A DNA stretch of 64,000 nucleotides from Amphiura filiformis. Taxonomy: Eukaryota. Both the position numbers and the translations under genes were made by a program. The stretch is taken from the NCBI RefSeq assembly GCF_039555335.1, contig NC_092646.1, positions 57,946,946 through 58,010,945 of the forward strand, read 5' to 3'. The notes beneath the pieces were generated by a model. It saw only the letters and a program-made list of their open reading frames with translations, ran no database searches and had not been told where the DNA came from. This document shows, one piece after another, positions 1-64,000 of this stretch. Positions within the stretch are counted from its first letter, which is position 1, and the number at the start of each line of letters is the position of its first letter.

Positions 1-3000
1 TAATAATTGTGACCATCCACATCGAAATCGTATTGAGTCATTAACCTCTAATTGTGACCATCCACATCGAAATCGTATTGAGTCATTAACCTCTAATTGT
101 GACCATCCACATCGAAATCGTATTGAGTCATTAACCTCTAATTGTGACCATCCACATCGAAATCATATTGAGTCATTAACCTCTAATTGTGACCATCCAC
201 ATCGAAATCGTATTGAGTCATTAACCTCTAATTGTGACCATCCACATCGAAATCGTATTGAGTCATTAACCTCTAATTGTGACCATCCACATCGAAATCG
301 TATTGAGTCATTAACCTCTAATTGTGACCATCCACATCGAAATCGTATTGAGTCATTAACCTCTAATTGTGACCATCCACATCGAAATCATATTGAGTCA
401 TTAACCTCTAATTGTGACCATCCACATCGAAATCATATTGAGTCATTAACCTCTAATTGTGACCATCCACATCGAAATCGTATTGAGTCATTAACCTCTA
501 ATTGTGACCATCCACATCGAAATCGTATTGAGTCATTAACCTCTAATTGTGACCATCCACATCGAAATCGTATTGAGTCATTAACCTCTAATTGTGACCA
601 TCCACATCGAAATCGTATTGAGTCATTAACCTCTAATTGTGACCATCCACATCGAAATCGTATTGAGTCATTAACCTCTAATTGTGACCATCCACATCGA
701 AATCGTATTGAGTCATTAACCTCTAATTGTGACCATCCACATCGAAATCGTATTGAGTCATTAACCTCTAATTGTGACCATCCACATCGAAATCGTATTG
801 AGTCATTAACCTCTAATTGTGACCATCCACATCGAAATCGTATTGAGTCATTAACCTCTAATTGTGACCATCCACATCGAAATCGTATTGAGTCATTAAC
901 CTCTAATTGTGACCATCCACATCGAAAAATAGTATTCAGTCATTAACCTCTAATTGTGACCATCCACATCGAAATCGTATTGAGTCATTAACCTCTAATT
1001 GTGACCATCCACATCGAAATCGTATTGAGTCATTAACCTCTAATTGTGACCATCCACATCGAAATCGTATTGAGTCATTAACCTCTAATTGTGACCATCC
1101 ACATCGAAATCGTATTGAGTCATTAACCTCTAATTGTGACCATCCACATCGAAATCGTATTGAGTCATTAACCTCTAATTGTGACCATCCACATCGAAAT
1201 CGTATTGAGTCATTAACCTCTAATTGTGACCATCCACATCGAAATCGTATTGAGTCATTAACCTCTAATTGTGACCATCCACATCGAAATCGTATTGAGT
1301 CATTAACCTCTAATTGTGACCATCCACATCGAAATCGTATTGAGTCATTAACCTCTAATTGTGACCATCCACATCGAAATCATATTGAGTCATTAACCTC
1401 TAATTGTGACCATCCACATCGAATTCGTATTGAGTCATTAACCTCTAATTGTGACCATCCACATCGAAATCGTATTGAGTCATTAACCTCTAATTGTGAC
1501 CATCCACATCGAAATCGTATTGAGTCATTAACCTCTAATTGTGACCATCCACATCGAAATCGTATTGAGTCATTAACCTCTAATTGTGACCATCCACATC
1601 GAAATCGTATTGAGTCATTAACCTCTAATTGTGACCATCCACATCGAAATCGTATTGAGTCATTAACCTCTAATTGTGACCATCCACATCGAAATCGTAT
1701 TGAGTCATTAACCTCTAATTGTGACCATCCACATCGAAATCGTATTGAGTCATTAACCTCTAATTGTGACCATCCACATCGAAATCGTATTGAGTCATTA
1801 ACCTCTAATTGTGACCATCCACATCGAAATCGTATTGAGTCATTAACCTCTAATGACCATCCACATCGAAATCGTATTGAGTCATTAACCTCTAATTGTG
1901 ACCATCCACATCGAAATCATATTGAGTCATTAACCTCTAATTGTGACCATCCACATCGAAATCGTATTAAGTCATTAACCTCTAATTGTGACCATCCACA
2001 TCGAAATCGTATTGAGTCATTAACCTCTAATTGTGACCATCCACATCGAAATCGTATTGAGTCATTAACCTCTAATTGTGACCATCCACATCGAAATCGT
2101 ATTGAGTCATTAACCTCTAATTGTGACCATCCACATCGAAATCGTATTGAGTCATTAACCTCTAATTGTGACCATCCACATCGAAATCGTATTGAGTCAT
2201 TAACCTCTAATTGTGACCATCCACATCGAAATCGTATTGAGTCATTAACCTCTAATTGTGACCATCCACATCGAAATCGTATTGAGTCATTAACCTCTAA
2301 TTGTGACCATCCATCATCGAAATCGTATTGACCATCCACAGAAATCGTATTGAGTTAACCTCTAATTGTGACCATCCACATCGAAATCGTATTGAGTCAT
2401 TAACCTCTAATTGTGACCATCCACATCGAAATCGTATTGAGTCATTAACCTCTAATTGTGACCATCCACATCGAAATCGTATTGAGTCATTAACCTCTAA
2501 TTGTGACCATCCACATCGAAATCGTATTGAGTCATTAACCTCTAATTGTGACCATCCACATCGAAATCGTATTGAGTCATTAACCTCTAATTGTGACCAT
2601 CCACATCGAAATCGTATTGAGTCATTAACCTCTAATTGTGACCATCCACATCGAAATCGTATTGAGTCATTAACCTCTAATTGTGACCATCCACATCGAA
2701 ATCGTATTGAGTCATTAACCTCTAATTGTGACCATCCACATCGAAATCGTATTGAGTCATTAACCTCTAATTGTGACCATCCACATCGAAATCGTATTGA
2801 GTCATTAACCTCTAATTGTGACCATCCACATCGAAATCGTATTGAGTCATTAACCTCTAATTGTGACCATCCACATCGAAATCGTATTGAGTCATTAACC
2901 TCTAATTGTGACCATCCACATCGAAATCGTATTGAGTCATTAACCTCTAATTGTGACCATCCACATCGAAATCGTATTGAGTCATAACCTCTAATTAACC

Positions 3001-6000
3001 TCTAATTGTGACCATCCACATCAAAATCGTATTGAGTCATTAACCTCTAATTGTGACCATCCACATCGAAATCGTATTGAGTCATCGAAATCATATTGAG
3101 TCATTAACCTCTAATTGTGACCATCCACATCGAAATCGTATTGAGTCATTAACCTCTAATTGTGACCATCCACATCGAAATCGTATTGAGTCATTAACCT
3201 CTAATTGTGACCATCCACATCGAAATCGTATTGAGTCATTAACCTCTAATTGTGACCATCCACATCGAAATCGTATTGAGTCATTAACCTCTAATTGTGA
3301 CCATCCACATCGAAATCGTATTGAGTCATTAACCCACATCGAAATTGTATTGAGTCATTAACCTCTAATTGTGACCATCCACATCGAAATCGTATTGAGT
3401 CATTAACCTCTAATTGTGACCATCCACATCGAAATCGTATTGAGTCATTAACCTCTAATTGTGACCATCCACATCGAAATCATATTGAGTCATTAACCTC
3501 TAATTGTGACCATCCACATCGAAATCGTATTGAGTCATTAACCTCTAATTGTGACCATCCACATCGAAATCATATTGAGTCATTAACCTCTAATTGTGAC
3601 CATCCACATCGAAATCGTATTGAGTCATTAAACTCTAATTGTGACCATCCACATCGAAATCATATTGAGTCATTAACCTCTAATTGTGACCATCCACATC
3701 GAAATCGTATTGAGTCATTAACCTCTAATTGTGACCATCCACATCGAAATCGTATTGAGTCATTAACCTCTAATTGTGACCATCCACATCGAAATCGTAT
3801 TGAGTCATTAACCTCTAATTGTGACCATCCACATCGAAATCATATTGAGTCATTAACCTCTAATTGTGACCATCCACATCGAAATCGTATTGAGTCATTA
3901 ACCTCTAATTGTGACCATCCACATCGAAATCGTATTGAGTCATTAACCTCTAATTGTGACCATCCACATCGAAATCGTATTGAGTCATTAACCTCTAATT
4001 GTGACCATCCACATCGAAATCGTATTGAGTCATTAACCTCTAATTGTGACCATCCACATCGAAATCGTATTGAGTCATTAACCTCTAATTGTGACCATCC
4101 ACATCGAAATCGTATTGAGTCATTAACCTCTAATTGTGACCATCCACATCGAAATCGTATTGAGTCATTAACCCCTAATTGTGACCATCCACATCGAAAT
4201 CGTATTGAGTCATTAACCTCTAATTGTGACCATCCACATCGAAATCGTATTGAGTCATTAACCTCTAATTGTGACCATCCACATCGAAATCGTATTGAGT
4301 CATTAACCTCTAATTGTGACCATCCACATCGAAATCGTATTGAGTCATTAACCTCTAATTGTGACCATCCACATCGAAATCGTATTGAGTCATTAACCTC
4401 TAATTGTGACCATCCACATCGAAATCATATTGAGTCATTAACCTCTAATTGTGACCATCCACATCGAAATCGTATTGAGTCATTAACCTCTAATTGTGAT
4501 TGTGATCCATCCACATCGAAATCGTATTGAGTCATTAACCTCTAATTGTGACCATCCACATCGAAATCGTATTGAGTCATTAACCTCTAATTGTGACCAT
4601 CCACATCGAAATCGTATTGAGTCATTAACCTCTAATTGTGACCATCCACATCGAAATCATATTGAGTCATTAACCTCTAATTGTGACCATCCACATCGAA
4701 ATCGTATTGAGTCATTAACCTCTAATTGTGACCATCCACATCGAAATCGTATTGAGTCATTAACCTCTAATTGTGACCATCCACATCGAAATCGTATTGA
4801 GTCATTAACCTCTAATTGTGACCATCCACATCGAAATCGTATTGAGTCATTAACCTCTAATTGTGACCATCCACATCGAAATCGTATTGAGTCATTAACC
4901 TCTAATTGTGACCATCCACATCGAAATCGTATTGAGTCATTAACCTCTAATTGTGACCATCCACATCGAAATCGTATTGAGTCATTAACCTCTAATTGTG
5001 ACCATCCACATCGAAATCGTATTGAGTCATTAACCTCTAATTGTGACCATCCACATCGAAATCGTATTGAGTCATTAACCTCTAATTGTGACCATCCACA
5101 TCGAAATCGTATTGAGTCATTAACCTCTAATTGTGACCATCCACATCGAAATCGTATTGAGTCATTAACCTCTAATTGTGACCATCCACATCAAAATCGT
5201 ATTGAGTCATTAACCTCTAATTGTGACCATCCACATCGAAATCGTATTGAGTCATTAACCTCTAATTGTGACCATCCACATCGAAATCGTATTGAGTCAT
5301 TAACCTCTAATTGTGACCATCCACATCGAAATCGTATTGAGTCATTAACCTCTAATTGTGACCATCCACATCGAAATCGTATTGAGTCATTAACCTCTAA
5401 TTGTGACCATCCACATCGAAATCGTATTGAGTCATTAACCTCTAATTGTGACCATCCACATCGAAATCGTATTGAGTCATTAACCTCTAATTGTGACCAT
5501 CCACATCAAAATCGTATTGAGTCATTAACCTCTAATTGTGACCATCCACATCGAAATCGTATTGAGTCATTAACCTCTAATTGTGACCATCCACATCGAA
5601 ATCGTATTGAGTCATTAACCTCTAATTGTGACCATCCACATCGAAATCGTATTGAGTCATTAACCTCTAATTGTGACCATCCACATCGAAATCGTATTGA
5701 GTCATTAACCTCTAATTGTGACCATCCACATCGAAATCATATTGAGTCATTAACCTCTAATTGTGACCATCCACATCGAAATCGTATTGAGTCATTAACC
5801 TCTAATTGTGACCATCCACATCGAAATCGTATTGAGTCATTAACCTCTAATTGTGACCATCCACATCGAAATCGTATTGAGTCATTAACCTCTAATTGTG
5901 ACCATCCACATCAAAATCGTATTGAGTCATTAACCTCTAATTGTGACCATCCACATCGAAATCGTATTGAGTCATTAACCTCTAATTGTGACCATCCACA

Positions 6001-7810
6001 TCGAAATCATATTGAGTCATTAACCTCTAATTGTGACCATCCACATCGAAATCATATTGAGTCATTAACCTCTAATTGTGACCATCCACATCGAAATCGT
6101 ATTGAGTCATTAACCTCTAATTGTGACCATCCACATCGAAATCATATTGAGTCATTAACCTCTAATTGTGACCATCCACATCGAAATCATATTGAGTCAT
6201 TAACCTCTAATTGTGACCATCCACATCGAAATCATATTGAGTCATTAACCTCTAATTGTGACCATCCACATCGAAATCATATTGAGTCATTAACCTCTAA
6301 TTGTGACCATCCACATCGAAATCGTATTGAGTCATTAACCTCTAATTGTGACCATCCACATCGAAATCATATTGAGTCATTAACCTCTAATTGTGACCAT
6401 CCACATCGAAATCATATTGAGTCATTAACCTCTAATTGTGACCATCCACATCGAAATCGTATTGAGTCATTAACCTCTAATTGTGACCATCCACATCAAA
6501 ATCGTATTGAGTCATTAACCTCTAATTGTGACCATCCACATCGAAATCATATTGAGTCATTAACCTCTAATTGTGACCATCCACATCGAAATCGTATTGA
6601 GTCATTAACCTCTAATTGTGACCATCCACATCGAAATCATATTGAGTCATTAACCTCTAATTGTGACCATCCACATCGAAATCGTATTGAGTCATTAACC
6701 TCTAATTGTGACCATCCACATCGAAATCGTATTGAGTCATTAACCTCTAATTGTGACCATCCACATCGAAATCATATTGAGTCATTAACCTCTAATTGTG
6801 ACCATCCACATCGAAATCATATTGAGTCATTAACCTCTAATTGTGACCATCCACATCGAAATCATATTGAGTCATTAACCTCTAATTGTGACCATCCACA
6901 TCTAAATCATATTGAGTCATTAACCTCTAATTGTGACCATCCACATCGAAATCGTATTGAGTCATTAACCTCTAATTGTGACCATCCACATCGAAATCGT
7001 ATTGAGTCATTAACCTCTAATTGTGACCATCCACATCGAAATCGTATTGAGTCATTAACCTCTAATTGTGACCATCCACATCGAAATCGTATTGAGTCAT
7101 TAACCTCTAATTGTGACCATCCACATCGAAATCATATTGAGTCATTAACCTCTAATTGTGACCATCCACATCGAAATCATATTGAGTCATTAACCTCTAA
7201 TTGTGACCATCCACATCGAAATCGTATTGAGTCATTAACCTCTAATTGTGACCATCCACATCGAAATCGTATTGAGTCATTAACCTCTAATTGTGACCAT
7301 CCACATCGAAATCGTATTGAGTCATTAACCTCTAATTGTGACCATCCACATCGAAATCGTATTGAGTCATTAACCTCTAATTGTGACCATCCACATCGAA
7401 ATCGTATTGAGTCATTAACCTCTAATTGTGACCATCCACATCGAAATCATATTGAGTCATTAACCTCTAATTGTGACCATCCACATCGAAATCGTATTGA
7501 GTCATTAACCTCTAATTGTGACCATCCACATCCACATCGAATCGTATTGAGTCATTAACCTCTAATTGTGACCATCCACATCGAAATCGTATTGAGTCAT
7601 TAACCTCTAATTGTGACCATCCACATCGAAATCGTATTGAGTCATTAACCTCTAATTGTGACCATCCACATCAAAATCATATTGAGTCATTAACCTCTAA
7701 TTGTGACCATCCACATCAAAATCATATTGAGTCATTAACCTCTAATTGTGACCATCCACATCGAAATCGTATTGAGTCATTAACCTCTAATTGTGACCAT
7801 CCACATCGAA
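1..7810. repeat. 45-bp tandem satellite, consensus TGTGACCATCCACATCGAAATCGTATTGAGTCATTAACCTCTAAT, about 173 copies, extends beyond window start
   Basis: A perfect 45-nt periodicity is visible by eye. The same 15-aa period (HPHRNRIESLTSNCD) appears in every stop-free frame of the ORF track. Variants are few (CGT>CAT, CGA>CAA) and junction scars are small. Confidence 0.97.
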
Positions 7811-8304
7811 ACGCTCGTAAAGTCGGCCCCTGGTCAATTATGTTTTCTTGCGTATTTAGAAAATATATATCATAAGCTTTACAATGATATATCATTTAAC
7901 TTCAAACAATATCCAGAAGCGGGGTTATGGCTTGTTAAACTTTGCTACTTCAGTAAAAAGGTACATTATTTTGGTGCTACAATACATGTATATCTCTTTT
8001 TCTATATACATTGCTGGTATTAAATATCAAATGGTCATATTTGGTCACTTTAAATCATCCCCAAGTCAAACGAGGTTCAGGAATGTCCTCTCATTGTTAA
8101 TTGTTGGTTAACTCACCATTTGAACAGGATTTAGCCAAAGCAAACAAAGACTAAAGCTATTTACTATAAGTATAAGCTTATTATCCTCTTCAACAATAGG
8201 ATTAAAGATTGGTATTTGACTGGACTGAAATGAGACACTTGTAGGACAATTATTAGGTACATTATGAATACAAGCTTTATGCACATTTTGGACTGTAACT
8301 CGAA

Positions 8305-8365
8305 ATACAATTTGCCGACTTTACGAGTGGTTTGAGATGGATGGTCACAATTATCCTCCACTCCA
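8305..8365 (-). repeat. Inverted copy of the satellite-end/terminal sequence (GCCGACTTTACGAG...GATGGTCACAATTATCC), pairing with 7773-7830
   Basis: The reverse complement of 8305-8365 is about 85% identical to the last satellite monomer plus CGCTCGTAAAGTCGGC at 7773-7826. Confidence 0.6.
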
Positions 8366-8392
8366 CTGACATGTTTTGTTTTTTCATTTCAG

Positions 8393-8529
8393 GAAACATT
8401 CAACAAGTTTGAGTCACCACAAGACATAGTGAAATTTTCCGAGGGTGATATATTGTCTAAAGTACATATACACAATCCAGCGTTTGACTACGTGCCTCCA
8501 GAATTAGTTACTCTCTATATATCGAATAT
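8393..8529 (+). CDS. EIF2B4: eIF2B delta-like (translation initiation factor 2B subunit), penultimate coding exon
   Basis: Acceptor ttttgttttttcatttcag|GAAACA. Translation is [45 protein letters not shown], matching the conserved eIF2B family C-terminal motif NP.FDY(V)PPEL.TL.I.N. Donor AT|gtaagt, phase 2. Confidence 0.6.
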
Positions 8530-8604
8530 GTAAGTACAGTGTAATTGGGAGCAACTTTAAAATTCTATATGTCCCGGTAATATTTTTCACGTGTAGTTTT
8601 TGTG

Positions 8605-8725
8605 GTGAAGGTTTCAAATGGGGTCACCCATACAGGTAAACCCCATTTGCAATTCACACTCCCTGTGTGGGAGATTAAGGTCGTGTCTTTCATTGGGGTG
8701 TATGGATTTCAACTGGAATAGCTGA
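8605..8725. mobile_element. MITE family A (hairpin, core GGAAGACATGACCTTAATCTCCCACACAGGGAGTGTGAATTTCAAATGGGG), partial copy
   Basis: Matches the right half of the family-A consensus. Confidence 0.6.
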
Positions 8726-9479
8726 TAACCTAATTGGCACCTTAGGCACCAAGTCGTACACTGAAAATTATTATACTTAGTTCTCTGGGTTATCGGGATG
8801 AACAATTTTTTAATATTTCCCCAGAGTAGGCCAGTGCACATAAACGTTGAAAAAACAAAACAAAACAGTGCATTCCGGCAGGATTCGAACTGTTCGAATT
8901 AGGTTAGAATGATGTTCGTTACATTCCTAGCAGAAAGCATTAGAACTGCATATTTATAACAAATACACAAAGTCACATAAGTATGAAATTTATTATACTT
9001 AGTTCTCTGGGTTTTTAATGGGATGAACAAATTTTTAAACTTTCCCCAGAGTAAAGCCAGTGCACATAAACGTTGTAAAAAAGTCATACACTTTCAGGGG
9101 TGGCGCTTATTAAAATAATGAAATGAGAGGGAATTAAGAAAATTATACCATCATAAACATGAAGCCGTCAAAATCCTAAAAAGCCGGTAAGTATGCAGGC
9201 GTTCTAATTGAATCAATTTCTATGATGTATCTTGCGTATTGAAGGTCTGAAGTGATGTATTGAAGTATCTTTCCACATGACCAATGTTCATTGCCTACAG
9301 GCCTATACAGTAGCGAGTCATTAAAAAAAATATAGATATTTTCCCAACCGACCAACCCACCCCAAAAATGCCACTGGAGGGCAAGCAAATTTTTTATTTC
9401 TTGGCCTTATGTGTACAGGTACAAAAGTGCTTATCAAATTAGATATACTAATCTTATTTGTTATCTTTTTGTATTACAG

Positions 9480-9552
9480 TGGTGGTAATGCACCTTCATA
9501 TGTATACAGGTTACTAAGTGAGATGTATCACCCAGACGACACAGAATTATAG
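9480..9552 (+). CDS. EIF2B4: eIF2B delta-like terminal coding exon ([24 protein letters not shown])
   Basis: Acceptor ttgtattacag|T is phase-compatible with the previous exon. The GGNAPSY.YRL.SE.YHPDD C-terminus is characteristic of eIF2B delta. Stop TAG at 9550-9552. Confidence 0.6.
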
Positions 9553-9758
9553 CACCATTGTGGCTTGGTATTTAATGTCATACTATACTTTGTATAACCT
9601 CAAGTTTTGGTAGTGCCATTGGTGCTTTGATGCGATTGTGCGGCGAGCATACCGACAAACATGCACGTGTGTACACTCTACAGGATTATGTTTAGCATAC
9701 TCGATTCAATACTGCTACTAGCAAAATATGCACTTGACTCACTACCAAAATCGAGGTG

Positions 9759-9764
9759 AAATAA
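9759..9764 (+). promoter_or_regulatory. Candidate polyadenylation signal AATAAA for the EIF2B4-like 3'UTR
   Basis: AATAAA lies about 207 bp after the stop codon. No other canonical hexamer is nearby. Confidence 0.3.
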
Positions 9765-9995
9765 AGTATAGGTTTTAACTACACTTTCACCTCTGATGTT
9801 ATGCCGGACAGATTCCATTCACTGAAGGAGGTGTGTTGATAGCAGTGCAATGGAGTAAATGAATCTACATCAATACAGCTTAGTGTTACCCAGGATTGAA
9901 CAGGGCACCTGTCTCATCAAACCATTTACTTTGCCACTGTTACCTTTTTGATGAACATGCATGATCGAGGTGACATCCTAGCTGAAACAGATAAT

Positions 9996-10345
9996 ACCGT
10001 ATTGGTCCGAGTATAGTCCCACCCGTTTTTATGTAAACATTTTTAAAAATTGGGGGGTGGGATTATAATAAAAAAAAAAAAAAAAAATCTAGATCATTCA
10101 TGGTTGACCTAAAAAAAAAAAAATTGATACTTTGTTTTCATGTCATACTCTATTAATGATTTCAAAATGCATTCAAATTCTATGCATTTTGAAATCATTA
10201 ATAGAGTATGACATGAATACAAATTATCAATTTTCATATTTAAAATACAAAATATCTTGAAATTTTTTTTTTTTTTTTTTTTTTTTGAAAAATGGGGGTG
10301 GGATTATACTCGAGCATGGGACTATACTCGGACGAATACGGTAAT
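9996..10345. mobile_element. MITE with ~27-bp TIRs (TACCGTATTSGTCCGAGTATAGTCCCA), internal A/T homopolymers and a 74-bp perfect palindrome (10140-10215)
   Basis: Left end 9996-10025 is the reverse complement of right end 10310-10345. The internal palindrome TGTCATACTCTATTAATGATTTCAAAATGCAT...ATGCATTTTGAAATCATTAATAGAGTATGACA is visible. Confidence 0.7.
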
Positions 10346-10739
10346 AGATGTACTGACAAGATGTACTGACAAGTTGCAGGGTCAATCAGTGATGTAGGGG
10401 CATGATGGGAGTTTCCCCAATATGGAAGAATCAATTAGGAAGAGCCAGTCTCGGTGTAAATTACAAATTTAATGCTGGTATTTAAATTAATTGGTTAAGG
10501 TTTATATAATGTGACAGGATCAAGGGGAATGAGTCACATGTTGGCAATTTTCAATAAGATTTTTACATCACTTTCTGGCAGTTTATAAATGCTACATTTG
10601 GGTGCAAAGCCCATCAATATCGGATATCTGGTTACCGAGTGATGAGCAGTATATCAATGGCTAAATCAAAAGAATTTGAACACTGTTTTTGCCAGTATCT
10701 CAAAAACAATATTAGCGACATCCGACTCATTCCCCTTGA

Positions 10740-11500
10740 TCATGTCACATATGTGACACAATCTAGTCCATGGGGTCCAAAGGTGGCAAATTTTAAATTG
10801 AGATAAAGGCAAAAATATGGAGTAAAAAACAATAAAATACATAACAAAATACACATCACAAAGCTTCATAACTTTAGAACCAAGTATGCTAGACCTTTGG
10901 TGTTTTCAGTATATGATAGCCTATTGTTTGTATAAGGTAATGTATGGTAACTCAATTGTCAAAAATGCCTTCTTTGGCCCCCATGGAGCAGATCGTGGCA
11001 CATATTTTGACTTTAAAAAGATGTCAGCGATAAAATCTCATTCCTCAAGCACCTATGTGACCTGGTCGGTCTGGTCCATGAGGGCCAAAGGTGGCAAATT
11101 TGGGTCGATCCTTCATGTAATTATTTTGTGTAATCTAATCCTAACCCTAATCCTAACCCTAATCATAATCATAACCCTAATCCTAACCCTAATCCTAACC
11201 CTAAACTAACCCTATAACCTTAACCCTAACCCTAATTTCAGTCGTGTAAAATTACATGAAGGAATAACCCAAATTTGAAATTTAGATAAAGACAAAAATA
11301 TGGATTTAAAAAAAAAAAACATTTAATACATTAAAAAATAGACATCACAAAACTTCAGATCTATTCATAAAAGGATATACGGTATGATAGACCTTTGGTG
11401 TTTTCAGGATATGATAGCTTATTGTTTGTATAAGGTAATAATTATAGTATCTCAGTTTTCAAAAATGCCTCCTTTGGCCTCCATGAACATAATGGGAGTT
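10740..11500. repeat. Local ~480-bp duplication; its two halves flank an interstitial telomere-like array
   Basis: 10760-10990 and 11240-11470 are about 80% identical (GACCTTTGGTGTTTTCAG...TGTTTGTATAAGGTAAT; AAAAATGCCTYCTTTGGCC). Confidence 0.6.
11104..11236 (-). repeat. Interstitial telomeric repeat (CCCTAA/TTAGGG)n, degenerate, about 20 units
   Basis: CTAACCCTAATCCTAACCCTAA... It is flanked by the inverted pair CCTTCATGTAATT / AATTACATGAAGG, so it sits in a hairpin loop. Confidence 0.85.
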
Positions 11501-11989
11501 TCAACTATCTTTGAGAAAGATTTTGAAAGGTATGTCATTCAATGTATGAGGGCTTGAAAACATCCACATCTGTGTCTATATAGTATCATCTGTTTGTTTG
11601 TAACATTTTCAGTTGTTGCCACAAAATGTTATTTAGAAATATTTGCATGTTGACGAAATATGTTTCCAAACTGTTTGGACAAAAACAGTTTACAATAACA
11701 ATTTTTCAACATACAACATCAGTGTGGTTATCTCAATACACATGTGTTAACATTTAACCGAGACTAAACTCTAGGTAGACTTACACAAAGTTATTGAGTC
11801 CCAACCAAGGGTGAGATTAAACAGGAGACCTGGCTGTTGACCTACATAACTTGCATCTCTGATTTCAGCACCTTGGAATTGTTAAACAGTGCCTATTTGG
11901 AACTAAACTTCCACTAAAGTAAGCTGCCTTTTATCAGTTTTGATTTGCGCCACTTTTGGTAACATAAAATTGAAGTTTGAATTTATTGG

Positions 11990-12910
11990 ATTGTCTCTTT
12001 GTGAGCTTGAAGTGGCTCCTGATTCGTATGAAATCCCTGTGAATCAGGAGCCACATGCAGGAGGTACAAAGAGGCCCCTGGTTTAGTCTCCACACAGCAG
12101 CCAGTTTAGTTCCGCTTCCTCCACACAGTCTGCCAATGATATCTAACTAGTTCTTTTTGATTGGCCAACACTTTTCCCATGACATCATCCAGCACAACTT
12201 CAAACAAGGCTGCTTGAACAATTATAACAGACGTAGGCTTACCTTTATAACTTCATGGCTACATGTATCATCCAAATTTGCCCAGGACCAGTTTGTCATA
12301 AATACCCCTTGTGCGTACAACAACGATAAACGAAATACCGGTGGGTTTTCGATGCTGCTCGCACAGCTGATTATCTGGCAGTGAGTTCAACCCAGACTCA
12401 AGTTCACGGATCACTCAATTACTGGTACTGCATTATAGACTTAATCAGACCTGCCAACTGTCCCTCATTTTGAGGGACTGTCCCTCATTTGGGGTTTACC
12501 AAAGTGAAAATGAGGGACAGTCCTGTTTTCTGAAAATTTCAGCGATGACAAATTTAAATGTAAGAACAGCAGAAAATGATGGAAATATCTCTTTAAAATT
12601 TACTATAGCATTCTCTTTAGTCTATTGTGATAAATTAAGACCTGCAAAACCTCCGAATTCTGAAAGTAATGCACACCTAGTATTTATCAAGTCTTTGAAT
12701 TTGTTGGTACCTGGTTTGTGTACATGGACAAGGTTTTGGTCTCAATGTCCCTCATTCTAACTTTGGTAGGTTGGCAGGTCTGGACTTTACATAGTCACCC
12801 TCTAGCCAATCAGAAACAACTACGTTATTTTTGTCATTGGCAGACTATTTGTGAGGAGGGAGTGGAACCAAACTGGCTGCCGAGGAGACTACTCTTGGTC
12901 GAGAAGTCCT
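11990..12910. mobile_element. Inverted-repeat element hosting MITE-C; arms 12040-12140 and 12815-12885
   Basis: CCACACAGCAGCCAGTTTAGTTCC...CAGTCTGCCAATGA pairs with TCATTGGCAGACTA...GGAACCAAACTGGCTGCCGAGGAG as a reverse complement. Confidence 0.5.
12446..12784. mobile_element. MITE family C (TIR CCAGACCTGCCAAC), copy 1
   Basis: TIRs CAGACCTGCCAACTGTCCCTCATTT ... GGTAGGTTGGCAGGTCTGG. It is about 85% identical to 59223-59554. Confidence 0.8.
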
Positions 12911-13253
12911 TATTCTCACCCTTGGTCCCAACTGTCTAAGTAAAAATCAGTTGTTAAAAATGAGATCTTGAGACTGGACGACTACTTCAAAGCTGAATGC
13001 AACATGAGCAAAAAAATGTTGACTTGTAAATAAATGGTAAATACTGAACTGGTGATGTTTCCATTTGTATTGTTATTGTGTGTAGTGTTTACACAAGCAG
13101 AAATAGCCCAATTAGAAATGTTCACAGGGCTGTCAACGGTCACACATTCGTGCGAGTCCTGGCAACAACAAAAATCGGGGTCCAATTATATAACAATTTT
13201 AGTCGGTAAACAATATTTCTGTCCCAGTATGCCCGACAATATCTCACTTCAAA

Positions 13254-13703
13254 CAATAGAGGTTATCCACGTTACTCATGTGTGACTTCTAACAAAAGGC
13301 GCTGGTTCCCGTAGTATTCCTCATTCAAACCGGAGATGAATACTCAGTTCAAACTAATTCAATGCACGACCTCGGAGTTACTTACATGACTTGGTGGGCT
13401 ATTCTGAAACAGTCATGGTTGCACATGCAGGTACTTCTTTTGAAAATCCTAAACAAGGTATAGCAGTCGCTGATAGGATATACAGTGGAAACTCATTATA
13501 ACGAAGTTGTCAGGGACAGAGAAATTAGTTCTTTATATCCAAATTTCGTTATATCAGGGTTGTAAAAACAATATACATGTATAACAAAAGAATTTTGTAT
13601 CTTGGTTCTGGAAAAATACTTCTTTATAACAGGGTTTTTCTTGTATCCGATTTCGTTATGAGGTTTTACTGTACAACTTATAGAACATGGATAACCTCTA
13701 TTG
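13254..13703. mobile_element. MITE family E (TIR CAATAGAGGTTATCCACGT), copy 1, with a ~190-bp internal insertion
   Basis: Termini CAATAGAGGTTATCCACGTTACTCATG ... CATGGATAACCTCTATTG. A second copy at 63396-63625 lacks 13490-13680. Confidence 0.75.
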
Positions 13704-14294
13704 TGCAAAGTTGACAGGCCCGGTGTTTATGAAAGGTGTACACCACCAATTATAGGCAATTCATTGTGATGTCAATCTGCAGTGTCCATTTCTGTGGGAT
13801 TCAGGTTGGAGAAAATTCTTAGCAAGTATGTGGCCACAGCATGGTAGCATGAGGGAATAATTTATATTTTCTTGAAGAATAGACTCCCCAGGCAAAATAA
13901 TTCTGAACGTTTTTTCCTATACATGCTATACTATCAAAAACACTAAAAGCTTTTGTGCTAAGTTTGTATGGAGTAACTATACTACTATTAAAGGGTCAAT
14001 CTTATTTATTGAATCTTCAAAAGCAGCATTAACAACATTGCAAATCATACAGTACCCTTCCATTCTATAATGTTCAGGCAGCTGCACACTTGTACTACAA
14101 AGTACTGAAGTCACATGATGCTGAAAAATACTTGGGTCAGCATTATGAGAACAAACAAAGAAAGATTGCAAATAAGCAGTCGGATTATGATTTTTGTCAA
14201 GGACCCTTGTGATCCATATCAAGGCGGAGCAAGTGATGATTGACGAGATTGGGGAAGCTCAGACAGAAGTCACAAAACGAACAAGTGTTTCTGG

Positions 14295-14800
14295 AAGTGG
14301 ATGGTGCAGTGGTATTAAGCATTTCTCTTTGTATGGATAGTTGCCTCTAATGGATCTGAACGGGGGTCTGAATAAGCTATGAATCTTGACATGTTGCCAT
14401 ACCAAGCAAGCGATTAAGGCACAAGATAGGAGCCCGACAAAACCAAAGTTTCTGTAAGGGATGAAATCAAAACTCGACCGCCGGTTGAACCACGTTCCAT
14501 TGTTTAGAACAATAACAATCGGCTCCAACCAGGCGGTCGACAACCGGTCAAGTTTTGATTTCATCCCTAAGTGGATATTCCACATTTCTCTTTGTATGGA
14601 TAAGTGCCTTGGATTGAACTGACCGGTGGTCTGTTGAAGACAGGAATCTTGAAATGTTGCCATACCAAGGGAAAGCAAGCGACAAAGGTAACAAGATCAG
14701 GGCCCGACAAAACTAAGTGGGTGTTATGCAGTATTTCTCTTCGTTTGGATAGGTGCCTCCGATGGAACTAAAAGGTGTTCTATCACTCAGTGCAGGGTTC
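14295..14800. repeat. Tandem repeat (~145-bp unit, 3 copies) with a foldback insertion at 14455-14570
   Basis: Repeated TTTCTCTTTGTATGGATAGTTGCC...GAATCTTGACATGTTGCCATACCAAG..AAGCGA..AAGGCACAAGAT..GCCCGACAAAAC. Palindrome GGGATGAAATCAAAACTCGACCG...CGGTCGACAACCGGTCAAGTTTTGATTTCATCCC. Confidence 0.7.
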
Positions 14801-16794
14801 TTGACATGTTGACTGAAAGGTATATTGCAGTAAAAAGATCTGTGGTTTATTGTGATGTGATTTTAAAGGAACAGACCAAAAAGTCAGATCTATATAAATG
14901 AAACTAGTTTCGCCACAAGGGAGGGGGTCAAAATCAAATTATGATTAAGGTTACACGAAGAAACGTATCAAAAACGTATAAAAGACGTATAAAGTTGTTC
15001 TCTAAAACCGTGTTTTCTCAGCAATCAAATATCGCAGTGAGTCAAATGTTGGTGCATGGATGTATCTTAACATTATTTTTGTGTGTTTATACAAATTTTT
15101 AGAATCCGTTTGAAAATCCTTTGTTTAAATCATTTTTACGCACCATATCATCCAGGATAATTTAAAAAAATGAAAATTTAGAAAATTCAAAGGAAAATTG
15201 CCAAAAAACGGCTGCCCACAATCAACCCCTCCCCCATCAGCCCATATGGTCCTATCATGGTCACCCCTTCCCTATCCCTGCAACATATAGGATGACTCAC
15301 GAGCCGCGGTTTGTCTGTGGCCCCAGTTCAGATTGATACACTATTGTACGCGCGAGTTCATTCTTTTCTGCATGGCTGTTTCCATTATTAACTTTACGCC
15401 CCTCTGGAATCAAGCCTTGAAAATCAAATGCACATGTTACAAAATGGGACAACCAAAACATACACAAAATAATTCACACATCACACATCGTAATTTCTTC
15501 TTGGTGGAAGGACCAAAACATTATTATGGTCATTTGAAGCAACAGAATTTATTTTATATGATCATTATATATAACCTGCCCACCTCTACACACATGGGTG
15601 TGAGGGGAGGAATCACTCACACACCCACAGCATTGGGTGTGTAACTTGCACACTCCATAGGAGTAGCCAACTCTGAAAGATAGGATGGGAGGCCCATGCT
15701 CGGACGGTTGTGGAGTGCGAAATTGTGTGACAACACTTCAATACAGAACATAGTGTGATCTTGATGAAACATCCAAGCGGCAAAATTCATGGCCCATGGA
15801 AAAGTGTCACACAATTTCGCAGTTCTATTAGTACATGTAGTAGGTAGCCTAGTCCCTCTGCTCTAAAATTCTTGAACTTTGGGTAAAATCGCCAGGCACC
15901 TGTTTAATATAAGGCTTGGGTGGGTGGGTCACTGGGTCACCCAATGATACCCAATGAGGATGACCCACTAAAACCCAAAGTGATGACAGATGGATAAATG
16001 AATAATTTAAATACACTCCCAATTAGATGGGTAGCCCATCCACACCCTATGAGCACGGCATCTACCCACTTACACACTAAAGCTATCCTGTATTTAACTA
16101 TCCCTGCTACAACTTACTTATCTAATGTCACACAACAGGCTATATGTGAGCAGGTTACACACACATGGTTAGAAGGTGTGTAAGTAACCGTTATCCACAC
16201 ACCCATGGTGTAAAGGGGGTTCAATACACGACCACAGTGATAGATGTTATGAATGGATGGTGTTATAATAAAACATTCAGCACCTTATTTATACATAATT
16301 ATTATAGACAAACATTTCATGTGAATAGAGTTTGGTGATATCATATCTCAACTGTAAAAACAAGAAACAAATAAAGGCGACATGATACAAAAAATTACTA
16401 ATTTATGCACGGTTAAGGTACGATAATTAGAAACACCTTCCAGATGAAATGTTGCCATGGAAACACCTTTTGGGGGAAGATTTTATAAACCATCCTATTG
16501 TTTTAATTATCCCCTTTGATTCCACAGAAATCATGACCTTTGACATCATTAGTGATTGGTACATTATCGACCAAGCACAAATGGCCATGTAACCTCTATA
16601 TGAGGTTGTAGTGGACAGAAGACATGTAATAATTATTCTCATTATTTTGGGGGTCAAGTTGAAACATGACAGTACTAAAACGTTTTCTCGACTGCTGTTT
16701 TGGAATAAATGTCTTTTAACATCAAATCTCCAATTGTTCAATGGTTAAAATTGTTTGCAGCTTACACATGCAAATTCATTCACTGGGGACAATG

Positions 16795-16965
16795 GTCTAT
16801 TTCAGTTGAAATCCATACACCCTATATGACCTTGAACTTCCACACACGGAGTGTGAATTTCAAATGGGGATACCTGAATGGGTGAATCCATTTGAAATCT
16901 ACACCCCTATGTGGGAGATTAAGGTTAATTCTTCCATGGGGGTGTGGATTTCAAGTGGAATAGCA
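16795..16965. mobile_element. MITE family A, full copy
   Basis: GAAATCCATACACCC...CCACACACGGAGTGTGAATTTCAAATGGGGATACCTGAATGGGTGAATCCATTTGAAATCTACACCCC...GGGGGTGTGGATTTCAAGTGGAATAGC. The halves are mutual reverse complements. Confidence 0.8.
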
Positions 16966-17039
16966 CAATTCAGATTTTAACAACAACCAAGCAAGATCAT
17001 GGAAACTTGGTTATTCTCTGATCACAGTCATCTCAAAAC

Positions 17040-17260
17040 GAGGTTCTACCAGCAAAGCGCATGCTATGCGTACACGCGTACGCCTGTCAAATGCATGCTT
17101 TAATTACTGCGTACGTGTTGCAAAAACCTTCTGGCACGTTGCTAGAAAAGCGCGGTAACCAAAAATGCACATTTTGCGCATGCGTTCACAGGGAGAACCT
17201 TGTTTTGGTTGCAAGATGGCAGACTCGAGCAAAGGGTGAATTATCATGTTTAGAACATGT
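17040..17260. promoter_or_regulatory. Candidate CpG-rich promoter-like island in an otherwise CpG-poor region
   Basis: GCGCATGC palindromes at 17048, 17173 and 17176 (NRF1-like GCGCATGCGY), ACGCGTACGC, and CAAGATGGCAG at 17212. ATGTTTAGAACAT|gtaaga follows, a possible short first exon plus donor. Confidence 0.3.
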
Positions 17261-18812
17261 AAGAGACACAATTCATTTCTAGAGCATCTTTCCAGAACTC
17301 ATTTTATGCATAAGTCGAAAATAGTTTAGTACTTGGATAACTTGACAAACAATAATTCAATATAAAGATAATCTGATTGGATAGACCTTCACAGTCATAC
17401 AATGATATTATTATTCAGTTCCACATTCAACTGAAAAAACAAAATTTATGCAAAATTACATGCATTTGCACATAATGCACATAATTATCAATTTCAAAAT
17501 AAATTTTCTAATTTTTGTCCTTAATTCAAATCAAAAAACATTCACTACTGCAGATAAACAGGACAATATTTTCAAAACAAAAACCAAAATCTATAAGTTA
17601 CTACAATTTTCTTCTATTTTCATGAATATAATATAAATGGACATAAATACTCAATAGTAAAAAAGGAGAACAAAAAGTTTGATTAGTACAACCAAACATG
17701 TAGAAAACATAATCAGGGAGTGTCTGCTCATTGGTCGATTTTGGGTGCATCCTTGGTGTAAGGACATCATGAGTTAAACTAGTGTAAAGACTCCATTGTG
17801 GAATGAAGCAGCTTACAGAATAAAGCTGTATAATCATTCAATGATTTCCATGCTAGGCTAACACCAAGGATGCACCTGATTTTGGACTTTATTCCCATTG
17901 TTTTTATCACAATGATTTACTTTTGAACACTCTATTTCATTCAACCTGCCAGACCTCTGCACCTTCTGGTGTTCAATCAGTTTAAATAGCTATTGCAATA
18001 GTCTTGTTTTATATCTGGTCTTGTTTGAGTTCACAGAACTTAATAAAGCATTATTTTTAGAATTTAGCATAAGTGACGGGCATTAATTTTTCCTCTTCCA
18101 GGAACAAACTGCCTGTCCAAAATGACGGGTGGAAAGGTGGCTAGCTAATATAACACCCTGTGAAAGAGCTATGGGATTTGGTTTTGTTTATAGGACTTCC
18201 GATGGCCCCTGCAGGGTTAGAAATCCAACGCAAATCCGAGAATCCATTTGCGCAAATATTCTCCTAAACACAGAGAATTCAAGTAGATTCTCACAAACCT
18301 TTCTTGTTTTATATACTTAGTGAATGGAGGAGAATCTGAAGATTCTCGCAAGTTATTTTTAAGAATCTAAATGGATTTTCGCAGCTCTCTGTGGATTTCT
18401 GACCCTGCCCTGGTGCATGTTTTTGTTGAGACTGACCTTAAATTTTAATATCTAGAGCATTAAAGTTAACTGGCAGTGTAATTGTTTGGATTAATACCAC
18501 TTATATCCCCATTTGATTTACAAGTTAACTTAGTTTCAGCTACCACTGTAAATACAAATATCAAAATAGAATAAGTATGAAGATATATAACATTTGTTCC
18601 AACTAGACGAGTTATTCTGAATTTTTTTTTTTTCAAATATTTTTCAATTTAAGAAAAGGTTAATTGCTTATTTTATTGTGAATTGAACTTTAAATCGCAC
18701 ATACATTGAACCCAATCTGGAAGCATTGTCTTTTTTTCCCGAACAGTACAAAAATAACAATTACTTTTCTACATTTGAGCCACGCGAGTAGCACTTCATT
18801 AAAATCAGCGAT

Positions 18813-18988
18813 TTCAGTTGAAATCCATACACCCCCTATGGAAGACAAGACCTTAATCTTCCACACAAGGAGTGTGAATTTGAAATGGGGGTTACCTGAA
18901 CTGGCAATTCCATTTTAAAGCTACACCCCCTGTGTGGGTGATTAAGGTCATGTCTTCCATACAGGATGTCTGGATTTCAACTGGAATA
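18813..18988. mobile_element. MITE family A, full copy
   Basis: Same consensus and the same hairpin. Confidence 0.8.
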
Positions 18989-19267
18989 GCCCAGGAAGTG
19001 CATTTCATAACTGTTGACAGCCCATCTCATTTCAGTACTTCATACAATGAGGTCCGAGGTAATGCGAGGTGAAAGTTGTTCCGTACATTTGTATTTGACA
19101 TAACTGGCAAAAGCATAGTTTGTGCTAGCCTGCCTTTGGGGATGGACCCCAAGAGTTTGTGATGGACTCCCTTTTGAACTTGATCAACTAAGGGGTTTAA
19201 ATTTAGCCTGTATGCTCACAGAAGTTTTTCCAGATTCAAATCTGTCCGAGTGCTCATTATATTGAGT

Positions 19268-19445
19268 GCACTTGTGGCACTCAGGCATGAGACTGCACTT
19301 TCCTAAAAAAAAACTGAAAATGCGCATGAAATTGGGCAAAAAGTACCAAAAACAGGCTGAAATTAAATAAAGTTGCGGAAATTTTGACTATAAAAAAAAC
19401 TGAATTCAGTTTTTAAACTGAAAATTCTCATGCCTGGGCACTGGG
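19268..19445. mobile_element. MITE family G (TIR CAGTGCCCAGGCATGAG), full copy; fragment at 27100-27262
   Basis: CACTCAGGCATGAGACTGCACTTTCCTAAAAAAAAACTGAAAATGCGCATGAAATTGGGCAAAAAGTACCAAAAACAGGCTGAAA... ends ...TCTCATGCCTGGGCACTG. 27170-27262 shares the core. Confidence 0.65.
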
Positions 19446-19989
19446 TCAAAATGTAAATTACAGGATAGTTTGTTGGGTTTTGGTGATATCAATCCATTTG
19501 CCGGTGGCTTGACATCAACTGTAACCATGAGATCTTAAAAAGAGTTTCCTTATTACAATCCCGAATGCCGATTAGATCAAATACTACAATAGAGGTTATA
19601 CCTTGTTACACCATCTTGTGGGTACAAATCTTATTTTTGTGTTTATAAATGGGCACTATAGGCAGCGTAATTGTTGTGCATTAGCGCCATATTTTGTGTT
19701 TACGTGCAGAGCTGCCAACATTTGAATCTTGAAAAAAGGGAGATTTCCTGTTGCAATCAGGAGATTTGTCAAAATGTGTACATCTTAATCGACGAAACCA
19801 TTTCCTTTTCAGGGAGATGACCAAAAATTAAGGGTTCTGAATGGTTAAAAGTAGGGAGTCTTCTGCGAAAAGAGGGAGTTGGCAGCTGTTACGTGTGAAG
19901 GATCGAATGCTGAACTTCTCCCTGAAGGCATCAAAAAAAAGGTCTACTCACAAGATGGCAGACATGAGATGTCACATCTACTACTGTAT

Positions 19990-20205
19990 TTAAGTGGTAA
20001 TTTTCGCGAGGGTTTTATTTTCGCGAATTTCGCGATTAGAGCTCCAACCGCGAAAATAACACCTCGCGAATGTATGCAATAATGTATTATAAGTATAGGG
20101 AAGGACTGGGCAATCGCAAAAATAACTTTCGCGAAAACGTGTCTCTCACTGCAAATCGCGAAAATAACTGTACGCGAAAATTACCACTTATACAGTACCT
20201 CTATC
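19990..20205. mobile_element. Small TIR element (TIR AAGTGGTAATTTTCGCG) filled with TTTTCGCGAAAAT-type palindromes
   Basis: TAAGTGGTAATTTTCGCGAG ... TACGCGAAAATTACCACTTATA. The interior holds six or more CGCGAAAAT/ATTTTCGCG units. Confidence 0.6.
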
Positions 20206-21682
20206 ATGGGCCTCATAATTCATATAAAAAAGCTAAGCTTGTACACAAGATGCATCCCCCTTATGGCTACCCAATGTTTTGGTGCCCAATCTTCATGCTC
20301 TATCTATATTGAAGTGGCAAATTTTCTGTTTTCTAAATGGTCAATTCTGTTGTCTAAAAACATACCAATTCTAGGGAATTTTGTCAACTTTCTAGAAACA
20401 CTCTGCCAAGATGTAATGGCACCTTGCATGCTGTAATTGCTGTTGCTGAAAAAAATTGGGAGATCCAAAAACTAGTTTCCAACTTTCATTGGATTTTTAA
20501 GTACTATGGGCCTAAAGGCAAGTAAATCAGGGACTTGATGAAGATATCTATAAAAGATGAGGTTTTTGCTTGGGTACGTAGTATGCTGAATGTTAATTCA
20601 AAATAGCTAGTATTTTCGGTGAAAGCAGTCTTTGATTTTTCATTTTCTTCTCCCAATTCCGTGATTTTTTCAAAGAAAACAGAAATCTTACCACTTTGAT
20701 CTATATCATAATCATACAGAAAACAACTGAAAATGAATGAAACGCAAGTCCCATTTGCACATATTTTGTATGTTTATTTGGAAGGGACATACAGAAATGT
20801 ATTCATTGGTGGCTTATGATGCTCAATTATTTCAGAATATAAATTATGAATGTACATCATTTTCGACTTGCTGTGTTATGCACAGCAGTTAAAGTATGAA
20901 GTATAATAACCATTTTATTACATCGGGGCCCAAAATAGGTTTGTTTGCCATAACATGCTGGATCAGTCCCGCTCCCAAAAATTTAATTGAAAATATGTGC
21001 TATGGGATATTTTGAGATTAAAATATCCAAAATCACACATAATATGATAACGTTCAAAGAACAACTTCCCCCTCCCACAGATTAGGAAGAGTGGATCAGC
21101 AGGTTTGAAGTCCAACATTTTATAGCAAACAAACCACTTTAGGTCTAATTTCCAGCAACAGGTGTTTAATTGAATTTCCGCTCGTGTTTAATTAAGCTAC
21201 ATGTGATTCAGATTATTCTTTACTACAATATCAGTAAACATGTAGGCCGTCATATTGAACATGATTGTTACAAAACAATATTATCCCAGTGGACAGAGAG
21301 CCATCGTGCAATTTGAGGTATCAATATTAATTACAACTCCCTTAGGTTTGGAGCTTCTACAATCCATGTAGGCCCAAAGACTGCGCTCAGCTGCAGAAAG
21401 ATATATCTGATGAGTGATGAGTTTATGATTGCATGAGTTCGCCAAATGCAGTGCATTCCTATTAAGGTGCATAGTACATGAATGAATATCACACACAGCA
21501 CCAGTCTTTTCTACCACTGAGCATACATTCATTGTGTAGCTTCATATTAATAGACAAGGCCTGGTGACCATTACCTGCAGGTGCGGCACAAATCGCACAA
21601 TTTGGCCCTGAATTGCTACACACAGATGTGCGCTCATTTATCAAACCCAATCGATCAATTAACACAAGCTAAACAGGCCCAT

Positions 21683-21842
21683 TGGACTATTCCATGACCT
21701 TAAATCTACCATACAGGGAGTGTGAACTTCAAATGGGGTTACCTGAATGGGTGACTCCATTTGAAATTTACACCTGTAAGTGGGAAATAGATTACGGTCA
21801 TGTCTTCCATAGGGAGTGTATGGATTTCAACTGAAATACCCC
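21683..21842. mobile_element. MITE family A, copy lacking the extreme left terminus
   Basis: CCATACAGGGAGTGTGAACTTCAAATGGGGTTACCTGAATGGGTGACTCCATTTGAAATTTACACC...GGGAGTGTATGGATTTCAACTGAAATACC. Confidence 0.75.
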
Positions 21843-22439
21843 ATTTCAATTGATTTGTAATCTATCATGGAAGCGACCTCTATCCATGCCAGGGAAGCTG
21901 ATATTTTTGAAATAACATATTTTATTATAACTTATACAAAATTGGCACTTTTGTTTAGAAACAAAATGTGCGAAGTTTCCCAAATCAAACAAAAGCATTT
22001 ACTGGGCCTACCTAGTAATCTCTCTGTAATAAGGTAAAAATAAATATTGTGTTCCTCTCCGCTGTATTTCACAGGTGGGTCAGTTGGCAACAAAACATTT
22101 TCTTACACTTTTCTTGCTTTTAATTCCAAACCAAAATGACAAAAATAGCTTCATTTTGGGTGCATTGTTCAACAGTCTCCAAAAAAAGACCCCACCCAAA
22201 GTGAAAATTTGGGTGCTTTTCAGGCTCTCCTTTTTTTGTTGCTGTCATGTTGAGAGAGAGCAACACAATATTCTATATTTTTGGCCTTTCTGACAAGACA
22301 TTTGGTCAATTAATACTGCAGATTTACAAAATTCCGGCTCATTCCAATCTTATATCGGCTAATGTAGCTGAGCACTCCGCTGATTACTTGTTTGTTGTCC
22401 GCTGATTACAAGAAGGATGCAAGTGCAATATTGGTCTAT

Positions 22440-22626
22440 TCCGGTTGAAATCCATATACCCCCCTATGGAAGACATATCCTTAATCTCCCATACACAGGG
22501 TGTAGATTTCAATTGGGAGTCACCCATTTTGGTAATCCCATTTTGAAATTCACACTCACTGTGTTGAAGATTAAGGCCATGCCTTCCATAGGGGTGATGG
22601 TATGGATTTCAACTGTAACAGCCCAT
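22440..22626. mobile_element. MITE family A, full copy
   Basis: Same consensus. Confidence 0.8.
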
Positions 22627-23169
22627 TATTTCCAAAATCCAATTCCTGCTATTGTGGCAACTCAACATACAAGACTTATGTAAATTGTATCACATCACTG
22701 CAGGGCATATTTCAGCTGGTATTTACATAGCATTAAAACACTACCATATTTTATACAACATGCTATGCAATTTTGAGGTACAAGATATATCCTGAAATTG
22801 CTATGCAATATTTTTCTAAAATATGCACCGCTTGCATCTGCCCTCAGGTGAACACAAAACTAGAAATGACGGGATCCAAAATGAATTCCACAACTGTCCA
22901 ATAGTTACTTGAAGCCCCATCTTTCAAAATTTTGCCTTTTTTGCACTGCACCAGAGGACAGAGATTTGTTTGCATTGTAAGTTGAGGTACCCTATCACTA
23001 AAGAGCTCATTTAGATCCTTTAGTAGAGATTAGACTCTTAAGTCTTAACCTCTGTGGGTATCACCCAAAATAGCAGGACTTGGCAACTTATAAATTTATA
23101 CTAAAAAAAAAATTAAGGGCTAGAATTTCGGCACAAAGTGCAAGAATGGTTTTTGATTCTTGTAGATTG

Positions 23170-23358
23170 GGACATTCCATTTGAAATTTATACACCCCCT
23201 CTGGACGACATAACCTTTATCTTACACACATGGGAGTGCAAATTTCAAATGGGGTTACCTAAATGGGCGACTCCATTTGAAATCTATGCCACCCCCTGTG
23301 TGGGAGATTTAGATCACATCTTCCATAGGGGGTGTATGGATTTCAACTGGAATAGCCT
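23170..23358. mobile_element. MITE family A, full copy
   Basis: Same consensus; sits about 450 bp downstream of the SERBP1-like stop codon. Confidence 0.8.
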
Positions 23359-23860
23359 GCGTAGACTGAAAATTTACGAGAATCAAAGTCACACATATCC
23401 TTCCACAATCATCTCTAAAGATAATATTTGATTTGCCAAGTTGCATCAACATTCTAACCCTCATGTTGCACATACAGCATTCTCGTAATCTCCAGAAAAT
23501 CTCATTTGAATAGACACCGTACAAAATTAAGCCTCCGTCGACATTCAAACATAATCCTCTCTTTACACATCGCAGAACTGTTTTTGTTACTAATGCTTCT
23601 TGTTTTCACAAAGTTTGCAGGTAGAATAATTTACAGGAACACCACTGTGGGCATCATCGGCTCAAAAAACATATTTCTGTTGCCATCTCCGGCTGGCTTC
23701 TTGGGCCAGATAGTCTTGCAAGACCAAGATGTTGTCTTTTTTTTTTTTTTTTTAATAGTTCATTTTTTTGTTTAAAGCTATTGAGTTAGCATTGTCCCTT
23801 TACTAGGGAAGGTGGTTTTCACATGAACCACGGGACCTACTTGGGAGGCCTCTTTCATAT

Positions 23861-24337
23861 TTAATTGGCGCCCAAAGACGGGAACTCGTCTTCGTTGTCG
23901 ACCATAGGAGCAGGGCCCTCGTCTCTTCTTCTGCCGCCGCCGCGCCGCCGCGACCACCACCACGCCCTCTGCCTCCTCCACGACCGCCTCCAAATCCACG
24001 CCCGCCGCCAAATCCACGCCCACTTCCAAATCCACCCCCCTCGCGACGATCACCACCGCGATCACCACCACGGTCACCACCGCGATCACGGTCACCGCCA
24101 CGATCGCGATCACCGCCACGATCGCGATCACCGCCACGACCACCCCCACGATCTCGGTCACGATCACCACGATCGCTACCGCCACCGGGTCCGCCACGAC
24201 CTCCTCGTCCACCGCCACGGCGTCCTCCACGACCACCTCTGCCGCCGCCGCCCACGATTCTGATCCGGGTAGAAGTTAATGTTAATTTCCAAAGTCTGTT
24301 TGGTGTGTCGGTCCTTGGCCTGGTGTTCAATAGCATG
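23861..24337 (-). CDS. SERBP1: SERBP1/HABP4 (PAI-RBP1)-like terminal coding exon: conserved flanks in one frame, RGG/GGDRDR/GFGGGRG domain in another (two compensating 1-bp frameshifts)
   Basis: Acceptor tctttttccctttaccaacag|CAT. Frame A reads HAIEHQAKDRHTKQTLEININFYPDQNRG (compare SERBP1 ...[20 protein letters not shown]). About 24252 the frame shifts into the RGG domain (GGRGGRGGRRGGGRGG...GGFGSGRGFGGGRGFGGGRGGGRGRGGGRGG). About 23942 it returns to frame A for RRRDEGPAPMVDNEDEFPSLGAN* (compare SERBP1 C-terminus APDVDDPEAFPALA*). Confidence 0.65.
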
Positions 24338-25031
24338 CTGTTGGTAAAGGGAAAAAGAACATTCAATGACTTCTACAACCAATACGGCAGGCGTGTAATT
24401 TTTTGAATGGAAACATCACAATTTTTGAAAGTTTTTAAAGAAAATGGATATGAATATGTTTAAAGGGCAGGTTTATAGCAAAAACAAGTTTATCTCTATT
24501 CAAAGAGAATAATTATTGGCCATGCGTTTTGAGTTGGGCCGGTAATGCGTTACATGTTTTCGCGAGATGAAAATTGCATGTTTTTGCGTTTAGATGTGAA
24601 TATCTTTCACAAATGATACCCAACATATATAAAAGTATACATTTTCTGGCTGCAAATACCAAATATTTTAGGGAAAAAATGTAAAATTTGACAAATTAAA
24701 AAAAAAAGTTAGCTTTACCCCACATATTTAAAAGTTCCATATTTGAATTCCTCTCAGTCAGAGCTTTAAATAGATATAACATCATAGGGTTCAATAAAAT
24801 TAAAATGATTTTGCGCCAGCTTCTTTCAAGGCATATTTTCCCATTGACTTCAATGTAACCCGAATGGAAAATAAAATATGCAAAATTGCTTCTCAAAGCA
24901 AATTAAATTACCTGGAATATGATTGTATGGTGTTATAGTATGCAGTTTAAAGTGAATTGTAAAAATGTGAAAAAAGAAATGGACCTCTTGCATCATATAA
25001 CCCCTGGGGGTCACTTTTATTAAATTTGCTC

Positions 25032-25066
25032 CTCCTGATCCTCCTCCTCCTGATCCTCCTCCACCC
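25032..25066. repeat. (CCT)n/(CCTCCTGAT) microsatellite
   Basis: CCTCCTGATCCTCCTCCTCCTGATCCTCCTCCACCCC. Confidence 0.7.
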
Positions 25067-26739
25067 CGCACATTATGCTAATTATATGCAAATTATTCAA
25101 ATGTTAATAACTTTTTACAACTTTTTTAAGGTTTACTGTATTGGTCTCATCACAAGCTTTAATTTGACACCAAATTTAACTACATAGGCTACATATTAAC
25201 TGAGAAAATTAACAAGATGAACCCTAAAATGCCGCGCGCATGTAACATCTCCACCTATTTACTGGCCCAACTCAAAACGCATGGCCTATTACATTACAAG
25301 TTGACACTTGTTGCAATTTTTGTGTGCGTATTTCTCCTGAAAAAGGAGAAATTGTGTGGGTAAAGTTCAGCCTCGACGTGTTCTTCCCCCTTTGAAGCGT
25401 CGTGTTCTCCCCCGCTTGACTGATGACGTAGGTAAATGAAGCGGGCACTTTATCGTGCTCTCATCATACAATCACAATCACTTTGACAAGTTTGACATTA
25501 GCAACAATGAGTTGTACTATCACTTACCATAACAATGCTGCATAAAAATATGCACGCTATTGTTCTCTTTCGGGCTATTGTTCTCTTTCGGGAACAAAGC
25601 CCACACAGTAATTGTTACTATGCGTTTGCTTTGTAATATTTCATCCAACTGAAACTATAGCATTGCAATATACAGGGAAATCAGATGCATGAGTTTATGG
25701 ACTAACACGGTTTATATGCTAGCGTCAGATGAAATTCTAAGCTCAAATTATGTATTTATTTTTTAGGCCTAATATTTCTCATGATATTGATATACATATG
25801 AATTGTAATATCACAATTGTCTAATATATAAAAAAGAAGCGGCTGGTTTTATCCATATGTTTAAAAACCATGAAATTTGTAATACTTAAATTTGGAATTT
25901 TTTGCTGTGAACAGCAACAGCATAGGTTCTGTCCATTGCGAGCGTTTATAGTCCCTTTTCTCAACGCGGGCACATCTCATTTCATGACGTCACCGATTTT
26001 CTAGGCCAAATCTGTCTCGTTCGAACGAACTCACCGCTTAAGTTAGTTTTTGAGAAATATTAATTTTAAACGTCTTATTTTCTCAAAAAAGGAGTCATTT
26101 TCATTGTCCTCATAATATTAGCTTGCCAATGATATGTTGTTTTCACTATAGACCTGCCCTTTAAGGACACTTCAGATAGACCTGGGGATGAACAACTCAT
26201 GCCAAACTCAAATGTTGTGCAAAATTGTTATACACAACTTTCTTGTAAAGAAAGCAATTGATCTGTTGCACAAAAGTTCATATTCTCAAAATAGCATTAC
26301 TATTTGTGACCTGCGACCACGTAATCCGCCACAAGTCGCCGCGACTTTACACTCATTTCGTTGAGTTGGTAGTTTCAAGATATTCGGTCTAAGATGATGT
26401 TATTTGTTTGCTGCGCACCTGTACAAGCCAGTAGTATTATCCTTAGTGAATGGCCCATTGTGTTCCCATTCACAAAGGATGTCAAACAAAGAACATCAAC
26501 TTAGACCGAATATCTTGAAACTACCAACTCAACGAAATGAGTAAAGTAAGGCGACTACATTTACGGCGGATTTTTGTGGTAGCAGGTCATACATGTTGTG
26601 GGAAATCCCCCTATTGGATTGGCACCAACAAGTTTTTAACTATTAATGGTGCCTTAAAATGAAATAAAGTTGCCACGGTTGGTGAATAGTGCTAATCAAA
26701 CTCTGTATCATAAATGCTCAACCTGGCTGTGGGTCATAC

Positions 26740-26980
26740 CTTTTCAGCATCAGCAGCCATTTGTTCTTTCTTCTTGAGCACTTTAGTTTCCGTCCATTGT
26801 GACTGGTCCTCGCCTTCACCAGCGCGCCGCGTCTTGAATTCTTTACGGTAACGTTCCTTGGCCATCATCTCTTTGTACTCGTCTAGGGTCATCTCCGGTG
26901 CTTCGTCTTCCTTCTCGACGCCTTCTTCGCCTTCACCGGGTTCTCCATCTTCCTTGATGACCTCGTCAGTTGCATTGTCT
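26740..26980 (-). CDS. SERBP1: SERBP1/HABP4-like internal exon (hyaluronan/mRNA-binding family core)
   Basis: DNATDEVIKEDGEPGEGEEGVEKEDEAPEMTLDEYKEMMAKERYRKEFKTRRAGEGEDQSQWTETKVLKKKEQMAADAEK matches SERBP1 [41 protein letters not shown]. Donor AAG|gtatga. Acceptor tgtcacaacag|A. Confidence 0.75.
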
Positions 26981-29394
26981 CTGTTGTGACATAACAGAGT
27001 AAGAATATTAGGATACAATACGATCAGGAACCTTGCCATACATGACCAGTTTCATAGGTCCCCATGCCTGGAAAAATGTGGAATCCTGGGGGGTTGACAA
27101 GTGGACCCCCCCCCCCCACCTCAGCCATGTAACTTGGCAACAAATTGCTTTGACAGAGATCAGGAATGATTGCACTTTCCTAAAAAAACAAAAATGCATG
27201 TGAAATAGGGCAAAAAGTACCAAAAACAGGCTGAAAGTAAATAAAGTTTTGAGCACTGAAGCCTGTAAGGTATAAACATAGGTAGACTGACATACTGAGT
27301 TGACAACTGAGAAACTTTTTTGTTAAGACTGCATTGTTGTCCAAATTAACCTATTATTTGAACACATATTTTCAGAACAGGAGATCGCGATCCTGTCCTG
27401 TCACCACGGCTCGGTAGGACACGAGCAGCAGTAGGATTTGCGCGACGGCACGTGACCAAAATCATATTCCAAGTCATACTTTGGGTTTGCATTGTTAGTC
27501 TGGTCATTTTGGTGTCAACAAACAAGAACAGTTCGAGTACTCTTTGTGTGTCAAGGTCACTCAATCCCACTATTGAGTTGTAGTAATCTCATCCCAAATG
27601 CCAGAATTCAGTATCGTCCACTGAACTGTGATAACTCAAAAATTTACCATTATCTAAAAGCTATGAGTTTGTGTACACAATGTATACAAAGGTCATTCTT
27701 TGAGTGTGTAAGCCTATTGGGGTTAATGAACTTGTCTTTTAGGACCCTAGTGTTGTAGTTTGTTACAATGTTCAGTAGTTCAGTACACTTCGGTTTATAA
27801 GTAGGACCTGCTAAAAATAACACCATTTGACCAGTACCAAGACCTATCCTATGCCATACATTTGTGAAAGTGGAAATTTTGGCATGCACATTTTATTTTG
27901 TGCAATTTATTGATTTTAAACCATTTCACTTATCTTTAAATTTGCAATTTTGAACTTTTGTACATGCACCTAGACACACAAAATAAATGGCCATAAGTTC
28001 ATAGGTTTTTTTCCTGCCTAATGATGAAGCCCCATATAATGTGTTATTGGTGCCAAAATTGGAAATTCTTGGTCTCCATTTTTACCTTTCTCTCATTCCA
28101 AAACCCTACAACCTTATAAAAAAGTGATACTACTAGTATGTAAGGAAGCGAAAACTTGCAACTTTTATAACAAGTAACACACTTTAAGTGCACAAAAATT
28201 AACACAAGAAAGTACCAAAGTTAAAGTTTCTAATTTGCCTACACAACATTGCGTCGCTGGGCAGGAAAAACCTGTCATTGGCCCCTGAACATGCTTAAAT
28301 CAAAACCTCCATGTAACTGGTTGGCAGTTTTGTTTTAAACATGTTCAGGTGCCACAAACACATAGGTTTTTCTTGCCCAATGACATTTTCACATTGCATC
28401 AAGACTTACTTGGATTCAGTTTTGTTGTCGGGCGTCTTGTTCGGTTTTCTCAGGATTCCATTGGGTAGCTTCTAACTCCTCGCTATTATTGGATGTGTCT
28501 AGGTCCCTGAAACAAATCATAACCAATATGTACAGTTTAGCATGTGTAGCTCAGTTGCATTACCCTTTTTTGGTCGAAGAAGCGATGCGCCTAGGCCTGG
28601 GGAGATTCCGCTCTTTGCAATCGCAATATCCACACACAATTTTTGGTTGAGTCAGAGTCAATCTGCACACCAAAGAAATTGAACTTTTCCGTTAATTTCC
28701 AAACTGGTCGATTCCGCAACATCAGCCTTTGCAGAAAGTAAATTTATGTATCAATTTGGACTATTGTCAGGAAAGAGCAGTCACACACAATGCCCAGGTT
28801 TGTGTTAGAATCAAAGTTGAATCTTGAAAAATCCAATGCTGTATTGGGTTTGAATCATGGGCTTCCACATGGCCTATACTTTGAACACAAATCTTAAATT
28901 TACACACCCAGTTTTTTGAATTTACACACCCAAACCTTCAAATCCTGCCTAAGACCCTCGATGCCCTGATGCCCTTAACACTTTCTGCGTGCAAGTTAAG
29001 AATGCAATAATGCAATCTCACACAAGCCCATGGCGGCCATCTTGGATACTTATGTGTAAGGTTAATTTCAAAACTGTTGATGAGAAATAATCATTTGAAA
29101 TGTTTATGAAGCAATTCTAGTATGTTTTTCCTTAACCCGTTACATCGAAAACGGCTGCTATCGTCCTACGAGCAACCCGCAATACTGCGCTGCAATGTGA
29201 TTTCACACAAAATCAAAATATTGCAACTTGGCGTGTTCATTTTAGTTTTATGCCAAATCGTAACCAGAACAAAATGAGTATATCACTTCAACAGAAACTC
29301 ATTCAAGAATTAGTAAAATAGAACGAAAGTAAGTCTGAAATAATCACTCACTAAAATCTAACTTAAAATGTTATTAGTTTAAAACACTCGTTGA

Positions 29395-29962
29395 AATGGG
29401 CTATTCTATTGGAAATCCATACACCCCAGTTAGCCCCGTAGAAGATGTGTGACATCCTTAATCTCACATACAAGGGGTGAATGTATCAAATGGCGTCACC
29501 AATTAAGGGGGTACTACACCCCTCGATAAATTAGTGTCTATTTTTTGCATTTTTCTCAAAAACTAATAACACAGTGGTAACAAAATTTATGTATATATTA
29601 TAGGGGCAAGGAATCCAGTTACTACACTGGAATTTCAGTGACTCAAGACAAGTGGTTTGTTATTTATGATAAGAAATAAGGTACCGCTAGGATGTACCTC
29701 GTTTCCTATCATATATACTGAACCGCTTGTCTTGAGTCACTGACATTTCAGTGTAGTAATTGGATTCCTTGCCCCAATAATATACAAAACTTTTGTTACC
29801 AGTGTGTTATTATTTTTTGAGAAAAATGCAAAATTAGTCACACATTTACCACAGGGTGTAGTACCCCCGTAAGGTAATCCCATTAGAAATCCACACTGTG
29901 TGAAAGGACAGGTCTCATATAGATGGTATATGGATCTCAACTGGAATGGCCCAATAAATGTA
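29395..29962. mobile_element. MITE family A copy split by a nested MITE family B insertion (B occupies 29503-29872)
   Basis: The A left half ends ...TCACCAATTAA|GGGGGTACTACACCCC. The A right half resumes after ...GGTGTAGTACCCCC|GTAAGGTAATCCCATTAGAAATCCACAC. Confidence 0.8.
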
Positions 29963-30696
29963 ATGGAGAGGAGACCGGACAGGTGATTGACCTCCATGTA
30001 AGTAACAAAGCACAAGCCGACCACCCACCTTTATCATTGCTACAGATCTTTCAAGTAAATTGTGGCCATTGTGGAATACTCGGTACAGCAAGAAGCTGCC
30101 GCACCAACAATACCGTGACTAAGTTCACTCTAGTCGGAAGGGTCGCTAGTCCGAAAACCAAATTAAGTTCTAGTTCGCTAATCTGAAGGTTCTCTAGTCC
30201 GAATATAGAATAATAGTTAGTGTTAGGATTAGGCTTTATGGTTAGGGTTAGCGAGCCTTATTCTATATTCAGACTAGAGAACCCTATTTATCTTTCGGAC
30301 TAGCGAACCCTCGGGACTAGAGAACCCGATATTCTGACTGACGAATGGTTAATTACGTGTTCGGACTGGCGAATCTTCGGACTAAGGAGCCTTCTGACTA
30401 GGAAACCTAGAGAGTTGTCGCCATCAATACACGGTTGTGCACCACACACTGTACAAAAAGGTGTACGCTTAGTGACGCTACATGTACGCCACAGGTACAC
30501 ATTCCACAATGGCCGCTTTTACTGGATATTTATTCTGTAGCCATGAACATTTTCATAGACCTTCCGCTTCCGCAGTCGGATGTTTGCCGTCGACGAACTT
30601 TCTCCAGGAAATACAACATTTTTCTTTCGCTTTCCCAAAATGAGTGAAAATAACAACTGCAACCACTTCAACCGTTTACGTTTTGTTAAAACTTAC

Positions 30697-30771
30697 TTGG
30701 CCTCGTCTTTAAGGTTGCCCCAGTTGTGTGATCCACCACCTTCTCGTTTGTCTTGTGCCTTGAATGAGCTG
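30697..30771 (-). CDS. SERBP1: SERBP1/HABP4-like internal exon (SSFKAQDKREGGGSHNWGNLKDEA)
   Basis: Matches SERBP1 [26 protein letters not shown]. Acceptor tactgttttcag|C, donor AA|gtaagt. Phases are compatible with both neighbours. Confidence 0.75.
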
Positions 30772-32343
30772 CTGAAAACAGTAAAAACACATTAGACGAC
30801 TGTAGCAGTCTGTCACTGTGGTTGCACTGATACGACTGTGGACGTCCCACGGAGGATGGGAAGCCACAGTACATACCAATTCGGTAAAAGTGTAGCTGAC
30901 TTGACCGACGCAAATTGTGAGGTACAACTTGCAAGTTTGGGTATGTAAAAATTGGACTGCTGGGAGGGAGTCTGTCAAACAAACCAGGGTCAGAATTTCG
31001 GCGAGAATCTGAGAATCGATTCTGGCAAAGATGGTCGCAAACAGATTTGCATTCATGAATCAAAGTTGATTCTCGCAAACTTTTGTAGTTTACACAGAAG
31101 TTGATTTGCAAGAATCAAAATGATTCCCGCAAAATTATTCTGCAAGAATCAAGATTGACAGATTCCCGCACTGTGAAACAAAATTCTGACCCTGCAAATC
31201 TTACCAATCTATTAAATTAAAATCATTGTGAATTGCAAGAGTCCTTTTTTTTTTTTAACTGCGAGATGTGAGCACATGCTGGGAACTTTTTTTAAATTTT
31301 GTAGAGATTGGCACTTTTAATCGCATACATACATTAAACTAATATCAGTCTAACAAATAGCAGCATTAATAACATTAATTTTAATACCAAAAATATCAAA
31401 TGTGCCTGGAACAATAATTTGTATACAATGTATGCATTTCCATCATGTGGACATGTGCTACACATCATTTTCTAAAACATCCGAGAGCCCATGTTTATGA
31501 TCATTTATATCGGCATCACTTAATGTATCATTTCCAAATGCTGTGCTCCTAATGACCTAAATAGAAACCCATATTCAGCCTAGTCAGCCAGCCAGGTCAT
31601 CAGAAGGCAGACCTCAAGTTTGTCTATGCCATATGTAGGAGCTATATGATTGACAAGAAAGGTCATACAGTGAATGATTACTTGATTAGATGATTATATG
31701 GGTGGCTCTCTGCATCATTCATTTGAGATGCAGATGCATCACTTATATTGCTCTTCCAGTTCCAGATTGTCTTTGCAGGACTTCTACAGCATGAAACAAG
31801 ATTTCAAAAATGAATCTAGAACTGGAGGACAAGTATACTGTGTTCAACATTATAAAATAATCTTAGGCAGGCCAAAGTCAAAAAAAGGGTTTTCTCTCTA
31901 ACCCACGCCCAACTATGAAAGCCATCCTATGCGCTAGGCCTTTTTTAGTACAGACTTTTTAAATTATAAAATAAAATTCCTGTGTACACATAGCACTTGA
32001 CTTGTTTTTCTTTTTTAAGAGAAAAAACAGCAGTTTTTTTGCAAAATGTTTGAAACCTTTTGTTTTTGACCTCGGGAGTAAACTAGTTACCAATCTCCCA
32101 ATGCAATGGAGAGTTATTACAGTACATGCACAGGACACTAGGGTAATGCATGCCTACTTGTACATGAACTTGAGCCTGTAATTTTTAATTGCCCTGAGGG
32201 CACATGCCTACCTCTAGTATTACCAGATGCTTGTTATTCAGCACATGTACACAATCACAAATAAATCCCAATATTTTTTTCTCATCAGTTACATTTCAAG
32301 AGGGTGGGGAGTGATCAGGAAAGCGCAATTAAAATCCACTTGC

Positions 32344-32854
32344 CTCTTATCGCTTCCACTGTGTCGGTCAAACTCTCTCTTGCCACGGAAATCTCGTCCT
32401 CCTCGGATCCCGCCTTGTCCCCTACCACGCCCTCTGCCTCTTCTGGCGCCACGCTCTCCACCAAATTCGCCGCCACTACCAAATCCGCCGCCGCCGCTAC
32501 CAAATGTACCGCCGCTACCAAATCCGCCGCCGCTGCCAAATCCGCCACCGCTACCAAATCCACCACTTCTTGGCGGCCTATCTCCTTGATCTCGGAATGA
32601 CGGCCTGTCACCGCCCCTATCGCTCCTAAATTCGTTTGACGGTGCCTGGTTTTCTCTGTTCTCATGGAAGAAACCACCGTCTTGGTTTCGCCTCTCACCG
32701 CGGTTGTCCCTACCGCCGTCACGGTCACGAGGACCGTCTCGGTCTCGGTTTTGTCTACCTTCTGATCGGCGGTTGTCTGAGCGGCCACCTCTGTTGCCAC
32801 CACGGCCACCTCTGTTGCCCTGCCTGTTGCCCTCGGGCCTATCTGATTTGATTT
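32344..32854 (-). CDS. SERBP1: SERBP1/HABP4-like exon 2: RGG/GFGSGG-rich region ending ...RDFRGKREFDRHSGSDK
   Basis: Acceptor ttttttattttcag|AA. The sequence ...GGFGSGGGFGSGG...RGRGRGRGQGGIRGGRDFRGKREFDRHSGSDK matches the SERBP1 RGKREFDRHSGSD motif. The donor is the non-canonical-but-valid AG|GCAAGT. Confidence 0.75.
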
Positions 32855-33829
32855 CTGAAAATAAAAAAATATGTAACTTGTCATTCGCAAATCGTAACTC
32901 TTGTTAGCATAGGCCTCAATCTAGGAAAATACATGTTAACTAACCCCAACACCGGACACCGGTAAGCTGGTTCCCTAAGAAATTTGAAACATCACCCTTT
33001 TTTAAAGGCTGTTTAACCTACCCCTAGTTAAAGGCATTCCTTTTTGTTGTTGAAAAGCCTTTGTCAAAAACTGGGTACAAGTTTGAAATGGGATGAAACA
33101 TTCCTTGGCATTTTTTGGGGGGAGGGGGCCAAATCCTCCAACCTTCACATCCAGACAAACCTAAAAGTTGTAGCCCTTAGCTCTGAAACAGGATAATTAA
33201 TCAATAATCAGTACTATTTTGGATGTATTTTAAGGGGGGTAACCCAATGTTTGATTTAGCACCTGCACCCCGGGACCTGCACATGCAGATGACTTTGATT
33301 CTGTGCAGGTAACTCTTCAAATGTACCTGCACAAGCCTGGAAAAAATGTGGGAAGCTTCTAGGACAGCGTTCAAGCTTTGACTTACGTTTGGTGGCCAAA
33401 TGTGTAAACAAAATATTTAGGGGTGAAAAGAAACAAAATTCTTTAATGTTATGTTTCCAAGGGTAAAATATCATCTAGTTTCAGATTTTGGCACTTAAAA
33501 CTCCTTATTTTTTTTATAGATTTCGAGAAACAATCTTTTGTTTTGTCCGATTTTGGCTGAAAATGGCCATTTAGGGGTGACAAAAATTTTGACTTGCAGA
33601 TTTCCTGTGAGTGTATGAAACTATCAAATAGTGCCTAATTTTCTATGCTAAATTGCTAATTGTTTAACCATCAAGCTACTAATGGAAGGAGATTCCACAG
33701 AAAAATCCTAATCCACTCAATAGGGTTAAGCCGATTACGCTATTCAACGCGAGTCATCACTTGAATGGATTTAATCAGTACATTCCCTCAAACACAGCCT
33801 TTGATGTTTATGATCGTTATGCAACTGGG

Positions 33830-34830
33830 CCAGAGCCAAAATTCCCGTTTGTGGCGGGACGGAATTTTGATAGACCTTTTAAATTGTAGCTCTGTGACTG
33901 TTTATTTTATGGATTCTTCATGTTCTTAATATAAACAAATAAGTTACAGACTACATTTACACGCAAGAAAAATAGTCCAAAGAATCAACATGTTGCCACG
34001 GTAACACAAATTCATTGATGTGGCGGGACGGAATGATAAACTTCATGTATTTGTGAACACAGTACATTTGTTGAATTTTTATCAAAAGTACTGGGATAAA
34101 ACATTTGTTTCTAACATTGGTATTAACTTCAACTATCCTTCTTTTGTTATGGAAGGAATTATAAAATTCACCCCCCTCTTTATAGTACGCTCATTAATTT
34201 TTAAAAATCATGTCATTGTGGCGGGACGGAATGTGGCGGGACGGAATTTTGTCCACCATGTCAAAATCAAGAAAAAAGCAATTAATTCACTTTTAAACTG
34301 ACAAAATTGTCTTTTCTTTCACTTCCAATGAAAAATTATTGCAAAATATAAACTGAGAAAGAAAATTTTCATCACTTCCTGAACTTAAAAAAATTATCTC
34401 AAAATGTGGCAGGGCCATGTTTTACACCACAGACCCTGAAAGTAGCCTTATTGCTGGCATCCTACCACAAAAGGCCTGAAAAAGAAGAAGTTAAAATGGC
34501 TCTGAGTCTAGCAAAGTTGATGAATTCAATTTTGGGTACTCAGGAATGTTTATTACCATAATAGTTGATATTTTGGAAAGTTTTGACTAAATTTTTTTTT
34601 TCCGTCCTTCCGAACGTAAAAAATCACCTCAAAATGTGGCGGACGGAATTTTACACATATTTTAATTTATTTCTTTATTTTTGCAAAGTCCACTGACATT
34701 TTTTTTAGTGCTGAAATTGTCTATACAGAAGACCTTTATAATACCATAAACAAAAATATCCTATCTTTTTTAAATATGTAGTAACATCAAATTTAACAAT
34801 TCCGTCCCGCCACACCGAGAGGGCGCTACA
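33830..34830. repeat. Cluster of short dispersed repeats sharing the GTGGCGGGACGGAAT(TTT) motif
   Basis: Copies at 33845, 34019, 34219 and 34233 (tandem), 34627; inverted at 34797; degenerate at 34405. Several are embedded in AAAATTCCCG...CGGGACGGAATTTT palindromes. Confidence 0.6.
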
Positions 34831-36134
34831 TGTGTATTTAATTACTTGCAGTCCGAAATTGACGGGCAAATTTTACTTTTTTTTTGCCAATTCATAATCT
34901 TTGGTTAGTAGTCTATTAAACCAGAGGAGAAATTCACTCCTGTGACAATTTCTAAATTTTAGGTTGAGTGATGACCATTTTTGGCTCTGGCCCAACTATA
35001 TCGATCATCTATTTTAAAATGTAATTTAAACCGACCCCCCTAGGTGACCCGTACCGGAAATGGATGGTATTAGTGCCCTTTTGCATCGGTCACATGATTT
35101 TCGATTGCGTCATCTCATTGTGTTTCCGAGTTCAAGTTGATTTACTAGTGAAAACCTGATCGAATTCCCTCTTTTCCTTCCAAAGTTATGGTGAATTTAT
35201 GTATTTTTTCTGATCGTGATTAGTAATACTGGCGGGTGTCTGCGTGACTTTTAAACCAGTGGAAATGATTTGGAAAGGTTTTCCAAGACTGGCAATTGTT
35301 TCTACGATCCGCCAAGCTTGGCCATAAGAAATATTGGTGTTATAAAATTACCGGAAGTAAATTGTTTTCCTTTGTTTATGGTCACGCCACAATGCTTTGT
35401 GGGTAAAATGGTGTCATTCTGCTTAGAAGTCGCGATAACGGTGGTTCATAACCGGCCATGCTCAATAGATAAGAAGCTTAGCAAATCAATAGTGCGTCAT
35501 TCATACCTGATTGCTCAGTATCGACTCATAACCATCATAGTACACAGGGAACTGGGTTCGTGGATTCTCCTTCTATGATATCTCGATGGTTTAACAAGGG
35601 TACAATTGTGATATTAAAAGCATTGAATGGGATCCATTTGAAAAGGCCATATCTCCACAATGGTATGAGCTATATAGGGATGCTTTAAGTGTTTTTTGCT
35701 CAGTATTTCAATTTTCAATAGCTAAATGGTGATATCAAACCAGTAAGCTAGATCTACAGAAAAAGAAAATAACTTGTAAAATGCTACCCCCACCCTAAGG
35801 ATTTTGAGGGTGTGAAAAAAGTCAAGGATTTTGCACACACAAAATAAGTCCTTCAAAACTGGGAGGTTTGAGGCTAAACAAAAGTCATGTTGCCCTTACC
35901 AATGCTTCCCTCTAGAGCAACATGTGTTTTGTTTAGCCCTGAGTATCCCCATTTTGAAGGACTTATTTTTTTGCACCAATTTTCACTCAAATTTGAGGAC
36001 TTAGGGCAGAAATATGCCTGTACAGTGCTATGGGGAAATTTTTCAAGTTGATGGTTATGCATTTTTTATGTCAGATTCAATTTCTACACAAAATTTCACC
36101 CTAGAAAATGTTCCTTTATTTAAGTAGGATATCT

Positions 36135-36492
36135 TTCACTAAAAGGGGGTACTACACCCCTGCCCAATTTTGTGCCTATTTTTGCATTTTGCTCAAAAAG
36201 TATAGCACATTGGTGACAAGTAACATGTATATTATAGGGGCAAGTACTACAACTATTGCACTGAAAATTTTATTTCAGCACAGACAACAGTTGTGGAGTT
36301 ACAGTCAAAAATGAGGGAAAACCAATATTTGATCAGTAAATCAATAACTACTTGCCTTGAGTTGCTGAATTTTCAGTGCAGTAGTTGTAGTCCTTGCCCC
36401 TATAATATACATATCTTACTTGTCCCCAATGTGCTATAATGTTTGAGAAACATGCAAAAATAGGCACAAAATTGGCCAGGGTGTAGTAACTA
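36135..36492. mobile_element. MITE family B (~365-bp hairpin, termini GGGGGTACTACACCCCTG...CAGGGGTGTAGTACCCCC), copy
   Basis: The whole element is a near-perfect long inverted repeat around GCACAGACAACAGTTGTGGAGTTACAGTC. It matches 29503-29872, 37596-37964, 38657-39022 and 54273-54647. Confidence 0.85.
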
Positions 36493-37439
36493 TAAGTTCC
36501 ACCATTCTTCTGGCCACCAAATGCAAGTCAAAGCTTGAACGCTGTCCTAGGTCCTTAAACAAAGAAATACATAAGAATTTGGATGGAAATTTGTCTTTTA
36601 TAAAAGGGAAATTTTGATCATCTTGCAGGGAAATTTTCATTTTTCCAGCCCTGTGCACAAGTGCATGTAGAATTTTAGTCGTAAATTACGCAGTTGGAAT
36701 CAGAAACATACAATGTGCCTCTAAATCTAAGAAGTACCGTAACCACTCGGGTATAAGCCCACCTTCGGCTATAAGCCCACCCCCTATTTTTCAAAACATT
36801 CTGGGAACAAGGGTGCACTGGAGTATAAGCCCAGTTGTAATTTTGGCTAAGTTCTTAAATCAAATCAACACTTTTAAAAGCATAAAAAAAAGATATCAGT
36901 TGATCATTAACATTCCATACTCATAATTTTTTTTTTTAAATTGACACAGATGATAGAAAATATTGGTACATCAGGCATACGCAAATGGGGATGATTGTTC
37001 TTATTTTTAAATTGAAGTACTAGCCCCTCCCCGGTTATAAGCCCACCCCCATTTTTGAAGTGAAATCTATATCTATGGGGTGGGCTTATACCCAAGTGTC
37101 TGATAAATTTATATCCTTACTTAAATGACACCAATTTTACTTTTCATCTGTAAAAAATATGATTAATTTCACGGCACAAACTTTTTATTTTATATGGTTA
37201 AATTGTGTGCAAGGTAGATTTCTACATTACATGTACTTGCACAAATGCAAGTTTTTCTGGTAAATCAAACACTGACAGGGGGGTCTGTAAATCAATATTT
37301 TCATCAACATTCCTCAACAATCATTATTTTATGTCCGATTCTGTTAAGTTGGTGTTGGTTTGCATGTAATGTCTAGAATTCCATTTTTGAAAGTTGCATA
37401 AAAATTGGAGTTGTTGTTTTCTTAAATGGCTGTTTTATG

Positions 37440-37500
37440 TCCAAAAAGGGTCCGGGGTTCGAATCCCAGGGGTACCAAGTGACTTCTTCCTTCACCTTCT
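37440..37500 (+). ncRNA. tRNA-derived SINE fragment (T-arm GGGGTTCGAATCCCAGGGGTACCA)
   Basis: GGTCCGGGGTTCGAATCCCAGGGGTACCAAG is similar to 38130-38160. It is followed by TTAGGG-like GGTAGGGTAGGGTTAGGGTTAA at 37548-37572. Confidence 0.4.
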
Positions 37501-37595
37501 CTCCTTTTTCGTTTCTTCTTTCCCTTCCGATAGCAAAAAAAAAAACACAGGTAGGGTAGGGTTAGGGTTAATTAACATGTTTTTCCTAGATTTAG

Positions 37596-37964
37596 GCCTC
37601 CTTTAAGGGGGTACTACACCCCTACCCAATTTTGTGCCTATTTTTGCATTTTTCTCAAAAATTATAGAGCATTGATGACAAATAAGATATGTATATTATA
37701 GGGGCAATGACTACAACTGCTGCACTGGCAATTTTATTTCAGCACAGACAACAGTTGTGGAGTTACAGTCAAAAATGAGGGAAAACCAACATTTGATCAA
37801 TAAATCAATAACTACTTGCCTTGAGGTGCTGAATTTTCAGTGCAGTAGTTGTAGTCCTTGCCCCTATAATATACATATCTTAATTGTCACCAATGCGCTA
37901 TAATTTTTGAGAAAAATGCAAAAATAGGCACAAAATTGGCCAGGGATGTAGTACCCCCTTAACC
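37596..37964. mobile_element. MITE family B copy, flanked TTAA/TTAA
   Basis: CCTTTAA|GGGGGTACTACACCCCTACCC ... GGGATGTAGTACCCCC|TTAACC. Confidence 0.85.
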
Positions 37965-38085
37965 TAACCCAACTAAGTCTCACTATTTAAGCTCACTATT
38001 AAAACCACTCTGCATGCATGCATTCCATGTGACTTGATGACGCAATCAGCCAAAGTCATATACCCAGGGGAATTGCTGCCCGGGG

Positions 38086-38650
38086 CAGCCTAACCTCAGT
38101 AGGTTGGTGATCGTGTGCGTGGCATGTGAGGGGTCCCGGGTTCGAATCCCGGGTACCAAGCAGGGCCCGCGGAAGGTTTTTGAAGGTGAGGGGGCGGAAA
38201 TTGAACCCTAAAATGTAATAAATGGCCTCGGAGCGGTCATCGCGTTTCGCTTGCGCGACGCAGGGGGGTGTCTGTGGCCCCTTCAGAAGTAAGAAACTTT
38301 TGCAAAATGAAGACCTAATTGAAGCGATTTGGTGGCCCATTTTGGCACTATTTTTATAACTTGTGTAAAATTTTAGTCTTCAGGAAAAAGCAAAGCCGAC
38401 AATTTTCCATGCCGGGGCTCCATGAAGCCTTTCGTGGACAATTTTCCCGTTATATTGTAGGCCTATAAATTGCGTTAAACATAAATTTGGCAAATGTCAA
38501 AAGCAGAAGCGAAAATGGGCACTGTCCACTATGCAGAGCCAAGGGGTGTATGAGGGGGGGTGTTCCCCCCTCAGAATTGGAACAATTTTGCAAAATGAAG
38601 GTCCAATTGAAGCTATTTGGTGCATCATTTTTACACTTATTTTTTTTTAA
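38086..38650 (+). mobile_element. tRNA-derived SINE with a duplicated ~70-bp tail unit
   Basis: tRNA-like head ...GTGGCATGTGAGGGGTCCCGGGTTCGAATCCCGGGTACCAAGCAGG. Tail repeats TTTGCAAAATGAAGACCTAATTGAAGCGATTTGGTGGCCCATTTTGGCACTATTTTTA and TTTGCAAAATGAAGGTCCAATTGAAGCTATTTGGTGCATCATTTTTACACTTATTTTT. Confidence 0.55.
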
Positions 38651-38656
38651 ATCATT

Positions 38657-39022
38657 GCTTTAAGGGGGTACTACACCCCTGGCCAAATTTGTGCCTATTT
38701 TTGCATTTTCTCACAAATTATAGCACATTGGTGACAGGTAAGATATGTATATTATAGGGGCAAAGACTACAACTACTGCACTAAACATTCAGCAACTCAA
38801 GGCATGTAGTTATTGATTTATTGATCAAATATTGGTTTTCCCTCATTTTTGACTGTAACTCCACAACTGTTATCTGTGCTGAAATAAAATTTCCAGTGCA
38901 GTAGTTGTAGTCCTTGCCCCTATAATAACGATACCTTACTTGTCACCAATGCGCTATAATTTTTGAGAAAAATGCAAAAATAGGCACAAAATTGGGCAGG
39001 GGTGTAGTACCCCCTTAAGAAG
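38657..39022. mobile_element. MITE family B copy, flanked TTAA/TTAA
   Basis: GCTTTAA|GGGGGTACTACACCCCTGGCC ... GGGGTGTAGTACCCCC|TTAAGAAGG. Confidence 0.85.
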
Positions 39023-39127
39023 GAATAATACCCTGATTTTCATCAGTACCCCTCTTCTTTTTTTTCTTGCAAATTTATAAAGTACATACATACGTACATA
39101 ATATGTTCATCACTGTGTCATGAACTT

Positions 39128-39328
39128 ATAAAATATATCTACATACATTTTTGACTGTAACTCCACAACCATGACAACTGTTGTCTGTGCTGAAATAAAA
39201 TTTCCAGTGCAGTAGTTGTAGTCCTTGCCCCTATAATATGCATATCTTATTTGTCACCAATGCGCTATAATTTTTGATAAAGCAAAAACAGGCACAAAAT
39301 TGGGCAGGGGTGTAGTACCCCCTTAATT
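39128..39328. mobile_element. MITE family B, 3' half only
   Basis: Matches the right arm ...CAGTGCAGTAGTTGTAGTCCTTGCCCCTATAATATGCATATC...GGGCAGGGGTGTAGTACCCCCTTAATTAAAGG. Confidence 0.7.
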
Positions 39329-39819
39329 AAAGGAAGGTGACATAATATATTTCATGTATTTGGAAAATGGAATTCTTTAAAACATGTATCAAACATACAT
39401 GACATAATAATATCAAATATGATTAATGTGATGTCGTCCGAACAGAGGTCAGAGTGTCATGACCTTTCATTTCATTTCATTGAGTCGGCAGCTTAAACTG
39501 TAACCAGTCGTACTCTCGCCAACTTACCCTGAAACCTTGGATTGAGTGCAGATATCAGAACCGGGGATGGTCCCCCTTCTCTTTTCGAATACCTCTGACA
39601 CTTTAACGTGCACATGGATGAATCCTCCTGAACACAGGACCAACGGCTTTACGTGACTTCCAAATCACGGACGAAGCACATGTACACTACATCTGCACGT
39701 GCTAAGCAGTGTATGGGGGCGAGAGAAAATTCTTCAATTAAATTCTGAAATTAAATTACTGAACTTTATTGAAGGATTCCCGACCATATAGGAACTTTTT
39801 GGGAGGGAAGAGAATTTTC

Positions 39820-39915
39820 ACCTAACATGCCTAAAGCAAGCCCAGGCCAAGGCTCGAACCCTCGTCGATCGTATCTCCCGGCCGGCAGCGCAACACCTTA
39901 ACCATGTTAACCACT
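39820..39915 (-). pseudogene. tRNA-Ser-like pseudogene / SINE head with an internal GGTTAA duplication
   Basis: The reverse complement reads GCGAGATGGCCGAGTGGTTAACATGGTTAAGGTGTTGCGCTGCCGGCCGGGAGATACGATCGACGAGGGTTCGAGCCTTGGCCTGGGCTTGC. The D-loop GCCGAGTGGTTAAGG and a T-arm-like GGGTTCGAGCC are recognisable, but the acceptor stem does not close. Confidence 0.4.
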
Positions 39916-40451
39916 CGGCCATCTCGCCCTCAATCAAGGACCTTGATGATTGATCAGCTGTTCCATCCTCATGCCATGCATGAAGTATCATGGACATCAT
40001 GATGATCATCATCAACTGATCAAGATCATAATGCACATGGGGGTGGAAATGTGGATGTCATGACTCATGAAAATATTTTTAGTATCCATGTATGCATGCA
40101 TGAACTTGCTGCATCAGTGCAGGACAATCAAAAACGTGTTACGTGCCCCCCGTAGAGTGCATGACATGTTTAATACCTTCTTTACATGAATAAAGTAGTA
40201 TATTAGCATATTCTTTATGAATTACAAGTACATCTGTGACTGACCATGTTAAAAGGAGTTTTGTACACAATACACATTCACCACGTGTAGTCAATCACGC
40301 GTGAATTTAAATATGGCAACCTTCAATTCTGCCAAAACATGGTCGCATTTCAAGAGATGTTTTGCATGATTCCGAGATGAGTAAGAGAGTTTTAAATAGC
40401 TGTATCGAACCAATAGATATAAGAGATAATAAATATGAGCATAATATTCAC

Positions 40452-40650
40452 CTTCTTTCCTAGGTTTAGGTTCTGGCTCGGGTTCTTTCTTCACAACTTC
40501 CTGCTGTTTCTTTGACTTCTTGCTTCCCTTCTGTGGTTTTTTCTCCTTCGCTTGAGCCTCTATTGAAGACAAAATTTCATCGGGATCTCCCACACTATCC
40601 CATTCCACAAGATACCTATTGTGGGTCTGTATACCGTAGCTTGATTCCAT
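40452..40650 (-). CDS. SERBP1: SERBP1/HABP4-like first coding exon (start ATG 40648-40650)
   Basis: MESSYGIQTHNRYLVEWDSVGDPDEILSSIEAQAKEKKPQKGSKKSKKQQEVVKKEPEPEPKPRKE matches the HABP4/SERBP1 N-terminus ([27 protein letters not shown]...). Donor G|gtgaat, phase 1, compatible with exon 2. This donor is the least certain splice site in the model. Confidence 0.6.
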
Positions 40651-41000
40651 GATGTCCAGCCCTTCTAATAACGAAGGATGATGCTGGATTTTTATCGCTT
40701 TTGAGCGATTCTCACCTTGTTTTCCCAGACATTCAATATGGCGAAATTTTCTATTTTGATGTAAAATGATTTTCTCAGATATTTTACACTCTTCCAACAA
40801 CAGATGGCGCTATTTCTAAGGACTCGATCACTATTTGATAGGGGTTAGCTGTAAACAGTTATATGCAAAGCTGATTTATCAACAAAGGCGCACTCGAGCA
40901 CCACTCGAGATTTAATACTTGATTACATTAATTTTACCAGGGCCTAGATTTAGTGAGAGGACCCGATCGCGATCCCGGCATTCCCGGGGCGCGGGGATCC
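40651..41000 (-). promoter_or_regulatory. 5'UTR / proximal promoter region of the SERBP1-like gene
   Basis: It lies upstream of the homology-defined ATG. It has no in-frame ATG, and a GC-rich palindromic block GATCGCGATCCCGGCATTCCCGGGGCGCGGGGATCCGG at 40943-40985. Confidence 0.35.
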
Positions 41001-42043
41001 GGAGAGCTATCAAATCGCTATAATTCTGATCCAAGATAGCGATAATTATTTTTGGGGAACATAAAAATAAATAAATGAAAGAAATGAATGAATGAATAGT
41101 GTAGGTCCTATTAAATTAGACTGGTAACTGTAAAAATTTAACATTTTCGCACGCTCATTGGTGCATGGCACAAAGATTTTTTTTGACAATTGAGGGGGAG
41201 AGCTATTGATTTCTTTTGGGGGCATCGGATTGGCTGGGTAAATTGGTTCATTTTGATGGATGGAGGGGGAATTGGTTTCCCCATTGCCCCGGAAAAAGGT
41301 GATAGGCCTACATAATGAAACCGAAATTGAGTTTATCTTCAACTTTTTGAGTGCCTTTTGAGAGCGTTTTGAAGGTTGCCCCAAATGTGTCGCTTCCCCC
41401 TCCTCCCCTTTTTGAAGTTAGTGCCATAAATCCAAACCCTTTCGGAATGACAAAATTACCCCCCCCCCCCTCAGGCGCAGATTAGTGGGCCCCTCCCCCT
41501 CCACAAGAAAAACGAAAGGAGGAGAGAAGAGAAAGGGGAAAGGGAGAAAAAGATGGTAATTGAGTAGGCTCATGAATGAATGCCTAAATAAATGCACGGT
41601 CTGGAGCTGGATGGGGCTCCCCTCCCCTGTGAGAAGTCTTTCCCCTCTTGCCCCCCCGGACGCAGGACGCCCTGTTTGACCATTTTTGTCAAAGTTTGTT
41701 CCCTTAAATCTAAGTTGTCTTCCCCAGTGGCGGAATTTCAGGGGGTAGGCCTATGATACGGTGGGGCAAAAGTCAACAAATGTTGCGCAACTTGTGCCGC
41801 AAAAAGTGGAAATTTACTCGGGAAACAGGGAGAACAAGAGTTCTGACTGGGGAATCGAATCCCCCGTGGGGCCGCCACTGGTCTTCCCCCCCCTCCTTTC
41901 CCCACCCTCTGATAAAGTGCTGGTTAGGCCCCGCCGCCAATAGGCCCAAAAACCTGTGATCACTGCGGGTGCACTCTGACTTCAACATCAATCCATGCAT
42001 GCTTTAGTATTGTCATGGAAGAAAGAGATGAGAAGGAACCACA

Positions 42044-45000
42044 TAGTCCTGGCCCTAGCTAGAACCCGGCCTACACCGGATAGGGCAGAGATTTTGACAC
42101 TTGATTTGGGTTATTGGACCTTTGAGGTTAACGAATCACAGAGGTGCTTTTGCGAAAGCGGCTGCGAATTCGAGAAATCAAGATGGCCGCCGGCGGCCAT
42201 TTTGAAAATTTTAAATTTTAGTTTTCACTCAATATTCATGTGTAATACATCATTCTATAGGTTTTTGAATACAAGGAATCAATTTCTGACATTATTTTTA
42301 TGATTGAAGGTCAGTATAACATGTTTACATTCAAAATGGCTGCCAAATGGTTGCCAAAAGATGGGGTTTTCATTAAAATGTATTTAGAATTCAATATTTT
42401 AACTTATTTGATGTTAAAAATAACCATGGGTTGCTGATATTATGGTCAGTTACAACTATGTCATTTCTATCATCTCCTGGATATGTGTAAAAATCAAAAT
42501 GGCTGCCAAAATGGCCGCCAAAATCGTCTTTTTTCATTAAAATGTGTTACAGGAGTATTATGAAGTACCAGATTTACAATGAAATGGTGCCAAACATTGT
42601 GTTCTTTTGTATTCAAAGTATCTCTCTGGTAAAGGGGTAAAAATATGACATCAGCATCAATTAATATGATCTCATGGGCATGTAAACATTCAAAATGGCC
42701 GCCAAAATGGCTGCAAAAACATGATTTTTTCATTAAAATGATATTTAAAACAGCATTTTAATAGATGTTGTGTTAAATATTTTCATTGAACGCTGATATA
42801 ATGTTAAAGGAGTATTTCTATCCAAATTTCTTCCTGCTCATGTGTTTTTACATTCATGAAAGAAACCTAAACCCAAATTTTCATGCAAATCGGACATTCA
42901 GTTGGCGAATTATGGGCTATAACATATATTTCAATGGTCCATAGGATTGTGTGTGATACTTTCGTTGTCGACAGAATGAAATTCAAAATCGAACATTTCG
43001 GCCCGTTTCTCTAGATATAAATTATAAATTTATAAGATAAATTTGCAAGATTCCTTTGCACATGATCATTATGCACCTAGTAAGGGAGACCGGGACAGGT
43101 TGGCCCCCTTTTCCCCCACTTATCTGGAGAGCTCAGTTTGTGGGTTAGGAGGCTCTCATGATCAATTTGATACTTGAGAGCTGTTTACTCTAGGTAAATG
43201 CTAACAAATTTATATGGCTCTGTGACTTATACAAAAGTTATAGTAGTTGTAGGAGAGAGCGAAAAGAAAATTAACCAGGCCGGGGCAGGTTGGCCCACCA
43301 AACGGGGCAGGTTGGCCCTCTATGCACAACCGTGTGTTATTGCCATATTTCTTTCCAATAAAACATTCTAAAGTTACTACTGCGGTAAGATATCACCTAT
43401 CATAGTTCCAAGATAATCAAAAAATAAAATTCATTTTGCGCCATCATGGGTCATTCTTGAGGAAATAGCTAAAATCAAGGAAATAACGTTAACCAATCAT
43501 CTTATAAAACCCATAACGAAAAACTGAAAGGCTGTGGATAACAATTGTAATTGACTTTTTTTTTCATTTTTAACTATTCTGAGTGATGAATTACTTTTTA
43601 TGTACAAATTCCCAATTATAAAGAAATATGATATTGAAATATTGCTATTTCCAGTCAAAAAGTGCTCAAATAGGACAACAATATAGATTTTTTTTTACTA
43701 TACTCCGCCTTTGAACAATTTTATCCATGGAACTGACTAGTGTTGGTGTGTAAATTGTATTTTGCTTCATTTGACACAAAATGGGTGAAATGGAGAAAGT
43801 ATGCATAACTCTTGCCCATAAACACAATGGGGGCAACCTGCCCCAGCACAAGTGGGCCAACCTGCCCCATAGTCTATTTTTTGTTTTCCATCAAATTCCG
43901 CAAAACAGAAACAGGATGGAAAGCTTTCAACTATATGGCATTTTAAGCAAGACCCATACCTTCCAGCAACTTACAATTTACATAATGTATTATGTGCAAC
44001 AATAGTGCTTTCTTTCCTTTCTTTTTTTCTCCAAAATGACCATGCAAGTAGTTTTAAATTGATAATATTATGTCTCAACAACATGTAATTTATCTGATTT
44101 TTGAAGGAAATGGTGCCACATGAGTGCTTTCTTCGAGATCCAAAAATATCTTTGTGGCAGAAGGGTAACGTAAAATATGTCATTCAAAATTATCCCATGG
44201 GTAAGTTCAAAGAAATAAAAGTGACTCCCAAAATGGCCACCAAAATATTATTTTTTCATCAAAATCTGTTACAGCGACACTAGGTATCTGGTTTTCAAGG
44301 GGATGGTGCCATAAAAGGAGAGTATTTTCGCACATAATCATTATAGCATAGCAGTAATAGGAAAACAGCATGGACTTATGGGTAATTGGGCATGTTTAAA
44401 ATTCAACTTGGCCACCAAAATAATATTTTGGATGTTGGTGTAACAGTCATATTCTTTTAAATGACTGTTACACCAACTTTCAAGATACCAGTTTTTTACA
44501 GGAGATGTCATTTTTTCAGCTTCATGGCATATGGTTAACATTCTGTCGTAAAATGATTCTGCCGGCATGCTCATACCAACGGGACCCCTTATATACTAGG
44601 TGCATAATGATCATGTGCAAGAGGAATCTTGCAAATATATTCCCTTTCCAGAGAAACCGGCCAACATGTTCGATTTTGAATTTTATTCTGTCGCCAACGA
44701 AAGTATAACACACAATCCTATGGACCATTGAAATATACGGTATGTTATAGTCCATAATTCGCCAACGGAATGTCCGATTTGCATGAAATTTAGGATTTAA
44801 GATTCTTTTATGAATGTAAAAACACATGAGCAGGAAGAAATTGGGATAGAAATATCCCTTTAACATTATATCAGCGTTCCATGGAAATATTTAACACAAC
44901 ATCTATTAAAATGCTGTTTTAAATACCATTTTAATGAAAAAATCATGTTTTGCAGCCATTTTGGCGGCCATTTTGAATGTTTACATGCCCATATGAGATA

Positions 45001-45620
45001 ATATTAATTGATGCCGATGTCATATTGTTACCCCTTTACCAGAGGGATACTTTGAATACAAAAGAACACAATGTTTGGCACCATTTCATTGTAAATCTGG
45101 TACTTTATAATACTCCTGTAACACATTTTAATGAAAAAAGACTATTTTGGCGGCCATTTTGGCAGCCATTTTGATTTTTAAACATATCTAGGAGATGATA
45201 GAAATGACATAGACAACTGACCATAATATCAGCATCCCATGGTTATTTTTAACATCAAATAAGTTAAAATATTGAATTCTAAATGCATTTTAATGAAAAC
45301 CCCATCTTTTGGCAACCATTCGGCGGCCATTTTGAATGTAAACATGTTATACTGACCTTCAATCATAAAAATAATGTCAGAAATTGATTCCTTGTATGCA
45401 AAAACCTATAGAATGATGTATTACACATGAATATTGAGTGAAAACTAAAATTTAAAATTTTCAAAATGGCCGCCGGCGGCCATCTTGAACTCTCGAATTC
45501 GCAGCCGCTTTCGCAAAAGCACCTCCGTGATTCTTTAACCTCAAAGGTCCAATAACCCAAATCAAGTGTCAAAATCTCTGCCCTATCCGGTGTAGGCCGG
45601 GTTCTAGCTAGGGCCTGGAC
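42044..45620. mobile_element. Foldback-type element: ~1.05-kb inverted arms (42044-43095 / 44560-45620) built from CAAAATGGCYGCCAAAATGGCYGC subrepeats, ~1.5-kb centre
   Basis: The two arms are mutual reverse complements at about 90% identity. They include near-identical + ORF 41995-42303 and - ORF 45363-45626. 150-190-bp subrepeats containing AAAATGGCCGCCAAAATGGCTGC occur at 42330, 42495, 42680 and mirrored at 44940, 45130, 45310. Confidence 0.8.
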
Positions 45621-45694
45621 TAACAACGACTTCGATCGGCCAAGTTTTAATCCGCTGATCTATTGACGCATGAAAAGAAAAGCTATCAATTGTT

Positions 45695-46693
45695 GGGGAG
45701 ACCTGGGCCAGTCCGCCCTCGGGGCAAGTCCGCCCACCCCATGTTTCTGATCTCGTGACTGCTGGGAAAGTACAATGATGATGTAATTAGCTGGCACACG
45801 TCATAGCTAAGTACCCAAGAAAACAAGACAGTCCGACACACCTCGCCACAGAAATTATCGTCAAAAAACGTTTTTGAGTCAAGGAAGTTTACATTTTTGA
45901 AATTAGTAATATTGTAATAATCTCAAGACCTTGCAGAGACGGTTTTCGTTCTTATATTTATTTGGAAGGTGAACGTTTTGCCCAACATATTATGCAATTA
46001 AAAGATCGACATATTGTGTTTTGTAGGCATAACACGAGGTAAAGAAAAAAAGTAGTGTTGGGGCAAGTCCGCCCTGTATGTGAAGGGGCAAGTCCGCCCT
46101 GTTTTTTCCCCCGGCTGACTCCCGGGTGGATTCACGCCATCAGCGTATTATGCAAAATATTGATAATAATACCTTTAAGAAGAGTAAAACTACATGCAAG
46201 CATGTTTTTTTAAAGTTAAGTGGTATCAGTATTACTCATACCACCGTTTATGCCCTAAAACCATAAATGCCGAAGTTGTAAATAAAGGTTTTGCTTATTT
46301 TGGACCATACATTTATTAGCTGACATTATACCCCTCCAATAAATTTAGTAGACTCTTTGGAAGAGAGTGAGTGCCTAATATACCCTTTACTAAACGTTTG
46401 CATTAAATTTATAATTGTTATGCAATATTATAACCTTTTCTTTTTTATCAGGGCGAACTTACCCCACCATAGGGGCGGACTTGCCCCAACACGGGGCAAG
46501 TCCGCCCTGTCATCGTGATTTTTATTTTCCCTTCTCCTGCCGTTACTGAAAGCTCAATGTCCTTACAAATGTGGTAGTATTTAGCTATAGTATACAGCTT
46601 TAAAATGTAAAAACTATAGCCTTCTAACATGAGAATTGTCCTCTCTAGGCGAGATTGAAGAAAATAGGGCGGACACGCCCCGGTCTCCCCTAC
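45695..46693. mobile_element. Composite TIR element X, copy 1 (termini GGGGAGACCTGGGCCAGTCCGCCC...GGGCGGACACGCCCCGGTCTCCCCTAC), rich in the 15-mer GGGGCAAGTCCGCCC
   Basis: Terminal inverted similarity. Internal 46080-46520 is about 80% identical to 48720-49200. The 15-mer and variants recur at 45708, 45722, 46062, 46090, 46462, 46478, 46494, 46668. Confidence 0.65.
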
Positions 46694-47764
46694 TTACTTT
46701 CATGTATGATCCATTTACCGCGATCGATGCTTGGCAAAATCATTACTGGAAAAAATTATAACAAACCCATCCACGAACAAACAAACGCTACCCAGAAGTA
46801 AGATGATGAAATTTCACTGATGCTCTGAACATGTATAGTAGCTTTGTTTTGGGATCTACAGTCAAACTGTTTTCTTGATCGTGTTGTGTAGAAAATGTCC
46901 TATAAAACATCGAAAAGGTAATCAAAATCGGCCGTTTTTTTGCTGAGTTTCATCTTTAGCAAATAAGGTAAGATTTTGGTGACTTTTTCGATGAAAAATA
47001 GATGTAAAATGTTCTTAAATAATGCACAATGTTCCGGTTGAGTCCGGTACATGAAACCTGTTTAATTTAATAGTTTATATGTGTATAATCGTAACTAGCT
47101 AACTCTGTTTCAGTGCCAAAGACTGCCAACTCTGAGAAAAAAGTCATCAAAGTTCGGGAAAATTGGGCAAAATGGAAGAAAAAGATGTAGGCCATCAATG
47201 ACCGATGATCACGTCACCAAAGAAAATCCTATAGGGTGCTTGCACGGAAGGTCATTAGTTCAAATCATCCTTCACACACGCTCCAGAAGACATGCAAATA
47301 CATGGAATACAATACCAATCACCTATTTAACGCGGGGTATTGATCAAAGTAAATCCTCATGAATAACAATGTCAACTAAATGTCGGTAAAGGAGTGGACA
47401 AAGTGAATGCGTTCGTTGTGGTTCCTTCTTATCTCTTTCTTCCATGGTATTGTGTAATATTTAAAATTTTACAAATTGGGTTCGGGCCCTGCCTTCTTTT
47501 GTTTATTAAAAGTAATGATATCAATAATGCACCTGCATGGCTTCAAAAATGGATCTTCATTTTCATAACATAACATCTTCAGAATCATAACAAGTGACCG
47601 TTTTCGCTTCTGCTTTCGATGCCCGGCACTTCATGTTTAACACATTATAGGCCTATAATCTATTATAGTCCTACTATAATTCATCAGAATCTGTTTGTTT
47701 GTCTGTCCGCCTCTTTTCTCGGAGACTAGGGATCGCACGTTCCCCAAACTGGTGGGTGGGTGCA

Positions 47765-48345
47765 CCTTGACACCGGACAGAACAATTTTGTATTGGTTGG
47801 TGGGTCAAGGTCACCCGAGGTCATCCAGGGGTCATATGAGGTCAAATTACTAAAAACTATCGTATGGGCATGAAACTTGGTGGTTACAGTCAACATTTAG
47901 AGTCAACTGTTGGAAAGTCGGTTCGGGGTCATCCGAGGTCACCCAGGGGTCATCTGAGGTCAAATAAGTATAAACTGTCCTATGGGCATGAAACTTAGTG
48001 GCCCAGTCGAGTCAACATTTAGAGCCAAATTTATGGAAGGTCATTTCGGGGTCATCTGAGGTCACTCAAGGGTCATCTGAGGTCAAATTACTAAGAACTG
48101 TCGTATGGGCATGAAACTTGGTGGGTACAGTCAACATTTACAGCCAAATATTTGGAAGGTCATTTCAGGGTCATCCGAGGTCAAACAGGGGTCACTGAGG
48201 TCAAATTAGACAAAACTATCATATGGGCATGAAACTGGGCGGGTACAGTCAACATTTAGAGCCACATTTTTGGAAGGTCATCAGGGGTCATATGGGGTCA
48301 AAATACATAATTAGTACAAACTGTTGGATGGGCAACAAACTTGGC
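47765..48345. repeat. Tandem array, ~120-bp unit x ~5, each unit carrying 5 direct AGGTCA/GGGTCA half-sites spaced 5,4,5,4
   Basis: Unit GGTCATTTCGGGGTCATCCGAGGTCACCCAGGGGTCATCTGAGGTCAAATTACTAAAAACTGTCGTATGGGCATGAAACTTGGTGGGTACAGTCAACATTTAGAGCCAAATTTTTGGAA. A second array at 49548-50000 degenerates to about 50400. Confidence 0.85.
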
Positions 48346-48350
48346 TAGTA

Positions 48351-49370
48351 GGGGAGAGCGGGGAGTGTTCGCCCTAGGGGTAGGTTCGCCCACCCGTTGT
48401 TTCTCAGCACTACGGCTATCGGGGAATTTGGTGATGGCAAAATTAGGTGACAAAGGTCATTATAAACTTCTCATATTAGCTACGTGACATATAGGGACGT
48501 GTTCATCGAACTGCAGCCAAAACAAAAAATTTACACCAAAACGTAACTTTTTCTTGCATTAATAATGTTGTATTATCATTGATAGGGCCTACATAAATAC
48601 AGATGGTTTTAATGGAAATCTGTATTGGGAACATATGGGATTTGTCAAAGATTAAATGCAGTTATAAACTCCTTATTCGATTTGTATTTTGCATACCCTT
48701 AAGAAAATACAAAAATGTGCACAAGGGGCACGTCCGCCCTTTTGAGGATGGGGCATGTTCGCCCTATATCTTCCCCGGGCGGACTTACCCCAAACTGGAG
48801 GGCGGACCTGCCCCATCCACGTATTATGCAAAATATTGATAATTATACCATTAAACAAGGTAAAACAACTGAAAAGCATGTTTTTTAAAGTTATGTGGTA
48901 TCAGTATTGCTCATACCACCGTTTATTTCCTAATCCATAATCTCCCCTAAGTTGTAAACATGATACGTTTAAACTCACTTTGGACCCCTACATTTTACCC
49001 TGATCCGACCCCTGCAACAAATTTAGTGACTCCCCCCAGAAGAGAATGAATGCCCTGTATACCCTTGCTAAATGTTTGCATTGAATATGTTATTGTTATG
49101 CAATGTTTAAACCTTTTTTGGGGGATTAGGGTGAACTTACCCCACCATATGGGCGAACCTGCCCCAATATGGGGCAAGTTCGCCACTTTGCAAAACTTTT
49201 TGTTTGCTCTATCCTGTTGCTATTGTAAGCCCTATAGTTCTGGGAATGTGGCCGTATATAGCTAAGACATAGGGCTTTCACATGGGCTAATCAGGTCATC
49301 CCTAACCTTAAAATTGACATCGCTAGGCTGGTCAGAAAAAAATAGGGCAAACACTCCCCGCTCTCCCCTA
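48351..49370. mobile_element. Composite TIR element X, copy 2 (GGGGAGAGCGGGGAGTGTTCGCCC...GGGCAAACACTCCCCGCTCTCCCCTAC)
   Basis: The termini are clear reverse complements. The interior is homologous to copy 1. It is followed, as in copy 1, by a GTCTGTCCGCC...leader and the 120-bp array. Confidence 0.7.
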
Positions 49371-49547
49371 CAGTCACCATAATTGCGACAGCCGAGAACC
49401 GCGAAATATCATCCGCCTAGTCTATAATAATACTGGTAGTCTGTGACTATGTCTGTCTGTGTCTCTGTGACGTGAGTCTGTCCGCCTATTTTCTCGGGAG
49501 ACTACATGTAGTCGCACATTCCTCAAACTTGGTGGGTGGGTGCATGC

Positions 49548-50000
49548 ATCTTGACCCCAGACAGAACAAATTTGTATCAAGTGGGTCAAGGTCACCCGAG
49601 GACATCCAGGGGTCATCTGAGGTCAAATTAGCAAAAATTGTCGTATGGACATGAAACTTGGTGGGTACGGTACAGTCAACATTTAGAGCCAAATATTTGG
49701 AAGGTCATTTTGGGGTTATCTGAGGTCACCCAGGGGTTATCTGAGATCAAATTACTAAAAAACTGTTGTATGGACATGAAACTTGGTGGGTACAGTCAAC
49801 ATTTAGAGTCAAATTTTCGGAAGGTCATCTGGGGTCACCCAGGGGTCATCTGAGGTCAAATTACTAAAAACTGTCCTATGGGCACGAAACTTGGTGAGTA
49901 CATTCAACATTTAATTGGAGCCAAATTTTTGGAAAGTCATTTCGGGGTTATCCGAGGTCACCCAGGGGTCATCTGAGGTCAAATTACTAAAAAATGTCAT
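49548..50000. repeat. Second 120-bp AGGTCA-rich tandem array (~4 units), then degenerate units to ~50400
   Basis: Same monomer as 47765-48345. Confidence 0.85.
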
Positions 50001-51304
50001 AATCGCGCCCAGCCGAAAACCGCCAAATACGGGTAACTGCCTAGTACTAAAATAATGAGCGAATCTGTCCGATCGGGCTCGAACTTGGTGGGTACAATCC
50101 AAAGATCCGTTAGTAGGCCGATCTGTGGTGGAATCCAAGTTGATACATGTGCGAAATAAAATCATCAGGTTAACCGAGGTCAAAGGTCATCACGGAGGGT
50201 TCAAATTTCAAACTTCAAAGGTCATCGGGCTGTCATCCGGTCTAAATTCTTAACTTCGCCCAATTGAATAAACGTATACTAATAGTGAAAGTAATTCTCC
50301 ATATTACGGGAGCATGAACAGAATCAAACCGAGATCATTTGAGGTCAAAGGTCAAATGGGGTCAAATGTTAGGGTATAACCCTTAAAGGTCAGTGTTACA
50401 AAAAATCCTCAATATAACATGAACTATGCAGTTACTCTTACAGCTACGGGTGACTAGCCAAATGGGCTATCATTTCACAAATTTTCGGCCTTTTCAAACC
50501 AGGTAGAGGGCAGAGCAGCACAGCAAACTCATTTCAGAAGAACCAAAGACAAACCAAACAGCCTTTTAGGGCTACCTTTTATCCTAAAAAGAGAAATGAC
50601 TTATGTTGTAAATAGAAAAGAAAGCAAGAAACAACAAAGTAAGAAAGTAAGAAACATAATAAAACAAAAAGGCATAAATAACCAAGAAAAAATAAGTAAT
50701 TGCAAGTATAAAGCAAAAGAAATCCCATTCGTCATCCATTTTACCCACAAATTAATGACACTATTAACAACATCCATTGCCCAAAGCCCATTCCATAAAT
50801 AAAGTTATTTTATAAAGTTATCATTAAGGAATGTTTGATATTCATGCATGGTATGTGTACTCCTTTTCAATCTTTGAAGTAGCCAAACCTTCTCCGTGGA
50901 CAGAGTGAAAAACGGGTACATTTCTTTAAAAGAGCATATCTTCAAAAGTTGTGAGCAAATTGATATAATATTATTGTTTTGGTTTATTATAAAAGCTAAC
51001 GACTCAGGTTTCTTTAAGTCTTCTTTACATACCAAAATATATTTGATGAACTCTTCAGAAATAGGAGAAAAAGAGGGCGCAATGAGGGGCCTCTTTTTTG
51101 GGACACTCTGTATTTGGCCTTTTTAAGCTTTTTTAGCCTAAATAGTGCAAATCCACATTTCCACAATATTTCTCCATTTAGCAAAAAAATTCGCACTATT
51201 CTGTCGTCAAAAGGTGCTCATTGGGCTATTTTTCAAAAATTTTTCAAACCATCCCCCATGTCAAAAAAAGAAATCTACGCCACTGCGGGCACCACAAATA
51301 CAAT

Positions 51305-51735
51305 TTAGGGGCTGTGCACTAATTATGAGCCCTGGTACATGATGGGAGGGTAAAATTGGGGGGTGGGGTGGGGGGGGTGGCAAGAATTTTTGGCGAGCCG
51401 AAGGGGTGGGGTGGCAAGCAATTTTTGTCAAGCAGAGAGGGGAGGGGACAAGTGATTTTTGACACATATTCATAGGGAGCCTTTTAAATAAAACGCTCTA
51501 AAAAGGCTTTATAGGAAAACACCATGGAAGAAACGTATAGGCCTAGCCTATATGTAGGCCCTATTATACAAATGTTCCTTTAAGGTTTGCAAAATTAATG
51601 TGCAAAGGAGGGTGGGAGCAATTGTTTTTGCATCTCGAGGGAGGGGAGCGATTTTGGGGGGCTGAGAGGAGGGGGGGGTAAGCGATTTTTGGCGAGCCAT
51701 TTGGAAATTTTACCCAAGGGGGACTCATAATTATT
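51305..51735. mobile_element. Foldback/MITE with TIR GGGGCTGTGCACTAATTATGAGYCC and G-rich internal subrepeats (GGGGTGGCAAGCAATTTTTG x5)
   Basis: 51305-51330 is the reverse complement of 51710-51735. Interior GGTGGCAAGAATTTTTGGCGAGCCGAAGGGGTGGGGTGGCAAGCAATTTTTGTCAAGCAGAGAGGGGAGGGGACAAGTGATTTTTGAC. Confidence 0.65.
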
Positions 51736-52479
51736 GCACAGCCTCTTAGGTCTTCATTTTGAAAAAGTTTTGTCGGGGGGGGGCGACAGCGACCACATCC
51801 CTGCAGACATCAGTGGCGTAACTACGGGGGGAGGGGGAATTATTTATTAGCTTTTATTCCAGTTTTGCACCATATTTCATCACTTTAGCTTCAAAATTTT
51901 TCGCATTTGTTCCATAAACTTATTCTGTCGCAAAAAGGTGCTGAATTCACTATACTTCAAGATTTTTTTTCAACAACACCACCCCCCCTCCCCAATGTCA
52001 AAAAAGAAAGTTTCACCACTGTAAATCGGCCTCACTTAAATAATGCCGATGCCATTCCCACACCCCTGCGTCTAAAATATTCTCGGGTGGGGGAGGTAGA
52101 CCGGGGGCGCCAATTTAGTTTATGCCTCACGGGCGCTACCAAGTTACGCCAATGGCAGACATCCCCTCCTCCTAGCCTATACATTCAGTTTGTTAATTTT
52201 CCCCAAATTGGGCCCCCGGGATTGGGCCCTCTCTAACTATAGTCTAGATCCGCCACTTACCCTCTCCCCCCCACTTTTTCGGGCTTGCCAAAAAATTCTT
52301 GTCTCCTTTAGGCCTATATAGGGCCTGCCTACCATTTTTGTAAAATAAACTAAAATCATTTGAATTTGAGAAAAATCATTTTGAAAGTAAATTTTGCTTT
52401 TATTCCGTGTTAAACTATGTAAAAACGGAATGAAACAAAATTTACAATTACAGAACTAAAACAATAAATCCGAGGACCT

Positions 52480-53118
52480 GGTTCCGCCCGCAGCAGCCGC
52501 TTTCCAACTTGGTAGAGCGCGCGAATTTGCCGGGAATTTTTGAACTCATCCAGTAAATTTTTAAAAATCACCCCTATTTCTATAATGTAAAGTTCTAGTG
52601 AAATGCCCAAAATAGGTCAAGTGATCCAGCTGACCCTTTCGCGGGGTTTCGCAAGTTTAGACCACATTTTAACTGTTTTTGCCAATAAAAGTCGGATATT
52701 ACCTGAACTTAAATGATGCTTTAGGTGCTCAACATCGTTATTCAGTGGTGAATGTAACTCACTGTTTGAGAACAATTCCACTTTGGTCCAAAAACATGAA
52801 AAACTACCAATGCGCATTTTATGGCGCGCCATTAAAGAGCGACCTACAATTACCCATATTTGGTAAATCTCATAAATATTCAGTAATACCAAAATATTTG
52901 GGAAACATGAAATGTAAACAAATTTGGGGGATTCGTGTTGCATATTTGTACCGAAAAAGTGCTCTCTATCACATCGGTGAAATATCTAGTGATTGCAATA
53001 ATACAAAAATGCCGGAAAGCTTGTTAAAAGGAGAAATACTGATGAAAAACGAGATGACATTGGGAGTGTCAGTCAGTCAGCTGAGCGCAACATAATTAAC
53101 ATAAGTAAACAATTACCC
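52480..53118 (+). promoter_or_regulatory. ZNF367-like promoter/5'UTR with CCAAT box (52807-52811) and E2F-like GC palindromes (AGCGCGCGAATTT 52515-52527; GGCGCGCC 52823-52830)
   Basis: It lies immediately upstream of the ATG at 53119 (Kozak ACCCATGG). The motifs were read directly from the sequence; their function is inferred. Confidence 0.35.
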
Positions 53119-53605
53119 ATGGATCCACTTCCGGTTAAAATTAAAGCGCCAAATTCATCGGTTTTAATTTGGCGCGGAAGTCATTGTACACAAACCAGCT
53201 CGATCAGTGAAGACACCATGGCTACCGTTCTCACAAATTCTCCGTCTAAAATCATTCCAAATGTCATCATCAGGTCTCCAGTCAGGCCTTTACGGTTTGA
53301 TATGACTCCGATGAGCCCCATGAGTCCAGGTTTGGGCGATTTCTACCCATGGAAATGGCATGAAAGTGCAAGAAACGTCGAATTTAGCCCGGCAAGCACT
53401 TGCAGTTCGCCGAGAACGCCGGGTTCGGAATGCACCATCTCCAGCCCACGTACAAGGGGACGACCGAGGGCTGAAACCATTCCAGATCTCCAGCGAGAAG
53501 GAACTTCATTGCCTGTTGAATCTCCAGTTGGCATCAAATGCAGAATTTGTTCACGAGTTTTTCCACGAGAGAAATCTTTACAAGCACACATGAGAACTCA
53601 CACAG
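53119..53605 (+). CDS. ZNF367: ZNF367-like C2H2 zinc-finger protein, coding exon 1 (includes RGRPRAE AT-hook-like motif and finger 1 CRICSRVFPREKSLQAHMRTH)
   Basis: MDPLPV...SPGLGDFYPWKWHESARNVEFSP...RTRGRPRAETIPDLQREG...IKCRICSRVFPREKSLQAHMRTHTG. Donor ACAG|gtaagc, phase 1. Motifs match vertebrate ZNF367 as I recall it (YPWRWGENAHNV, RGRPRADTVRDLINEG, CNICNRVFPREKSLQAHKRTHTG). Confidence 0.75.
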
Positions 53606-54272
53606 GTAAGCTTAATCTTTAAACATGTTAAAGTAGTCCTTTTAAATTTTCATCCAGGCCGATCACATTCACGTACATGTATGATGATCATCATCATGCA
53701 TACATGATCATGATGATAATTATGTAGTTATATAAATAATACAACATTTATGTTAATACATTCAGTGTTTACAGTTTCTCATCGACGCATGGACGTTTAT
53801 ATTGTATTTGTTGAACTTGTACACGTCTAATATTTCTATTAATTTTTATTCTAAAAAAGATTATTGTACGGTACTTTATAAAAAAAATAATGTAAAATTG
53901 ATCAAGATCATCACATCATGATTCACAATAGAATACATTCAATATATTTTGATTCATTCATTTCTTTAATCTCGGTCTCATCTGTTCTGACATTTTTGAG
54001 ATATTTTGTCGTTTTTTAATTGTGATCTTTGACTTTTAGTTTAATATTGTTGGCAATCAACTTTTCTTTAGTCGAGTTAGAAAACAGTTTCACTTTCATT
54101 TTTGAAACCACGCGTGATATTCTTGTCATTACAATGGCAATGCCATGGTTGATTTTGGCAATTTGTTTTGTTTTGTGAATTTTGTGTGCATAAAGCGGCC
54201 TATACAATGTCAATATGACTCAACATTGTGTCTTAAAATAATTCTAAAAAATTAAAAATTATTATTTTATAT

Positions 54273-54647
54273 TTAGGGGTATTACACCTTGCCAAATTTT
54301 TTGCCTATTTTTGCATTTTTCTCAAAAATTATAGCGTATTGGTGACAAGTAAGATATGTATATATTATAGGGGCAAGGACTACAACTACTGCACTGGAAA
54401 TTTTATTTCAGCTCAGACAACAGTTGTGGAGTTACAGTCAAAAATGAGGGAAAACCAATATTTGATCAATAAATCAATAACTACTTGATGTGAGTTGCTG
54501 AATTTTCAGTGCAGTAGTTGTAGTCCTTGCCCCTATCAGAGTGCCCCTATAATATACATACTGCTTGGCACCAATGCGCTATAATTTTTGAGAAAAATGC
54601 AAAAATAGGCACAAAATTGGCCAGGGGTGTAGTACCCCCTTAAAGTT
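54273..54647. mobile_element. MITE family B copy inside ZNF367-like intron 1
   Basis: TTTAGGGGTATTACACCTTGCCAAATTTTTTGCC...GGCCAGGGGTGTAGTACCCCCTTAAAG. Confidence 0.8.
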
Positions 54648-54795
54648 GCTTGTCAAAAAATTGCAAGAACTACTAGTATGGTACTAGTCTTTCGTATCAT
54701 ATTTTCTCCACAAAATTGATCTTCTTGAAATTTGAAGTAGTCTTTTTTGTAATAGATATAAAGAGCAGAATACACATCCTAAATCAAATATTATC

Positions 54796-55040
54796 AGGCC
54801 TCGAAATAAGCCAGAATTTCTCAGGGCCATTTGGGCCCTCGATCATAAATGTTTGAGGGCCCTCACAAACTTTTGTGGGCCCAAATTTGGGCCATTGGTT
54901 TTAACCTATGAACCCCACAAAAAAGTGAGAAAAATTGTAAATTTTTTGCGGGCCATTTGGGCCCACTGGATGTATCTTTTGCGGGCCCTCACTAATTTTC
55001 GGGGGCCGAGGGCCCTTGTGCCCTCCTTATTTCGAGCCCT
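54796..55040. mobile_element. MITE with TIR GGCCTCGAAATAAG and internal GGGCCATTTGGGCCC palindromic subrepeats (in ZNF367-like intron 1)
   Basis: CAGGCCTCGAAATAAGCC ... CCTTATTTCGAGCCCTG. GGGCC(N)GGGCCC motifs at 54826, 54855, 54872, 54950, 54975, 55000. Confidence 0.6.
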
Positions 55041-56559
55041 GAATATTATATATTGGGCTAATATTTTACAACCAAGCTCTCTGATATGGTTGGCAAATTG
55101 GCATTAAAGATTTGCATGTACACAGTCCACCACAGTCCAACCCTCTTTCATTGACTGTTTTTTAAAGTCCGCCAAAAACCACTAAGCAAGTGAGCCAGGC
55201 AGGCAGCTTTGCATGGGTCTTTGTTTACCCAACCCTGAAGGCCATTTGTGTGCTCTATTGTGGTGCCTGGCTACAGTGGCCCATCAATGCTTTCCCATGA
55301 TGCATTAAAAATAAAGGAACTGTATGTCCAATGGTAGTGTATGACTGGAATAAACCACATTTGAGATGGAATACTAGTATGGGCAAATAAAAAAAATGAA
55401 ACAATGTATGCGGTGTGCCATGTCGGCACCAGGAATCAAATGTTGAAATTTATGGAAGCAATCATTTTTTTCTGTTTAAAAAAATTAAAAAAATAGATTC
55501 AATATTTAGGTGTCAAATTGACAAAAAATGTTTCCCCTTTTTAATACGCCATGTTTTCCCCTAGCCTTTTTCTCATTGACATTGAAAACTTGATTATTAA
55601 AATATTCAGATTATTCTCCGCTCGGGAGTCGGGATCCTCAAAAAATATTCTCAGTCAAAAATTTTTTTTTAACTTGTAAAATCTTTGAATTACAAAAGAA
55701 ATAAGAAATATTGGGCCTAAATGTGGGGTTTTTTTTAAAGATAATTTTTAACTTGTTGATATAACCGTAAATATTTTAAATGAATAATATTCATTGAATA
55801 TGGTAATTACCAAAAGTTCTGTGTACCGTACCAGTTAAAATTCGCCCATCTTGACTCCTGCGTGACCAAGCAAGCTAAAAAAAAATAGATGAAATCCGTG
55901 CAATTTTAAAGGTTGCAATAATTATTACATTGCATCATGGGATGTGTTTAAATCAAGCCCTGCTTTAGCTTCACACTTAATAAGCGGGAAGTTTTAAACT
56001 GCATATAAAACCAATACTCAATGGGCTGGCTAGAATTGAAAACATTGATTTCATTTCAAATTCATTGATCCAGTCTGCTTATTACAAGGTTGCAATCTGT
56101 TTACACATCAAATGATGTAGTTGATACTGGTAGATTATTCTATTTATAGTGGGTCATTTTCACTACCCTGGATATAAAATTTGTTAATAAATTTTAATAA
56201 ATTATAAAAATAAAATAAATTTAATAAAATGAAAAATATGGAATCCCATCCCATAGCATTCAAACTCTTTTCCATTAAACCACAGCTACCCATAAAATTA
56301 CTGCAAAATATTTCAAGTTGAAATCATGTATTTTTAAAGGGAAAAAAATTATTGAATTGGGTCTAAGATTGTAGACCTACCTATTTGTCAATGAAATTCA
56401 TTTTAAATTAAAATATATTGATTTCATGTTTTATTTATTTGTTGTTATTGTTGTGTGTTTTTGGGTTTTTTTTAGTTGCCAGCATAGCTGCAACCCTGCT
56501 TACAGATAAATCTTCAAAGTGCACCAGTTTTAAGATATTTTGTTTTTGTTTGTTTCAGG

Positions 56560-56679
56560 TGAGAGGCCGTACATGTGTGACTATCCCAACTGTGGTCGGG
56601 CCTTCGTACAGAGTGGGCAGCTTAAGACACATCAGCGTCTTCACACGGGAGAAAAACCATTTGCTTGTTCTGTTGAAGG
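56560..56679 (+). CDS. ZNF367: ZNF367-like coding exon 2 (finger 2: [39 protein letters not shown])
   Basis: Acceptor ttgtttgtttcag|G, donor GAAG|gtgagc. The [27 protein letters not shown] motif is conserved in ZNF367. Confidence 0.8.
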
Positions 56680-56840
56680 TGAGCAATACATTCTACAAAT
56701 GTATGGGGCAAACTGACCCAGATTTTTGTATAAATATTTTGTTGCAAAAATGTATATTTTCTTTTGTTTTTTAACAATAACAATTGGGGTTTTTGCATTT
56801 GAAGGTTCTGAACATTGAAATAAGTAAGACTATAGAAAAC

Positions 56841-57012
56841 GGGCCTTGTCTTTTGAAAATTGCTGGCGAGTGACAAATCGCTCTCCTCAAAACTTGTCAG
56901 GTGAGCTGTAGTCGAGGGATTTTAATCACTTGCATTATGTAGGCGAGTGATAAAAAGTTCTCAACTTCATTTCTGGCAAGTGATTGCTCTCACTCGCCTC
57001 AAAAGACAAGGC
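56841..57012. mobile_element. MITE family F-like (TIR GGCCTTGTCTTTTGA...CAAAAGACAAGGCC), in ZNF367-like intron 2
   Basis: Terminal inverted repeats are visible. Internal GCGAGTGA...TCACTTGC / CAAGTGATTGCTCTCACTCGCC palindromes. Confidence 0.6.
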
Positions 57013-57191
57013 CTGAGAAAATATGGACCAACTCCAGAAAATGATGGGAGGTCACAGGGATCAGAACAAACAAAATTATTTTAGATACAGCCTCATGAAC
57101 AAGCAAGTTTGATTGGCAATTTTTATTAAGAACTTATTGAATACATCAATACCAAAGGTAATCATACTATTATTTTGTTTTTTCCCTCCAG

Positions 57192-57339
57192 ATTGTAAGA
57201 GTCGTTTTACCCATGCTAATAGACACTGTACAGAGCATCCGTTTGCCAGTCTTAAGAGAGTTACCACAGAAGTAGCATTAGAAGATCTCAACTTTAAGAT
57301 GGATGAAAACTCACAAGAAGTCATTGAATGGTTACACAG
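57192..57339 (+). CDS. ZNF367: ZNF367-like coding exon 3 (atypical finger 3 GCKSRFTHANRHCTEHP, then ...EVIEWLHR)
   Basis: Acceptor ttttccctccag|A, donor ACAG|gtaaga, phase-consistent. GC.SRFTHANRHC..HP matches ZNF367. Confidence 0.8.
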
Positions 57340-57941
57340 GTAAGAAATCAGACTGCATTATGGGATGCAATCATGCAAATGAGATGATTGAGCAAATTCA
57401 GGCTACTGCTGTAAATGCAGATATTGTTGGGCGATTAATTTATAATTGCGCCCTTGCCAGTTTCTGAATGTCCGACTTTCCAGAAATGGTGTTTTTGAAA
57501 AATCTTTGGAAACTAGATATGACATCCTAAAAACAAAAGTCCTCTCGCTAGGGGGGAGAGGGGATCAAAATGTCCACAATTTTACGTTTATAAGCAAATT
57601 TCTGAAATTACTGGCCAAAGTTGATCTTTCCAGTTGGAATTTTCAACATTTTACACTTCAGGTCAGGGAGGGGGTTATCCTAAAGATTACAAACTCACTT
57701 TCTTTTATATTAATAGAACATTGTTCCCATACAAGACTGACATTGAAATGGCAATTTAGCATGTATGTTTCTGAAGAATACCAGACACAGTACAAATTAT
57801 GCATTGTACTACCTAGTTCATTTATTCACAAAATTTAAATAACTGGAACAGAGAATGTGTGAATTTGTGAAACACACCCTCTTGGAATATCTGATCTCGC
57901 GACTCAACTTCCAATATCTTGCTTTGTTCTCCATTCACCAG

Positions 57942-58161
57942 GTACGCTGAAGGCCAACGCAACAAGCACCAATCAACTCACGAAAAGAAACAAAAACGTA
58001 AGCTCAGCAGCGGTGAAGGCGATGATTACCCTAATATCACAGAAACACCGAAGCGTCCTCGAGTAACAGCCAGGAGGAGATTACAAGAGCAACGAGAAAA
58101 ATTAATGGGCGCTATGGCGCTGATTGAACTAGCTGAACAATTGCCTGGCAGTGCCTCATGA
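57942..58161 (+). CDS. ZNF367: ZNF367-like terminal coding exon (...RRRLQEQREKLMGAMALIELAEQLPGSAS*)
   Basis: Acceptor ccattcaccag|G. The C-terminal coiled-coil-like RRLQEQRE.L.GA.ALIELA motif matches the ZNF367 C-terminus. Stop TGA at 58159-58161. Confidence 0.75.
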
Positions 58162-58842
58162 ACTTGAAAAACTATGGGTGGGGTGGATTTTATACTCGGG
58201 TAGGGATGGGGTGAGAAAGTTAACAGTTCCACGTTAACTGTTATATTACAGGCATATCATTCCTCAATATTTACATTTATGTAAGCCTACTGGACCAGAG
58301 TACCAAGGTAATGTTTTAAACCATATGCTGATGTGTGCTTTCAAAATTGACAACATTCTGTAGTTCGGTTCACCTCAAGTTTGGTAATGATGGCAATTTG
58401 CTTTTTGGTGGTTACGCAGCAAGCGTGCCAACGAACTACCCTTGTTCATGTGCATTACACATACACTCTGCGCACATGATTAACTTAATGCATGCAATTG
58501 CGATCAGCGCCAATATGCACAATACCAAACTTGAGATGAACTAACTAGCGGTTAGTGCAGTGTCATCAAAGGGAAAGCCCATGGCCTCAGTAGCTTGTTC
58601 AAACAATTCTTATTTTTAAGGAAAGATTGGCCAAGATAAGGACAGCACTAGAAACCAAGCAAACTTGTTGAAGCATACAGCATGAAGTGAGAATTTTAAT
58701 GTTACATTGATTTCACATTCCAATCAGCTACTGGGAAAATGTCCATGTAAGCAGCTTAGAATTTCAAATCGAAAAACAAGCGGGAAAAAAAGGGCAGAAA
58801 ATTCCACTCTTGCAATAGCTCATGTAATTGTTGAATTGGGCT

Positions 58843-59110
58843 ATTCCAGTTAACACTACCCCTGTGGACAATTTTGGAAATATATTCCACAGGGGGAGTA
58901 TGTTTTTCAAATGTAACTGGTCAGAGGTAATCATTTTGAAACACATACTCCCCCTGTAATATGGCTTTACCTATATCTTCCACAACTGGAGTGAGTATTT
59001 CAAGTAGAAGTTAGTTACCCAACTGTCTATTCTATTTGAAACTCATACTCCCTCTGTGGAAGACTTAAGCTAAATCTTCCACAGGGGGAGTGTGGATTTA
59101 AATGGAATAG
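58843..59110. mobile_element. Two adjacent copies of a divergent A-like hairpin MITE subfamily (CCACAGGGGGAGTATG...TTCAAAT)
   Basis: ATTCCACAGGGGGAGTATGTTTTTCAAATG...ACATACTCCCCCTG and CTCATACTCCCTCTGTGGAAGACTTAAGCTAAATCTTCCACAGGGGGAGTGTGGATTTAAATGGAATAG. A similar copy is at 63123-63262. Confidence 0.6.
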
Positions 59111-59222
59111 TCCATTGGAATCATGTGTCAACTGACATTGATAGGGGAACTTAATTTATGTTTGAATAGCACATATTTTCTACTTGTTTCCCCTAAAAAC
59201 AATTCAGTCTGAAAATGATACG

Positions 59223-59554
59223 CAGACCTGCCAACTGTCCCTCATTTTGAGGGACTGTCCCTCATTTGGGGTTTACCAAAGTGAAAATGAGGGACAGTCC
59301 TGTTTTCTGAAAATTTCAGTGATGGCAAATTTAAATGTAAGAACAGCAGAAAATGATGAAAATGTAACTTTGAAATTTGCTATAGCATTCTCTTTAGTCG
59401 CTTGTGATAAATTCAGACCTGCAAAACCTTCTCTTAATTCTGAAAATATTGCACACCTCAAGTCTTTGAATTTGTCTGTACCTGGTTTGTGTACATGTAC
59501 AAGCTTTTGGTCTCAATGTCCCTTATTCTGACTTAGGTAGGTTGGCAGGTCTGG
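59223..59554. mobile_element. MITE family C, copy 2
   Basis: About 85% identical to 12446-12784. The ORF-track proteins 12470-12760 and 59184-59531 are near-identical (RDCPSFGVYQSENEGQSCFLKIS...). Confidence 0.8.
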
Positions 59555-59591
59555 ATACGTTCAAAAACACAATTTAGTTGGGATGGGGAGT

Positions 59592-59740
59592 CCAGGGACT
59601 GTCTTTTGGAATTTGCAGGAGAGCATTAAATAGCTCTTCTGGAGCCTTCAAGGAGAGCTAGAAATCACTCTCCTATCTCAGATATAAGGAGAGCTGTAAA
59701 GAGTGATTGCTCTCACACTCCTCAAAAGGCAGTCCCTGGG
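59592..59740. mobile_element. MITE family F (TIR GGGACTGTCTTTTGGAATTTG...CAAAAGGCAGTCCC), copy
   Basis: Internal GGAGAGCTRKAAATCACTCTCC palindromes. Second copy at 60812-61003. Confidence 0.7.
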
Positions 59741-60811
59741 AGTCGATGACATAACAACTTTCTGATCTGGGTTCATTTTTAATAAACATGTACAAAGATA
59801 TTGTAGATAAGATTTTACCATTATGTGTGTTTGAAGGTCCAAGACCTAATGTGTTGCTAGCTACTACATGTAAAACATGTCCATATTGCAAACGTCATGT
59901 CACAGCTGTATTTTGTCTATTTGTCACAAAATACAATTATTGTGTAATGTAAGTAACACTTTAATGTGAAAATGTGTTGAAGAAAGTTTATTTTGACTGA
60001 GTGGGGAAAGAGGGGAAAAGCGCATGAATTCCGCTTTTACAATATCTTCACTTTTTTTGTCTACTAAGCACTTCTTTTACTCAAGTTATAAGTTATACCG
60101 GTAGTTTTTGCAAGCAATACCATTCTTGGGATTGGGAACCATAGGTTTTCAGTATGCAGCTTCCTCCTCTTTTTTAGAAAATTGAAATATTGCTTTTTTG
60201 ATAGCGATATTTTTTGGTCACTTGAACCGAATATGGTTGCACAGTGCAAGCATTAAATTTTGATTCGATCTCGCCAAAACTACTCAATTGGAAGAGTATG
60301 CCCCCTGTCAATCACATTCTAAATGAATCATACCTTTCCTTGTATCAATCGTCAATATCAAGTCAAATTCAGTCAGACTATACTTGTCTTTGTGTAGTGT
60401 TTACTCTGTGTATGATGTTTTTGTATATTTATAAGATTGAATGTCGTAAGAGACGCTAAACTGTAAACAGTGTACATGTAACTTAGTTTTGGGTTGTACT
60501 AATACTAGCATATATTTCTGAAGCTGATGCTTTTGTGTGCCAATGGTCCTGCCTGCCCAAGTAAAAATCCAATATCAGGAAATAATATAAATAGATCAAT
60601 TCCGAAAGGAAAATGTATCTATATGGCAGGCACTAAGTGATCAATGCGTGTATATTTCGATGTTCTACAATCTGGTGCCATGCCGTATTCCATGAAACTA
60701 AAGGCCAAATGACACCAGACCACATATATTTAACTGTATTTTGTGATAAGCAGAGGGTAAGATCATCACAGAAATTTTGGTACTACTTGCAGTGAGAGTC
60801 ATGGATGTCTC

Positions 60812-61003
60812 GGGGACTGTCTTTTGGAATTTGGAGGAGAGCATTAAATAGCTCTTTTGGAGCCTTCAAGGAGAGCTGTTTAGAGCATTTACAATAGAAT
60901 GTAAGGAGCCATTCTGGTTAACTGAGGAGAGCTAAAAATATCACTCTCCTATATCAGATTTAAGGAGAGCGATGCTCTCGCTCTACTTAAAAGGCAGTCC
61001 CCG
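60812..61003. mobile_element. MITE family F, copy with ~45-bp internal insertion
   Basis: Same TIRs as 59592-59740. Confidence 0.7.
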
Positions 61004-61031
61004 ATGTCTGATGATCACAGCTTATGGGTTA

Positions 61032-61205
61032 GAATTGGGCTGTTCTATTTAATATCCACATACCCCCTATATAGGTCATGACCTTAATCTCCAACACAGG
61101 GAGTACATTTCAAATGGGGTTGCCTGAAATGGGCGACTCCATATGAAATCTACACTCCACGTTTAAGATTAAGGTTATCCACAGGTGGTGTGGATTTCAA
61201 CAATA
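61032..61205. mobile_element. MITE family A, full copy
   Basis: ATCCACATACCCCCTATATAGGTCATGACCTTAATCTCCAACACAGGGAGTACATTTCAAATGGGG...GGTGGTGTGGATTTCAACAATAGC. Confidence 0.75.
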
Positions 61206-63122
61206 GCCCAATAATATCTCTATAGTGTACATGTAGTACCAGTTGGAATACAGATATGCTAAAAATGAAAAATTCAAATTGAATAAATATCATAAAGTTA
61301 CCATGAAGTGTGGTATTAAAGCATAGATACAAATATTTACATTACAAATAGATTTTATCATCATACCTACATTCTATTTTTTAGTAATGTTTATGAAGAG
61401 TTATATCACACAAGACTGAAATTGTAGACCTTTAATACATAAAATTATCCACTGTGTAAAACTGCACAGAATTAGCCTAGCACAGAGATCTTCAATATAT
61501 TCCATAACGCTGCTAATTCCTCAACAGTCTTGACATTAGTGTAACTTATGAATATCTTTGCACTAAGGATACACCAGGCTGGGAAATAAGTGGGGGCCGG
61601 GGGCGGGGGCCATTTGGCTCGCCTCCTGGTCCAGCACTTCCCACCCTGGGATACACAAACATTTTGGGCAGGGTAAATTTGTGGAAACAAATTTAAGTTG
61701 TGTTACCATGGTTACTATCAAAGTTTCCCTCTCAGCTTAGTCATTGACCAAACTTTTGCATTGTAGCATTTCAATGTTCAATTCATTTACTGGAAAAAAA
61801 AATGGTTTAAAAATTGAAACCTAGGGCTTAAGATTACTTATTTGAAACAATTATTTTTGATTATAAATTGTATATAAAACTTGTATAAAATGTACAAGCC
61901 AAAGCTATGTGAATAAAAGAAATGGAGGTGATCCATGTAATATGACAGTATACAAATGTATATGATGTTTGGGTTTTATTTATTCCAATTAAAATGCATG
62001 CGTATCTCTATGGAAGACATGACTTCAATTTCCCACACGGAGGTTGTTCATAATGGAGTCGCCATAAACCAGGGGTAGCGCGAGCACACAAAAATCAAGG
62101 GGTCCTATTTAATTTTTCTGGACCCTTTGGTACCTGCAAAACCAACATTTAAGGGGTCCATCTGTCCGAAATTCTAAACTTCAGAACTTGTCAAATGTTC
62201 CAATGTAATTATTAGTGTTGTTGGCCTATATGGTGATTCAAAAGATTTACTGATCTTTTTAATTGAGGATTTATGCCTCCGTGCATCATGAAATTAAGGA
62301 GTCCATACAGTTTTTAGCGGACCCTTTGGTCACTTTCAACTTGAGATTTAAGGAGTCCAAAATGGGCAAAATAAAAAAATAAGGAGTCCCTGGACGCGCA
62401 AACTCCTTAAATGCGACCCCTGCCATAATCCCATCTTGCATCGCCTTGGAAGCAAACAATTTTGGCAAAAATGCTCATTTTTTTGAGAAAATCCACAAAA
62501 ACTTTTTTCAGACCACGTAACAAAAAAAAATTCTTGAGCAAAAATATTTTGACACATTTTTTTTTTTCAACTTTGATCAACTGAGAAATTTTCACCAAAA
62601 AAGGTTGAAAAAAAAAGCCAAATGCCAAAGTCCTGTAACCCCCCCTAGTTTTCTCCAAAATCCTCTTCTCTAAATACTTAGTGCCAAAACCCCATTCCTC
62701 TTTCTCCACAAATCGATGCCACTGATCACGCATGTAGTATAGAGACCCATTATATTATTATATCTGAAATGCAGTGACCATTGCTCCCCATGCTGACCTG
62801 TATTGGGTTAATTTTTAATGTTAAATAGTCTACATTACCAGTCATTATCCATGGACCTGAGGGAGGGTCTAAGAGTAAGTAGTAAGTGAAGGACCAAATC
62901 ATTGTGTTTTACTTATTTTATTTATTTACTCTTGTAAAAGTTTAACAAAATCAATAGAAAGTGTGATACATATTTAATATATAATATATAGAAGTAAGTA
63001 TATAGATCCCTGCAGCCTAAAATTGCAAATATAATGGAATAAAGTACAATAATATACCCCCCGGTATGTACTACATACAGGTGCAATAAATGTGGGTGCT
63101 GACATATACTGATCCATTTAGA

Positions 63123-63262
63123 GTCCACACTCTCCCTGTGCAAGATTTTGGAAATATCTTTCACAGGGGGAGTATGAATTTCAAAATTAATGGAATTAGC
63201 ACATTAACCAATTCTATTTGAAACTCACTCTCCCTCTGTGGAAGATTAGATTGAAACTTTTT
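63123..63262. mobile_element. A-like hairpin MITE subfamily copy
   Basis: CCACACTCTCCCTGTGCAAGATTTTGGAAATATCTTTCACAGGGGGAGTATGAATTTCAAA...CTCACTCTCCCTCTGTGGAAGATTAGATTG. Confidence 0.6.
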
Positions 63263-63395
63263 CAGATGGTGTATGAAATTCAAATGAAGCTTCCAAGTGT
63301 GATCAATTTCCTTGGTTGATGACTGATAAACTTTATTAAATAATAAAAGGTAAAAAAAATTTTGACTTTGCAAAAGTTACCAGATTTTGGTTGGA

Positions 63396-63625
63396 TAGAG
63401 ATTATCCACTTTACTCATGCGTGACTTCTAACAAAAGGCGCAGATTCCCGCAGTATTCATTCAAACCAATTCAATGCACGACCTCTGAGTTACTTGCATG
63501 GCTTTGGCGGGCTATTTTGGAATAGTCATGGTTGCACATGTAGGTTCTTCTTTTGAAAGTCCTAAACAAGATATAGTAGTCGCTGATAGGATATGCAACT
63601 TATAGAACACGGATAACCTCTATTG
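63396..63625. mobile_element. MITE family E, compact copy
   Basis: TAGAGATTATCCACTTTACTCATGCGTGACTTCTAACAAAAGGCGC ... ACGGATAACCTCTATTG. It matches 13254-13703 minus the insertion. Confidence 0.75.
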
Positions 63626-64000
63626 AGACTACACAGTTGTGTCCAAATTGACCTTTTGACCGTGTTTGTCATTTAACACATTGAATTTTTAGAGCGCGAT
63701 CTTGTTACAATGGCGTGGTACAACAGTGTGATACACGGAGCCATTAGTCAGTCACGCTATGACGCACAACCAAAGTCGCACAAGAATATTGTCATGGGTC
63801 TGATGCGATACAAGTGGTTAACCCCATGAGAACTACCTGCCGATTGGCCAAAATGAATATTGTGTCCAATTTTGAACCAATCAAGGAGGGTATTAATAAG
63901 ATCATCTGCAAATGCAAGTTTTGACCATAAATAGTTTAAAGCCTAGTCATAATTGGCAATTGAAATCAAGTTATCGACCAATCAGAAATGCTGTTAGATG

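Follow-up and report, generated by a model that had tools for sequence, protein, structure and literature searches.

The 45-bp satellite that fills the beginning of the window (the whole 64-kb stretch of DNA analyzed) has probably originated from a non-autonomous DNA element of 566 bp, the left end of which would have been amplified in place into the tandem array. The data establish the anatomy of the locus, the register between array and element, how young or homogeneous the array is and the relative ages of array and inverted repeat, and comparison with a single outgroup terminus polarizes the change; the mechanism of the duplication at the element end, the mobility of the element and the intronic location of the array are inferred.

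The 45-bp array and the adjoining 566-bp unit

The array occupies positions 4–7787 of the forward strand with about 169 units of the consensus TAATTGTGACCATCCACATCGAAATCGTATTGAGTCATTAACCTC, all in a single orientation, and extends past the window start, in line with the tandem array of more than 7.8 kb that had been claimed from a first reading of the sequence (henceforth the original prediction). A slightly longer call of 4–7811 was obtained with TRF at a period of 45 bp (about 173 copies, 51.7 + 121.4, with 96–98% matches). In a monomer census, 161 of the 169 units measure exactly 45 bp, and 121 match the consensus at every position. The units diverge by 0.59% on average, with 38 of the 43 substitutions being CpG transitions, and a higher-order periodicity was not detected in the array. 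A TCGT-to-TCAT variant clusters within the 2 kb adjoining the junction between array and arm. The observed/expected ratio of CpG reaches 1.25 in the array versus 0.57 in the rest of the window. Hence, with a divergence of only 0.59% and CpG retained in a genome otherwise losing it, the array is either very young or strongly and continuously homogenized. Each 45-bp unit is bounded by TTAA, which is followed by CCTC, and starts with CCTCTAATTGT. The second half of the monomer (21 nt) was located 170 times, exclusively on the forward strand and within the array.

As a long head-to-tail array of a homogeneous monomer (about 170 units, at least 7.8 kb) the sequence has the structure of satellite DNA, and by its monomer size it could equally be named a large minisatellite. 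Two of its frames are free of stops, resulting in open frames of up to 1023 aa. A coding function was rejected, however, as these frames are an artefact of the periodicity (45 bp being 15 codons) and have no homologs: for the satellite peptides NCDHPHRNRIESLTS and EVNDSIRFRCGWSQL, no relative was found among 5.8 billion protein clusters, none sharing even three 5-mers. Likewise, the monomer pattern gave 0 matches in viral and prokaryote collections, and among 8 million papers a literal sequence search returned neither monomer nor arm motifs.

At its right end, the array runs into one arm of an inverted repeat. The last unit begins at 7788 and after base 24 departs from the monomer into CGCTCGTAAAGTCGGC (7812–7827), so that the junction motif of the original prediction is real but lies one position further than the 7811–7826 given there. 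The left arm (7788–7827, forward strand) thus consists of an outer part of 24 nt, TAATTGTGACCATCCACATCGAAA, with which the monomer consensus begins (24/24 identical), and an inner part of 16 nt, CGCTCGTAAAGTCGGC, which is absent from the monomer. It is followed by an AT-rich, non-coding interior (7828–8313, 31.5% GC) with stops in all six frames and by the right arm (8314–8353, reverse strand), which matches the left junction as an inverted copy at 35 of 40 positions. This copy had been placed at 8305–8365, a span now narrowed to 8314–8353, and the unit bounded by the two arms, predicted at about 575 bp, measures 566 bp (7788–8353). The inverted-repeat search gives two arms of 40 nt each, 88% complementary and with 486 nt between them, and the pair is also retrieved at an E-value of 3.2e-8 by blastn of the unit against the whole 64-kb window, where further copies of the unit were not found. 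Rfam and tRNA scans found nothing.

The inner motif CTCGTAAAGTCGGC is present in the window only at 7814–7827 on the forward and at 8314–8327 on the reverse strand, even when permitting two mismatches, while shuffled sequences give 0.06 matches on average. Since the inner 16 nt of the right arm agree with the left arm at 15 of 16 positions but with the corresponding monomer positions at only 3 of 16, the right arm reads as an inverted copy of the junction and not of the monomer. Its outer 24 nt match the monomer at 20 of 24 positions, and four of the five mismatches between the arms fall within this outer part. The array continues into the left arm with the same orientation and register, and the arm's inner 16 nt complete the last copy, whereas the right arm is single copy and free of any monomer traces. 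The postulated homology between monomer and inverted-repeat end is therefore borne out, by 24 identical nucleotides and by the common register. Moreover, the arms have diverged by 12.5% (5/40) compared to about 0.6% within the array, which argues for the inverted repeat being the older structure.

[quoted passage not shown] The unit resembles them in being short and bounded by terminal inverted repeats (566 bp with 40-nt arms) and in lacking coding capacity, with stops in all six frames of 7812–8392. As the window is full of other short, self-complementary repeats, among them palindromic MITE-like families of about 360 bp and about 185 bp with six to seven copies each, the genome clearly hosts MITE-like elements. 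With a single copy in 64 kb, the 566-bp unit is a candidate MITE whose membership is unproven, and it would presumably have been mobile. Its right flank reads TCCTCC, while the left flank has been replaced by the array. A convincing target-site duplication was not found; the only hints are TA inside the ends of the arms and, one base out of step, a direct CCTC in the two outer flanks.

A homologous terminus outside the window

For a search in other genomes, the outer and inner parts of the arm were combined into the pattern GTGACCATCCA N8-12 CTYRTAAAGTC, which gave 0 matches in IMG/VR and in 596 Gb of prokaryote genomes and one match in the metagenome collection, the 2118-bp contig JAAUXV010321654.1 (L001). 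The calculated chance rate of the pattern is about 1 per 600 Gb, and the significance of L001 rests on the matches not forced by the pattern and on its context. In this contig, the entire arm has an uninterrupted homolog, TTTGTGACCATCCAGCATTAAACTGCTCATAAAGTCAGCAATTTGT, in which the outer repeat part directly adjoins the inner one; the 45-bp array is missing. Compared with the right arm, 23 of the 38 positions not forced by the pattern agree, a value reached by 11 of 200,000 random 39-mers drawn from the same kind of sequence, and where the forced core differs, it does so by CpG-to-CpA changes. Beyond the 40 nt, right arm and L001 also have GCAAWTTGT in common. On the interior side of the terminus, the contig bears a decayed, frame-shifted transposase of the piggyBac type (PF13843, E 6e-14), the nearest relatives of which are only 36–41% identical, too distant for their termini to be informative; the arm homolog is located about 400 nt beyond this coding region on its 3′ side. 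The interiors of L001 and of the window unit show no similarity. A non-autonomous element and a relative bearing a transposase would be expected to share their terminus in this way, but not their interior.

These findings are good evidence that the 40-nt sequence represents a transposon terminus older than the array, its outer and inner parts having been together ancestrally. As the L001 terminus shows both repeat parts but no array, the inverted repeat is probably the ancestral state and the satellite a derived one, a polarity based on a single contig and thus on one outgroup terminus. The direction from element terminus to satellite, as originally proposed, is hence favored.

The piggyBac superfamily is characterized by a TTAA target site and a PF13843 transposase. 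In line with such a relationship, the only external homolog of the arm adjoins a decayed PF13843 transposase, albeit one that might be nested there by chance, and the succession of TTAA and CCTC in the monomer resembles the sequence TTAA-CCTCTACTTGT (TTAA-CCTCTAC) found outward of the arm homolog in L001. In contrast, TTAA is not present on both sides of the window unit: on the left it is located 4 nt outside the arm, within each monomer, while the flank of the right arm lacks it, and piggyBac-like coding sequence was not found in the window. The piggyBac assignment of the window element is consequently a lead and not a classification.

A second resemblance lies farther out. The stretch TTAACCTCTACTTGT, located in L001 85 nt outside the arm homolog, matches the monomer stretch TTAACCTCTAATTGT at 14 of 15 positions, a score reached by 0 of 500 shuffles. 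The conserved 40 nt may hence be located subterminally and not at the very end of the element. A corresponding comparison of L001 with the right outward flank, including the splice acceptor, gave GTTTCCTGAA as best ungapped match, which was dismissed as chance since 11 of 500 shuffles reach it. This latter stretch includes conserved coding sequence, a further ground for regarding the match as fortuitous.

The remaining 21 nt of the monomer, its second half, were compared with the inner arm and the left inner flank as well as with the spacer and an internal repeat of L001, and no similarity exceeded that of shuffles. Two hints bear on the origin of these 21 nt. The stretch AAATCGTATT--GAGT of the monomer resembles AAATTGTATTTCGAGT just inside the right arm, a weak similarity with 59 of 2000 shuffles reaching the score (p about 0.03), and TTAACCTCTAATTGT, with its counterpart TTAACCTCTACTTGT in L001, spans the monomer boundary. 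The 21 nt may accordingly be original flank or rearranged subterminal sequence. If both hints are real, the whole monomer would be derived from the element, and each unit would consist of TTAA and a condensed terminus. Should both be spurious, the 21 nt would go back to the flank originally present on the left, with a seed duplication that spanned the insertion junction.

A possible subterminal position of the arm also bears on a different reading, in which the array is a domain of subterminal repeats, expanded within a larger element of the foldback type whose true left terminus would lie beyond the window, or else the edge of a multi-locus satellite family. The window starts inside the array, leaving its far end out of view, and the foldback-type elements Tetris and Galileo do bear tandem repeats within their inverted repeats (PMC4079207). 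Against this reading, expansion is confined to one arm, the other being without monomer traces, dispersed monomers are lacking in the 56 kb of window sequence outside the array, and the satellite peptides are unmatched in the protein clusters. Overall, we regard this reading as unlikely.

It is also conceivable that no transposon is involved and that the inverted repeat is merely a local inverted duplication of the edge of a pre-existing array, caused, for instance, by fold-back repair or template switching. A unit being single copy in the window and lacking a target-site duplication and coding capacity would be compatible with this. When the unit 7788–8353 is folded as single-stranded DNA the arms are paired (z = –5.2), as those of any inverted duplication would be. 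What makes such an event improbable is L001, where, in another organism, the arm is found including its non-monomer part, in the absence of a satellite and with a transposase remnant alongside. Moreover, the GCAAWTTGT common to L001 and the right arm continues the similarity past the 40 nt, and the arm divergence of 12.5%, compared to 0.6% within the array, argues for an inverted repeat older than the array.

Position of the array relative to an eIF2B beta gene

Downstream of the unit, the window encodes the end of a gene for a subunit of eIF2B. The penultimate coding exon (8393–8529, forward strand), encoding ETFNKF...LYISN and then a split Ile codon, is followed by a GTAAGT donor from 8530, and the last coding exon (9480–9552, forward strand) ends with the stop TAG at 9550–9552 and has an AATAAA near 9762. 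Homology of the first of these exons to its relatives begins at 8393. The 69 residues encoded by the joined exons match residues 284–349 of the 351 residues of human eIF2B beta (E 8e-30, PDB). Among PDB matches at E ≤ 0.01, beta is the only named eIF2B subunit and a delta chain does not appear. Correspondingly, the named relatives in protein clusters are eIF2B beta sequences (rat, Centruroides), and the exon, when searched with HMMER against a set of 1.8 billion representatives, gives eIF2B beta as well (scorpion 66%, tuna 63%). Over the exon, identities to eIF2B beta of other animals are 58–68%. Because of these beta-only PDB matches and the named relatives, the gene is to be annotated as EIF2B2-like (eIF2B beta) by homology, and not as EIF2B4-like (delta), as had been assumed originally.

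Between right arm and exon, a tail of 39 nt (8354–8392, forward strand) lies outside the element and comprises a branch-site-like CTGAC (8366–8370), a polypyrimidine tract and the acceptor AG at 8391–8392. The right arm thus ends 37 nt before the acceptor AG, instead of the 28 bp stated previously, and 39 nt before the exon. The element has, as far as can be predicted from these motifs, left the 3′ splice signals intact, i.e., the putative branch site and the polypyrimidine tract.

The window contains only the last two coding exons of the gene, and the first approximately 283 codons lie outside it. Upstream eIF2B exons between 7811 and 8392, defined beforehand as an observation that would speak against the original prediction, were not found: tblastn with two orthologous fragments reaching about 35–45 residues farther upstream gave no such exon before 8393, neither in 7812–8392 nor elsewhere in the window. 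Since an upstream exon is absent from the entire window, the array is likely intronic, given an intact gene and a correct assembly across the array. With the gene intact, the approximately 283 codons would be located beyond the array, and the intron would exceed 8.4 kb compared to 950 bp for the next one.

These two premises would fail if the locus were an assembly artefact, with a contig end or misjoin at the array, or if the gene were a truncated fragment, so that the array would not be located in the intron of a working gene. Positions 1–3 of the window (TAA, where CTC is expected) are out of the repeat phase, the scattered indel-bearing units of the array are typical of long-read error or collapse, and the missing first 283 or so codons would suit a fragment. 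On the other hand, the junction is seamless, in register and mirrored by the right arm 486 nt away, unlike a random misjoin. Both exons, moreover, have kept an open frame, canonical splice sites, the stop codon, a nearby AATAAA and 58–68% identity to eIF2B beta of other animals. We give little credence to either possibility.

Proposed origin and comparison with known systems

In the scenario we consider the most plausible, a non-autonomous inverted-repeat element would have inserted upstream of the penultimate coding exon of the eIF2B beta gene. Subsequently, a short duplication might have arisen at its left end, comprising the outermost 24 nt of the repeat plus 21 nt. Slippage could have produced it, or else microhomology-mediated repair after a break or fork stalling at the inverted repeat, a structure that might itself promote such events. 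Unequal sister-chromatid exchange or replication slippage would then have expanded and homogenized this unit into an array of at least 170 head-to-tail copies (at least 7.8 kb) that shares the register of the arm. It is very improbable that the array is instead a chain of "solo ends" (target site plus terminus) generated by aberrant transposase activity, i.e., by repeated one-ended insertion or end capture in place of slippage and unequal exchange, an idea suggested by the TTAA-bounded units and by the TTAA-CCTCTACTTGT of L001 next to a piggyBac-type transposase and which, if true, would amount to a transposase-driven route to a satellite within a housekeeping gene.

The origin of a satellite is usually erased before the array is noticed. 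At the present locus, a seed junction, an unexpanded partner arm and a very young array have been preserved together in gene-dense sequence and only 37 nt from a predicted working acceptor. With the full genome, the change from transposon end to tandem array could be followed here at base resolution. The locus could also reveal how more than 8 kb of inserted sequence are tolerated by a housekeeping gene in an intron whose neighbor measures 950 bp. We regard it as a clean and young example that is useful to research on satellite origins, but not as a surprising one.

Transposon-derived satellites have been catalogued in reviews (PMC6947457, PMC12628747). Among described cases, Tetris of Drosophila virilis comes closest. 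Its TIR-220 repeats have 37 bp (about 80%) in common with the outermost inverted-repeat sequence and make up kb-size arrays for which unequal crossing-over has been proposed (Dias et al., 2014, PMC4079207). In both systems, the tandem repeat shares the outermost stretch of the inverted repeat, here 24 bp at 100% with the left arm, and arrays of kb size are attached to a non-autonomous element. However, the Tetris monomer is 220 bp in length compared to 45 bp here, and its repeats lie inside both inverted repeats of an element present in many copies in beta-heterochromatin, whereas in the present case one arm is expanded at one euchromatic, probably intronic locus.

Satellites linked to MITEs have also been described, namely Xstir and miDNA4 from Xenopus as well as pearl/BIV160/HindIII and DTC84 from bivalves (PMC12628747, PMC6947457, PMC5139131), and a composite of element plus array is one of three structures found for Xstir (PMC12628747). 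The 45-bp satellite shares with these the joining of an inverted-repeat-bounded, non-autonomous element to an array of an element-related monomer. In line with the Tetris and Xstir type, its monomer shares element sequence (24/24 with the left and 20/24 with the right arm), and array and element directly adjoin each other. But in the Xenopus and bivalve systems the repeats are internal to the element, while the present monomer contains the terminal 24 nt and the array is located outside the arm. Finally, tandem transposon dimers have been proposed as satellite seeds (McGurk and Barbash, 2018, PMC5932611), which likewise involves a transposon-associated tandem duplication followed by expansion in copy number. 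There, whole elements are repeated (hobo, Bari1, R1), in contrast to the 45-bp fragment spanning an element end found here. Transitions from transposon to satellite are thus already well documented, and the array upstream of the eIF2B beta exons differs from the known systems in detail while leaving the general picture unchanged.

Self-complementary repeat families

Among the dispersed repeats of the window, a family of about 360 bp is represented at 29486-29887, 36143-36488, 37603-37962, 38658-39018, 39146-39326 and 54276-54645. Each copy matches its own reverse complement at about 75-82% and is thus self-complementary, while identity between copies amounts to 87-93%, and these two properties together indicate that the repeats probably constitute a palindromic MITE family. 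A weak resemblance to this family (E 0.03-0.1) was found within the 566-bp inverted-repeat-bounded unit, in a stretch of 18-19 nt, ACATTTTGGACTGTAACTC, at 8283-8301. Self-complementarity also characterizes a second family in the window, of about 185 bp, with copies at 8604-8722, 16797-16969, 18808-18993, 21693-21848, 22430-22627, 23166-23357 and 61034-61213, one of which is held by the last intron of the eIF2B-beta gene.

Tandem and other dispersed repeats

At the start of the window, TAA at positions 1-3 precedes TAATTGTG... and is out of phase with the repeat, the expected end of a preceding unit being CTC; this reflects either a variant unit or a sequence record beginning within the array. 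Further tandem repeats are an interstitial telomere-like (CTAACC)n tract at 11135-11235 (about 17 copies, 78% matches) and a 118-bp repeat at 47805-48281 (four copies, 81% matches), of which a diverged second block is located about 1.7 kb downstream at 49476-50001. Sequences of 1 kb at 42044-43082 and 44594-45622 form an inverted pair (93% identity, spacing about 1.5 kb), which may be either an inverted duplication or a large element whose inverted repeats are long. Besides, two dispersed copies of a repeat about 340 bp long, at 12446-12784 and 59223-59555, lie 47 kb apart in direct orientation and are 90% identical.

Neighboring genes and the piggyBac-type remnant

On the minus strand, exons of a SERBP1/HABP4-like gene were identified at 26737-27051, 32292-32903 and 40291-40800, showing a HABP4_PAI-RBP1 domain (E 1e-6), a weak IHABP4_N match and one RGG-rich exon; a second RGG-rich ORF lies at 23806-24372. 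A zinc-finger gene probably has its first large exon in the plus-strand ORF at 53119-53622, which bears a terminal C2H2 zinc finger (PF00096, E 5e-6); a look-up of this ORF in the assembly collection gave no entry. Finally, the 2.1-kb contig L001 (JAAUXV010321654.1), filed under metagenomes and carrying a homolog of the unit's arm without the array, is evidently eukaryotic DNA and encodes on its minus strand (560-2118) a frame-shifted remnant of a piggyBac-type transposase (PF13843).

What the first reader, a model, noticed from the sequence alone, without database searches (positions are those of the whole stretch)
23861..24337. SERBP1/HABP4-like last exon has two compensating 1-bp frameshifts exactly bracketing the RGG domain
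Exons 1-4 are intact and phase-consistent. Exon 5 enters in the correct phase with HAIEHQAKDRHTKQTLEININFYPDQNRG. Then, in the G-run CGTGGGCGG (plus strand 24251-24253), the RGG-rich ORF continues one base out of frame for about 105 codons. In GGCGGCGCGGCGG (plus strand about 23938-23946) it drops back one base. The conserved C-terminus ...DEGPAPMVDNEDEFPSLGAN* then follows in the original frame. Removing one G at the first site and adding one at the second gives a seamless protein. There are three possibilities. (i) Two homopolymer or GGC-tract assembly errors. (ii) A real allele in which the first indel truncates the protein to ...RGRRRQRWSWRTPWRWTRRSWRTRWR*. (iii) Much less likely, a biological frameshift. 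The exact compensation and the location in slippage-prone tracts are noteworthy either way.
Basis: seen in the sequence. Interest (0 to 1): 0.65.

Follow-up and report, generated by a model that had tools for sequence, protein, structure and literature searches.

The report
Frame-broken last exon of SERBP1/HABP4 gene
The last exon of an otherwise normal SERBP1/HABP4-type ribosome-preservation gene changes reading frame twice at GGC-repeat tracts, which is most likely a consensus error in the genome assembly or, less likely, real decay of the gene, and is not a new biological mechanism.

Summary
Exon 6 (24337-23861, minus strand) reads HAIEHQ...NRG in frame 0. It needs frame +1 for about 103 RGG codons and returns to frame 0 for ...DEGPAPMVDNEDEFPSLGAN*.

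A contig from a related echinoderm (JAAUXV010179123.1) carries the same exon as one uninterrupted 128-codon frame. In the DNA alignment every gap is a multiple of 3 except two. One is an extra G at CGTGGGCGG (24253-24251). The other is an 8-nt surplus in the (GGC)n tract at 23949-23933.

A homologous exon at 28506-28410 is 97 nt long and has an in-frame TGA.

The gene otherwise looks functional:
- canonical splice sites (one GC-AG intron);
- dN/dS of about 0.12 against the relative;
- no excess of lineage-specific changes;
- the ancestral head-to-head position next to ZNF367, as in Saccoglossus.

Best reading (about 0.5): 1-nt consensus errors at repeat tracts that may differ in length between alleles. 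Rival (about 0.4): real lesions, meaning a young pseudogene or null allele. This rival is supported by the clean sequence elsewhere in the window. Programmed recoding is effectively excluded. Reads or cDNA are needed to decide. Interest is low.

The parts
23861..24337 (-). Last coding exon (exon 6) of the SERBP1/HABP4-like gene. It contains the N-terminal piece in frame 0, the RGG domain in frame +1, and the acidic EFPSLGAN tail with TAA in frame 0.
   Evidence: tblastn of urchin proteins. Alignment to the related contig.
24241..24253 (-). Shift site 1: G + (GGC)4, in the context CGT-G-GGCGGCGGCGGC-AGA. The window has one G more than the related species (CAT-GGCGGTGGTGGC). Frame 0 changes to +1 here.
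   Evidence: 1-nt gap at alignment column 114. (coordinates and repair).
24176..24178 (-). First frame-0 stop (TAG) after shift site 1. As assembled, the product ends ...NRGRRRQRWSWRTPWRWTRRSWRTRWR*.
23933..23949 (-). Shift site 2: a 17-nt tract GGCGGCG|CGGCGGCGGC, which is (GGC)6 minus one G or (GGC)5 plus GC. It is an 8-nt surplus relative to the related species. Frame +1 returns to 0 here.
   Evidence: 8-nt gap, columns 415-422..
26740..26980 (-). Exon 5 (241 nt), encoding ...DNATDEVIKEDGE...EMTLDEYK...AEK. It is intact.
   Evidence: The acceptor cag|AGACAATGC is conserved in L004.
28410..28506 (-). Exon 4 (97 nt, 3n+1), encoding DLDTSNNSEELEATQWNPEKTEQDA..., with an in-frame TGA at 28418-28416. 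This is a third frame problem. Candidate sites are A4 at 28449-28446, C3 at 28432-28430 and A4 at 28423-28420.
   Evidence: The Lytechinus counterpart is 90 nt with phase-2 introns on both sides.
30697..30771 (-). Exon 3, a 75-nt cassette-type exon encoding SSSFKAQDKREGGGSHNWGNLKDEAK.
   Evidence: It is absent from S. purpuratus isoform X3.
32344..32854 (-). Exon 2 (511 nt). It is RGG- and GFGSGG-rich and ends KREFDRHSGSDK. Its donor is AG|GCAAGT (a GC-AG intron). Its own GGC tracts are in frame.
40452..40650 (-). Exon 1 with the start codon, encoding MESSYGIQTHNRYLVEWDSVGDPDEIL...
53218..58161 (+). Neighbouring ZNF367 orthologue. It has four exons and an intact 291-aa ORF and lies head-to-head with the SERBP1/HABP4-like gene. 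It serves as a synteny marker and as a frame-integrity control.
   Evidence: The same arrangement occurs in Saccoglossus.

Best explanation
The exon is an ordinary single-frame exon of the positional orthologue of SERBP1/HABP4 (Stm1/Vig family, a ribosome-preservation and RGG RNA-binding protein). It encodes the end of the HABP4 region, an RGG box and the acidic ...EFPSLGAN tail. The two frame changes are 1-nt length errors in the assembled consensus. They sit at two pure (GGC)n tracts specific to this lineage, which flank an internally repetitive, roughly 70% G+C segment. The real gene would have one G fewer at 24253-24251 and one G more at 23943/23942, or equivalent changes. The real protein would be the 532-aa product reconstructed. 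The likely route is the collapse of two alleles that differ in repeat number, or poor polishing of a GC-rich repeat. Either leaves a partial repeat unit: 13 nt where 12 or 15 is expected, and 17 nt where 15 or 18 is expected. Shown here: the frame breaks, their exact positions, the ancestral single-frame state, and the otherwise intact and constrained gene. Inferred: that the extra and missing bases are not in the animal's DNA.
For: 1. The orthologous exon in a related species (L004, JAAUXV010179123.1, positions 1583-1966) is one 128-codon frame with the same N-terminal piece, RGG box and tail. Lytechinus exon 6 is also a single frame.
2. In the DNA alignment only the two named gaps (1 and 8 nt) are not multiples of 3. 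Both lie in pure GGC tracts present only in the window sequence. Replication slippage in a trinucleotide tract changes whole units, whereas partial units are what a collapsed consensus produces. [quoted passage not shown]
3. The rest of the gene looks functional. It has an ATG and five introns with canonical sites (one GC-AG). All family motifs are present. With the three single-base edits, the reconstructed protein scores 82 bits against PF04774 (cut-off 21.8), matching profile positions 1-115 of 115.
4. Over 129 non-RGG codons, dN/dS against the relative is 0.12. Polarised changes are 3 on the window lineage and 6 on the relative's lineage, so there is no acceleration.
5. The gene sits head-to-head with ZNF367, exactly as in Saccoglossus GL017664.1. 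It is therefore the ancestral-locus copy and not a dispersed duplicate.
6. With three single-base edits the whole 1599-nt CDS is open.
Against: Base-level quality elsewhere in the window looks good. In the 45-bp satellite, 162 of 170 units are exactly 45 bp and none has a 1-nt indel. The ZNF367 CDS (876 nt) is intact. Exon 2, which also contains GGC tracts, is in frame. Homopolymers up to 24 nt are present. Under a uniform error process, all three detected frame breaks falling in the 1.6 kb of this CDS, out of the roughly 9.8 kb checked (CDS + satellite + ZNF367), has P of about 0.005 (my calculation). The exon-4 lesion is not in a GC-rich repeat. Several lesions in one gene is the classic signature of a pseudogene. 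No reads, transcripts or second assembly of this species could be found: exact look-ups were negative, and no hit above 45% identity appeared.
Confidence: 0.5

Rival explanations
1. The indels are real. The positional SERBP1/HABP4 orthologue, or this haplotype of it, is a young unitary pseudogene or null allele carrying three 1-nt frame lesions: one in exon 4 and two in exon 6. If it is transcribed, exon-4-containing mRNA stops at TGA 28418-28416. Exon-4-skipped mRNA gives a protein ending ...NRGRRRQRWSWRTPWRWTRRSWRTRWR*, which lacks the RGG box and the conserved tail. The opposite signs of the two exon-6 lesions are coincidence.
For: There are three separate frame lesions in one 1.6-kb CDS. 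Control sequence in the same window shows no 1-nt indels: the satellite, ZNF367 and exon 2. The exon-4 lesion lies in ordinary sequence. The 3' UTR alignment to the relative shows a high indel-to-substitution ratio, with 7 gap openings against 26 mismatches in 208 columns. Three indels could therefore accumulate with too few substitutions to be seen in the dN/dS or relative-rate tests.
Against: There is no nonsense substitution, no splice-site loss and no motif loss. The window lineage shows no excess of changes (3 against 6). dN/dS is 0.12. The gene is at the ancestral syntenic locus. From established knowledge, the family is conserved from yeast Stm1 to human, and the searches returned one gene per urchin species. 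Both exon-6 lesions are partial-unit changes inside trinucleotide tracts, which is not the usual slippage product.
Confidence: 0.4
2. The sequence is correct and the gene is functional through recoding. Programmed +1 and then -1 ribosomal frameshifting, or transcript-level slippage or editing, would restore the RGG frame.
For: The only support is the formal compensation of +1 and -1 within one exon.
Against: The orthologous exon is single-frame in the related species and in Lytechinus, so nothing is conserved. The sequence shows no X XXY YYZ heptamer at site 2. It shows no 0-frame stop or rare-codon pause at site 1, where the first 0-frame stop is 25 codons downstream. A third, uncompensated frame problem exists in exon 4. 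G3 and GG runs are far too short for transcriptional slippage (established knowledge).
Confidence: 0.02
3. The sequence is correct, and an internal intron ('exitron') or an alternative splice site removes the out-of-frame part, so the protein keeps frame 0.
For: Skipping exon 4 does keep the frame, because both flanking introns are phase 2. Many GT and AG dinucleotides occur inside the GC-rich exon 6.
Against: Any internal splice that removed all ten frame-0 stops would delete the RGG box and still leave a W/R-rich wrong-frame peptide. The segment is about 70% G+C with no polypyrimidine tract. The related species translates this very segment in frame as RGG. In exon 4 the only canonical in-frame alternative donor is a weak GA|GTTAGA, although homology to urchin proteins continues beyond it.
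Confidence: 0.03

Closest known systems
SERBP1 / HABP4 (vertebrates), Vig/Vig2 (Drosophila), Stm1 (yeast): Pfam PF04774 HABP4_PAI-RBP1 family of ribosome-preservation and RGG RNA-binding proteins
   Same: The reconstructed protein, which includes the three single-base edits, makes a full-length PF04774 match. It carries the KREFDRHSGSDK, HNWG, EMTLDEYK, GEGEDxSQW and LxINF motifs, RGG boxes and the C-terminal D-N-E-D-E-F-P-S-L tail. It is about 45% identical to sea-urchin orthologues over 91% of the query. Its six-exon structure and intron phases match Lytechinus. It has the same head-to-head ZNF367 neighbour as Saccoglossus; from memory, HABP4 and ZNF367 are also adjacent in human. Function in dormant ribosomes is described in PMC11063288 and bioRxiv 10.1101/2021.11.03.467131 (listed; abstracts only seen).
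   Different: As assembled, the reading frame is broken three times, so no full-length family member can be translated from the sequence as it stands. The RGG segment is expanded by 81 nt relative to the related species.
Frameshift artefacts of collapsed or insufficiently polished long-read assemblies (annotated by NCBI as 'LOW QUALITY PROTEIN')
   Same: The lesions are 1-nt length discrepancies at short homopolymer or short-tandem-repeat tracts inside an internally repetitive coding segment of an otherwise intact, constrained gene. PMC8445201 describes exactly this cause: internal repeats of different length between alleles.
   Different: Control sequences in the same window show no such errors. 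An artefact would therefore have to be context-specific, and the exon-4 lesion is not in a repeat.
Programmed +1 frameshifting of antizyme (OAZ) and -1 frameshifting of retroviral or PEG10-type genes
   Same: Only the formal need to change frame to make the conserved protein is shared.
   Different: There is no conservation of the shift in orthologues, no slippery sequence, no stop or pause codon at the shift site, two opposite shifts plus a third lesion, and ten stops in the bypassed frame.

Membership tests
HABP4/SERBP1/Stm1 family (PF04774) | HABP4_PAI-RBP1 domain above Pfam's gathering score | tested here: met
   82 bits against a cut-off of 21.8, E = 7e-23, profile positions 1-115 of 115, residues 224-349 of the reconstructed protein. 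This stretch includes the repaired exon 4.
HABP4/SERBP1/Stm1 family (PF04774) | N-terminal IHABP4_N-type region (PF16174) | tested here: inconclusive
   There was no Pfam hit at E <= 0.01. However, urchin N-termini align to 40650-40453 with E of 1e-9 to 3e-11.
HABP4/SERBP1/Stm1 family (PF04774) | C-terminal RGG box and acidic ...EFP(S/A)L tail in the same frame as the preceding LxINF segment | tested here: not met
   As assembled the pieces are in frames 0, +1 and 0. The feature is met after two 1-nt edits. It is met in the related species and in Lytechinus.
HABP4/SERBP1/Stm1 family (PF04774) | Positional orthology: head-to-head neighbour ZNF367 | tested here: met
   In the window the gene runs 40650->23861 (-) and ZNF367 runs 53218->58161 (+). 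Saccoglossus GL017664.1 has the same arrangement.
Programmed ribosomal frameshifting | Frame change conserved in orthologues | tested here: not met
   Exon 6 is single-frame in L004 and in Lytechinus.
Programmed ribosomal frameshifting | Slippery site and stimulatory element (0-frame stop, pause codon or downstream structure) at the shift | tested here: not met
   The sequence shows no X XXY YYZ heptamer. The first 0-frame stop is 25 codons after site 1. Downstream structure was not folded because the first two criteria already fail.
Assembly consensus artefact | Raw reads or transcripts disagree with the assembled base counts | not testable with these tools
   No reads are available. The species is absent from the protein and contig collections.
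Assembly consensus artefact | Lesions confined to homopolymer or STR tracts, with partial-unit lengths | tested here: met
   +1 nt at G+(GGC)4 and +8 nt in (GGC)n. In exon 4 the candidate sites are A4, C3 and A4 runs.
Assembly consensus artefact | Comparable indel error rate in control sequence of the same contig | tested here: not met
   There are no 1-nt indels in 162 satellite units. ZNF367 is intact. Exon 2 is intact.
Pseudogene (unitary or duplicated, unprocessed) | Frame-disrupting lesions | tested here: met
   Three lesions as assembled.
Pseudogene (unitary or duplicated, unprocessed) | Relaxed constraint on this lineage (excess replacements, nonsense codons, splice-site loss) | tested here: not met
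   Polarised changes are 3 against 6. dN/dS is 0.12. There are no nonsense substitutions, and all splice sites are present. Power is low, so a very young pseudogene would pass unnoticed.
Pseudogene (unitary or duplicated, unprocessed) | A functional paralogue elsewhere in the genome | not testable with these tools
   Only this 64-kb window of the genome is available.

The most novel reading that the evidence does not exclude
The three indels are real, and this echinoderm lineage or individual has inactivated or truncated its positional, possibly only, SERBP1/HABP4-type ribosome-preservation factor at the ancestral ZNF367-linked locus. A still more exotic reading, lineage-specific +1/-1 recoding, is not strictly excluded, but I put it at or below 0.02.
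Probability: 0.3. Interest if true: 0.4.

Novelty: not a real feature. Interest (0 to 1): 0.15.

Why it matters
This matters mainly for annotation. As assembled, a gene predictor would truncate this conserved gene, split it, call it a pseudogene or invent introns. The three positions listed here are precise targets for polishing or for a frame-corrected 'low quality protein' model. If the lesions proved real, this would be a natural knockout or truncation of a ribosome-hibernation factor conserved from yeast to human, in an animal whose eggs store dormant ribosomes. That would be of moderate interest to the translation field. Nothing here points to a new mechanism.

Tried and rejected
1. Same-species evidence. 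Exact look-ups of three window ORFs found nothing: the frame +1 exon-6 ORF, the exon-5 ORF and the ZNF367 exon-1 ORF. Two homology searches with the reconstructed protein found nothing above about 45% identity. No transcript or second assembly of this species is therefore reachable.
2. The representative-library search with the exon-5 ORF found only an 830-bp relative contig (L003). Its 90% cluster added only the L004 ORF.
3. The metagenome scan gave L004, which was decisive for exon 6. It starts 148 nt upstream of exon 5, so exon 4 of the relative could not be recovered. L005-L007 are unrelated or distant.
4. A uniform high error rate was rejected using the satellite and ZNF367 controls.
5. 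Homopolymer compression typical of raw nanopore consensus was rejected.
6. Intron 5 is too diverged from the relative to give a neutral indel spectrum, with no blastn hit. Only 208 nt of 3' UTR align.
7. Alternative splice solutions were rejected on reading the sequence and on homology. These were an internal intron in exon 6, a second acceptor for exon 5, and the weak donor GA|GTTAGA or GC donors in exon 4.
8. Searches for the accession strings GCA_013332995, JAAUXV and SAMN14350114 in the literature found nothing, so the relative's species name remains unknown.
9. There are no tRNAs and no Rfam families in the window.

Full report
**What is in the sequence**

On the minus strand, 24337-23861 is an exon preceded by ...ccctttaccaacag|.

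Its three forward frames read as follows:
- Frame 0 reads HAIEHQAKDRHTKQTLEININFYPDQNRG, then runs into RRRQRWSWRTPWRWTRRSWRTRWR*. The first stop is TAG at 24178-24176, and nine more stops follow.
- Frame +1 is a long RGG/GDRDRG/GFGxGRG open frame.
- Frame 0 reopens and ends ...RRRDEGPAPMVDNEDEFPSLGAN* (TAA at 23863-23861).

The switch sites are GGG at 24253-24251, heading a (GGC)4 tract, and the 17-nt tract GGCGGCG|CGGCGGCGGC at 23949-23933. Deleting one G and adding one G gives an open exon.

Five of the six frames are open across this roughly 70% G+C segment. Openness therefore proves nothing here. The frame assignment rests on homology.

**The gene**

Protein searches identify a SERBP1/HABP4 (PAI-RBP1) homologue. 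The best hits are sea-urchin proteins, at about 45% identity over 91% of the query.

tblastn with those proteins and inspection of the splice sites give six coding exons on the minus strand:

| Exon | Coordinates | Length | Notes |
|---|---|---|---|
| 1 | 40650-40452 | 199 nt | Contains the start codon |
| 2 | 32854-32344 | 511 nt | Donor AG\|GCAAGT, so a GC-AG intron follows |
| 3 | 30771-30697 | 75 nt | SSSFKAQDKREGGGSHNWGNLKDEAK; absent from S. purpuratus isoform X3 |
| 4 | 28506-28410 | 97 nt | In-frame TGA |
| 5 | 26980-26740 | 241 nt | Intact |
| 6 | 24337-23861 | 477 nt | The exon in the finding |

With three single-base edits, the reconstructed 532-aa protein matches Pfam HABP4_PAI-RBP1 end to end. 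The score is 82 bits against a cut-off of 21.8.

Exon 4 begins in the phase required by exons 2 and 3. It encodes DLDTSNNSEELEATQWNPEKTEQDA, which aligns with urchin DLNTSNASEEGTTQEWNQPADGEQSENA. In that frame it runs into TGA at 28418-28416, eight bases before the only good donor (CCAA|gtaagt).

The Lytechinus counterpart is 90 nt long with phase-2 introns on both sides. The window exon is 97 nt. The acceptor of exon 5 (cag|AGACAATGC) is conserved in the related species and needs two bases from exon 4.

One base too many therefore lies somewhere between 28451 and 28419. The candidate sites are A4, C3 and A4 runs.

The whole CDS as assembled is 1600 nt (3n+1) and stops in exon 4.

**The orthologous exon in a relative**

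It comes from a related echinoderm with dS of about 0.85. It carries exon 5 and the complete last exon.

That last exon (L004 1583-1966) is one uninterrupted 128-codon frame:

HIEHQARTKDGHGKHTLDININFYPDQNHGGGGGRGGRGRRGGGRGGRGREGGRDGGRDRDRDRDGPGGGSDRGGFGSGRGFGSGRGGFGRGGGRGRGGGRGSGRRKDEGPAPMVDNEDEFPSLGAN*

Lytechinus exon 6 is also a single frame.

The pairwise DNA alignment has gaps of 3, 6, 1, 3, 81, 3 and 8 nt. Five gaps are multiples of three, as expected for a translated exon.

The 1-nt gap is the extra G in the window's CGT-G-GGCGGCGGCGGC, against CAT-GGCGGTGGTGGC in the relative. The 8-nt gap lies in the window's second GGC tract.

Both tracts are pure GGC repeats only in the window sequence. 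Their lengths are partial units: 13 nt where 12 or 15 is expected, and 17 nt where 15 or 18 is expected.

**Is the gene otherwise alive?**

- All splice sites and the start codon are present, and there is no nonsense substitution.
- Over 129 alignable non-RGG codons, dN/dS against the relative is 0.12.
- Among differences that can be polarised with four outgroups, 3 fall on the window lineage and 6 on the relative's lineage. There is no sign of relaxed constraint, although power is low.
- The gene lies head-to-head with an intact ZNF367 orthologue (291 aa, four exons, 53218-58161).
- In Saccoglossus kowalevskii the HABP4-family gene and ZNF367 are adjacent in the same divergent orientation.
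- From memory, human HABP4 and ZNF367 are also neighbours.

The window copy is therefore the ancestral-locus orthologue. It is not a dispersed duplicate.

**Is the assembly error-prone?**

Controls within the window say it is not, at least not uniformly:
- In the 45-bp satellite at 4-7811, 162 of 170 units are exactly 45 bp. No unit is 44 or 46 bp. The variants are mainly CpG-to-CpA changes, and the odd units have multi-base rearrangements.
- ZNF367 has no frame break in 876 nt.
- Exon 2 contains GGC tracts and is in frame.
- Homopolymers up to T24 are present, so there is no homopolymer compression.

Under a uniform process, all three frame breaks falling in the 1.6 kb of this CDS, out of about 9.8 kb of checkable sequence, has P of about 0.005.

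One caveat applies. Systematic, context-dependent consensus errors would be invisible in a satellite whose only context is one 45-mer.

**Weighing the explanations**

Consensus artefact, about 0.5:
- For: a constrained, syntenic and otherwise intact member of a family conserved from yeast to human; partial-unit length changes in lineage-specific trinucleotide tracts flanking an internally repetitive segment. PMC8445201 describes exactly this as a source of false frameshifts when alleles of different repeat length are collapsed.
- Against: the clean controls, and the exon-4 lesion in ordinary sequence.

Real lesions, meaning a young pseudogene or null allele, about 0.4:
- For: three lesions clustered in one gene within otherwise accurate sequence.
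- Compatible with: the 3' UTR alignment shows many indels per substitution (7 gap openings against 26 mismatches). Three indels could therefore accrue before substitutions became detectable.
- Against: synteny, constraint and the absence of any other damage.

Recoding, at or below 0.02. It fails every criterion tested:
- The shift is not conserved in orthologues.
- There is no slippery site or pause codon.
- Ten stops lie in the bypassed frame.
- There is an uncompensated third lesion.

Internal splicing, about 0.03. It would delete the RGG box that the relative translates in frame.

The 'exact compensation' is weak evidence in any direction. Two independent 1-nt changes have opposite sign half the time, and the gene as a whole is not compensated.

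**Organism**

The source is an echinoderm by best hits.
- ZNF367 exon 1 is 67-68% identical to sea stars and urchins and 61-63% to crinoids.
- It is 85-90% identical to unnamed ORFs on ENA and NCBI contigs.
- Those contigs align to the window at about 72-85% DNA identity.

This suggests, by inference, a class other than Asteroidea, Echinoidea or Crinoidea. The species itself is not in the searchable collections.

**Verdict**

Biologically it is either an assembly artefact or an ordinary gene-inactivating lesion set. Neither is new.

The deciding data are reads and cDNA over three short intervals, and they are outside these tools. Interest is low.

Noticed in passing
window 28410-28506 (minus): An exon of the same gene, homologous to the urchin DLNTSN... 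exon, is 97 nt long (3n+1) and has an in-frame TGA at 28418-28416. This is a third frame problem that is not in the finding. Skipping the exon keeps the frame.
   Followed up: yes
window 4-7811: A 45-bp tandem satellite of about 173 units with strong C-over-G strand skew. 162 of 170 anchored units are exactly 45 bp. The variants are almost all CpG-to-CpA changes at two positions of the unit, and a few units carry multi-base rearrangements.
   Followed up: partly
window 32338-32343 (minus), donor of intron 2: This is a GC-AG intron with donor AG|GCAAGT. It lies directly upstream of the 75-nt cassette-type exon at 30771-30697, which one S. purpuratus isoform lacks.
   Followed up: partly
window 53218-58161 (plus): An intact ZNF367 orthologue (291 aa, 4 exons) lies head-to-head with the HABP4-family gene, 12.5 kb away. 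The same divergent gene pair is adjacent in Saccoglossus (L008), so this is an old deuterostome microsynteny.
   Followed up: yes
window 41980-42300 (+) and 45366-45659 (-): Two nearly identical repeat copies lie in inverted orientation. Their translated ORFs share ...ARTRPTPDRAEILTLDLGYWTFEV...RWPPAAILKILNFSFHSIFMCNTSFYRFL.... They are presumably a transposable-element family or the arms of one element.
   Followed up: no
L003 1-165 (related-species contig ERZ23486772 scaffold_442934): About 200 nt upstream of exon 5 the relative carries a degenerate partial duplicate of the start of exon 5 (GDNATYEAVQEDGALVE...).
   Followed up: no
window 24060-24140 (minus), inside exon 6: The unit GGTGATCGCGATCGTGGC (GDRDRG) occurs as near-perfect tandem 18-nt repeats. 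They form part of an 81-nt expansion relative to the related species, so the RGG segment is evolving by in-frame repeat gain.
   Followed up: partly
window 23737-23753, 27106-27117, 10263-10286: Long homopolymers are present: T17 on the plus strand about 110 nt downstream of the stop codon, C12 in intron 4, and T24. They show that the assembly does not compress homopolymers.
   Followed up: partly

What the first reader, a model, noticed from the sequence alone, without database searches (positions are those of the whole stretch)
23861..40650. Complete SERBP1/HABP4 (hyaluronan/mRNA-binding, PAI-RBP1) family gene model on the minus strand, five phase-compatible exons over 16.8 kb
Exon 1 (40452-40650) encodes MESSYGIQTHNRYLVEWDSVGDPDEIL..., the HABP4 N-terminus. 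Exon 2 (32344-32854) encodes the RGG/GFGSGG region ending at the REFDRHSGSD motif. Exon 3 (30697-30771) encodes GGGSHNWGNLKDE. Exon 4 (26740-26980) encodes EMTLDEYKEMMAKERYRKEF...QWTETKVLKKK. Exon 5 encodes ININF...PSLGAN*. All junction phases are 1, 2, 2, 0, as required. The ORF track only shows these as disconnected fragments in different frames. Intron 1 (7.6 kb) has captured four family-B MITEs and two tRNA-SINEs.
Basis: partly seen in the sequence, partly recalled or inferred. Interest (0 to 1): 0.5.

Follow-up and report, generated by a model that had tools for sequence, protein, structure and literature searches.

The report
Echinoderm SERBP1/HABP4 gene with frame breaks

Summary
The gene and the family assignment are correct. 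All five reported exons exist at the stated coordinates with phases 1, 2, 2, 0. The spliced product hits Pfam PF04774, and its best relatives are sea-urchin SERBP1-like proteins. The gene sits head-to-head with ZNF367, as in Lytechinus variegatus, so it is the positional orthologue.

The model is neither complete nor intact:
- **Missing exon.** A sixth coding exon (28506-28410) lies in "intron 3". It matches Lytechinus exon 4 and human "DLDQSNVTEE". As assembled it is 97 nt long and carries an in-frame TGA.
- **Exon 5 is not one ORF.** EININF and the C-terminal tail are in one frame, and the RGG box between them is in the +1 frame. Frame 0 stops at 24178-24176.
- **Intron 2 is GC-AG.**
- **tRNA-SINEs.** Only two B-box-like motifs support them.

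The four MITEs are confirmed.

Exon 4 has dN/dS 0.13 against a relative. All splice sites and the tail after the frame breaks are intact. The three single-base breaks are therefore either consensus errors (about 55%) or very recent lesions (about 40%). The window alone cannot decide between these. The finding is ordinary, with an annotation caveat.

The parts
40452..40650 (-). Coding exon 1 (ATG at 40650; MESSYGIQTHNRYLVEWDSVGDPDEIL...PRKE; ends in phase 1; donor AAG|GTGAAT)
   Evidence: tblastn to P0001, P0002 and P0004. It is collinear with Pfam PF16174 but scores only 14 bits.
32855..40451 (-). Intron 1 (7597 nt), loaded with transposon debris
36141..36498 (.). MITE copy 1 (palindromic, ~360 nt; the right end is degenerate)
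   Evidence: D1-D4, I10, I18. Sub-threshold hairpin hit to Rfam MIR2630.
37603..37962 (.). MITE copy 2 (inverted ends TTAAGGGGGTACTACACCCC... / ...GGGATGTAGTACCCCCTTAA)
   Evidence: I3, I13. Sub-threshold hit to Rfam MIR821.
38660..39018 (.). MITE copy 3, opposite orientation to copy 2 in its asymmetric core (I1, 93% over 313 nt, ungapped)
   Evidence: I1, I9, I12
39174..39326 (.). MITE copy 4, right half only
   Evidence: D2, D4, I14, I16
38075..38160 (+). tRNA-like fragment with a perfect T-arm/B box (GGTTCGAATCC at 38139-38149). A second, shorter fragment lies at 37440-37480.
   Evidence: Not detected as tRNA by ARAGORN or Rfam.
32344..32854 (-). Coding exon 2 (RGG and GFGSGG repeats, ending ...KREFDRHSGSDK; phase 1 to 2). 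Its donor is AAGAG|GCAAGT, so intron 2 is GC-AG.
   Evidence: The same junction in Lytechinus has AG|GTATGT.
30697..30771 (-). Coding exon 3 (SSSFKAQDKREGGGSHNWGNLKDEAK; phase 2 to 2)
28410..28506 (-). Acceptor TTTGTTTCAG|G, donor CCAA|GTAAGT. It encodes DLDTSNNSEELEATQWNPEKTEQ... As assembled it is 97 nt with an in-frame TGA at 28418-28416. Removing one base, for example one A of the AAAA run at 28423-28420, gives 96 nt and phase 2 to 2.
   Evidence: It corresponds to Lytechinus exon 4. Alignment score is 53 against shuffles of 28.6 +/- 4.3, with 0 of 500 shuffles reaching it. PF04774 rises from 68.5 to 81.7 bits when it is included. It aligns to human SERBP1 'DLDQSNVTEE'.
26740..26980 (-). 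Coding exon 4 (DNATDE...EMTLDEYKEMMAKERYRKEF...QWTETKVLKKKEQMAADAEK; phase 2 to 0)
   Evidence: dN/dS is 0.126 against a relative's exon, L006.
24254..24337 (-). Exon 5, first part, frame 0 (HAIEHQAKDRHTKQTLEININFYPDQNR)
24251..24253 (-). Frame break 1: a GGG where GG would keep the frame (CGT G GGC GGC GGC GGC AGA). Reading on in frame 0 reaches TAG at 24178-24176.
   Evidence: The 14-mer GCGGCGGCGGCAGA at 24251-24238 is repeated at break 2.
23944..24250 (-). Exon 5, C-terminal RGG/RGD box, open only in frame +1 (GGGGRGGRGGRRGGGRGG...GRGRGGGRGG)
23942..23943 (-). Frame break 2: GGC GGC G-C GGC GGC GGC AGA. One G is missing, and the reading returns to frame 0.
23861..23941 (-). Exon 5, conserved C-terminal tail in frame 0 (GGGRRRDEGPAPMVDNEDEFPSLGAN, then TAA)
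   Evidence: 72% identical to the sea-urchin tails
53218..58158 (+). Divergent neighbour, a ZNF367 orthologue. Four coding exons at about 53218-53600, 56558-56680, 57191-57340 and 57940-58158, all intact. This is the synteny anchor.
   Evidence: The same head-to-head pair occurs in Lytechinus variegatus.

Best explanation
The locus is the positional orthologue, in an unidentified echinoderm, of the SERBP1/HABP4 (PAI-RBP1, Vig/Vig2, Stm1) family. These are intrinsically disordered, RGG-rich proteins. They lie in the mRNA channel of the 40S subunit and hold eEF2 on idle 80S ribosomes, which preserves dormant ribosomes.

The gene has six coding exons on the minus strand: 40650-40452, 32854-32344, 30771-30697, 28506-28410, 26980-26740 and 24337-23861. 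The intron phases are 1, 2, 2, 2, 0, the same as in Lytechinus. Intron 2 is GC-AG.

The intended product is about 532 aa: an N-terminal motif, RGG box 1, the HABP4_PAI-RBP1 domain, RGG box 2 and an acidic FPSL tail. The assembled sequence departs from this by one base at three places:
- an extra G at 24253-24251;
- a missing G at 23943-23942;
- one extra base in the last ~35 nt of exon 3b.

All three lie in short triplet repeats. I take these to be consensus errors of the assembly, for example from mixing haplotypes that differ in repeat length, in an otherwise functional gene.

Shown here: the exon blocks, phases, splice sites, family domain, orthologous exon structure, synteny, and purifying selection on exon 4. 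Inferred: that the three breaks are artefacts, and the ribosome-binding function, which rests on family membership.
For: - **Family.** PF04774 scores E = 1.1e-18, rising to 8.7e-23 with exon 3b. The best database relatives are sea-urchin SERBP1-like proteins. SERBP1, Habp4, Vig2 and Stm1-type chains in ribosome structures are matched.
- **Exons.** tblastn recovers every exon.
- **Gene structure.** The Lytechinus gene has six exons at the same junctions and phases, and its last exon is a single ORF.
- **Synteny.** The head-to-head ZNF367 neighbour is conserved.
- **Selection.** Exon 4 has dN/dS 0.126 against a relative with dS of about 1. The unusual QW-x-x-T-x-VLKK motif is shared with that relative.
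- **No decay.** All ten splice sites are intact, including those of exon 3b. The tail downstream of the breaks is still 72% identical to sea urchins and ends at the orthologous stop. There are no nonsense or other lesions elsewhere in about 1 kb of CDS.
- **Repeat context.** Both exon 5 breaks sit next to the same (GGC)nAGA 14-mer.
- **Function of the family.** bioRxiv 10.1101/2021.11.03.467131 (read) and the abstract of PMC11063288.
Against: - Single-base indel noise is low elsewhere in the window. 162 of 170 satellite units are exactly 45 nt, with at most 1-2 single-base indels in 7.8 kb.
- ZNF367 (about 0.9 kb of CDS) and SERBP1 exons 1-4 (1.0 kb) have no frameshift.
- MITE copies align without gaps over 313 nt.
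- A uniform error rate therefore cannot produce three errors in 574 nt. Exon 2 contains similar (GGC)n runs that are unaffected.
- No reads, transcripts or close-relative sequence of exon 5 or exon 3b could be obtained.
Confidence: 0.5

Rival explanations
1. The three single-base changes are real. This copy, or this haplotype, of the SERBP1 orthologue was disabled or truncated very recently. Without exon 3b the mRNA would encode a 395-aa protein. That protein keeps the HABP4 domain but replaces RGG box 2 and the FPSL tail with ...YPDQNRGRRRQRWSWRTPWRWTRRSWRTRWR*. With exon 3b the mRNA carries a premature TGA (291 aa), which makes the exon a poison exon. A functional copy might exist elsewhere, as Lytechinus has two copies of the SERBP1-ZNF367 pair.
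For: - The as-assembled translations are given.
- Indel noise is low elsewhere in the window.
- Three lesions are concentrated in one gene.
- The SERBP1-ZNF367 pair is duplicated in L. variegatus.
- habp4 knockout zebrafish are viable, so loss may be tolerated.
Against: - There is no other sign of decay. Exon 4 has dN/dS 0.126. There are no nonsense codons in about 1.6 kb. All splice sites are kept.
- The tail downstream of the first frameshift is conserved with the stop in place.
- The neighbouring ZNF367 is intact.
- Three neutral indels at ordinary rates would imply roughly 5% substitutions and several stop codons (my estimate).
Confidence: 0.4
2. One reading: a complete, intact five-exon gene whose exon 5 encodes ININF...PSLGAN in one frame.
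For: The exon coordinates and phases are correct, and skipping exon 3b keeps the frame.
Against: - Translating the five exons gives 8 in-frame stops in exon 5.
- No credible internal intron rescues it. Every GT/GC...AG pair that restores the frame has a G-rich acceptor without a pyrimidine tract and deletes the conserved RGG box.
- An orthologous sixth exon with strong splice sites exists.
Confidence: 0.02
3. Both exon 5 frame changes are real and are decoded. A +1 shift and then a -1 shift, by ribosomal frameshifting or transcript slippage/editing, occur at the two identical GCGGCGGCGGCAGA motifs, so a full-length protein is still made.
For: - The two shifts are exactly compensating.
- Each lies beside the same 14-mer.
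- The sequence after each shift is conserved.
Against: - The same motif would have to drive shifts in opposite directions.
- (GGC)nAGA simply encodes GGGR, so the shared 14-mer is expected.
- The Lytechinus last exon is a single ORF.
- I know of no precedent in this family.
- A pair of +/-1 errors or lesions compensates by chance half the time.
Confidence: 0.02

Closest known systems
Sea-urchin SERBP1-like / 'plasminogen activator inhibitor 1 RNA-binding protein-like' genes (Lytechinus variegatus P0002, Diadema antillarum P0001, S. purpuratus P0003)
   Same: - 54-59% identity over aligned columns.
- The same six coding exons, junction positions and phases.
- The same head-to-head ZNF367 neighbour.
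- The same domain order and C-terminal VDNE(E/D)EFPSL tail.
   Different: - The window gene has a unique (GFGSGG)n insertion in exon 2 and a longer DRDRGG-rich second RGG box.
- It has a divergent N-terminal motif (YGIQTHNRY against Y-x-IGVSNRF) and QWTETKVLKK instead of QWKxTYVLKK.
- The intron 2 donor is GC instead of GT.
- The introns are much larger, and the distance to ZNF367 is 12.5 kb against about 1.1 kb.
- It carries three single-base frame breaks.
Vertebrate SERBP1 (PAI-RBP1) and HABP4 (Ki-1/57, IHABP4): ribosome-bound chains such as 4v6x_Ah, 7ls1_A, 6mte_w, 7oya_i2
   Same: The PF04774 domain with KREFDRHSGSD, GSHNWG, DLDxSN, EMTLDE(W/Y)K, the LEINF-type motif, flanking RGG boxes and the (D/E)FP(A/S)L C-terminus. 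phmmer gives E = 1e-30 to human SERBP1 isoform 3.
   Different: - The invertebrate gene predates the SERBP1/HABP4 duplication.
- PF16174 (IHABP4_N) is not reached (14 bits against a cutoff of 39.1).
- There is no ESPKYIQKQISYNYS-type alternative segment.
- Ribosome binding was not tested here.
Drosophila Vig/Vig2 and fungal Stm1-type HABP4_PAI-RBP1 proteins (4v6w_Ah, 7pzy_i, 7olc_B)
   Same: The same Pfam domain and the same role as occupants of the mRNA channel of idle ribosomes (abstract of PMC11063288; 10.1101/2021.11.03.467131).
   Different: They are much more distant in sequence (E = 4e-13 to 9e-6), and gene structure and synteny are not shared.
TTAA-flanked palindromic MITEs (piggyBac/PIF-like target preference; the family name is unknown)
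   Same: About 360 nt, with long terminal inverted repeats beginning TTAAGGGGG. There are several copies in both orientations, inside an intron.
   Different: No autonomous partner was identified. The Rfam hits to plant MIR821 and MIR2630 are below threshold and only reflect the long hairpin.

Membership tests
SERBP1/HABP4 (HABP4_PAI-RBP1) family | Pfam PF04774 HABP4_PAI-RBP1 domain above the gathering score | tested here: met
   68.5 bits (five-exon model) and 81.7 bits (six-exon model), against a cutoff of 21.8.
SERBP1/HABP4 (HABP4_PAI-RBP1) family | N-terminal IHABP4_N region (PF16174), present in most metazoan members | tested here: inconclusive
   14 bits, E = 0.076, against a cutoff of 39.1. 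The match is collinear over 1-125 of the protein and 1-135 of 142 in the profile. The N-terminus aligns from residue 1 with the orthologues.
SERBP1/HABP4 (HABP4_PAI-RBP1) family | RGG/RG boxes on both sides of the domain, and the conserved acidic (D/E)FP(S/A)L C-terminus | tested here: met
   Both are present. The C-terminal RGG box is in the +1 frame relative to its flanks.
SERBP1/HABP4 (HABP4_PAI-RBP1) family | An uninterrupted coding sequence for the full-length protein | tested here: not met
   As assembled there is a frame-0 TAG at 24178-24176 in exon 5 and a TGA at 28418-28416 in exon 3b. This may be an assembly artefact.
SERBP1/HABP4 (HABP4_PAI-RBP1) family | Orthology to the echinoderm gene: shared intron positions and phases, and shared neighbours | tested here: met
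   The junctions and phases are identical to L. variegatus, and the divergent ZNF367 neighbour is shared.
SERBP1/HABP4 (HABP4_PAI-RBP1) family | Binding in the 40S mRNA channel with eEF2 on idle ribosomes | not testable with these tools
   Known for SERBP1, Habp4, Vig2 and Stm1. Inferred here from homology only.
GC-AG intron | A GC donor in an otherwise strong consensus, at a junction fixed by homology | tested here: met
   The donor is AAGAG|GCAAGT. The nearby GT (32339-32338) gives the wrong phase. The orthologous Lytechinus junction, after GSDK+AG, has GTATGT. No transcript confirmation is available.
MITE | A short non-coding element with terminal inverted repeats, target-site duplication and multiple copies | tested here: met
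   Three full copies and one half copy in intron 1, with TTAA at both ends of the inverted repeats and 87-96% arm complementarity. A further end lies at 54606-54645.
tRNA-derived SINE | A tRNA-related head with A and B boxes or a tRNA-like fold, and multiple copies | tested here: inconclusive
   B box/T-arm GGTTCGAATCC at 37456-37466 and 38139-38149, with only about 32 nt shared between the two. ARAGORN finds none. There is no Rfam tRNA match even at E <= 10 in a 1-kb search.

The most novel reading that the evidence does not exclude
The two opposite single-base frame changes that bracket the C-terminal RGG box are genuine. Each lies beside the identical 14-mer GCGGCGGCGGCAGA. The cell still makes full-length protein by recoding (ribosomal +1/-1 frameshifting, or transcript slippage) at these motifs. 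The TGA-bearing exon 3b then acts as a regulated poison exon.
Probability: 0.02. Interest if true: 0.75.

Novelty: new member of a known kind. Interest (0 to 1): 0.15.

Why it matters
In biological terms this is a routine orthologue of a well-studied ribosome-dormancy factor, in an echinoderm that has no annotated close relative.

The practical value is for annotation:
- The correct model has six coding exons and a GC-AG intron.
- Any automated pipeline will truncate the gene, split it or call it a pseudogene because of three single-base frame breaks.

If the breaks are real, this animal would carry a SERBP1 copy that lacks its second RGG box and its conserved tail. That would be mildly interesting for egg ribosome storage in a group where maternal ribosome dormancy is classic biology. 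If they are errors, they flag (GGC)n-rich coding exons as weak spots of the assembly.

Tried and rejected
1. **An internal intron in exon 5 to bridge the frames.** I enumerated all GT/GC...AG pairs. 118 restore an ORF, but all have G-rich acceptors without a pyrimidine tract and delete the conserved RGG box. Rejected.
2. **Alternative donors.** The GT 4 nt downstream of the exon 2 GC donor gives phase 0 and no match to SSSFK. For exon 3b, the only donor upstream of the TGA (GGA|GTTAGA, a 30-nt exon) is weak and cuts off sequence that is still homologous. Rejected.
3. **A third protein search for relatives' exon 3b and exon 5.** The query was the exon 3b and exon 5 flanks in both frames. It returned no hit even at E <= 10, so there is no comparative evidence on the frame breaks.
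4. **Handing in the repaired model.** Exon 4 alone was used instead. It yielded one relative's exon on an 830-nt contig, too short to reach exon 3b or exon 5.
5. **tRNA detection for the claimed SINEs.** ARAGORN found none. Rfam found nothing at gathering thresholds, nor any tRNA match in permissive E-value searches of intron 1 (E <= 1) and of the 1-kb stretch around the B boxes (E <= 10).
6. **Identifying the species from related-contig accessions in the literature.** No paper was found.
7. **Gene conversion from exon 2 as a single cause of both exon 5 shifts.** There is only weak (about 70-79%) repeat-level similarity. No support.

Full report
**What is there**

- The ATG is at 40650 in a good Kozak context (GACATCATGG), with no upstream in-frame ATG.
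- Exon 1 ends at 40452 before GTGAAT.
- Exon 2 is 32854-32344, after TTTTCAG.
- Exon 3 is 30771-30697.
- Exon 4 is 26980-26740.
- The last block starts at 24337 after CCAACAG and ends with a TAA at 23863-23861.
- The lengths are 199, 511, 75, 241 and 477 nt, which give phases 1, 2, 2, 0 as claimed.

**Family and orthology**

The spliced product, with frames repaired, hits Pfam PF04774 (HABP4_PAI-RBP1) at E = 1.1e-18.

Its best relatives among 5.8 billion proteins are sea-urchin SERBP1-like proteins: Diadema antillarum, Lytechinus variegatus and Strongylocentrotus purpuratus. A hemichordate and many vertebrate SERBP1 proteins follow. tblastn of these proteins against the window recovers all five blocks and nothing elsewhere.

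Against the Protein Data Bank, the protein matches the SERBP1, Habp4, Vig2 and Stm1-type chains seen in idle-ribosome structures. The best match is E = 1e-30 to human SERBP1 isoform 3.

The plus-strand neighbour at 53218-58158 is a four-exon, intact ZNF367 orthologue. In L. variegatus the SERBP1-like and ZNF367-like genes are also head-to-head. The window gene is therefore the positional orthologue and not a dispersed copy.

ZNF367 identities are 63-65% to echinoids and asteroids and 57-59% to crinoids. Together with the absence of any near-identical protein in the database, this places the window in an echinoderm without an annotated close relative.

*1. Exon 5 is not an open frame.*
- EININF and the tail GPAPMVDNEDEFPSLGAN* are in one frame.
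- The RGG/RGD box between them is open only in the +1 frame.
- Frame 0 has eight stops there, the first a TAG at 24178-24176. tblastn shows the same split.
- Removing one G from the GGG at 24253-24251 and adding one G at 23943 (GGC GGC G-C GGC) restores a single ORF. That ORF is collinear with the orthologues.
- In Lytechinus the last exon is one continuous ORF.
- No credible internal intron rescues the frame.

*2. The model lacks an exon.*
- At 28506-28410 there is a strong acceptor (TTTGTTTCAG|G) and a near-perfect donor (CCAA|GTAAGT).
- They enclose DLDTSNNSEELEATQWNPEKTEQ.
- This matches Lytechinus exon 4, DLNTSNASEEGTTQEWNQPADGEQ. The alignment score is 53 against 28.6 +/- 4.3 for shuffled peptides, and 0 of 500 shuffles reach it.
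- It also aligns to human DLDQSNVTEE.
- Including it raises the PF04774 score from 68.5 to 81.7 bits.
- As assembled it is 97 nt with an in-frame TGA at 28418-28416. One base fewer gives 96 nt and phase 2 to 2.

*3. The exon 2 donor is GC.*
- The donor is AAGAG|GCAAGT. Lytechinus has GT at the same junction.
- The nearby GT gives the wrong phase. Intron 2 is therefore a GC-AG intron.

**Side claims**

Intron 1 is 7597 nt. It contains three full copies and one half copy of a ~360-nt palindromic MITE with TTAA-flanked inverted ends, so that claim is confirmed.

The two 'tRNA-SINEs' rest only on B-box/T-arm-like GGTTCGAATCC motifs at 37456-37466 and 38139-38149, which share about 32 nt. ARAGORN finds no tRNA, and Rfam finds no tRNA match even in a permissive 1-kb search.

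**Are the three frame breaks real?**

Evidence against decay:
- A relative's exon 4 (78% amino-acid identity, 80% nucleotide identity, from an 830-nt metagenome contig) gives dN/dS = 0.126 at dS of about 0.96.
- That relative shares the unusual QW-x-x-T-x-VLKK motif, so the divergence is lineage-specific.
- All ten splice sites are intact.
- The tail after the breaks is 72% identical to sea urchins, with the stop in place.
- There are no nonsense codons elsewhere.

Evidence against a simple error explanation:
- Single-base indel noise is low elsewhere. 162 of 170 satellite units are exactly 45 nt.
- ZNF367 and SERBP1 exons 1-4 (about 1.9 kb of CDS) are clean.
- MITE copies align without gaps.

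All three breaks lie in short triplet repeats: (GGC)n in exon 5, and CAACAAAAC as one candidate position for the exon 3b break. The two exon 5 breaks flank the identical 14-mer GCGGCGGCGGCAGA. This pattern fits consensus errors at repeat-length polymorphisms in a heterozygous genome. It is also where real indels arise.

No reads, transcripts or relatives' exon 5 could be obtained. My estimates are about 55% artefact, about 40% real and very recent lesion (a truncated 395-aa product, or a pseudogenising copy), and about 2% recoding.

**Mechanism and comparison**

By homology, the encoded protein is a disordered, RGG-rich factor. Such factors occupy the 40S mRNA channel, hold eEF2 at the A site of non-translating 80S ribosomes, and preserve stored ribosomes. 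This has been reported for Stm1 and SERBP1 (abstract of PMC11063288). (10.1101/2021.11.03.467131) reports it for egg-specific Habp4 and cites earlier work linking Vig2 to non-translating ribosomes. None of this was tested here.

Compared with the sea-urchin orthologues, the gene differs in these ways:
- a GFGSGG repeat insertion;
- a longer DRDRGG-rich second RGG box;
- a divergent N-terminal motif;
- a GC donor;
- much longer, transposon-filled introns.

**Verdict**

This is an ordinary member of a known family, correctly spotted. The gene model needs three corrections: a sixth exon, a GC-AG intron, and three single-base frame breaks. Interest is low, and the only open question is whether the frame breaks are real.

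Noticed in passing
window 4-7811: A 45-nt satellite (unit TAATTGTGACCATCCACATCGAAATCGTATTGAGTCATTAACCTC) of about 173 copies, 96-98% matching the consensus (TRF). It gives a constant GC skew of -0.30 and artefactual ORFs of up to 1020 aa.
   Followed up: partly
window 11135-11235: An interstitial telomere-like array, (CTAACC)n, which is (TTAGGG)n on the other strand. About 17 copies, 78% matches.
   Followed up: no
window 53218-58158 (+): An intact four-exon ZNF367 orthologue, 12.5 kb from the SERBP1 start and divergent from it. An upstream in-frame ATG at 53119 extends the ORF beyond the orthologous start.
   Followed up: yes
L003, L004, L005 (Lytechinus variegatus CM031025.1, about 7.8 Mb and about 11.7 Mb): The SERBP1-like/ZNF367-like head-to-head pair occurs twice on the same chromosome and encodes identical 419-aa SERBP1-like proteins. 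This is either a segmental duplication or an assembly duplication.
   Followed up: no
window 47805-48281: A 118-nt tandem repeat, 4 copies, 81% matches, in the SERBP1-ZNF367 intergenic region.
   Followed up: no
window 32911-32950 and 37561-37600: A shared ~40-nt element end (GGGTTAGGGTTAATTAACATGT...TTCCTAGATT.AGGCC) lies directly upstream of the exon 2 acceptor and beside MITE copy 2. It is probably the terminus of another transposon family.
   Followed up: no
L006 about 16-70 (ENA ERZ23486772 contig): The relative's contig carries a partial second copy of the start of exon 4 (GDNATYEAVQEDGALVE) about 130 nt upstream of the real exon, in another frame.
   Followed up: no
window 23735-23760 (minus strand, about 100 nt after the stop): An ATTAAA followed by a genomic A18 run just downstream of the SERBP1 stop codon. 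It could be the poly(A) signal or a retroelement tail.
   Followed up: no
window 36149-36488 and 37579-37980: The MITE hairpins give sub-threshold Rfam hits to the plant miRNA families MIR2630 and MIR821 (61.6 and 107 bits, against gathering scores of 144 and 249). This reflects the long hairpin shape and is not evidence of homology.
   Followed up: partly
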